The notes beneath the pieces were generated by a model. It did not search any database, was not told where the DNA came from, and saw only the letters and a program-made list of their open reading frames with translations. A program made the position numbers and the translations under genes. A stretch of 64,000 bases of DNA from the NCBI GenBank assembly GCA_050575255.1, contig JBNZDD010013603.1, positions 110,460 to 174,459 on the forward strand, given 5' to 3'. This document shows positions 1-64,000 of this stretch, piece after piece (the first letter of the stretch is position 1; each line of letters starts with the position of its first letter). The stretch is from Harriotta raleighana (lineage: Eukaryota).

Positions 1-1049
1 CCACTTCCATGACTATTTGTGGGACACTGGCTGTGAGCAATTTGGCTGCTGCGTTTCGCCCACAANCCTCTTTCTCCCCTAACCCACTTCCATGACTGTT
101 TGTGGGACACTGGCTGTGAGCAATTTGGCTGCTGCGTTTCGCCCACAAATATAGAATCCATGTTTCTACTTTCCTTCCCCTAACCGCTCCCCCTTGCTCT
201 GATCCCTACTTGACAGTACAGCGCCTTGGGACGTCCTTCCGACATGAAAGGCGCTATATAAATGTAATTTTGATTGATTATCAGACTTGTGGCGTAAGGA
301 AACTTGCCCAAGGTATCGCCCTGGCAAGAATCGAACTCAGGTCTCGTGCTTGTAAGGCGAGTGCTCTAACCACTGAGCTACAGGACTCCACACAGATATT
401 TACATTAGACCNATCAGACTTGCGGCGTAAGGAAACTTGCCCAAGGTATCGCCCTGGCAAGAATCGAACTCAGGTCTCGTGCTTGTAAGGCGAGTGCTCT
501 AACCACTGAGCTACAGCACTCCACACAGATATTTACATTAGACCATTAGAGTTTACATTACTTGTGAATTAATTAAACAGGTAAGATTGTGCAGATAGCC
601 TGCACTTGTGCAGTTTGCTCTGATAAGAATCATTAAGAAACCACAAAATTATACTTGTATAGCGCATTTCACGTCTAAAAAAACACAAGGTATCATAAAT
701 AAATGAGACAGACATAAATGAGACTCCCACCACCGAAAAACACAAATAATTGCTGAGTTAATGTGAATTATTCCTTATCGTGTGCAAATCTATGTGTCCT
801 GACAGCCCCAGCAGTGACAGTGACAGCAGTGAAGGCTGTGAATCTTCTCAGAAGACAAACTGCCGAAATGAAAGGCAAAAATCTTATTATTCCAATGGAA
901 CAAAATAAATATATTTAAAAAGTGGCTAAAACCACAGAAGAGAGAGGGGCGGGGGGGGGTCTGAGGCTTGTTCTTGTGCAGTTTGATCCCTGCTAATCCC
1001 AGGTTAGCTACACACCTGAGGCAGACAGACAGACAGACAGACAGACAGG

Positions 1050-1460
1050 CGAATGTACAAACCTTACCTTGGTTTTTTTTAAAAGAAAACTTAAGGTTTT
1101 GTTAAAAATAAAGTTGTGTGTCTTCTTTTTTTCTTCCCCAATTGTAAGTGACCTGTAGATCTCTCTGGAGCCAGCGCAGGGCAGGGAGCTGCTCACCTGT
1201 CAATCATCAGTCCCAGCTGGTGGGGGAGGGGCTGAGCCGAGCCGCCCATACTGCGCCTGCGCGGTATGCCAGTCAGCACACCTGTACCTGGCAGCTCTAC
1301 AGACAGACAGCAGTGAGCGCACAGCCTGTCGGTAGTTGTAGTCCAGCCCCCTTTCCCCCACACCCTCCAGTCAGTGACGCTCCCAGAGAAGCAGCGNGGG
1401 AAGCTTGGCGGACGGGACTTTCAATGGTCAACTACAGAGGATTAACCAGTTTAACTTCCC
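1050..1460. promoter_or_regulatory. GC-rich housekeeping-type promoter, possibly bidirectional
   Basis: ZNF143/SBS-like GGACTACAACTACCGACAGGC (- strand, 1344-1324); NRF1-like CTGCGCCTGCGC (1251-1262); TGACG half-CRE; strong - strand donor AAG|gtaagg at 1068/1067. Confidence 0.6.
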
Positions 1461-1824
1461 CCAAACTTACACCAACGCCCACTCTGGGCTTCCCCAAGCC
1501 TCAGCACTTGCCAACCTGCCAAAACACCCTGGAATTGGGTGAGAAGATTTCATGCCTCCAGGGAGAGATTTTGCTTTCTGTTACAGACACGGACGTTGCA
1601 CATGTCTGGTTTGGATACTGTTCAGCATGTTGATGACTTTCTGCATTATTCAGACTCCAAACTGAGCAAAAAAAAAGTTGAGCTGCACTTTACAATACAG
1701 CATAATGTTAATTTGTTAAAAGATCATGTTAAAGGTAACATACAATCACCAATTAAATATTTCCTTAGCTGATTCTACATATAAGATAAATTTTGCATCT
1801 CTTATTTACTGAAACTCTCCTCTC

Positions 1825-2390
1825 CCAGTTCTGTGATGAGTATTGTTTTGCGTGTATTATATGAATAGCCAGCGAAGAGCACTTAAGTCATAGAATCTTA
1901 CGGCACAAAAGGAGGCCATTCGGCCCATCGGGTATGTGCCGGCTCTTTAAAAAGAGCAATTTAATCCCACTCCTCAGCTCTCCCTATCACCTCGCAAGCC
2001 CGTCCTCCCCAAATAAATGTCTACCTCCCTTTTAAAAGTTGCTATCAAATCGGCCTCCACCACCTTTTCAGGTAATGCATTCCAGATTCGAACAACTCGT
2101 TGAGTGAAAATATTTCTCCTCACCTTCCTTCTTTTTGAAACTATTTTAAATCTATGACCACCAGTAGAAACAGTTTTTCCTTATTTACTCTGTCAAATCC
2201 CCTCATGACCTTAAAAACCTCTATTAAATCTCCTCGCAACCGTTTCTGTTCCAATAAGAATAAACCTAGCCTCCCTAACCTTTCTTCATAGCTATAGTCC
2301 CTCATTCCTGGTACCATCCTAGTAAATCTCCTCTGCACCCTTTCCAATGCCTAACATCCATGAGTAAATAGATTACTCTTGACAGCTTGG
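1825..2390 (+). pseudogene. SNORD45-like snoRNA copy split by a CR1 insertion
   Basis: CAGTTCTGTGATGAG...GCGTGTATTA at 1826-1860 and GATTACTCTTGACAGCTTGG at 2371-2390 flank a CR1 fragment. Confidence 0.5.
1887..2358 (-). mobile_element. CR1-type LINE 3' fragment
   Basis: ORF ERVQRRFTRMVPGMRDYSYEERLGRLGLF...RLRGDLIEVFK (CR1 ORF2 C-terminus) followed by a CR1-like 3' UTR/tail. Confidence 0.88.
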
Positions 2391-2629
2391 TATGTTCATG
2401 TAGCTTTCACTAAACCAATTTGCAGATTGATAACGCAGGCAGCAAACTGGTTTCCAATGAGGATATTCCCTGTGCTAATCGGTTTCCATCTCATAATATA
2501 ACTGAGTCCAAAAGGGAATATTAGGTTATATCAAGGCTGAGGTACAGGATTATTCTGTACTTTAAAGAGAGACCATTGTTAATGGTGTGGGAAGTTGTGC
2601 AGAAGATCTCAGGATCTGTTTCACTCATG

Positions 2630-2947
2630 ATGATAATAATCCTTGCATTTGATATAGCGCTTTTCACATCTTCCAGATATCCCAAAGCACTTCACAGAAT
2701 AACAATAACAACAAAATTACATTTGTACAGCTCCTTTCACGTCAGGAATTCACGTATAGTGAATTGACTATATATTTATGGGGCAAAACGCAGTAGTCAA
2801 TTGCGCACAGCAGTGTCCCACAAACAGTTGTAGATTGAAATGACCAATTTTTTGGGGGAAGGATTATTAGACGTGTGTGTGTATGGAGTAAAGTAACTTG
2901 CCCAAGCTTGTAAGGCGAGTGCTCTAACCACTGTGCTACAGGACTCC
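2630..2947 (-). mobile_element. tRNA-headed Deu-core SINE
   Basis: Head GGAGTCCTGTAGC.CAGTGGTTAGAGCACTCGCC, core GTGGGACACTGCTGTGCGCAATTG, (TTA)n tail. Confidence 0.85.
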
Positions 2948-3369
2948 ACAGAATATGAGAATGTCAGGGTATGTCAGGGTATTGTCACTGAATAGTGAGA
3001 ATATCTGATTATCAGTTCTGTTTTATTTCATCAAATGCTGACAAAATGTTTGTTGAAGTTTACGTTTGTTTTATATCTGCCTCCACAGTGAATACTTATG
3101 AGCTAATGGAGACTCGACTGACCGATAAGAAATGGACATTGCCAGGTGGAAACATACAAGGTTCGATATTGTAGTCACTGAAACTTAAGGCAGTTAAGTT
3201 TAACTTAACAAAGTTATCAAGCGAGGATTCACCATTTTGAAGAGTTCTCACAAATGTTTTAAACAATGTTGAGATTTAAGTGCAAAGTTAACTAGAGGTT
3301 TATTTGCACAAACTCAATGTTTTGTCAATTCTTGGAACTCTGTCCTCTTTCCCATCAACTAAACGTCCC

Positions 3370-3439
3370 AGTTCAATGATGAGCAATATTTCGCATGTAT
3401 TACCTGAACAGTCAGTGTTGAGACATTACTCTGAGAACT
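3370..3439 (+). ncRNA. Box C/D snoRNA, SNORD45-like (intact copy)
   Basis: Terminal stem AGTTC/GAACT; box C ATGATGA 3376-3382; D' CTGA 3404-3407; C' GTGTTGA; D CTGA 3431-3434; D' guide GCATGTATTA complementary to 18S UAAUACAUGC. Confidence 0.8.
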
Positions 3440-3906
3440 TGGCACATTTATATTTGTGGGATCAATTTGTCTGACCAGCAAATGTTTTGCAGTTAGCCTG
3501 TTTTCATTGCAACTAAAGTAATAAACAGACAATCCTGCACCCCAGTATATATGTATCTTAAGAAATGTTTTAGGGTTAAGCAGCCATATCCACTTTAGGG
3601 AATAGTAATTTGGTCAGAACATTATTTCTGTTGATCAATGATATTAATATTACAGAATCCATCAGTTCATGATAAAATACTTGCAATTGATACTTGCAAT
3701 TATAACATCAAATATTTTTGTAAAGTGCAGTGAATTTGTAGCTAGTTTGCAAACAGCAATACCCTACAATCCTCAAAAATAAATTTCAGCTGGAACATTA
3801 CTGGCAGGATGTTGATTTATTAAACAGTTGTGAGGGAGCCATTTACTGTTGTTATTGGGCTGGATGGGAAGCTGTTTCACATTTCACAACAATGAGAATG
3901 TCAGTA

Positions 3907-4283
3907 TGGTAAAACCCCGTTTATCCGGCACCCTTGGGGGTGGGGGGTGGGGTCAACTAACTGACTGCCAGATAAATGGGCGGCAAATTGCTGAAAACCC
4001 AACATTAAAAATTAACTTATTTAAAACATACCTTGTTAATAATAGGCTAAATAGTATCAGAATATTGTATAGATACTTACCATTGAAGCATTCCAGCACA
4101 GTCGGTAAAAAGATCGGTAAAAAAGCATTTTTTATCGATTGGTAAAAATCCAAGTTCGTAAATTTAATAAATGCGCACGCATGCGCAAAGTGAGCAAACT
4201 CGCGATTGCTGGAATGGAGAATTGCCCCAGGAGGGGGTCGAGCAATCCGGTTGATCGGGTCACAGATAAACGGGGTTTTACTG
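3907..4283. mobile_element. Non-autonomous Tc1/mariner (pogo/Tigger-like) MITE
   Basis: TIRs GTAAAACCCCGTTTATC / GATAAACGGGGTTTTACTG, flanked by TA. Confidence 0.85.
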
Positions 4284-5134
4284 TATATCACTGCAAAGTG
4301 AGACTATTTGACTATCACATCAGTATTGTGTTATGAAATGTACACAATAGTTCATTAAAGTTTGCCTTTGTTTTATATCTGTTTGCATAGTGAATACTAA
4401 TGAGATAATGGAGCCTCGCTTGACCACCAATGAACTACCAATGAAAACATGCAAGGTTAGTAATTGCAGTCACTGAAATTTAAGGCAGGAAAGACATTAA
4501 CTTTAGATGTGGAGTCCTGTAGTCGATTGGTTACAAAGGAGAGGGCTTGGGCTTGATCCAGTGCTTTGGGACGACCTCCCAACATGAAAGGCTCTACACA
4601 AATATAATTTTGTTGTTGTTGATTCACTGTCAGGGCAAAATGTTGGGCAAGTTTCATTGCTCTACACGCTTCTGTTTACCTAGCAATAAGTAGGAATCTA
4701 GTTTTTAGTTGATTGGCAGATCACCTATTGGGGGTAATAATTTTTTTTTAATTGTTTACTCAATTCCACAACGGTTTGTGAGAAATTTCTCTGTGCAATT
4801 GGCTTCTGCATTTCGACCAATAAATATACAGGCAATTCACTTCATAGTATGTTATGTGAAACATTTTCAGATGTCTGACAAATGTGATAAGGTGCAATAA
4901 CAAATACAAGGATTATTATAATTATTATTGCTGTGAGGCAAGAATGTGTCATTTTCAAGAGCTCACACAGATGTTGGGAATTAAATGATTAAAGCGTGTT
5001 AACTTGCACTGAATGTTTAATATTTACAACTGTAATTTATTTGGTAACTAGAGATGTAATTCTGTACAGGTTTATCTGTACCACTTCAATGTTTTGTCAA
5101 TTGTTGGAACTCTGTCCTCTTATCAACTAAAGTT

Positions 5135-5210
5135 CCAAGTTCAGTGATGAGCAATATTTCGCATGTATTACCTGAACAGTCAGTGTTGAGACATTACTCT
5201 GAGAACTTGG
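5135..5210 (+). ncRNA. Box C/D snoRNA, SNORD45-like (intact copy)
   Basis: 8-bp stem CCAAGTTC/GAACTTGG; box C GTGATGA 5144-5150; D' 5172-5175; C' GTGTTGA 5183-5189; D 5199-5202; same 18S guide. Confidence 0.82.
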
Positions 5211-7047
5211 CACGTTTATAATTTGCTGCATCAGTTTAGCAGCAAGTGTTTAAAATCTTCATTTGCTGATAGCTGTTTTGCAATGAAACTAAAGTAGTCA
5301 AAATAATGCATTGGTTTGTCAGACCATCCTGCACCTCAGTGCATATCTAATAAACTTTATAGGGTTAAGCACTGCAAACCAGTCCGTACTTTGGAAAATG
5401 GTGGAGTCTTGTAGTGCATTAGTTAAGAGTACTCACCTCGCAAGCAAAGGACCTTGGTTCAATTCCCAGCCAGGGTGAAACAGTGGGCAAGTTTCCTTAC
5501 TTGACACAGGCCCTGAAGTGAATTTTAACGCACATTCATACATATTAGGTAGTGCTGTGAATGTTTAGCCGTTCACAAATTTTCCATGGAATATTTTTGT
5601 TCCTGATCAGATCATGTTAATGTACAGCAGCAAAGAACTAACAGAAGGATACAGACACCACTTGTGACACTGGATACCTGCCCAAGGTTAATGATTTACA
5701 GACAGCTCTGGATTGAAGTGCAGAGTCCAGGATCATGAACAGGCTGTGGCTAGGAATGTGAAAGGTCAGTAATATTTTGTCAGTATTATCTGAACACCCA
5801 GAAACATATTACTGATCTTAATAATAATAATATTCCTTGTAGTTGATATAGCACTTTTCACGTCTTCTAGACGTCTCAAAGTGCTTCACAGAATACACTA
5901 AAGTGAATTGACTATATTTGTTTGCTAAACGCGGCAGCCAATTGCGCACAGCAGTGTTCCACAAACAGATATGGATTGAAATGACCAATTTGTTTTAGTA
6001 TATTCATGTATATTTTACAAATTAAATCAATAATCTAGACATGAAAATGATTTGTAATGAGGATATTGTCTGTGCTGATCAGTTTGCATGCTCATAAAGT
6101 AACTGAGCCCAATGGGGTACATTGGATTATACCCAAGATGAGGTACAGGATTACTCTGTACTTTGAAGAGAGGTCATTTCTTATTAAATGGGAAGTTGCC
6201 TTGAAGAATCCAGTGTCTGTTTCACACTTGATAACATGAGAATGTCAGTGTATCACTGAGAAGTGAGAATATTTCAGTATTGTTTCATGAAATGTAAACA
6301 ACATGTTCAACAAACTTTACATTTGTTTTATATCTGTTTGCAAAGTGAATACTAATGAGATAATGTGGACTAGACTGACTGAGAAGAAATCAATACTACT
6401 TGGTGAAAACATGCAAGGTTAGTAATTCCAGTCATGAAACTTAAGGCAGGAAGGACATTATCTTAAGGTGTGGAACCCTGCAGTCAATTAGAGCACCCAA
6501 TGAGAGGATCTGATTTCAATTCCTAGTTAGGGTGAAACATTAGACAACATTAGGCAACATTAGACAATTTAATCCACATGTCTGTTTGCCTAGCAGTATG
6601 TAGGAATCCGGTTATTAGTCAATTGGTAGATCGTTTATCCGCGGGTAAAAATCCCTATTTTTTTAAAAATCACTCAATCCACATCTGTTTGTGAGATACT
6701 GCTGTGCACAATTGGCATCTCCATATCGCCCATGAAAAATATAGTCAAATCACTTAACAGTATATTCTGTGAAACGCTTTGAGATGTTTCAAACGGGATC
6801 GGATGCTATATGAAAGAGGGATTATTATTTTTGCTGTCAATTGAGGATGCATCATTTTGAAAAGATCACACAAATTTTTTTTAAATATTCAGATGTAAGT
6901 GATTGTAGCATATTAACTTGCACTGAATGTTTAATATTTATAACTGTTGATTTATATGATAACTAGAGGTATAAATCTGTACAGGTTTATCTGTACCACA
7001 ATGTTTTGTCAATTGTTAAAATTCTGTCCTCCTTATCCCCAAAATGC

Positions 7048-7122
7048 CCAAGTTCAGTGATGAGCATTATTTTGCATATTTTACCTGGAGTCAATGTTGA
7101 GACATTACTCTTGAGAGCTTGG
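7048..7122 (+). pseudogene. Decayed SNORD45-like snoRNA copy
   Basis: Box C intact; guide mutated; D' CTGG; D CTTGA. Confidence 0.65.
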
Positions 7123-8449
7123 CATATTAATAATTTGCTGGATCAAATTAAACTTGTCTGAGCAGCGAATGTTTAAAATCTTTATTTGCCGATAACCTGT
7201 TTTACCATAATAATAATCCATGCATTTGATATACCACTTTTCACGTCTTCTAGACGTCTCAAAGCACTTCACAGAATATACTGTATTTATTTGTGGGTGA
7301 AAGGTGGCAGCCAATTGCGCACAGTCTTGGATTGAAACAATCAATTTATTATTGTTTCTATCAAGGGATTATTATCAGGCATGAGGAGCAAGGAAACATG
7401 CCTAAGGTTTCGCCCTGGCTGGAAATGAACCCAGGTCTCTCACTTGCGAGATGTGTGCTCTAACCAATGGGTTACAGAACTCCACAATAGAACTAGTCAA
7501 AATATGACACAGGTTTGACAAGACAATCCTGTACCCCAGCACAGGTCTAATAAACGTTTTAGGATTAAGCACTGCAAACCTATCTGTACTTTGGAGAATA
7601 GTGGAATCCTGTAGCGCATTAGTTAGATCACTCATCATTGCAAGTGAGAGAAATTTAGTTCGATTCCCATCCAGGATGAAACATTAAGCAAGTTTCTTTA
7701 CTTGATACATGCACTGAAGTGAATTTTAGCTAGATTATTGGAGGATGCTTTGTGACTTGTTAAACAGAGGAGGGAGACATTTATACATATTAAGTAGTGC
7801 ATTGAATGTTTTGCCGTTCCAAATGTTTGATTGGAATATTTTTGTTCCTGATCAGGTCATGCTAATTCACAGCAGCAAAGGACTAAATAATGCAGATAGA
7901 ATGTGAGACACTGAATGCCTACTCAAATGATGTACTCAATGTTTATGATTGATAAGACAGCTATGAATTGAAGTCTAAAATCATGAGCAAGCTGTGGCTA
8001 GGAGTGTCAATTCAAATGCAATGCAAGATATGGATTCTGAATTTTGAAATTCAATTTTTTAACCACAATTATCTGATAGGACTTGTGGTTGTAAATTTAT
8101 ATATTATCATTCATGTGGCATGATTCATGTCCACCACCATTGGCAGGTGGGCCTTCACCCTCTCTGCTCCTGAGCTCTAGCCTATTCTACACTTTGCTCC
8201 CCCACCTTGTCTCCAAGAATTATCTCAAGACTTCAACCGTGCAATCGATCACTCTCCTACCTCTCCTGATCCCAATCACCAACTCAGGTGAGGATGCCTG
8301 ACTGTTCAGTACCTTGGGACATCCTCCTGATATGATTCAGTCACTACGCCCCAAAATTCTGGAAATCCCTCCACCTCATCCCTAATCATTCAAATGCCAG
8401 ATCTTGCAGCCATGTGGAGTTGATATTCATGTAGCTTAATCTCCTAAGG

Positions 8450-8782
8450 AGAATCCTGCAGCTCAGTGATGAGAGCACGCGCCCTACAAGTGAGAGACCT
8501 GGATTTGAATCCAGGCAGAGCAAAACCTTGGGCAAGTTTTCTTACTCCACAAGCCTGATAATCTCAACAAAAATTGGTCATCTCAAAAAAAAACTTGGGT
8601 CATTTCAATCCACGACTGTTTATAGGACACTGCTGTGCACAATTGGCTGCCACGTTTAACCCACAAATAGTTAATTCACTTTACAGTATATTCTGTGAAA
8701 CACTGGGAATAATATAGTAGAATATAATATGAGAAGATGTGATAAGATGCTATATCAAATGTTATCAAATGAAAGGATTATT
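8450..8782 (+). mobile_element. tRNA-headed Deu-core SINE
   Basis: Full head-core-tail structure. Confidence 0.85.
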
Positions 8783-10233
8783 GTAAGTATCATTGATGAA
8801 TGCCACCTATCACATTGTGTTTCAATGTTAAGGGATTTTACAGCACTTCAAACAAGTTTTGATTCATCCATATGTAATTGTACAATAAAATCCATTCTCA
8901 ACAATAAAAATGCGTAACCTGAATTGTTCTGAGAAATCATTTCTGCTATCTAACTTATCACACAATGTTAAGTTATTGATGTCGGTTTGTAAGTCCAGAA
9001 AACCTACTCTGTGTATAGATTTTCAAAATATTTTTAGTTTATTAAACTACACATCAAAAGCAACTTTAAGATTAATAATGATATAACTACAATGCAATAA
9101 ATCCACTCTTATGGCTGCATGGCATGCTAGTCACATAACCAAATATCAATTGGGCAGTGAACTTTACTATCAGACATTCATATCAAATATGCCTAAGAAA
9201 ATTAGTTTCAAAATGTTACTTGTACCAATACAATAGATACAAATAGCTTATCTCTTGTGGTCACTTAATGAGCTTTTTTTAAAAAGCTAGTTTGTGCCAG
9301 GAAAGTGTTCTGTTTAACTTCACAGGATGTACATTTAATGCTGAGTGGCTGGGGAAAGATGAGCTGCAATAAAACTTAACACTTCTGTAATGGGGTTAAG
9401 GAGCACACTGAATTTAATCTGAATATTTATTTGTTCAAAAGTTACCTAGTTACATTAGTGTTTAACATGGGTGATAGGATACAGAGGACAGTTAAAAGAT
9501 TCACATAAAAATTGAAAGATGGACAATTTCAGATTATGATTAGTAACAATATTCCATTGAAGTGCATTAAATGAAATGTTTGCTTACATTAAAACTGAGA
9601 TGCAGAAAAACCTAGCCTTCAAGACAACTTTATTATAGTTAGTTTCATGAGAGGATAAAACACCAGCAGCAGATAGCAAAACAGCCCATTGCAATTTTTA
9701 AGCATCACTACTGAATCAATATTTGAGATGGCCCTTAAAAAAAAAGTCCAACCCCATGAAGTTCTATGTAGAGTTTCATGTTTGGGGTATTCAGGACACC
9801 AGTTGGATTCCCCCCAAAACATACTGAGAAATTCCACAACTGTTTATTTCAGCTAGGTTGGTAACATGGAACTCAGGAGACCAAAGCTGAGTTTGCAGAA
9901 TGTGGTTTCTGCTCATAATCAATATCCAAAGAACCTTGTGATGACTTACAGACATGAGAGGATGGGATCTGATTCAGCTGAATCCTCTCCAAAGTCTGAC
10001 AATCACCTGCTTGAGGCATTTGCACCACTTTCAGTGAGAACCAGATATTCACTGAAAGGGCAAAAAAAAAAGGGGGAGGGCAGGAGTTTGAACTCATTAC
10101 ATTATTCTTTAATTTTCAAATCCCAAGTCAGTAAGTTTGCTCAGCAGCACATTCATATCTCAATATAATAAAGTAATTTATAGTTTGTGCAAGAAGTCTA
10201 TTTTAAGGCACAATCAAATGCTCTGTTAGTGAG

Positions 10234-10387
10234 CTAGCATTTGCTCTCTTTCACAGCTTCAATCACTGGACACAGATTAGCTGCATCAAATGAGGTTGGG
10301 TGCCACGTCTTCAGGTCTATTAGAGCCTGATTTAACTTTTCCATCCACAAGTTTCTTTCTTCGATTGTATCAGCAGACAGCCAGTTC
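10234..10387 (-). CDS. ANLN: Anillin terminal coding exon ([20 protein letters not shown]...KESKC*)
   Basis: End of PH domain; TAG at 10236-10234. Confidence 0.95.
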
Positions 10388-13300
10388 CTGTGTAAAAATA
10401 TACAAGTTCAAGATTAAACCAATGCACGGTTTCTTCTTTTATCCATTATACTTACTTGTCATAAATGGCTTTTGTGAGAAAACCACCACACATGAAGGCA
10501 GAGACTAAAATCCATTGTTTGCTACATTATTTAAAATTAGATGATCAACTGACTTCAACAATCAAGTCAGGGGAGCGGGAAATGTAAGATTCCCACTCAA
10601 ATTGAGATTCAGTGCCCCCTGCTGGAAAGTGCAGGTACTTCTGCAGTAATTGCAGAACTTGTTTTGAATAAAAACATGTTAAGTCTTTGCAAAAGGTTTA
10701 TTTTAATTAATAGCAAAATTACTAAACAGATTTTCAGGCTAGGATTTACTACCCCCATTTTGCAAAATGGCAATGATGATTTTAAAGCTTTTTTTTTTGG
10801 GGGGGGGGGGGGAGGGGGGGAGGGATGTACACTCTGTTTAAAATGAGATAATATACATCCTCCGCATCCCCTCCCTCCCTCCCATCCCCTCCCCTCACCA
10901 ATATTACANTTTCCTGAAGAGTATCCAAACCAAAACAGTTCCAAGCATCTCACCTGTACATCAAAAGATATTTATTGGAATGGAATGTACACTCTGGAGG
11001 GACACATCCATCTTACCCAATTCCACAAAGTATTAAGTTCGGGTTGGCAAAATGCAATGGTTGGGCACCCGATAATGGAGGTTAGGCACGAACCAGCTCA
11101 AAGCCAGTTCAGCTCCAGCACTTCCATGTATTTCACTAGTTCCAATATTTCAACTTTTAAGAGACAAGTTGCTCAGATCAGAGGGCAAGATCTACATTTG
11201 ACTTGATCTATATTTTATACATTCCCTTCCCATCCAGCCATCTACAAGACTCACTTGGTAAAGCAGAGGCCATTTCTGCACTGAACAATGAGGGTTTCAT
11301 GGTCATCTTTAGACTGTGGCCGAGCTGTAATCAACTCCAACGTTTTTGGTCGAGAGCAGAACTCACGGCTGGCAGGTTCAATCTGGTCATTGGTACAGTT
11401 GGTCAGATTAATTAAACCTACAGGCACCTGAGCAAAATAGAGGATTAGGATAACAGAACTGCAGCAAACATCTATATACAATATAACTCATTAATTATGT
11501 ATCAAATATCATTGCAATAACTTGTAACACACACACACACACAAGTTCTGTAGCTCAGTGGTTAGAGCACTCGCCTTGCAAGCGAGAGACCTGGGAAGTT
11601 TCCTTACTCCACATGCCTGATAATTCCTCAAGAAAAAAAATTAAAATAACTTGGTCATTTCAATCCATGACTGTTTGTAGGACACTTCTGTGTGTAATTG
11701 GCTGCCCTGTTTCACCCACAAATAATCAATTCAATTTAGAGTATATTGTTTGAGACATCTAGAAGATATGAAAAGTGCTATATGAAATGCAAAGATTATT
11801 ATTCAAGCTCCCACCCAAATTTTTAAAATAAAAATCCTTTGGCCAACAGTTTAAAAGAAGCCATACCATCAAGACCTCTGCAGTCAAACAGCTTGTAACC
11901 TTGTTGACTATATGACTATTATCATTGCACTGGATCAAATGGCAACTCCCACCTCACAAATAAAATTAAGTCAATTGCACCTTTAACTTCTCTTCATCTG
12001 GATACATCCAATAGGAAAGATTGTTCCCAGACAGGACAAACCAACGACGATGCCAGGCACCATATCCACTGACATCTTCAAACATAGTCTGTGAAAAAAT
12101 AGGCAATCAGAGCAAAGATAGGATCAAAGTAACAGTTCTACAAATATAACTGACACACAACATTTTACTTTATCATACAGCATTAAATTGGGATCACTAG
12201 ATACAGAGCTTCCTATCTAGGATGGGTGCATTTTTAATCAGTGGTAGTGAATATGTACTTTATTGATGAAGTAATCACTAAATAATTCAAGTCAATTACC
12301 AGAAATCCAGAGTGCTCCACAGTGGAATGCATCCGACACTCGAGTTTCAAGTAGATATTGCCTTCCAGAGGAGATAAGAATGGAACCTGAAGCAAGGTCA
12401 GTCAAAAAACAATGCAGCAGTGATTGTGGAGATCATTTATCCCTTCACATCAGTCCACAGTGAAGCTTGTTACCGATATTTGAAACACTCAATAAAGCAA
12501 TTCATCCTGGTTATATTTACTTTCTGAAGACTGAGTGAAGGAAAGTGGGATTGACCTTGTAACACAGCCCAATATTGAATTTGTGCTGCGTAGATATCAA
12601 GACAAAAACCTAAATGAAGAGCATTTAACATTCAGATGAATCTACTGTGCAGCAATAACTGGCAATTTATTGGCAGAACATATACTCCAATAATGCCGGT
12701 GATCTATTACTTTGCTAGATTATTACTTCTACAGCACAAGCATTAAGCTGCTGCAAGTTTCCTGGAAACTAAAGATAAAAGCCATGCAAGAAAACCAAGC
12801 TAGCTGTACACAAGCTACTACACTGCACAATAAAAGCAGTAGTTTGGACTAGAGAATAGTTTATTGGATAATACAATCAACGGATCATATACCACAGCAG
12901 CAGATTGCAAGTGATAGCCATGGAATTAAACAGTTGAATAGGTCTCTCTGCAGCATAGCATTCACTAGGCAGCCATTCCATTGCAGTCCATGAAATGACA
13001 ATTAGGAAATAAAGATTAAGGGAACAATCGGCATCTGATCATATTCCATGGAGGCATATCAGCAACAAAATACTTCTAGTCCCAAACTAGGCAGGAAAAC
13101 TTCAGTTAGTTATACACATTGGTATTAGTTACTATAGTAACCTTGTCCTGAAACTCATCTCCAAGTAGTTGCCTGACTTTTCCATCAAACTTCATCTACA
13201 GTGAAACAAAACAGGTATAGTTAATTGTAACATTTACAATATAAACTTCTATCTTTAGAATGGTCTTCCTGTATTGTGATCAGGAGCCGTGCTAACCAGA

Positions 13301-16300
13301 TGTAGAAGATGCAGATATAGAACTACAGCCAGCATGTAGCTCTCTGCTCACACATCTTAGTGACAGGATTTCCTATACAGCCTGTGCGATCGTAAAAAAG
13401 AGTAACATCCTGCAAATGGGCATTTCCACAGGGAAAACACAATACAAAATTACATTTGTATAGCACCTTTCACACCTGCAAGGAGCTGCAATTGGACTCA
13501 GCAAATCCATTACTAGAAGTCATATTTGGATACAAATTTGGATACAAATTCTCTTGAAGGCACACACCATACAAGCTATCATTTTGCATAAATCCAGCGA
13601 CATTGGACATCCTCCCAGTGTGAAAGGCACAAAACAAATGTAATTTTGTTGTTGTTGTTGGGATACATTTCTCCCAGTACTGATTCAAAGTACCAAAGTA
13701 CAAGAAATTCAGCCCTCAGTGTTAAAGGCTCAGGTTCAATGGATAGGATGCTTGTTCTGCAACTTTCTAACCTGATGAAAAATAAAAAGTCTTACTTTAT
13801 CCAGAGGAAATTTCTTCTTGGCCAAAGAGGCTAGAGTGATTTTGTGCGATCCAACCAGGACAAATTTACTAGCTCGTACAGAATTCCCAACAGCAGGACT
13901 TATAGCTGGAATACAAGATTGTGAGGAGAGGGCGGGGAAGAGAACAATTATATAGGGAACAGCCAATAATAATAATCCTTGCATTTGATATAGCGCTTTT
14001 TACATCTTCTAGACAGCCCAAAGCATTTCACAGAATATACTATACTGTAAAGTGAATTGACTGTATATTTGTGGGCGAAACGCAGCAGCCAATTGCGCAC
14101 AGCAGTGTCCCACAAACAGACATTTGTTGACCAATTTTATTATTATGTATTTTTTGGAGGGATTATTAGGTGTGTGGAGTAAGGAAACTTGCTCAATGTT
14201 TCGCCCTGACCTGCCTGGATTCGAACCCAGGTCTCCCGCATGTAAGGTAAGTGTTCTAACCACTGAGCTCCAGAACTCCACAATATTTATATTGCTGAAA
14301 GCATTTAAACATTCAAATGCATCTACCTTTGTAACCATGCTAAAGTAGGATATTTCCCTTTGTAAGCATATGCCACAGTAAAACATAGAACACAAAATTA
14401 CAACTGGCCTCAGTAAAGGTAATGTGAAGGTTGCCCCACCTCCCAATTCAGTTAGCGCAAACTTAACAGGAAATGATGATCTTCACACATTTCCAGTATT
14501 AATCGCCCTGGTTCACAAGCAAACTGCTCTAAAATCTACCCTACATACCTCAGTCACATTTTATATCACCCTAGCTTCTAATCTTGTTAAGGCATACAGC
14601 TTTAAATATAGCAAACTTAGCAAGTGATGCAAGAATTTACCTGGTGAATGTACACTGGATCTCTGAAAGAAAAAATAGAATATCAACAACTCACTTCAAG
14701 CAATAATATTCTGAACAAAAAGATTTTGAAGATGCAACTGTAATGTTAGGCAGTGATTCACAACCATCTTGGTTAACATATACCCAACAATTCATTGCAC
14801 ATTATTTCTGGACATAGCAACAGGAGCAGACCACTGAATTTGCTCTGCCATTTTATTAGATCACATCAGCTCACAATTTTTTGAATCTCATTTCTTCGCA
14901 TCTCCATATCTTAATTCCTCTTACTTCCCAAGATGATAATAATTCCTGCATTTAATATAGCGCCTCATCACGGTGAAATGTCTCAATGCACTTCACAGGG
15001 TAGTCTGTATATTTTGTAGGCAAAACATACAATGTTCCGCAAACCGCCATGGACTGAGTGGTTAATTTTAGTCATCTTCCTTTTGAACCCGTCCACTGAC
15101 TCTGCATATATGCTTTGCGGGGTCGTGCAATTAACATTCACCCAACCGTTTGTGTGAAGAAAGGTAAACTTTTCCTATATTTGCTTTTATCTGGATTAGC
15201 TCCAATTTTATTATTATATAGCGTGAGGGTTTCTGTACTCCCACCATCTCAATCTTGGAATATTTGAGCGAAACCCTGTGTGATACTCCTGACTGTAGTA
15301 ACATGAAACATCAGTGAGCTTGTACTCACAGTAATTGAGGTAAGCAGCTTCTTTGGGGTAATTGCCTGTGTAACAACAAATTAAAAAAACACATTCACTT
15401 ATAAGTTTCACTTTTGATAGCAAACCAAACAGGAAATACAAATTAAAAAAACACATTCACTTATAAGTTTCACTTTTGATAGCAAACCAAACAGGAAATA
15501 TACAAACTATCATGACTTAGAAATACAGAACTTTCACCAGGACTTCCTGACATATTAAATGCAAGTTTGTTTCTTGAGCAGTGAAACTATTAAAAAGATA
15601 CACAAATACAATACATGGGAGTTAGTTGTAGCAATGAAAACCTCACTTAATGGAATGATATTTAAACACTTCAGACCTATATGGACATTTTGTAGCCTCC
15701 ATATACGCGACAATCCTTGCATTTAATATACAGTAAAACCTTGTTTATCCGGCACCCATGGTACCTGACCAGTGGCGGTTAAACGGATTTCTGGTTGAAC
15801 AGGGTTTTTAAAAAATGCTTTTTCAAAAAAAAGTAATTAAAAATTATTTTAAACACATATCATATTAATAATAGACTAAATAATAACAGATTATTGTATT
15901 AGTACTTTATTATTTATAAATAACTTCGCAACAGCAGCACTCATCCGAATCAGGTAAAAAAACAACACGATTTTTAAAAGGAGCAGGAGCAAGTTTAGAT
16001 CCGACTAGCGGCCAGCACACACATATAGACACACACAGACCCTCAAAGATATTCAGTCTGAATCCATCATATTAATTCTGTCCACAACCCTCAACCCCCC
16101 GCTCCCTTTCTCTCTCCCTCCCCCTTGCGCGCGCGCTCTCTCTGCATCAATCTGCCCTGCATCACTCTCTTGCTCCATTATGCTTTCTCCCATCTCTCCA
16201 TCCCCCCCCTCCACCTCTCTCCCTCCCCTTCTCTCTCCCTTTCCTCCATCTCTCCATTCCTCCACCCTCTCTCCACGTTTCCTCCATCTCTCCATTCCAC

Positions 16301-19300
16301 CCCCACCCCAATCCCTCTCTCTCTCTGGCTGCTACCTGCAGCAATATTAGTACTTTATTATTTATNTCCCTCTCTCTCTCTGGCCGCTACCTGCAGCAAT
16401 ATTAGTACTTTATTATTTATACTTAACTTCGCAACAGTAGTACTCATCCAAAGGTGGTAAAAAAAATGTGACTTTTCAAAGGAGCAGAAACGAGTTTAGA
16501 CCCGACATTAAACGTGTCATCACTATTCGCCAGATAACTTCTGGTTAATCGAATTGGGACTTTTTTTTTTTTGAGATGGCGGTTAAACGGGTTTTCCGGT
16601 TATTCGAGTCACGGATAAACAAGGTTTTACTGTAGCAGTTTTCACTTCTTCTAAACATCTCAAAGCACTTCACAGAATATACTGTAAAGCAAATTGACTG
16701 TATATGTGGATGAAATGTGGCAGCCAATTGCGCACAGTGGTGTCCCACAAACAGGCGTGGATTAAAATAATAATTTTCTTGGGAAGGGAGTATTATCAGA
16801 CGTGTGGAGTAAGGGAACTTGGCCAAGGTTTCGCCCTGACCTGTCTGGAATTGAACCCAGGGTCTTGCTTGTAAGGTGAGTGCTCTAACCACTGAGCTAC
16901 AGGATTCCCAAGTTTGGGTCAATGCATGCAAGGAGCAAATGCATTACTGAATAATACTTGCATTTCTATTTTCTATTGGTGATGGACACTAGAAGTTTGA
17001 TAGACATAATGACAATCAGGAGTTTCCTTGACAACCCTTTCATGCTCCAAATTAGTTTCAGTAAAAAAAACTAATGTATTCTACAGATCCACTGAGTGCA
17101 GGGCTTGTGTATTTTGAATTTCACTTCTCAATCTAACAGTAGATAAGGAAAATATAGGAGTTAAGGGCAGAATCCATGATCGAGTCAACTAGGATTTTCT
17201 CCTGTGGATTAGCATGTTGATGATACCTGCCTAGTCAGTTACAGAGCTTTGTATAAGCAAATCAGAACAGAGTTGGCTCAAACATGGACAGCAGCAAGTC
17301 TGGTATCTGGTCCTAACAACAAGCTACTGAAATGGGAAACTGGCCCAAGTGAAACTTGTGCTGAAAAAAAAATCCTTATTTTGTGTACAAAAAAATTCGA
17401 ATTGACAAGAGAAAAGCTTTAAACTGATATTTACACATTATAAAATCATAGGATGACCCCTAATCCCCTAGTTGACTATTTGAAAATACCTTTCTCTGAT
17501 TCCAACTTACAAATCCCTAAATCTTAGTGTAACTCTACCTTAGATCTCGAGCCCGATCGTGATCCTCTTCTTTTTTCAGAGATGGTTACATTCATTGTGT
17601 GAGTCTATGGGAGAGAGGTAGATTCAATAACTCCAAACAATACTTATGCAATATGAGCAATATGAATCCGAAGAAACAAAGGAAGAAAGAGAGCCAAAGA
17701 CCCATTTTCTCACCAAGCTGTACACCTCCACCTCGATTTCAAATGCATGGTGGATATCAGACCTGGAACAGGAAAGTTTAGTATTATTTGGGTTAAAGAA
17801 ATTTGACATCACTGGACAATTCAAGGGATGTTTGAGATCAATGAAATAAGAGTTCTAGACATTTAGTTTGCAGACGTCCATGAAATGGATATGCACAGTT
17901 AAACTGCAAAACAAACACTGGGGGTAAAAAGAACAAGGAGTTCCCTCTCCGCTGTCTCTGTCGAGTATTGATCCAAAGCTCCACCATTACTGCTGGATCC
18001 CAGACTTAAAGCAACAATACAAACCTGATTGCTATGGCCACAAGAGTCAAGCCAATCAAGAAGCATCCTTCAGTTATACTGTACATCCCTGTCTCTTTCT
18101 CTCTCCTTCACCAGTTGATGAAGCAGCAAACAGGTGGGAGGAGTGGAAAATTTCATAGCAAGGAAGGTTCCGAAACACTCACCTGGACATTTAGTTTCAG
18201 ATCATCTTTGCCATTAGGTCAAGCTGAATTTTTAAAATATATTAAATGCAGCATTTAACTCACCTGGCTCCCTAACCCCCCAAATATCTATTTTAAGATC
18301 ATTACTTTTAAATGCTTCCAAAGCCTTTGGCCACCCATCCCTTAGACGATAGTCATATGCCCACTTCCTCTACTCCCCCAACTCTTGCCTACTCCATCAC
18401 CACTGTAAGATGAGCCTTTAATCACTTTGTAGCTGAATCTGGCTCCAAAGTGCCATGTGTAACAACAGAATGTTGGAATTGAGTCAATTGTTCCTCGTGG
18501 TCTCGGTATTCTGGTTCCTGGGCAAGTCAGGTTCTGTATATTATTGATAACATTGCTAGCCAGTCCAGCTCACCAACAAGACTTGTGAAGGGCAGACCAG
18601 TCACTGGGGCCACAGGTTCGCACAGCTCCAGTTAGCACTGCAAGCAAAAGCTCTAAGGGCTAAATAGTGTGGGAGACAAGGAGTGTGGGAGACAGTTCTC
18701 TCATCTCTGAAATTCTGAAGTCCTTCCATTTTGACTGAATCAGTTTATGTAACAAGAATATTTTGCATTCAATACAAAAATTATGATAAACTCAATCCAG
18801 TTAAGATCACTTTTTACATTTCTATTGGAATATCTGGCTGAAAAAATTCAGACACCATTCCGAAAAAGCTTCACTGCAGTACTCTGAGATTTGTGCTGAG
18901 AGAACACTTGAAATGAAAACTCACAGTGCGATGGTTGTCGGGAATGCAATCGTGTCACCATTTTGGGCATTCTCCGCTGTTGCTAGTGGGGAAGCCACAA
19001 TATTGTGTGGTCCGTATCGGATCATCAGTAGGAAATAGTGACTGGGTTTTCCTGAAAGAGTTTTCAAAATCAGCACTGAAATTACCAGTAGACAGACACA
19101 AACTAAACTACCATGTAGCTGCTATAGAAACTTGCTCATTGGATCAAGATTCAAGTTGAGTTAATCGTAATTGAACTGGTTTCATGGCTTTCTTTTGTAC
19201 CAAAGAGCTTTTGAATAACTCGTTGTAGACTTCATACTCTCTCTAATCAAAATTGGTTCTCATTCAAAGGTCATCCATATCTTCAAATGCCCACTTCACT

Positions 19301-22300
19301 CTTCAATCCTACTCCTCCAGTCCCTCCCTCCACTTTATCATCTCTGGACTATTCCATGCACCATCAGAATCAGAAGTCACAGCATTGCAGACAGCCGTTC
19401 AGCCCATTGAGCCAAATGCTCCACTGAAGCTTATAATATCAATACCAAGCTCTCTTCCCCTTGTATCATTTTATGTTATTCCTGCTAAAACGTTTAGCCG
19501 TACCTTGCTTTGATAGTGCTGAACACACAAACTCTGCTTTCAGTGGAAGACGGAGGTCAGAGATGGACACAGTGCCCCGACATGGTGCAAGTCCCTCTCC
19601 TGGTCGGCCGGTCCTCTCTCCACACACTGAACTGCTTTCTCCTTTCAACCGGTTCAACTCAGCCAGCAAAGAGGCACGCTTCTCAGCTTCCAACCAGAAA
19701 ACAATGAAATATCATTTAATCAAACTTGGATACATAGAATGTACAGCACAAAAGCACAGCAATTCAGCCCAAATAGTTTGTGCTGGTGTTTACACTCCAC
19801 ACAAGTGCCCACCCACTCCTTACTCCCTCCTATACCTTCTGTTACTCAATCGAAGAACTTGAATGTGAATTTTAAATTGTTGGCTCAAGTTGGCAAAACT
19901 AAAAAAATTCAACGAATAATGCTAGGCATCCCTCAACAAATTGTATTTCTATAATGCCTTCACATCAGAGGTTTACAGCCAAATTGTGGGTTAGATTTGG
20001 CAGTCAAAGAGTAAGGTCTTGAGATGGACCACGAAGGAGGTGAGGGAAGAAGCAAGGTGAAGGGACTTCCAGAGAATGGGTAGCTAGTTGGTAACCACAT
20101 CTCACTGATCGCATTCCATTAAATTAACACTGCATCAAGTGACCAGCTGTACCATTACAAAATAGATGAACAACAACAACAACAAGATTGCATTTATAGA
20201 GCGCGTTTCACGTCAGGAGTACGTCCCAAGGCGCTGGACAGTTGGTTTAGGACCCGAGCAGGGGGAAATGTTCAGGGCGAGGGGAGGGGAGGGTGGGAGC
20301 GAGGGAGGGGTAGAGAGTCGAGAGGGGAGCTGAAGGTACGGTCGAAGAGAAAGGTCTTGAGACCGGCCTTGAAAGAGGAAAGGGAGGAAGCGAGGCGAAG
20401 GCACTGGGGGATGGAGTTCCAGAGCCTAGGAGCTGAGCGACTGAAAGCCCGGCCGCCGATGGCAGGACGGTTTGGGCAGGGGATGTGGAGCAGCCAACAA
20501 GGCACTTGTATGGATATTCAGCATTGTAGCAATAGATTTGCCATGATCTTTGTCCATGTCTTCTTTCCATGCTTCATTAACAGATTGGATTACCACAAGA
20601 ATGAACTACTTGGCCACCTCAGCACGCAGTATCTCTACTCAGCATTCTGTAGTTTCCCCCAATGACCTTAATATTACTCACAAGCAATAAGAAGGTGACG
20701 CTCAGCCTCGGCCTCCTCCTGCGAGCCTTTCCCATGTTCCTGATCGATGCAACAGTTCAGTGCTTGGCTGGCTTGATGCATGATGCTGTGCATCTTATTA
20801 ATCTCATCATTAAACATCTTGAGGGGATAACCAGGGAGACAATAATAATAACGACCCTCACATTTGATACAGCGCTTTTCACATCTTCTAACCGCCTCAA
20901 AGCGCTTCACAGAACATACTGGAAAGTAAATTGACTGTACACTTGTGGCCGAAACATGGCAGCCAATTGCGCATAGCAGTGTCCCGCAAATAGTCGTGGA
21001 TTGAAGCGACCAATATATCATTATTTTCTGCAGGATTATTATTAGTCATGTAGAGTAAGAAACTTGCCCAAGGTTTCACCCTGCCAGGAATTGAACCAAG
21101 TTATCTTGCTTGCAAGGCAAATAAATGCTCTAACCACTGAGCTACAGGACTCAGACATTGTCCACAATTCAATACCTTTCCTTTAAAGCCCCTGCAGAGG
21201 AACAAGCTTTGACACTTACTTTTATTTTGTCTTTAGCGGCCAATTGCTGTGCTGCCTGGTGAGCTCTTCCTGTTCGGTCCTGATTGCTTTGGTTTCTTTC
21301 TCTTAGTTTTGTACTTGCCCATTGCCGACTGTTTCGCCGCTGGGTTCTGTACACATCGACACTGGAAACAAAGTGCAGAGATATTACTTTTTGTTGTATG
21401 AACAAAATACATTGAAATGCACAGCCATATGATCAAATATGGCAGGACTGCTGTGGTAAGAAATATAATACTTATCACATCGTCAAAGAGTTTCAAAGCA
21501 CTTCACAGAATATACTGTAAAGTGTAGGGACTATTTTGTGGGCGAACAATAGATACAAGACAATACATATATTTATATCACACCATTTTGGAGAAACCAC
21601 CTTAATTCGTACGGCGATAATTCTCTCCCCTTTTTGGAGTTCTGTCGGTATCAAACCTATCACAATGCTCAAGAGTATCCAAACCAGAGTTTAATGGTAG
21701 AGCTATTCTGTTTTGCTCTTCAGCACTTCAGCAATGTGTACTTAGGTCTCAAAGGGCTTGGCCAGCCTGTACCTAAATACTGTCCCGGTTTAGTTGAGGA
21801 TATATCCCTCCATTTAAATACACAGGAATTTCCATGTGTTGCTGGAACTCTCATTGGGTTTGGATACTCTTAAACATGTTAATCGGTGGTTTTTTGCAGA
21901 AAAAGTTAGGACGAACAATAGATAGGGCTCCGCCACACACATCGCCTAGACAGAGTTGATTAAAAATGCAATGATTTGGAGGTTTCAAAGTCTCATAAAA
22001 CTGCAATAATTCATATGGTTCGGCCTCTGTGTGAATAAACCTTTCCACAACGGATTCCTGGAGTCAGCCTGATACAATACAAAATTACATCTGCATGGAG
22101 CCTTTCATGTCAGGAGGACGTCCCAACGGACTGGACAGTCAGGGAATTTGACCGGAGCAGGTGGTCGGGAACGAAAGGTGAAAGGGGTCTCAGAGCTTGG
22201 GACAGGAGAGGACACAAACTGCAGAGTTCTGGATAATCTGCAATTTGTGGAGGGGAGAGTTGGGAAGGCCAACAAGTAGAGAGTTGGCACAGTTGAATAT

Positions 22301-25300
22301 TCGTACAGATGTGATGAATGCTTGGATGAGAGTTTCAGAGGCCTGTGGTGCGAGGCAGTGGCAGAGCCGGGTGATGTTGCAGAGGTGGGGGAAAGCAGAG
22401 CAGATCATGGCACGGCTGTGGGGTAAAGACAATTGAGGTTAAATAACATGCCAAAGTTCTAGACTGGTTTGGTGACATGGGGTGTGTATCCCTGGATGGG
22501 ATGCTGTCAGCGCTTGAGGTGTGGAGGCACTGATGGGAGTCAATCAGGATGGCCTCGGATTTGTTGGTGTTGAACCATAGAAAGTTAGCTCTCATCCAGG
22601 ACTTGATATTTGACAGGCATTCTGTCAGGAAAGCAGTTGTCCTGGAGTCAAGGGTGAAGACAGATAAGACTTGGGGTGTCATTACACATAATGTAAATGT
22701 GTTGCTATATTAAACCAGTCTGTCCCTCTGTCACTCTTCAACTCAATCTCTCGAGAAAGCAATGATTCAAAGAGCCTCATTTTCATATACATATGGATAA
22801 GAGTGGAGGATTTGAGACTTCAGAGATTATCCCTTCTCTAGGACTGAAGATAAGCTAATTGAAAAAGATAAAATCATTCCTTAACAGCCAAACACCCAAC
22901 ATGATGCATTAATGAAGCTCTTCCATTACGAATCGAGGCTGGTCTCTTACCTGTAAAACGGTTCAATTTCCGAGATTGTTGGAGGAATGGAAGCTACTGC
23001 TTTCTTCTCCTCTTCAGGAGCACCCGATTTTAGCGATACAAAGAGTGAGCAGGGGGAGTCAGTTAGCTTGTTTAATGAGGACAGTACTTCACCCTATAAA
23101 TAAAAATAAAAACTTTAAAGACAAGCATCCCCAAAATTTGTGACGACTGTTACAGAATGTGAGGAATCCAATTAAAAGTCAAGTATCATTGATTGGGAAT
23201 TCAGGGTACAAAAGCAAACACAGACAAAACTCATCGTAATAATCGAATGGTTTAAGGACATAGAAGCTCATCCAAAGGGAAACAAAGGGTTGTGCCCAGA
23301 TTGGAAGGAGATGAACTTGGAACTCGAAAATGTGTTCTAGCTCAAATGAACACAGGATCAACAAAAAATACATCAACAAAATTACACTTGTATAGTATAG
23401 CGCCTTTCACATCAGGCAGAAGCCAACTAAATAAATTCATGGCCTGCTTGACTTGGTCCATTCAATTTTCTCCTTTCAGGAAATCCAGATGATACAGGAG
23501 GTTAAAAGTAGGAAGGAAATCTTCCTCAGTTTCAAACCTTCAATGCTTCAAAACGTCACCATAGGGGTGGTGTGGGAACCAAAGAAAACAAGCTCTGTGG
23601 AAGTGTCAGTCACACACTTCTCTAGGAGCTCCAGAGCTGCTCGGAAACTGGCTGGTAAAAAGGAGGATGCAAAGTCCATTCTATTTGTATGAACAGTTTA
23701 TAAATCATTTGGCCAATTGATATCTAACTATATATTATACATCACTTATATTTTAGGCATTATCAAATTACATCAGAACACAGTGCATATAGAACATACC
23801 TTAGTGCCAGAGATCTCAATTTTAAACATGTATGTTTATTTATAGTGTCAAAGTGGAGGTTCAGTCAACAAGAACTGATTACAAGTACTCACCAGAGGTG
23901 TTTCAGGGTCCATGTTGGCAGTGGAGACAAGTGGAGACAAAGATGTATGGGGAAGAGAAGGTCCATTTGCCTCCTCTGGATGTTTTGCCTCTAATTTCAG
24001 CTCCACCTTTTCATCCTCACTTTGTTCCACAGCCTTAGGCTTTAGTGAAACCAATTCTGCTCCCTCCTGATCCTCAGTCTTTGCTTCCTCCACTTTCATT
24101 GCTTTTTCTTTCTCAGCATTTCCTTCCTCCATTTTCATTACTTCCTCCTCAGCCCTTTTTTCCTCCACCTTTACTGCCTCTTCCTCCTCTTCTTCCTCCA
24201 TTGCTTTGAACACACCCTCGAATAGTTTATCGATGATTTCTGAGTTATTCAACGTTTCTTGTGAGCTGGACTCAATATCTGACATAGGAGCAACAATTAA
24301 TCAGCATTCTGGATATGCACACTTAATGACCAAAAGAATCCACTGATGTATCCCTTCCATTTTACTCTTGTCCCTTTTTAACCCAATAGCACATACTATG
24401 CTTAGTTTTACCATCAGTGGATAGAGCATATTCTTCTTGCATGAAACCAGGCAGTGGTTAACTGTACACCAAAACCACCTAGAAATTCCAGACTGATCTG
24501 GTCCACACATACCTAGCGACAGTTTTAATATAATATTTAGGGCCACAGATTCTAAATTGATTTCCCCTTCTAACACACAAAGGATCAGGCCAATTCCGCG
24601 CCCCCACCCCCCCACAAAAGCCCCAGCTAATCTCCAAACCAGCACGGGCCAGAATCAAACCCAGCAACTTCCTACCCTGTGTAACTCACGAGAAATGAAG
24701 CCTAGGGATGTACTGTGGTTAGCAAGGAGGTGGGGTAGATCCACAACAAGGGGATCGGATGCAGAGAAGCAGAGAAAAAGCCACAAAGGCGGTTAGTTAA
24801 TTATATTCAGGGACTGAAGCTCAACCCACCCTGCTCTTAAACACTGGAATTAATGTGCTGCTTTATTACATCCAAAGATCACATAACACTTCATCTTTTT
24901 GAAGACTCATGATTTATGCAGGCACGAAAGGTAGCTGATCTGCACTTCCCATAAATCTCTATAGTAGTGCTTCTTCCGTTCAAAAAAAAAAACACCTATT
25001 TGTATTTTGAACTATCTTATAAAGGACATGAGTTTCCATACCAGTCTCATTGATGTACTCATTCTCACTTTCAGTTTCTACATATTCGAGAGATGGAATG
25101 GTTGATGATTCTAACGCAAAAGTCACCTTTCTGACAGGAGTAGACCAAGTCAGAGGCTCCTCTCCTTTGAAATCATCTGAGTTCAGGAGAAAACAGGACA
25201 CTTAAAGGGCTGCCCATCACAAGCAACCAGACAGATCATTAGAAATCCATTAAGTTTTCTGCCTGACAATAAATGCAACACTGTAAAATATTAAACATAC

Positions 25301-28300
25301 AATACTTGCATTTGATATTGCACCTCACATGTCTTTGCAACATCTCAAAGTGCTTCGCAGAATATACTACAATTTTACAGGAGTCCTGTAGCTCAGCGGT
25401 TAGAGTACTCGCCTTACAAGAGAGAACTGGGATCGATTCCAGGCAGGGCGAAACCTTGGGCAAGATTCCTTATTCCACACTCCTAATAATAATCCCACAA
25501 AAAAATTGGTCACTCATTCCATGACCGTTTGTGGGACATTACTGTGTGCAATCAGCTGCTGAATTTCGCCGTGATAAAGTGCTAGATCAAATGCAAGGAT
25601 TATTATTATAACAAAGTGTAGTGCTTTTTGTGAGTGAAACTTAAGTTATATAAAAATATCACCACCCTCATGTGCAGTTATACAGTAATCTAACATACTT
25701 CTCCAGAAAGGTGTACACAGATCTCAAAATTAACAAACATTCAGGTTTGTTCTTATCTGCTTCAAAATGGTAAATCAAATTGAGGAAAAGGTATAACCCA
25801 ATCATCTCTTGCTTTATCAGCCCCTTAAAATTATAAGTTATAGACCTTCGAATAGATCGAAATTTTAATAAAGTCTATTAATTATCCTATTCATTAGGCT
25901 ATGAATTATCCTATTTGTTCTCCTTCCAACACTGGACTGAACAGTGAACATTTGAAGGCTTCACTGATGAACTAGTTAGTAACTAAAAGATGGGAGTAGT
26001 GCAGTATTGTAGTGCAGTATTAACTCGCCTCAAAAATGTACGCTTCAACCAAACACACTTGCAATTGCAGCATTTTATTGAATGCAAAATAAGAATACAA
26101 TGATTTTCACCCTTACTGCAACACAGAACAGCAATAGTGAGATCATATGGCCACCCTGGATCTTATTCTATTGTTGATAGGTCACCACCAAGACAGAGCT
26201 TTCTGAAATTTCTTCAGTGCAGAGGAAAATAAATGTGTATAGAGCAATAGATCTGGAGCTTGTGTACTCATAATACTGCTAACAGTAGCTCAGCATGCAT
26301 AAACACTCATTAGCAGACCATTCACATANTGTGTACTAACAGTAGCTCAGCATGCATAAACACTCATTAGCAGACCATTCACATAAACCATATCAGGCAA
26401 GTTTTTTTGTTAGTAAAGCAAGATGTGCCATAATGGCATTAGTGCAATGCATTATGAAACTAGTTACGAAGAGACTTGAAGCCAATTGAATTATTTTGTT
26501 AAAAGGTCAGTGTTGGATAAAATGACCAATAAGATATACAAACAAGAAATAGATGCACAGCTTAGGTTCAGGAGCTCATACCTCCATCCATGGTAATTCT
26601 AAGAGGGTCTTCATGCTTTTCAGTTTGATCAGAGCTGTAGCAAATATCACCAGCCACAGGCGTCTCCCAATCAAGGTTTGCCTGCCCCATTTCTTCCTGA
26701 TGTTCTGATTCTTTCACCAGTGGTTGATCAGCCTGATTGGGAAGAAAATTAAAGTTACATAAACTCAGAGGCACTGGATCAGCAACTCCAGGAAAAAGCA
26801 CAGGTTGATGGAGAAGAGGACACGCAGACACCACCCAAATTCATACATTAAGGCTTTTACTTAATTGTTGCTCCACGCAAGCAAATGCACCATGACTTCA
26901 CGCCTGTAACATTCGTTCTGTAAACATGCTGCAAATTGGGTTTATTTTGCAAACTCAACTGATGGTTACAATGAACAAAACAGACTACACAATATCTTCT
27001 CAAGCCAGCTCTCATAAAACAACGTGCCAATGGAGAAGTTTATCTTCAATTGGTTCTAGCAAGTTGGGAAGTCAAGTGGGAATTATCCAACTTGCCCCAA
27101 CTGCCCCCCTGAATCCCGCACAAATTAATTGTGCAAGGCAACATTTCTGTATTCAACATGATTTTCCAATGGAATGCCTTTTCTATTAGTCAAACCACTT
27201 AAATGATGTAAATGCATTGTTGGAATTGGTTATTTTACTAGTAACCAATGGTTGGTGGGGAAAAAAAAGGAAATTCTGTGTAGGTACCCAGTAGTATCCT
27301 GTAATTCAGGATTCCAAAATGGATTATAATTTTTATGCATGTAAAAAGCATCAAGATCTCTGGTGTTCACAACAGTTTTAAATGAACATTGTCTGTGTAA
27401 ACCAATGTATCTACTACATTCTCAAATCAATTGAAATACATGTCCACGTGGAACCATTTTGAACTCCCTCAAATACGATTTTTGACAGATTGAACAAGTT
27501 CTGCAAGTCAGGATACCTCACAACAACTTGGATTTATATAGCGCCCTCCACGCTGGATGGCATCTCAAAAAAGATTTAATTTAAAAATCTCCTTAAACCT
27601 TAAAAAGAGATTTAATAGTTCCAGTGTCAGCCATAGACATTCAAAATATTTTAAATCTGCAGATTGTACTAGATGAACACCATGGGAAAAAAGCATGAAA
27701 AAAATAGCTGAACAAAGCGACCATACAGAAAGTTATCTTATCCAAAGAAACACAGAATCAAATTTATTAATTAGTCCAGGCTAACCCTGATAAAGAGCCA
27801 CATCATCTTTTAGATGACACATTAAACTGAGGTCCCATCTGCCTGTTCAGGTGCAAGTCAAAGATCCCACAACACTATTTGAAACGAGAATAAAATGACT
27901 AACAAGCCTAATAATTGCCCAGATAATTTGTTCAGTCATCTCATGGCTGCTTGATTCGTAAATAGCCCTAGTTCTACACTAATTCCTGTAAAGCATTTTG
28001 AAACATTTCAATGCTGAAGGCACTTCAAAATACATTTTTTTTTAGTAAAATGAAGGGAATACTTCCATCCAGAATAAATGACTCAACCAGAATTTAAACT
28101 AAAAGCCAGTTTAAAAAAAGAACATTGTATGTTCTATATTGAATGGGGTGGGGGGAGCTGGCAAAAGATACTATGGGCATCAGCTGATGGACCCAGTTGA
28201 AACTTACTGTTACCTTTCCAATGTCACTTAGAAGTTATCCATTAGTCTCACTGGTAGGGTCACAAAGCCCCAGCCTCTGGTGGTGGGACGTCCTCCCAAC

Positions 28301-31300
28301 TATAAATGTAATTTTGTTGTTGTTGGATGTTCAAATAATCTCATTCCAACCAACTCAGGAAATTCACTGTAGACCATGTCTTCTGTTCTTCCGACTATGA
28401 TGTACTGCTCATTCCCACCACCAGAGAACACTCCTTGGAGGTCCTTTTCACCTTTCCTACCTCCAAAAACTACTTTGAATAATGTACCTTTGGCTCACAT
28501 CCTCAAACTCCTCTCCTTTGAGCTTGGTGATCCCCACCAAACATATCAAGATGTTTCAACTTATTTTAAGTGCAACTTGATGATACTAACATTGCCTTTC
28601 TACCTAATGACACTTATTAGATAAGGTAACAAATCTAAATTTCAAGGATTTCTAGGCAAACATTTACAATCTTTTACTGTAGGCTTCAAGTGCAGGGTTA
28701 CTGCACTTGAAGTTATAACCCTTTTGCTGAGCTGTTCTTGTAAGCAAATTAAAAACACATGAAAATGAGGAAAACTCTATAAAGGCAAAAAATATTAAGA
28801 TACAGATCTCACTGTAAACTATTCCCCAAGGAGAACCTTGTATGTACTGTATTAGATTTCATTTGTCCTCAAGACAAGGTACATTCTGAATCTATTTGAA
28901 CTGGACAGATAGGGGGCGCTGCCTGACTCTGCCAATAGACACAAAGAATTTCACATTAAGTTTTGTTAAGACAAAAACCAAGATCACCCTTACAACATGT
29001 GATTTGTCTAGGGAAACACAAACTTTTCAGCTTCTTACCACTATATCATCAAGTTCTATGCTGTTACAGGATTTGGTGCTCTTTTTCTTCTCCATCCACA
29101 GATTCTCCTCCTCAGTTTTCCCCCGAATCATTGAAAGCTCCCTCTCCCTCTCCTGGAGGCACAAGAAAACAAGGAGGTAAAGCTCTGGAGGTAGCATACC
29201 CTTCCCGCACTAGAAACACACTGCAGTTAACACTGATCCACGCCAATACCATCACATTGGCATAGTTTGTGCAATTTATTTGAAGAGTTTAAAACTCAAT
29301 TAGTGCACAAAAAATACCCAATCTCTTTTCAACTGATGCATATGATTTTCAATATACAAAACGTGGCTTCTTGCTTATCAAAAGCCCATTATCTTATGAA
29401 ACCTAGGCATTCGAATGAACTGAAATGGAATGTGCATTATCTCCCTGGAGGTACATATCCTGTTTACCTAATCCTGAAGGGCATTAAGCAATAGACAATG
29501 CGTGGGGCCCCCAGAGTGTGCGTTAGCAAGCTTTCCTGAGACTCTGCTTAGTCATTAAGTGCAATGTGAATTTATCTGATTCACTTCAGTAACTAGCATA
29601 TAGATTTAAAAAGCGACATTCATGTGAATGCCAAGTAGGTTCTCATTCAGTGTCTGTTCCTGATCATCCCTGTGGCTAATATCCATCAGTCAATCACAGT
29701 GAGTGAATATGGTCAATGTTCAGCAAAAGGAAAATGGACGTTCTGGAAATGCAAAGGAAAATGGACGTTCTGGAAATGCAAAGGAAATGGGACTAAAGCA
29801 AAAAGTGAAATCTTGCCTTGGAGGAAAATATAGTATTAATAATAATCCTTGCATTTGATATAGCTCTTTTCACATCTTCTAGGCATCTCAAAGAGCTTCA
29901 CAGAATACACTGCAAAGTGACTTAACCGTATATTTGTGGGTGAAACGCAGCAACCAATTGCATACAATAGTGTCTCATGAACAAACATGCATTGAAAGGA
30001 CCAATTTTTTAATTTTTTTTAATTTGAGGAATTATTATCAGGCATGTGGAGTATGGAAACTTGCCCTGTCTGGAACTGAACCCAGATCTCTCACTTGCAA
30101 GGCGAGTTCTCTATCCACTGAGCGACAGGACTCCACAGCAAAATATGTTGTTCTGTAGAGACAATCTGAAGGAGTCATACTGAATATTCAGTGCTGAATA
30201 TTCAACAAAAATCCTACCCGCTTATTGGAAAACTAGATTTTGTTTTCATCAGTTCCCAACAGATGTCAGGAAGCTGCCAGAGGAAGTCTCAGTTTCTGCC
30301 ATTACCAAATGTCAGCAGCTACATCGCGAACTTCCCAACATCATCATGTATAAAGGAAGCCAGTTCGCAACTCACATGACTGTCAGCAGAGACAACATAT
30401 CCCTCGAGCCCTGCAGTATTTATTTACAGGTGTTGGACAGAGACAACTTCACATTCTATACATTCCTCACTTTATTTTAGATATTTATCGCTGCAAAACT
30501 CACAAGGAAGCATCAGGTAGCACAGTCCTTTCGCCTCCATTATAAACTTGATTATAAAGTTGTACTGAACAGGCTGGCAATTTCAGCAATCAACACCAAG
30601 TTACACACCTTCATGGGCATGGGCAGGACTGCTGCTTTACCCAAGATAAGCAAACCCAGCACTGAGTTCAAACCTGAAACATTTCTGGTCTGTACTTTTT
30701 CCTACTAAGAAATTAGAGAAAATGCTAAACATGTCAACTTCAAATATCCCAGTGATGAATACCTTCTCAATTGACGGTATATTTCATCCACAAATATATA
30801 GTCAATTCACTTTACAGTACAGTTTGTGAAGCACTTTGAGACGTCTAGAAGACATGAAAAGCACTATATAAAATACAAGGGTTATTATTAATATTATTAT
30901 ACTACATATACGGGCATCCAAAAGAGCGAGCACATTAATGATGGAGTCAAACCTTTGTGAAACAGCTTGGTAATTAACAAGCAGACTTGTGCAGCTTGGC
31001 AAGTTACCTTTTTGATGCGGAGAGCGTGAGACGCACTGGGAGTGGACTGCCGGAGCAGCTGGTCCTGAATGGCCTTTGTAGTTGGGGTCACAGCCACAAT
31101 CTTTGGGTAGGTTGCACTTTCTTCACAGGCTTCTCTTTCACGGTTCATCTCTTCAAACTTCCCTCGTACAGACTGCACAGCATTGGCAGCAGCTTGTTTT
31201 TAAAAAATATTTTTAAAGTTATTAATACACCAGGATTATTCTGTACAGAGGAAGTTTGCTGAGACTGCAAACTTGTTCCTAAAAACTGCAACCAGCAAGT

Positions 31301-34300
31301 ACAGACTCCAAAAAGCAAAACATTTAAATTTACAGATTCTCTTAGTGAGGTGTGAAATTGCCTTTTCCTTGCCCGTTAAACACAATCGGGCAAACTTTGA
31401 CCAGTTTTATTTGGTAAATCTTAGTGCTGAAGGCTTGGGAAACTACTACATTTGCATCGCAGGACAACATCTAACCGGAAAGCACCAATCCAGTTTCACA
31501 TGCTTGTGACACTTTTGACTTGTGCTCAATTATGTTACTTATTTTGCTTTCACATACAGCGAAACAAAATTACATTTCTATAGCGCCATGTATAGTGAGC
31601 AAGCGAATTGCAGTCACTGAATAAAGTTTGGTTGTGGCTTCAGTACAGAGAGAGAATTTCATGTGACAATAACAATACAAATCTCTCACATGTTAATGTA
31701 GACAGCTCCTAATGCAACCCCCCACCTAGTGCGACGCAATAAATGAAGTCTACATAGCAGGAAAAGAGGAAGTGGGCCTTTGCTACTTAAACTTGATCAT
31801 TTTTTAAATCTCAGGACAGCAGACGATCGGAGAGGGGAGTCCTTGGAGCTGAAGTGGTTCCAAGATGTTGTGTTTGGCATCACATTGTCAATCCGTTACT
31901 GTCTAAACGGGCTGGTTCCTGAGCCTGGCAGGTCAGGGCACTGCTGATGACAGTCTAGTCAGCTGGCTTATCAGCAAGATTTGGAAGGGGTAAGGAATCC
32001 CCCTCAAGTCAAATGGGTTGGGAGATCATAGCTGGATATGTAGCCAGAAGCTTGACAGACAGTGCCTTCAATGGCAATCCTCATGGTTTTACCCCAATAC
32101 ACTCTAGGGTTTAAACCCCAATATACTCTAAGGTTACCAAGCTATGGCTCTTGCGAATCTACACCCAATTCCCTCCACAGATAAGCAAGCATAGTGCCTT
32201 CTAGCGGGGGAAGAGAATGCACATTCCATTCCAGATATGGAAATTTTGATGTGTAGGTAGCAAGCTTGGAATACTCATTCTTGGTTGGATACTCTTAAGT
32301 ATGGTGATGGGCTGCCGCATGTATCAGACACCCAGCTACCAGAAGAAAGTACTTTGTAATACATTTTGCAAACATAGAATACAGCATATAATAATGTCTC
32401 CACTTACTCAAAGCCACTGAAGGAGGGATAGTTTTCCTCTTTGAGCCAACAGACATCACACCTTCCACTTCATGTCTAACCTGCTTGAATAACATGTCCC
32501 GTTAGGAAGTACCCAAGGCCCTACATTCAAGAATATACACCAATCATCCAATATCAAGTAATCCCAAACGTATATGATGGGAACAATTAAAAATGTCTGT
32601 CCTTCCCCTTCAAAAAGTTATAAGATTCAAATCTATATTGTAAAACTTTGATCAGTATGTGGTATGCATTAGTAGCGGAATATGTTAAGGTTCATGCTAC
32701 AGTGCCCTGGTACACTTTATCTGAGTCAACAGATTATTCACCCACACCAGTCCTCTCTCAACCCAACATCAGACACTGAATAAAGCAAATGAGAAAAAAG
32801 TCTACCTCAGAGAAACTATCGATGCCAGGCAAGACGTAAATGGTTTTCCTATTCCAACCCTATCTCCTCAAATAGGAAGTTAAGTAACTGCACTTGTGCT
32901 GAAAGTTCCTGTTCACTTACTTCACAGCTAGTCACAATCCGGGCAGCTTCGGTCACCTTATCCCGGAAACTCCTAATAGGGGCTCTGGCCAGTCCATCCC
33001 TCCAGGAGTGGCTGGTCAGTACTAGAGACCGTTCACTGTTTCTCAGGGAAGCTTGTTCATTACTTGGTGGAGGGAGTCGTTCTGGAGAAGAGGAATAATA
33101 AATTGTCTAATTTTATTAAATCATTCATTATTTCCCAACATCACATCTGTCAATGTGCATCACCTTAAATGGAGAGACCCGTGTAATAAGCAAATAATAT
33201 CTCAACCAGTGGACATGTTACTGCATGGCCTTGTAGCTGACAGGATACACAGAATCATATCCTATTTTCCCAATTTATTTTGTCAAAAGTCACAGCCGAT
33301 AGCAAACACAAGCAGTTTTATGATATACTTATATGATAAGAAACATTTAACCATTCCTTTTTAGTCATGATATTTCACTTTATTTTAGAATAATAAGTTG
33401 CACCCAAATGTGCTCTCTGAGGAACCATATGGAAAGCATGACTAAACACACCTGTCTTGTGCATCATGTATAAGCAGAGGCACTGCCTTCAGTTAGTCTT
33501 CTACAGTTTTATTGCACTTTTTCTGTGCTGATTTTGCCCCCAAATTATGTTGAATCTTAATTGTTGGTCTTGGACCAATGCAATCAGGGCATAAACACAA
33601 ACACAGTGGAAATCTGGATTATGTGATCTGAGAATTATTCTGAAGGCAAATGGCACATTTGGATCACAGTTTCTGCGCCTTTTAAGGCGAGACTATCAGA
33701 GAGAGTAGTATATTTTCATGTTGCTCAAACAATCCTGTGGTAGACCAATAGTACTGTTTAACAACAACAAAATTACATTTGTATAGTGCCTTACACATCA
33801 GCTCAGATCATTACATTGAAAATTGCTTTCCCCCCACATCCCATTACTGAAGCAATGAGGAAAATCGAATTGTTTCTACAGAGATGTAACAGATGTACCA
33901 TCAGAATCCCAATCCTTCCTCTGCTCTGCAAGCCTTTGTAGCCGCGACTTCACCGATGCAACCACTGGAGTGTCTGGTTTGATCCCCTGCTCCTGGGAAC
34001 GAAACTTCTTGGACACAAAGCTGGGTTCAGATTCTATAGGATGTAGATTTTCTGTTTCCTCCTCCAAGGATTTACATGGTTGTTTCTTTGGAGAGCCCTG
34101 TGGCAATTCTGCAGATAAGAATTCAATTAGACTACATAGTACAATCAATCAAGTGCTCAATAATTGACGACTGCGATACCACTGTGCTTCCCCAGTACCA
34201 TTTACTGTAGTATAGCCTCAGCTGTGATTTCAAAGCAATTGAGCTTGACCTCATAACTATTTGACCAGAGTGAGTGTTCCATGTACTGAGTCAAGCTGAC

Positions 34301-35204
34301 CCATCAGATCATGGCAGATCTTTTAATCTCATTAATACTATTACTTCCTAAGTATCTTTCTCCCTCTTAAAACATCCCAATTAATTTTCAATTTTCAATT
34401 TAGTTTGGATAATGCCCAGCAGGCAATTAAATACATTCTCAGATCTTTGAATAGTACAATGCAGTACCAGTGATTTGTTATTAGAGGGGAAATTCATTGT
34501 GCACAGCAGAACTCAAAAGTATTTCAATTCATATTTAATACCGCAGAATCCACTGTAGTTGTGGAAGAGGGTACGGGCCAATAAAATCTTAACCAAGTTT
34601 TATAATAGGGCATGATCGCCAGACAATGCTTGTGCTTTACTGTGCAAGAAGCTGTCCACCTTCCAGAACAGTTTGCTATCATCACCTCCTGCATGCATTA
34701 CACACAGCGATGGTAGCAGCACCTGATGAACCAGAGAAAGCCTTTCCCCCACCACCCCTAGAGAGAAAGAAACCAGCCAGAGTGTGGAAAGCTAAAATGA
34801 TCCACTTCTCAGTCATACCATCAGCAGCTGGCAGAGCACATTCTGAATTTGTTGGGAAGTAAATATCAAGGTCATAGCTATTCACACCAACATTATCACA
34901 AAGCAAGTGAATAACAGTAAACAGAATACTGTTAACAGATGCCTCAATCAAAGTGCCAAGTCATACAAAGAACAGAAGGAACAGTACTCAATAAACCCCA
35001 ACCTGCTCCCAACAACCCCAATAGAAACAATTTAAAATTATACATACAATCACAAGATTCTCATTAGTGTGCTACAGCCTCCACTAGACAGTCTGACTCA
35101 CCACTATCATTTCCTGTCAGGTTGTCACTGTGGGGGGGATGCTCACGAAGCCTCTTCAGAGGACGCCGAGTCGATATTAAATCTCTGTCCTTAAGGTGGG
35201 ACAT
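10234..35204 (-). CDS. ANLN: Anillin-family protein (anillin-like/anln2-type paralog), 24 coding exons, 3108 nt = 1035 aa + stop
   Basis: Exons read by hand; all have AG/GT boundaries and matching phases: 35204-35102, 34108-33899, 33081-32921, 32480-32408, 31192-31008, 29152-29039, 26732-26582, 25176-25042, 24278-23893, 23093-22951, 21361-21220, 20817-20682, 19686-19504, 19051-18925, 17762-17714, 17604-17539, 15365-15330, 14662-14641, 13905-13796, 13195-13142, 12386-12300, 12088-11981, 11427-11255, 10387-10234. Motifs [71 protein letters not shown] and WLSADT.EER.LWM.KLNQ are diagnostic for anillin (anillin homology domain + PH). Confidence 0.93.
11255..11427 (-). CDS. ANLN: Anillin PH exon ([11 protein letters not shown]...[11 protein letters not shown]...)
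   Basis: Conserved anillin PH motif. Confidence 0.96.
11546..11803 (+). mobile_element. tRNA-headed Deu-core SINE
   Basis: Head-core-tail. Confidence 0.85.
11981..12088 (-). CDS. ANLN: Anillin PH exon ([21 protein letters not shown]...YPDEEKLK)
   Basis: Conserved anillin PH motif. Confidence 0.96.
12300..12386 (-). CDS. ANLN: Anillin exon ([29 protein letters not shown])
   Basis: Conserved motif just before the PH domain. Confidence 0.95.
13142..13195 (-). CDS. ANLN: Anillin 54-nt symmetric (cassette-type) exon ([18 protein letters not shown])
   Basis: tag/gttact boundaries, phase 0-0, between LDK and VPFL. Confidence 0.8.
13796..13905 (-). CDS. ANLN: Anillin exon ([24 protein letters not shown]...FPLDK)
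   Basis: Matches ASPGG..AVRTSNFALVGS...KF.LDK. Confidence 0.93.
13965..14279 (-). mobile_element. tRNA-headed Deu-core SINE (full length)
   Basis: A/B boxes, Deu core, tail. Confidence 0.9.
14641..14662 (-). CDS. ANLN: Anillin 22-nt microexon (RSSVHSP)
   Basis: ttctttcag/gtaaat boundaries; needed to restore frame; resembles KSNIHSS. Confidence 0.85.
15330..15365 (-). CDS. ANLN: Anillin 36-nt exon ([12 protein letters not shown])
   Basis: Matches AITPKRLLTSIT; cag/gtgagt boundaries. Confidence 0.92.
15376..15500 (+). repeat. 62-bp direct tandem duplication just upstream of the 36-nt exon acceptor
   Basis: ACAAATTAAAAAAACACATTCACTT...CAGGAAAT twice. Confidence 0.85.
15731..16632. mobile_element. 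Non-autonomous Tc1/mariner (pogo/Tigger-like) element, same family as 3907-4283
   Basis: TA|CAGTAAAACCTTGTTTATCCG ... CGGATAAACAAGGTTTTACTG|TA. Confidence 0.9.
16635..16907 (-). mobile_element. SINE whose 3' tail (15712-15730) is separated by a MITE
   Basis: Tail CCTTGCATTTAATA|TA...GCAGTTTTCAC split at a TA. Confidence 0.8.
17539..17604 (-). CDS. ANLN: Anillin exon, polybasic loop ([22 protein letters not shown])
   Basis: Phase 0-0; same position as the DKKKKTSKSK loop of ANLN. Confidence 0.85.
17714..17762 (-). CDS. ANLN: Anillin exon ([16 protein letters not shown])
   Basis: Matches DFEINIEVYSL. Confidence 0.93.
18925..19051 (-). CDS. ANLN: Anillin exon ([39 protein letters not shown])
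   Basis: Anillin homology (C2-like) region; phase 1-2. Confidence 0.93.
19504..19686 (-). CDS. ANLN: Anillin exon ([10 protein letters not shown]...[12 protein letters not shown])
   Basis: Anillin homology domain motif. Confidence 0.93.
20170..20490 (-). mobile_element. L2 LINE 3' fragment
   Basis: [17 protein letters not shown]...[10 protein letters not shown] plus L2 tail. Confidence 0.88.
20682..20817 (-). CDS. ANLN: Anillin exon, Rho-binding region ([31 protein letters not shown])
   Basis: Highly conserved anillin motif. Confidence 0.95.
20845..21152 (-). mobile_element. tRNA-headed Deu-core SINE
   Basis: Head-core-tail. Confidence 0.85.
21220..21361 (-). CDS. ANLN: Anillin exon (SVDVYRTQR...KDKIK)
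   Basis: Homologous to SIDAYRSQR; gtaagt donor. Confidence 0.9.
22075..22682 (-). mobile_element. Degenerate L2 LINE RT fragment
   Basis: [26 protein letters not shown] motifs plus tail. Confidence 0.85.
22951..23093 (-). CDS. ANLN: Anillin exon (GEVLSSL...EPFY)
   Basis: Phase 0-2; the junction reads YS-VDVYR, like the anillin YSIDAYR motif. Confidence 0.85.
23893..24278 (-). CDS. ANLN: Anillin large acidic exon ([13 protein letters not shown]...SLSPL)
   Basis: IIDKLF.GV and SLSPL motifs; phase 1-0; gtgagt donor. Confidence 0.88.
25042..25176 (-). CDS. ANLN: Anillin exon ([19 protein letters not shown]...)
   Basis: Open frame, AG/GT, phase 1-1. Confidence 0.8.
26582..26732 (-). CDS. ANLN: Anillin exon ([12 protein letters not shown]...)
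   Basis: Open frame, AG/GT, phase 0-1 fits. Confidence 0.75.
29039..29152 (-). CDS. ANLN: Anillin exon ([12 protein letters not shown]...NLW)
   Basis: Matches ERQKELACLRGRFDKGNIW; phase 0-0. Confidence 0.88.
29726..29790 (+). repeat. 27-bp tandem repeat
   Basis: AAAGGAAAATGGACGTTCTGGAAATGC x2 plus a partial third copy. Confidence 0.85.
29837..30135 (-). mobile_element. tRNA-headed Deu-core SINE
   Basis: Head-core-tail. Confidence 0.85.
31008..31192 (-). CDS. ANLN: Anillin exon (…[15 protein letters not shown]…)
   Basis: Matches ANLN ITPNTKAIQERLFKQ; acceptor position less certain. Confidence 0.85.
32408..32480 (-). CDS. ANLN: Anillin exon ([24 protein letters not shown])
   Basis: cag acceptor, gtaagt donor; phase 0-1 bridges the neighbouring exons exactly. 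Confidence 0.7.
32921..33081 (-). CDS. ANLN: Anillin exon ([10 protein letters not shown]...ARIVTSCE)
   Basis: Pyrimidine-rich acceptor, gtaagt donor; the only open frame fits phase 1-0; weak homology. Confidence 0.7.
33899..34108 (-). CDS. ANLN: Anillin exon (…[19 protein letters not shown])
   Basis: Conserved anillin N-terminal motif; phase 1-1. Confidence 0.9.
35102..35204 (-). CDS. ANLN: Anillin first coding exon ([24 protein letters not shown]...)
   Basis: Acceptor at 35249/35248, ATG at 35204, donor G|gtgagt (phase 1); KRLRE resembles KRARQPL of ANLN exon 2. Confidence 0.7.
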
Positions 35205-38200
35205 TTTAGCAGAATCTTCCCTTTGGTATTCAAGTCAGTTCCAGTAATCTGGGGAAAGAGAAAATACAAATGATCTCTTTACCTTAGCATTCCAAAATTA
35301 ATTTTAAACTCGCCCTATATCCCAATTGACTCTGAGTCTTGCAAACTATTCAGAATTGAATGCAAAGCTGCTTACCTAAATTCAAATGGAAAGGCTGTTC
35401 ATTTCATTGTTGACTAAGGGATTTTTATTGATACAGACTGTGTTCCTACATTTGTCAGTGTAATATACACTTTCATTATATTGATAATTTGCAAAACTGA
35501 GACTTTCTTACATGAAAAGCACGTTATAAATAGTAATATTCCTTGCATTTGAAATACTGTTGTACCTTTTCATGTTGAAATATCCCCAAATACTTTTGAG
35601 TTATTCTTCGTTTCAGCGCCTTGGGACGTCTGTCCATCCCATGTGAAGGGTACATGGAACCCCAGTTTCAAAGCTCATCTAAAGATGGGAATCACTCTGC
35701 ATTCCAATGGCAGCCTTGACCGTGTGCTTAAAGTCCTGACATAGGGCTTGAACCCACACACAATAACAGCAAAATTACATTTGTATAGCACCATTCATAT
35801 CAGGAGGACATCCCAAAGTGCTGACATAGTATGGGGAACCCGAGCTGGAAGTTGGAATTGGGGAAGGTGAAGGGTGGCTGAGTGCCGTATGTGGGGGTTG
35901 GAGGAGAGTAAGTTGATCGCAAAGTTTGGACTACAGCAAGAATTTTATGTGGAACGGTATCAGGGGATTTCTGTGCTGAGACAATGCCCCAATCCAAACA
36001 GCAAAATATATAGTAGCATATTGATCAATCAGGTTGGGGTCCAGAGAAGACAGCTTTACACATTTCATTGGATCCGAATGAGTCTATGAATGAAATTCCT
36101 TCTGATATTCATTTACTATGGTTACAGAGTGCATTCAAGGGTTTGAAATGTTTGACTATGATCTCCTATACTCAAAACAGTATGGTAAAACACCCCAGGG
36201 ATATTTGTCCAATAGGAGAATGGGCACTTAAGATCTTAAGATACTGATAAACTCCCGGTATCTCTCTTTGGCTCCCACCCAAGGAGATTAGCACTTTAAA
36301 ATTGTATTGACTTGTTTTTGGTCAGCAGAGCATCCGCACTCCAAATCTTTCTCATGAGCCAATGGAGCCCTGCAATCCGTCTGCCTCAGGAACTAGATGA
36401 ACACGACAAAGGGTTGACTAGTTTCCGACACTCCTTTGCAAGCAAGGCACCTTGGAGCCATTTGAGTTCCAAGAAAACTCCACTTACCTTTCCTTTAACC
36501 CCCCTACCACCTCCCCAGGAAGTATTGTACTGTCCACATCTCCAAAACTGCTATTCCAGAACTAGAATCGGGAGGTTATCCAGCATCCATTTTTTGTTCA
36601 TCTCTTCCACCCACCCCATAGTAGTCCAGTAGGTATGGGTACAACACAGGTATTTTCCTTCCACTGGAGTTGAATCCCAAGGCACCTCACCCAGGTGGTC
36701 ATTAGTTGTGTGCCTCAACAGCATGTGTTAACAGGGTATTCAACAATGTGGATTAGAGAAATAGGATGGAGAGAAAAAGGCAACAAGGAGAGCTAGATAT
36801 TGAGCAGGAATCCTGGTTGCCTTTTCCCTCCTAAACCTAAGAACGAGTAAATCTGTACTCCCTCATTTCTTAGCCCAGATGAGATCATCTTGTCAGCAGA
36901 TTTTCAAATAAAGCTCATGCAATATATTGTTAAACTGTAAGGCAGCATGAGTTTTTATTAGGGAGGAACATTTGGCAGCCCACCAAGAAAATTCCCTGCT
37001 GCTCTTCAAATAACCTAAACCAACAGGCAGTTGGGACCTAAGTTCAATTTCTCAGTTGAAGGACCAGCATTGGCGACAAGACAATGCTCCAGAGTGCTTC
37101 ACAGAAGAGTCACCAATAAGCATCAGTTGTATAACTCCTTTTACTCAGTATGAACATCTTGGATTAGACAAGACATTCATGTGGTTGTGTGTGAAGGAGG
37201 TGATGGGGAGGAGTAATGGAAATCCCTTCTAATTTTAAATCTACAACCATTGCTTCAGAGGTGAGATTACTAAAAATGCAATTGCAGGCAGAGTGAAATC
37301 TTGTGCAAGTTTCTGTAATCCACACGCCTAATAATAATCCCTCAAGAAAACAATAAATTGGTAATTTCAAGCCACAACTGTTTGTGGAACACTGTTTCAG
37401 CGCCTGGGGACATCCTCCTGATATGAAAGGTGCTCTATAAATGTCATTTTGTTGTTGTTGTGCACAATTGACTGCTGCATTTCCCTATATATTCAGTCAA
37501 TTGACTTTACAGTATATTCTGTGATGCACTTTGAGACGTTTAGAGGACATGAAATGCAGTATATCAAATGCAAGGATTATTATTATTAAACTGAGCCAAG
37601 TCACCACCCCATGTTATCTGATACAATACAGTACTGTATTATATAAAAGGCCATGCAGTTAATTTATTTCTACCCCTACAGGAACACAAAAATATTCAAT
37701 GTCATCTAAGGTTTCAGTTTGAAAAAGAATAAGTACTGTACTCAAATCCAAGCAGACCAATGGGCTTTGTCCAATAGCGACTTTGTGAACCAATCTCGAA
37801 ATTTAAACTAAGTCACACCCAGCCCAGGAATTCTTCAGCTGTTTGAGAGGTGAGACCTGATTAACTCTAGGCCCCACGGGGGAAAACTAGCAAATTGTTT
37901 TTCTTCAGTTGCAATGGAAAGTGGTGCACACAGAGTTCACATTCCCTAAATACAAGACAATCAATCTGTTTCAGAAGGAAACAAAATGTTCGCTTTCTTC
38001 CCACCACTGCTCTGAAATGAGCTATCTGCTGGATTTCACATCCAAATAACATTTGACTCCACTACAGCACAACCCAATTTAGGCTTCTGGTGTAACTTGA
38101 CAGTTTAGTATTTGCACATAAATGCTCATCAACTTCAGAGTGCACTGCTCTGCACTTTTGACTTGGGTTTATTGCTGGCGGTAAATGCATTTATTTTTAT

Positions 38201-38399
38201 CTCATAAACACAGACATTTGAGAACAACCTTCCTCTTTTGAAACAAAAAATCATTAATTTAACAGAAGGAATCAATCTGAAGAAGACTGGACCCTCTGAA
38301 TGGGTTTGGGGTGTCACAGACACTCGGCTGAGCAGAATAAAAGTGGAGTGGGCACAGAAGTGAACACCGAACAGGGGAACAAAAACTTTGAAAAGGATA

Positions 38400-38900
38400 A
38401 CAGCGAGAGATGTCCACGGTGATCAGAGAGAGGGGGCGAGGGGAGAGGGGGCGGAAGGGCAAGGGAGACTCGCTCCAGGGCGGCTGGAGCTCAGCTCGGC
38501 CATGGACGGCGGACTGAAGGGAACAGAGCCCGAGGGGCACCGGAGGCCTCTGGAAAGAATCGGTACCTACAGAGCCAGTGAGCCGGCCTCCCTCCCTCCC
38601 TCCCTCGAGGCTGAGTTGGGGAACCAGGCGACCGAGGTGTGTGTGACCCATACCAGGGGGAGCTGAGGAAACCGAGAGCCGCGGCGGGTCTGACCTGGGT
38701 GGGGCCGAGCCTGTGACTGCTGCCGAGCACAGCTCTCTCCCTCCTGTCACCAGGCCTGTGAGTGCTGCCGAGCACAGCTCTCTCCCTCCTGTCACCGCCG
38801 CTTCTTCAGGCGATTCTCGCGCACCAACTGCCACTTCCACAGTTTAAATTCCGGCGCGCTTTACTGCGCATGTCAGCTGAGGAGCGTACGACTGAGCCAA
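38400..38900 (-). promoter_or_regulatory. CpG-rich promoter / probable non-coding exon 1 of the anillin gene with CDE/CHR- and NRF1-like elements
   Basis: GC/CpG-rich island; on - strand CGCGCC-GGAA-TTTAAA (38858-38843); TGCGCATG at 38865-38872; GGGGCGG GC box near 38447. Confidence 0.75.
38709..38796 (+). repeat. 45-bp tandem duplication in the anillin 5' leader
   Basis: GCCTGTGA[C/G]TGCTGCCGAGCACAGCTCTCTCCCTCCTGTCACC twice. Confidence 0.9.
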
Positions 38901-41900
38901 GATGGGTGTCTCTCTCTCTCTCTCTGCTTCACCCGTGGAGGACCAGTGAACGCTTTGTTTTGATGAGGGGAAGCTCACAGGATCATAAAGGAAACAAGCA
39001 TGAAATGTATTTCCCCTTGTTTAAAAGTATTTTCTCTCTCTTTCTGCTAATATCACTTGCATTTGATATGGCACTTTTCACGTCTTCTAAACATCTCAAA
39101 ACGTTTCACATAATATACAGTAAAGTGAATTGACTGTATATTTGTGGGTGAACTGTGGCAGCCAATTGCACACAACAGTGTCTCATAAACAGTCGTGGAT
39201 TGAAATGACCACTTTTTTGTATTGAGGGATTATTATCCGGCAGGTGGATTAAGGTAACTTGCCCAAGGTTTCACACTGCCAAGAACTGAACCCAGGTCTC
39301 CCATTGGTGCTGTTGAGCTTGCTTCTCACCAATCTATTGTACCTCTTGCTCTTACTCAGTCTAGTGGGTGAGTAGATAGACTAGAGTCAGGTCTAGCCAA
39401 TCCTATTCTGATGACCAGATGCTTGGGATTGCCAAATTTCAACTGAGCGTCTCCAGAAGGTTTAGTGGGTACAGTAGCACAGGCAATGTCCACCCTTCTC
39501 ACAACATGTCCAAGGGTCATTCCTTCATGTGTAAAGTGTGAATGCTGAGTGTCAGCAGTCTACGGATACCATGGGCAGGCATCACTGTCAAACCATATAT
39601 TGTCCTTGCCTGACATTCACGCACACATACTTTCTATAAGGAGTGAGTGGACAGCAATCGGGATCTATTTGCTGTTTGTTATCCCCCTCATTCTATAATA
39701 CAGGGAGTAATGAAGTCAACAAAGAAGTCAAGCAGAGTTTACACAAATCAGTCAGTACTTTGAGTAATTATGAAGATCACCATAATGGGAAGAGGTTCAG
39801 TTGAATGCTCGACTGATACAGATCAAACCACATTACAATCATCTCCATCATTCTATCAAAGAGTTTATTCAGAAGCTGATTTTGATTTTGTATCAGGCAG
39901 CTGAGAGAAAACACGAGGAGCAGTCTTACATGATGCAAAGTGGCATCAGCTCAGGGATTGTGCACTTATTCAAATAATTCACACAGGACCACTTGCGAGA
40001 CCCCATTCAAACAAGTAATGATTATACATACAGTCCAAGGCAAAACTGATTATGAGTCAATGGTCTTAAGCCTAAAACCATGAGCCTCAGAGCTCAATTC
40101 AGGAGGCACAATTTTGCCACATATCAAGAACTACATTCAGGAATGAATGTAATTCTAATACAGTCTAATAGAGAGAAATTAATAGTTTAGAATTATTTAC
40201 ACGCAGGGGATGCCTGCAAGATTAAAGATTGGGAAAGAAGATGAGACAAATCAAGCAGAGTGAGAGGATAACGACAAGTGTGGGATTTTAAGTGAGTCGG
40301 AGGAAATAAATTCAGAATTGGTTGGTTAGCAGTCAGTGCAATAAGTCTCAATTGAGTTATAATATCCAACCCAATCCACTCATCACAATGAGGATACAAG
40401 GCTAAGGATTGGTGGATAGAGTTATAACTATAATGTTATTTATGAAATACAGAAACATAAGAAAGGTTGCAATGGCTGAAATGAGGTCACAAAAGTGTTT
40501 ATTACCAGTCTGAGGACCTCATTGTTCTGAAATTTTACTGTGCCACCGAATACTACTTGGAGAGGCAAAAACAGGGTGTCTCACTTTGCTGAAAAGGTTA
40601 ACCCAACCTCTGTCAACGGTTGTTTGTATGCAGAATAAGCAATGAGGAGAGAGCGATTGATCTATCAATGACGTGAAATTGGGAGAGGCAACAACATGAG
40701 ACATTCCCATAGCTTCCATCCTCATCGAGCCTCACGACACAGGAGCACGGTAATGCTCAGACTAACAAGGTTCTAGCAGTAAAGCTTCTCCACTATGTGC
40801 TCAGAACATCAATGTAATTCCTGTTTGTTTATTCCTCAATGGTATCAAAAGAGACAGTTATGCAATTCACTGTAAGAATGTTGAAAACCCTGCATTGAAT
40901 GTCCTCAGGTTGTATACGTACGTCCTCAGGAGGTATTTACAGGGTGAAACAGGCCTGAAAGCATCTCCTATTAGGAACACATAGGCAGGGTGAAACCTTG
41001 AGCAAGTTTCCTTATGCCACACGCCTAATAATAATCCCTCAAGAAAACTATAATAAATTCATCATTTCAATCCACGACTGTTTTTGGGCCACTGCTGAGC
41101 ACAATTGGCTGCGTTTCGCCCACAAATATACAGTCAATTCACTTTACAGTATATTTTGTGAAGCACTTTGAGACATCTAGAAGATGTGAAAAGTGTTATA
41201 TCAAATGCAAGGATTATTATTATCATTATTATTATACTAACCCATGTGCTGAAGGTCAATCAATTCTGGCCAGCAGCATATGGAAACACTACACCCTCTC
41301 TCTATGGATATCTCTCAGTCGCCTCACAAACCACTGGAGGACACAAGATGCAGTCTCATCAATCTCAAGCTACAAGCAATTTTCTATGTACTCTGCTGCA
41401 CAGCAGTTATACATTAACCAGCAGCTTGTTTTTCTATCCTAATGTAAAGGCATCTGGGTACCTTTGCTTTGCAAACTCCCAGCTGGGAGTATAATAATGC
41501 TTTTATGCTGATGTCATTGTGTTGGCTTTTGCAACCTGGTCTTGAATGACACTGGATATGATGTGATTGTGATGGATTGCTTGGGGAGGGCTCCGCACAG
41601 TTGGAATTGATTTGGGGTCAAATTAGACCATGACTGGTGAAACAGAAGCCCGATTGCTTTATGAATGCCATTATGAATGCTTTATGAATGCAAGATTAGA
41701 TTACAATCTTCACATAACTATTTCCTGTTAGTTTAGGGAATTTTAGCGCTTAAAATGTGATTTACGGAGCTGTGTGAGCAGGGGTCCAGAGTGCATGCAC
41801 GAGCAAGGCTTCTGGATTATAGTCTTCAACTGCTGGTTAGCAACATACAGGAAAAAAAACTGACCGTGAATTGACTATATTTTGTGAGTTAAACCCAGCA

Positions 41901-43500
41901 GCCGAATGCACACAGCAGTGTCCTGCGAACAATCACAATTGAGTGACCACTTTTTTTTCTTTGAGGGATTATTACAAGCGCAAAGCAATCCACCAATCAA
42001 CTAACAACCAGGTTCCTGGTGATACAAGATATACTGTGAGCAAAGGTCTTTGTATTCCTGGGAGAGTTCCAGCGTCTTACTCAGTAAGACTGCAGACTGT
42101 TTATTGAATTGGGACTGAGGAATAAGTTACTGTATATTCTGAAGATGGCTTGCACAGCTGATTGGATTTTAAAAAATAATTCATAATAATTTGGTCACTC
42201 AAACCATGACTGTTTGTGGGACAGTACTGTAAAGCAATTGATTGCATTGATTCACCCACAAAATACACAGTCTTCACAGTATATTCTTTATAGTATATAA
42301 TTTACAGTATATTCTGTGAACTGCTTTGAGACATGATAAGGTGCTATAACATATGCAAGGATTATTATTCTTACTATTGTTAATAATAATCCTTGCATTT
42401 GATATACCGCTTTTCACATCTTATCGACGTCCCAAAAGCGCTTTATAGAATATACTATAAAGTGAATTACTGTATATATGTGGGTGGAATGCGGCAGCCT
42501 ATTGCGCACAGCAGAGTCCCACAAACAGTCATGCATTGAAATGACCAATTTTATTATTGTGTTTTTTTTTGGAGGGATTATTATTAGGTGTGTGGAGAAG
42601 GAAACTTGCCCAAGGTTTTGCCCTGATCTGCCTGGATTCAAACACAGGTCTCACACTTGTAAGGAGAGTGCTCTAACCACTGAGCCACAGGAGCTCCTCA
42701 TTATTCTTCTTATTACTGTATTATTATTACACTGCGTCCATGACTTCTGGTACAGAAAGTTCTGTCAAACGCTCCAAGACACTACCCCGCATGAAGGGCA
42801 CTGTATAAAAATGCAAGTTGTTGTTGTTGTTATTCTGCTCAGTGTCACTGGGAAATGAGATTGAACACTAATTGGACTGAATACTGAGGCGAGATTGTAT
42901 TGTTCAGCTGGTGGGACAGCAGCCGTGAAATATGATTCTTCCCTCAGTCCGTTCCAACCCAACCGTGATATGAAACCGAGCAGCTGTTACCAGCTCCTAA
43001 CAAATGCTAAGCATTACCAAGACAACCAGAGCAAAATCTGCCATGCCATCACCACACCAGGACAAATATGCACCTAATAGTCTTTTTATTAACTTTTCTC
43101 CCTTGTCCCTGTCAGCTTGGCTTTGTGTTGGTCACCCTGGTGTCTGATAAATGCAGAAACTCATCAGGACTTTGAAGAGAATCCAAATAGTGTAACCCCC
43201 ACCATAGCCATAGGAACCAGCCAGACTAGTTGGTAGAGAGAAACTTAGGAGTAAAAGCAATTGAATGTACACAATGTGTGAATATTCTCACAAAGATTTG
43301 TGAGTGTAGAACACATACACATTCTCATACCCCTGAGGAAATATTCATGCTAACTCAGAAAGCCATAGATACAGAATTACTTTCAATTTTAACATAGCTC
43401 CTACAATCATCGGTGTAGCTGGGACAGTTAATAAGACGACAAGTCAGAAATGGATTGAAATGGTGAGCAAATTATCAACCCAACATCCAACAAATTACAT

Positions 43501-43820
43501 GGAGTCCTGTAGCTCAGTGGTTAGAGCACTCACCTTACAAGCGTGAGATCTGTGTTCGAATCCAGGAAAGTCAGTGCGAAACCTTGGGCAAGTTTCCTTA
43601 CTCCACACACCTAATAATAATCCCTCCAAAAAAACACAATAATAAAATTGGTCATATTCAATCGATGACCGTGTGTTGTACAATCGGCAATTGGCTGCCG
43701 CATTTTTCCCACAAATATACAGTCAATTCACTTTACAGTACATTCTATGAAGCGCTTTGAGACGTCTAGAAGCCGTAAAAAACACTATATCAAACGCAAA
43801 GGTTCTCATTATTATTATTA
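43501..43820 (+). mobile_element. tRNA-headed Deu-core SINE (full length; duplicate at ~47091-47410)
   Basis: GGAGTCCTGTAGCTCAGTGGTTAGAGC...GTTCGAATCC head, core, tail. Confidence 0.9.
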
Positions 43821-43829
43821 CCATTGTAA

Positions 43830-44155
43830 AACTGCTTTCACATCAGGAGGATGTCCCAAGGGGCTGGACAGTCAGAGATCCACACCCGATGTGGAGATTG
43901 GGATCAGAAAGGGTAGAGGGCGAGGAGGCATGGTCGAAGAAAAGCGAAGAGGAGCCTGTTGAGTGGAGGGAGTGGACAGTTTGAAAGGGGATTAGGAGGC
44001 CACAGAGGTGGGGAGGAATGAACCCGATGGAGGGAGTTGAAGGTGAGGACCAGGATCTTGACCTGTAGCCTCTGAGTGATGGGGAACCAGAGGAGCCTGG
44101 CGAGACTGGGGGTGATGGGGTCGCGGAAACGGGTGCGCAAGAGGGTATGGGCAGA
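43830..44155 (-). mobile_element. L2 fragment (duplicated at ~47420-47745)
   Basis: ITPSLARLLWFPITQR...KILVLTF motif. Confidence 0.75.
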
Positions 44156-47100
44156 GTTACACAGAGTGTAACAACATGATAATAATAATAATCCTTACAT
44201 TTGACATACTGTATTGTCTTTCACGTCTGGAGCATACAAAGCGTTTCACGGAATTGTACTGTGACGGCAGTGACTGGTGTCATTTTGGCATTCTCACCTG
44301 CTCAAAGAAGTTCTCTAGTTTAAATAAAACCTGACAGAATACAAAATGCCTGGTGATAGATTTNTTGAATGTCCTCAGGTTGTATACGTACGTCCTCAGG
44401 AGGTATTTACAGGGTGAAACAGGCCTGAAAGCATCTCCTATTAGGAACACATAGGCAGGGTGAAACCTTGAGCAAGTTTCCTTATGCCACACGCCTAATA
44501 ATAATCCCTCAAGAAAACTATAATAAATTCATCATTTCAATCCACGACTGCTTTTGGGCCACTGCTGAGCACAATTGGCTGCGTTTCGCCCACAAATATA
44601 CAGTCAATTCACTTTACAGTATATTTTGTGAAGCACTTTGAGACATCTAGAAGATGTGAAAAGTGTTATATCAAATGCAAGGATTATTATTATCATTATT
44701 ATTATACTAACCCATGTGCTGAAGGTCAATCAATTCTGGCCAGCAGCATATGGAAACACTACACCCTCTCTCTATGGATATCTCTCAGTCGCCTCACAAA
44801 CCACTGGAGGACACAAGAAGCAGTCTCATCAATCTCAAGATACAAGCAATTTTCTATGTACTCTGCTGCACAGCAGTTATACATTAACCAGCAGCTTGTT
44901 TTTCTATCCTAATGTAAAGGCATCTGGGTACCTTTGCTTTGCAAACTCCCAGCTGGGAGTATAATAATGCTTTTATGCTGATGTCATTGTGTTGGCTTTT
45001 GCAACCTGGTCTTGAATGACACTGGATATGATGTGATTGTGATGGATTGCTTGGGGAGGGCTCCGCACAGTTGGAATTGATTTGGGGTCAAATTAGACCA
45101 TGACTGGTGAAACAGAAGCCCGATTGCTTTATGAATGCCATTATGAATGCTTTATGAATGCAAGATTAGATTACAATCTTCACATAACTATTTCCTGTTA
45201 GTTTAGGGAATTTTAGCGCTTAAAATGTGATTTACGGAGCTGTGTGAGCAGGGGTCCAGAGTGCATGCACGAGCAAGGCTTCTGGATTATAGTCTTCAAC
45301 TGCTGGTTAGCAACATACAGGAAAAAAAACTGACCGTGAATTGACTATATTTTGTGAGTTAAACCCAGCAGCCGAATGCACACAGCAGTGACCTGCAAAC
45401 AATCACAATTGAGTGACCACTTTTTTTTCTTTGAGGGATTATTACAAGCGCAAAGCAATCCACCAATCAACTAACAACCAGGTTTCTGGTGATACAAGAT
45501 ATACTGTGAGCAAAGGTCTTTGTATTCCTGGGAGAGTTCCAGCGTCTTACTCAGTAAGACTGCAGACTGTTTATTGAATTGGGACTGAGGAATAAGTTAC
45601 TGTATATTCTGAAGATGGCTTGCACAGCTGATTGGATTTTAAAAAATAATTCATAATAATTTGGTCACTCAAACCATGACTGTTTGTGGGACAGTACTGT
45701 AAAGCAATTGATTGCATTGATTCACCCACAAAATACACAGTCTTCACAGTATATTCTTTATAGTATATAATTTACAGTATATTCTGTGAACTGCTTTGAG
45801 ACATGATAAGGTGCTATAACATATGCAAGGATTATTATTCTTACTATTGTTAATAATAATCCTTGCATTTGATATACCGCTTTTCACATCTTATCGACGT
45901 CCCAAAAGCGCTTTATAGAATATACTATAAAGTGAATTACTGTATATTTGTGGGTGGAATGCGGCAGCCAATTGCGCACAGCAGAGTCCCACAAACAGTC
46001 ATGCATTGAAATGACCAATTTTATTATTGTGGTTTTTTTTGGACGGATTATTATTAGGTGTGTGGAGAAGGAAACTTGCCCAAGGTTTTGCCCTGATCTG
46101 CCTGGATTCAAACACAGGTCTCACGCTTGTAAGGAGAGTGCTCTAACCACTGAGCCACAGGAGCTCCTCATTATTCTTCTTATTACTGTATTATTATTAC
46201 ACTGCGCCCATGACTTCTGGTACAGAAAGTTCTGTCAAACGCTCCAAGACACTACCCCGCATGAAGGGCACTGTATAAAAATGCAAGTTGTTGTTGTTGT
46301 TATTCTGCTCAGTGTCACTGGGAAATGAGATTGAACACTCATTGGACTGAATACTGAGGCGAGATTGTATTGTTCAGCTGGTGGGACAGCAGCCGTGAAA
46401 TATGATTCTTCCCTCAGTCCGTTCCAACCCAACCGTGATATGAAACCGAGCAGCTGTTACCAGCTCCTAACAAATGCTAAGCATTACCAAGACAACCAGA
46501 GCAAAATCTGCCATGCCATCACCACACCAGGACAAATATGCACCTAATAGTCTTTTTATTAACTTTTCTCCCTTGTCCCTGTCAGCTTGGCTTTGTGTTG
46601 GTCACCCTGGTGTCTGATAAATGCAGAAACTCATCAGGACTTTGAAGAGAATCCAAATAGTGTAACCCCCACCATAGCCATAGGAACCAGCCAGACTAGT
46701 TGGTAGAGAGAAACTTAGGAGTAAAAGCAATTGAATGTACACAATGTGTGAATATTCTCACAAAGATTTGTGAGTGTAGAACATATACACATTCTCATAC
46801 CCCTGAGGAAATATTCATGCTAACTCAGAAAGCCATAGATACAGAATTACTTTCAATTTTAACATAGCTCCTACAATCATCGGTGCAGCTGGGACAGTTA
46901 ATAAGACGACAAGTCAGAAATGGATTGAAATGGTGAGCAAATTATCAACCCACTAAAAAAGTAGCTGTATTAGGAAGCTCCAATGTACAGTACTATGAAA
47001 CGTAACATGTAATGCGGCAGTGTCGTTGGACTGACTGACCATTACTGAAAATACACGGAAATTACCTCTACAACATCCAACAAATTACATGGAGTCCTGT

Positions 47101-50100
47101 AGCTCAGTGGTTAGAGCACTCACCTTACAAGCGTGAGATCTGTGTTCGAATCCAGGCAAGTCAGTGCGAAACCTTGGGCAAGTTTCCTTACTCCACACGC
47201 CTAATAATAATCCCTCGAAAAAAACACAATAATAAAATTGGTCATATTCAATCGATGACTGTGTGTTGTACAATCGGCAATTGGCTGCCGCATTTTTCCC
47301 ACAAATATACAGTCAATTCACTTTACAGTACATTCTATGAAGCGCTTTGAGACGTCTAGAAGCCGTAAAAAACACTATATCAAACGCAAAGTTTCTCATT
47401 ATTATTATTACCATTGTAAAACTGCTTTCACATCAGGAGGATGTCCCAAGGGGCTGGACAGTCAGAGATCCACACCCGATGTGGAGATTGGGATCAGAAA
47501 GGGTAGAGGGCGAGGAGGCATGGTCGAAGAAAAGCGAAGAGGAGCCTGTTGAGTGGAGGGAGTGGACAGTTTGAAAGGGGATTAGGAGGCCACAGAGGTG
47601 GGGAGGAATGAACCCGATGGAGGGAGTTGAAGGTGAGGACCAGGATCTTGACCTGTAGCCTCTGAGTGATGGGGAACCAGAGGAGCCTGGCGAGACTGGG
47701 GGTGATGGGGTCGCGGAAACGGGTGCGCAAGAGGGTATGGGCAGAGTTACACAGAGTGTAACAACATGATAATAATAATAATCCTTACATTTGACATACT
47801 GTATTGTCTTTCACGTCTGGAGCATACAAAGCGTTTCACGGAATTGTACTGTGACGGCAGTGACTGGTGTCATTTTGGCATTCTCACCTGCTCAAAGAAG
47901 TTCTCTAGTTTAAATAAAACCTGACAGAATACAAAATGCCTGGTGATAGATTTGGGAGCGCATTGCCCCGAATTCCATCCCTCCTTTTAAAGTTGGACAC
48001 AGCTGCCTGCTGGATTGTCATTGCCAACCACAAACGTGCTGGCAGCACTCAGGGAGTGAGCGTCGCTCGGATCACATTCCTTGTGTGGCCTGGGAAGCAC
48101 CTGCTCTCAACAGCTGCACAGCGTGTCACATTGGCCTTCCTGCACGAGAGCATCAGTGCGAAAAGCATCAGATAATAAATTCACCATCGAATGGCTTCAA
48201 CCTTATTAAACAACAACAACTTGCACTGTATTGGGGACACTGCCATGCGCAATTGGCTGCTGCGTTTCGTCCATAAATATACAGTAAATTCAGCTTCAGG
48301 GTATATTCTATGAAGCACTTTGAGATGTCTAGAAGACATGAAAAGCGCTANTATTATACTAACCCATGTGCTGAAGGTCAATCAATTCTGGCCAGCAGCA
48401 TATGGAAACACTACACCCTCTCTCTATGGATATCTCTCAGTCGCCTCACAAACCACTGGAGGACACAAGAAGCAGTCTCATCAATCTCAAGATACAAGCA
48501 ATTTTCTATGTACTCTGCTGCACAGCAGTTATACATTAACCAGCAGCTTGTTTTTCTATCCTAATGTAAAGGCATCTGGGTACCTTTGCTTTGCAAACTC
48601 CCAGCTGGGAGTATAATAATGCTTTTATGCTGATGTCATTGTGTTGGCTTTTGCAACCTGGTCTTGAATGACACTGGATATGATGTGATTGTGATGGATT
48701 GCTTGGGGAGGGCTCCGCACAGTTGGAATTGATTTGGGGTCAAATTAGACCATGACTGGTGAAACAGAAGCCCGATTGCTTTATGAATGCCATTATGAAT
48801 GCTTTATGAATGCAAGATTAGATTACAATCTTCACATAACTATTTCCTGTTAGTTTAGGGAATTTTAGCGCTTAAAATGTGATTTACGGAGCTGTGTGAG
48901 CAGGGGTCCAGAGTGCATGCACGAGCAAGGCTTCTGGATTATAGTCTTCAACTGCTGGTTAGCAACATACAGGAAAAAAAACTGACCGTGAATTGACTAT
49001 ATTTTGTGAGTTAAACCCAGCAGCCGAATGCACACAGCAGTGACCTGCAAACAATCACAATTGAGTGACCACTTTTTTTTCTTTGAGGGATTATTACAAG
49101 CGCAAAGCAATCCACCAATCAACTAACAACCAGGTTTCTGGTGATACAAGATATACTGTGAGCAAAGGTCTTTGTATTCCTGGGAGAGTTCCAGCGTCTT
49201 ACTCAGTAAGACTGCAGACTGTTTATTGAATTGGGACTGAGGAATAAGTTACTGTATATTCTGAAGATGGCTTGCACAGCTGATTGGATTTTAAAAAATA
49301 ATTCATAATAATTTGGTCACTCAAACCATGACTGTTTGTGGGACAGTACTGTAAAGCAATTGATTGCATTGATTCACCCACAAAATACACAGTCTTCACA
49401 GTATATTCTTTAAAGTATATAATTTACAGTATATTCTGTGAACTGCTTTGAGACATGATAAGGTGCTATAACATATGCAAGGATTATTATTCTTACTATT
49501 GTTAATAATAATCCTTGCATTTGATATACCGCTTTTCACATCTTATCGACGTCCCAAAAGCGCTTTATAGAATATACTATAAAGTGAATTACTGTATATA
49601 TGTGGGTGGAATGCGGCAGCCTATTGCGCACAGCAGAGTCCCACAAACAGTCATGCATTGAAATGACCAATTTTATTATTGTGTTTTTTTTTGGAGGGAT
49701 TATTATTAGGTGTGTGGAGAAGGAAACTTGCCCAAGGTTTTGCCCTGATCTGCCTNNNNNNNNNNNNNNNNNNNNNNNNNNNNNNNNNNNNNNNNNNNNN
49801 NNNNNNNNNNNNNNNNNNNNNNNNNNNNNNNNNNNNNNNNNNNNNNNNNNNNNNNNNNNNNNNNNNNNNNNNNNNNNNNNNNNNNNNNNNNNNNNNNNNN
49901 NNNNNNNNNNNNNNNNNNNNNNNNNNNNNNNNNNNNNNNNNNNNNNNNNNNNNNNNNNNNNNNNNNNNNNNNNNNNNNNNNNNNNNNNNNNNNNNNNNNN
50001 NNNNNNNNNNNNNNNNNNNNNNNNNNNNNNNNNNNNNNNNNNNNNNNNNNNNNNNNNNNNNNNNNNNNNNNNNNNNNNNNNNNNNNNNNNNNNNNNNNNN

Positions 50101-63400: not shown

Positions 63401-64000
63401 TTATGAAGTCAGTGCCTCTTTAAAGACAAAAGCTCAGGTTGGAGCCGCCTGCTGTGATGGAGCAAAGCTGCCTATATAATTATGTGTGTGGCTCATCGTT
63501 CATAACATTAATAATCCATCAAAGAATTCACATTCTCTGATAATTCAAACCAAAGGCAGATGGTTTTTTACGAAAAAAAAAATCTGAATTTCCTTTGGGA
63601 TTGCGCTCAGCGCCACTTGGGAAGGTACAGGTATCTGGATCTCGGCCGTGAACCGACCAGGCTCACTGTAAACCATTCCCCACCGCTCACTGGGACATGT
63701 CCTGCCCACACTCGCTGGGTTAGGGCTCGCACATCAACAACGTGATGGAGGACACACACATAATCATCCTCGAGGTTAAGGATAAAACACCCAGACCAGT
63801 TGAGGGGAGGCTAGAATATCTAGCGAAAAGTACTATCTTTTGTGGGATTATGAATTAAAATGCTGTGTGTAAATCTATCTTCTGTATCTCTGTGCTTCTC
63901 ACACTGTTGGGGACGTCTACCCCACATGAAAGGCGTTATATAAATGCAATTTATTGGTTAGTTAAATGTAATTTTGTTGTTTGTTGAACTGTGCCACTGT

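Follow-up and report, generated by a model that had tools for sequence, protein, structure and literature searches.

A 64-kb window of DNA from the chimaera Harriotta raleighana, the whole stretch analysed here, contains an array of five box C/D snoRNA copies, of which two are intact (c2, starting at 3371, and c3, starting at 5139) and three are decayed (c1 at 1828, split by an insert; c4 at 5764; c5 at 7052). Judged by their sequence, the intact copies are of SNORD45 type, with a putative 10-nt guide to U172 of 18S rRNA at box D', rather than orphans. The copies probably sit in the introns of a spliced, likely non-coding host gene on the + strand and descend from an old burst of duplication followed by decay, from which two were kept. 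Such an arrangement, a duplicated guide snoRNA in a non-coding host, is already known from other vertebrates.

The snoRNA copies and their repeat unit

Both box C (RUGAUGA) and box D (CUGA) are intact only in c2 and c3. In c2 (3371-3438, + strand), box C occupies 3376-3382, the U172 guide 3393-3402, box D' 3404-3407, box C' 3415-3421 and box D 3431-3434; in c3 (5139-5206, + strand), the corresponding elements lie at 5144-5150, 5161-5170, 5172-5175, 5183-5189 and 5199-5202. Each RNA has a perfect 4-bp terminal stem, which is longer in the predicted folds, a perfect box D', and a box C' that departs from the box C consensus by one change, in agreement with the original prediction of C/D snoRNAs. 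Box C, box D and a perfect 4-bp stem coincide at only these two places in the window, and none of 100 shuffles reached two such sites (mean 0.03). A loose C...D pattern was uninformative, giving 15 matches over the window, against a shuffle mean of 9.0 and with 3 of 100 shuffles reaching 15, and folding compared with shuffles did not set apart c2 (z 0.26) or c3 (z -1.8).

The intact copies are identical at 70 of 71 positions within the snoRNA vs 168 of 205 in the flanks (Fisher p 1e-4). From box C to box D they match at 58 of 59 positions, the sole difference being the first purine of box C, just as had been described from the letters alone together with the divergence of the flanks. Near the RNA, differences occur only at 3364, 3365, 3369, 3376 and 3446. 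Despite this near-identity, the c3 unit carries two SINE insertions in common with the c5 unit that are absent from that of c2. The conservation spans the whole 71 nt, spacers included, a pattern that gene conversion would likewise give.

The copy first placed at 1826 is present, but it is interrupted. Its 5' half (1828-1886, + strand; E 4e-9 against a model of c2, c3 and c5) retains box C, with one guide change and an altered box D', and its 3' half (2368-2397, + strand) has a box D broken by one extra T. The score of this 3' half was reached by none of 300 shuffles against c5 and by one of 300 against c3; the model search gave E 0.04. The intervening insert (1887-2360, - strand) looks like the 3' end of a LINE, which we take to be of the CR1 type; in an atlas search, all that came back were unnamed eukaryotic clusters, at 0.95 and of low recognition. 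Copy c5 (7052-7118, + strand) has two guide changes and an altered box D', and its box D is broken by the same extra T as that of c1, from which it differs in its position in the unit. The array had been credited with four copies, a count that misses c4 (5764-5819, + strand), in which box C and box C' are lost, the guide is altered and a SINE is inserted at the 3' end. SNORD45 was the best of 14 Rfam matches in 5700-5900 (20.2 bits, E 0.11); a microRNA reading of c4 was rejected, with microRNA models at 13-17 bits vs cut-offs of 52-130. Also rejected was a sixth copy at 7990-8250, beyond the last exon-like block, where 154 of 300 shuffles scored as well.

The units repeat in degenerate form, as predicted. 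A repeat search (family D4) gave spacings of 1543, 1768 and 1913 between four snoRNA-bearing copies, and long paralogous blocks pair 4671-5292 with 6581-7216 and 5292-5762 with 7491-8010 at 70-78% identity. Whole exon-intron-snoRNA units were duplicated, and the array makes better sense if each repeat holds two snoRNAs and two kinds of exon, here called A and B. An intronic block, X1 (2444-2631, + strand), has a paralogue in X2 (6044-6232, + strand), at 76% identity over 189 nt. Between 9001 and 64000 the SINEs have matches, but the exon blocks, X blocks and snoRNAs have none, and nothing in this window suggests that the unit is dispersed. Mobile elements are inserted among the units: a DNA-transposon-like insert with terminal inverted repeats (3909-4285, no strand assigned) is absent at the paralogous site before B3; a tRNA-headed SINE (4508-4930, + strand) shares its position with a SINE after B3 and is absent after B1; and a SINE head (5392-5512, + strand) shares its position with 7598-7702 and is absent after c2.

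Paralogous blocks have diverged by 23-26%, so the duplications form an old burst that has since been decaying. Away from the snoRNA and a single acceptor, the most similar units reach only about 75-82% identity, and the original suggestion of amplification under way does not agree with units that are all about equally, deeply diverged. Its picture of birth and death does, with three of five copies decayed and two kept. We propose an ancient tandem duplication, some three and a half times over, of an ancestral unit of A, snoRNA, B and snoRNA; three copies would then have decayed through point changes and mobile-element insertions, with two kept.

Guide, target and relation to SNORD45

The guide to U172 lies directly before box D' and obeys the D+5 rule when the chicken and zebrafish 18S sequence is taken as target; the complement of the 10 nt is present in a published chicken 18S primer. 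Zebrafish SNORD45, listed as the guide of SSU U172 in si:dkey-239h2.3, a host that appears in one row only (PMC7668251, supplement 4), forms the same guide-target duplex, with 10 of 10 pairs after one mismatch, and by eye shares 17 consecutive bases with c2 and c3. It resembles the Harriotta RNA also as a single-guide RNA outside RABGGTB, A159 not being methylated in zebrafish (PMC7668251). In Harriotta, splicing would free the two kept copies from their introns and they would bind the C/D core proteins; the guide would pair with 18S rRNA, leading to 2'-O-methylation of U172 (in human numbering), which is the base opposite the fifth nucleotide upstream of D'.

Among 4227 Rfam families, SNORD45 came first for c2 (E 0.033), in an alignment that keeps the guide and box D' in register. 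Scores of the copies against this family (RF00279) were 28.2, 25.9 and 20.2 bits, all under its gathering score of 42, and the boxes bring other C/D families to 21-26; we file the copies as SNORD45-type and not as Rfam members. At the gathering threshold, all eight Rfam matches in the window were tRNA-like SINE heads and none was a C/D snoRNA, so the C/D match expected by the prediction appeared only below threshold, with SNORD45 as the best at 28.2 bits. The 5' half of c1 alone gave two Rfam matches, neither of them SNORD45. The sequence does not support a novel snoRNA; the RNA is SNORD45-type and carries a canonical rRNA guide.

The likeness to SNORD45 (U45A/B/C; chicken GGgCD5a/b) lies in the U172 guide before D', the box layout and the terminal bases: by eye, 15 of the last 16 nt of c2 and c3 agree with chicken GGgCD5a, as do 13 of the first 14 nt of c1. 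As in human and chicken, several paralogues would occupy successive introns. Unlike SNORD45, the Harriotta RNA is about 10 nt shorter between C' and D and has lost the A159 guide on the box D side, where only five box-proximal bases are left and the Rfam alignment shows a 10-nt gap; this side can fold back to pair with the bases that follow box C. U172 is listed for SNORD45A and 45B and A159 for 45A and 45C, so the A159 guide is not ascribed to every member. Complements to the box D side were short and confined to host-gene DNA in the zebrafish supplements, where the known U172 target is also absent as running text, which makes this comparison uninformative. In Xenopus the SNORD45 RNA is not expressed and the methylation is absent, indicating that the U172 site is dispensable in some vertebrates. 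Neither PMC3349704 nor PMC13736004 mentions SNORD45 or sharks.

Predicted host exons and promoter-like stretch

Exon-like blocks between the copies would fit a spliced, probably non-coding host gene on the + strand. The three B blocks have the lengths and AG/GT bounds first reported for them: B1 (3089-3160, 72 nt, donor 6/9), B2 (4391-4455, 65 nt, with a 7-nt deletion) and B3 (6346-6417, 72 nt, acceptor AAG), all on the + strand. For the larger blocks reported at 5611 and about 7855, the acceptors are present, at 5611 and 7856. Block A2 (5611-5686, + strand) could use a donor after 5686 (7/9), which keeps c4 intronic, or after 5764 (8/9), which overlaps the start of c4; the donor originally proposed, at 5764/5765, falls on the first bases of that copy. 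Block A3 (7856-8010, + strand) has an intact acceptor, no paralogous donor and no GT at the end first assigned to it, and is a candidate for the start of the last exon. A candidate upstream exon (1587-1734, + strand) has a donor after 1734 (7/9 consensus) and possible acceptors at 1587, 1654 or 1723, the first two with 11 and 10 pyrimidines of 15. Part of it, 1605-1675, is a low-copy repeat fragment, and an exon at 1654-1734 shares only a 12-nt match with block A, which 5 of 300 shuffles reach. If the donor is at 5686, every one of the five copies falls in a separate intron of the predicted structure.

The A acceptor window is identical at 24 of 25 positions vs 227 of 294 in the intron (p 0.016). 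In 1000-9000, 26 GT sites equal most of the proposed donors in score. The usual distance from a snoRNA to its acceptor is 60-90 nt; here the next proposed acceptors lie 950 and 402 nt from the intact copies, so the terminal stem would have to support snoRNP assembly.

Upstream, a GC-rich, promoter-like stretch (1200-1450, no strand assigned) is possibly bidirectional, though it may serve the - strand gene only. Its GC content is 0.59 and it has 12 CpG per 300 nt vs a window median of 4, a density reached by 5.9% of windows; with an observed/expected ratio of 0.41-0.46, it is not a CpG island by that measure. One of two TCT-like motifs in 1100-1720 lies at 1349, a candidate start motif of the 5' TOP kind found in GAS5/SNHG-type hosts.

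Comparable hosts are known. Zebrafish FP101887, a poorly annotated and apparently non-coding host, carries nine SNORD52/202 paralogues (PMC7668251) and, by analogy, offers a direct precedent: its introns hold numerous paralogues of a single rRNA guide, and in some of them one of the guides has degenerated. In contrast to the Harriotta array, where three of five copies are decayed, all nine were seen expressed, and they belong to another family. GAS5 and other non-coding hosts likewise have exons shorter than 100 nt and stop-ridden frames, with the snoRNA as the most conserved part and paralogues arising by intragenic (cis-) duplication (PMC2653536). GAS5 differs in holding many different snoRNAs, as opposed to one family and homologous exons.

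Alternative readings and origin of the host

An origin compatible with an old burst in a non-coding host is that the 5' part of RABGGTB was duplicated, amplified in tandem and degraded into the present host, its frame lost and its introns kept for the snoRNA. We regard this as possible, if unlikely. In human and chicken, though not in zebrafish, SNORD45 lies in RABGGTB; its place there in introns 1 and 2 resembles the array's pair of snoRNAs separated by an exon. Without its insert, c1 has a longer box D side and a C' like that of GGgCD5a (6/7, by eye), and both ends of block B, on our own post hoc assessment, may resemble RABGGTB exon sequence. However, the array is flanked by an anillin exon, whose sequence points to a holocephalan, and a KIAA0895-family gene (the latter named by a PDB match), and protein searches detected no RABGGTB in the region. 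No Pfam family was found in the six frames of 1-9000, the six array frames had no match in a protein search, and PDB searches at E up to 10 gave no match for B1 alone or the three + frames of 1450-8400, all searches that are weak for short decayed exons. We assume that a RABGGTB structure was in the PDB set searched.

It is quite improbable that the whole array is dead, with nothing transcribed and with c2 and c3 alike through recent short gene conversion instead of selection. The identity does cover spacers without known constraint, the extra box D T common to c1 and c5 hints at exchange between copies, and the B splice windows are no more conserved than the intron (27/34 vs 74/105, p 0.22). 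Yet the identical tract stops at the terminal stem on both sides, and the lone c2/c3 difference falls on a box C position that allows either purine. Boxes, stem and guide that are perfect despite 23-26% divergence of their neighbours argue that at least one copy was under selection until recently.

We see only a slight chance that the U172 guide arose independently of SNORD45, with the likeness confined to boxes and guide. The sub-threshold Rfam score is consistent with this reading, as is the 3' motif of the RNA, which also matches SNORD64 and is explicable as an internal stem (6/8 pairs). Zebrafish SNORD45 also lends it some support: in its different host, its guide sits before box D and not D', so the guide has moved or re-arisen at least once. 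Against independent origin, the RNA matches chicken SNORD45 in the position of the guide (before D'), at its two ends and in the bases of the A159 guide next to box D.

It is hardly likely that the host encodes a small protein, about 108 residues long, whose frame starts with an ATG at 1602 and runs through B1, B2 and A2. With the 1587 acceptor this frame is open for 108 codons (shuffle P 0.007, which overstates the case because the B blocks are paralogous); all three B blocks are open in it, and with the 5686 donor it resumes in B3 after a single stop. The longest ATG frames in four splice models are 58, 62, 62 and 108 codons, so the claim that no continuous ORF exists holds for the exon set on which it was made (58 codons) and fails in one model of four. 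That single model must accommodate the 7-nt deletion in B2 and a stop that precedes two more junctions, as is typical of host transcripts destined for decay. B1 and B3 differ 5/5/6 times by codon position, with three synonymous and nine non-synonymous codons and hence no synonymous bias, and the 108-residue product had no homologue among proteins of 57-184 residues, no match in 1.84 billion representatives and none in the PDB.

An orphan array still amplifying in the manner of SNORD115/116 in SNHG14, the comparison first drawn, does share tandem exon-intron-snoRNA repeats and a non-coding host, with whole units duplicated, but is exceedingly improbable: those RNAs are mammalian orphans with imprinted neuronal expression, in 29 and 48 copies, and are described as lacking known targets, as against a canonical rRNA guide here and five copies in the window, three of them dead, in units about equally and deeply diverged.

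Our preferred reading, SNORD45-type copies in the introns of a probably non-coding host, presents the locus as a clear illustration of how snoRNAs are born and die, one in which the mobile-element insertions form dated layers, and it predicts, testably, that U172 is methylated in Harriotta. SNORD45-type copies such as c2 and c3 are missed by the Rfam cut-off. The array adds a cartilaginous-fish data point for a snoRNA that resides in RABGGTB in human and chicken, uses another host and another box in zebrafish and is unexpressed in Xenopus, and suggests that the box D' layout is old. None of the processes is new; the finding would matter more if the host descends from RABGGTB. We speculate, while thinking it rather unlikely, that the RABGGTB 5' part, including the two introns that hold SNORD45, came by duplication to lie at a new site next to a bidirectional promoter, where tandem amplification and the loss of the frame and of one guide followed, and that it has supplied the U172 guide for more than 100 million years. 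If so, the locus would be a frozen record of a non-coding snoRNA host born from a protein-coding one, and D'-type SNORD45 would predate the split between cartilaginous and bony vertebrates.

Copies and layout of the array

The repeated unit, its AG/GT-bounded blocks of 72, 65 and 72 nt (the exon-like B blocks, at 3089-3160, 4391-4455 and 6346-6417) and four snoRNA positions were all found where the original prediction had placed them. Two copies are intact, c2 (3371-3438) and c3 (5139-5206), each with boxes C, D′, C′ and D and a perfect terminal stem. They are the sole such sites in the window, against a mean of 0.03 sites in shuffled windows (0/100 shuffles reached two). As predicted, they are near-identical, with 58 of 59 bases matching from box C to box D.

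A search model built from c2, c3 and the decayed copy c5 (7052-7118) returned 30 matches up to E 10, led by those three and followed by 1823-1884 (E 4e-9), 5764-5801 (E 0.008) and 2368-2397 (E 0.04), with the next at E 0.37. The first and last of these further matches therefore represent one copy, c1, interrupted by ~475 nt of inserted sequence. On the - strand, the translation of this insert resembles a LINE end, presumably of CR1 type. The match at 5764-5801 adds a fifth copy, c4 (5764-5819), overlooked in the original count of four; its 3′ end carries a SINE insertion. The splice donor proposed at 5764/5765 coincides with the opening bases of c4; a donor after 5686, with 7/9 consensus matches versus 8/9 for that after 5764, would make c4 intronic, giving one snoRNA per intron.

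Block X, an intronic paralogue (2444-2631 and 6044-6232), follows both c1 and c4, and a B exon precedes c2, c3 and c5; the ancestral unit therefore comprised A exon (copies at 5611-5686 and 7856-8010), snoRNA, X, B exon and snoRNA. The array amounts to about three and a half repeats of this unit, the second of which has lost its A-to-X portion by deletion. Separately, c4 (5762-5821) forms a stable predicted hairpin (z -4.1, 1/200 shuffles), an extension of the internal stem seen in the intact pair, and no microRNA family among the Rfam models fits it.

Identity of the encoded RNA

The expected Rfam match did not materialize at gathering threshold, where no C/D family reaches its score. Below that threshold, SNORD45 scores highest of all families for c2 (28.2 bits versus 42 for gathering, E 0.033), ranks second for c3 (25.9 bits, just below SNORD121A at 26.1) and is the best of 14 Rfam matches for c4. 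Its alignment covers the 10-nt guide preceding D′, in contrast to those of the other families, which rest on the boxes.

In human 18S rRNA, SNORD45A/B are the assigned guides of U172 and SNORD45A/C those of A159 (PMC11550049), and the zebrafish U172 guide pairs at 10/10 positions after one mismatch, its ten guide bases being the same as those of the array copies (PMC7668251). The complement of the guide is present in a chicken 18S primer (PMC8790660), and the fifth base before D′ is an A, facing U172. Compared by eye with chicken SNORD45, GGgCD5a (PMC2653536), c2 and c3 match at 15/16 positions over their last 16 nt, and c1 at 13/14 over its initial 14 nt. The 17 bases up to and including D′ (3391-3407) recur unchanged in zebrafish SNORD45, where they close with box D; duplex and box would account for all but three of them. 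From C′ to D, ~10 nt are missing from c2 and c3, leaving five bases of the A159 guide, which can pair with bases after box C (6/8). Guide and layout agree with SNORD45, and Rfam score, second guide and host do not; judged from its sequence, the array RNA is a putative SNORD45-type rRNA guide. The U172 guide sets it apart from SNORD115/116, to which the array had been likened and which have no known targets.

Age, decay and probable selection

The array had been taken to be still amplifying. Its paralogous blocks are deeply diverged, differing at 108/451, 67/294 and 59/229 sites (Jukes-Cantor 0.27-0.32), which points instead to an old burst and later decay. Taking 1.0-1.1 x 10^-3 per site per million years, a rate given for SINEs, hand arithmetic places the duplication at roughly 125-160 million years ago, a crude date because another rate in the same paper is six times slower (PMC5499810).

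Two SINE insertions are common to the c3 and c5 units and absent from the c2 unit, so c3 is nearer kin to decayed c5 than to c2, yet it is c2 that c3 matches. Including the stem, c2 and c3 are identical at 70/71 positions, versus 168/205 in their flanks (Fisher p 1e-4), and purifying selection is the simplest reading. Gene conversion may also account for the likeness: ~16 spacer positions are unchanged too (0.82^16 ~0.04, by hand), and box D is broken in the same way in two of the decayed copies. These are c1 (2372-2390) and c5 (7104-7121), where the same extra T occurs in box D, though at different unit positions, through exchange between copies or parallel change. The tract upstream of c2 and c3 (3330-3349) is identical at 19/20 positions.

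The putative host gene and its setting

Splicing of the host is predicted. The A acceptor window is better conserved than its intron (24/25 versus 227/294, p 0.016); the B splice windows show no extra conservation (27/34 versus 74/105, p 0.22). The 17 strong acceptor-like sites in 1000-9000 include five proposed acceptors, not 1654 or 6346. In the same interval 26 GT sites score at least 7/9, and donors alone therefore prove little. A pyrimidine tract with AG lies at the very 5′ end of c1 (1808-1829) and c2 (3345-3371), 1829 being among the 17 sites; if used, these sites would make the snoRNA exonic.

The claim that no continuous ORF exists was borne out by three of the four splice models, whose ATG frames span 58-62 codons, and failed in the fourth (acceptor 1587), which has a 108-codon frame (1602-5666 spliced, shuffle P 0.007) that resumes after one stop. 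Several findings speak against coding: the second B block has a 7-nt deletion, differences between the first and third B blocks fall 5/5/6 across codon positions, and protein searches returned no homologue of the frame. The host is probably non-coding. A bolder reading, drawing on the architecture, would derive it from a decayed piece of RABGGTB, but protein searches of the array region lend this no support.

The putative promoter at 1.2-1.45 kb has a high GC and CpG content for the window, yet stays below island level. Judging from a strong - strand donor at 1067, it may serve, additionally or exclusively, a - strand gene leaving the left window edge, with 1067-1300 as a candidate non-coding first exon.

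The array, on the + strand, lies tail to tail with anillin (ANLN or a paralogue), whose - strand exons extend from ~34.1 kb to a stop codon at 10234. For the exon at 11254-11427, identity reaches 95% with the anillin of Callorhinchus milii and 72-86% with anillin-like proteins of sharks and rays, and 24/24 hits are anillins (Pfam), which makes a holocephalan the most probable source of the window. A KIAA0895-family gene (MATCAP2 or a paralogue) at 57.9 kb is head to head with anillin. Between them, 40895-50529 holds a near-identical (99.4%) tandem duplication of ~3.5 kb, with a third partial copy adjoining an N gap; this could reflect either an error of assembly or recent duplication. Within anillin, a glutamate-rich 150-codon frame (23851-24300, - strand) without a Pfam match is possibly a lineage-specific exon. 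A LINE reverse-transcriptase fragment (Pfam RVT_1, E 1e-9) lies at 53498-54133 on the - strand, with a related one near 22.2-22.7 kb. The window's many tRNA-headed repeats are consistent with SINEs reported in C. milii (PMC5499810).

The SNORD45 host is RABGGTB in human and chicken (PMC8393311, PMC2653536) and si:dkey-239h2.3 in zebrafish, with the guide at box D (PMC7668251); in Xenopus SNORD45 is not expressed and neither site is modified (PMC6984369). A zebrafish non-coding host carries nine paralogous rRNA guides (PMC7668251). Our literature search, mainly of openly accessible papers, found none on chondrichthyan SNORD45. Cis-duplication, host switching, loss by transposon insertion and higher copy numbers outside placental mammals are already published. 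Makarova and Kramerov (2009) reportedly belongs to this snoRNA-duplication literature, in which it is cited. The array of a SNORD45-type rRNA guide is real and well preserved, and probably sits in a non-coding host.
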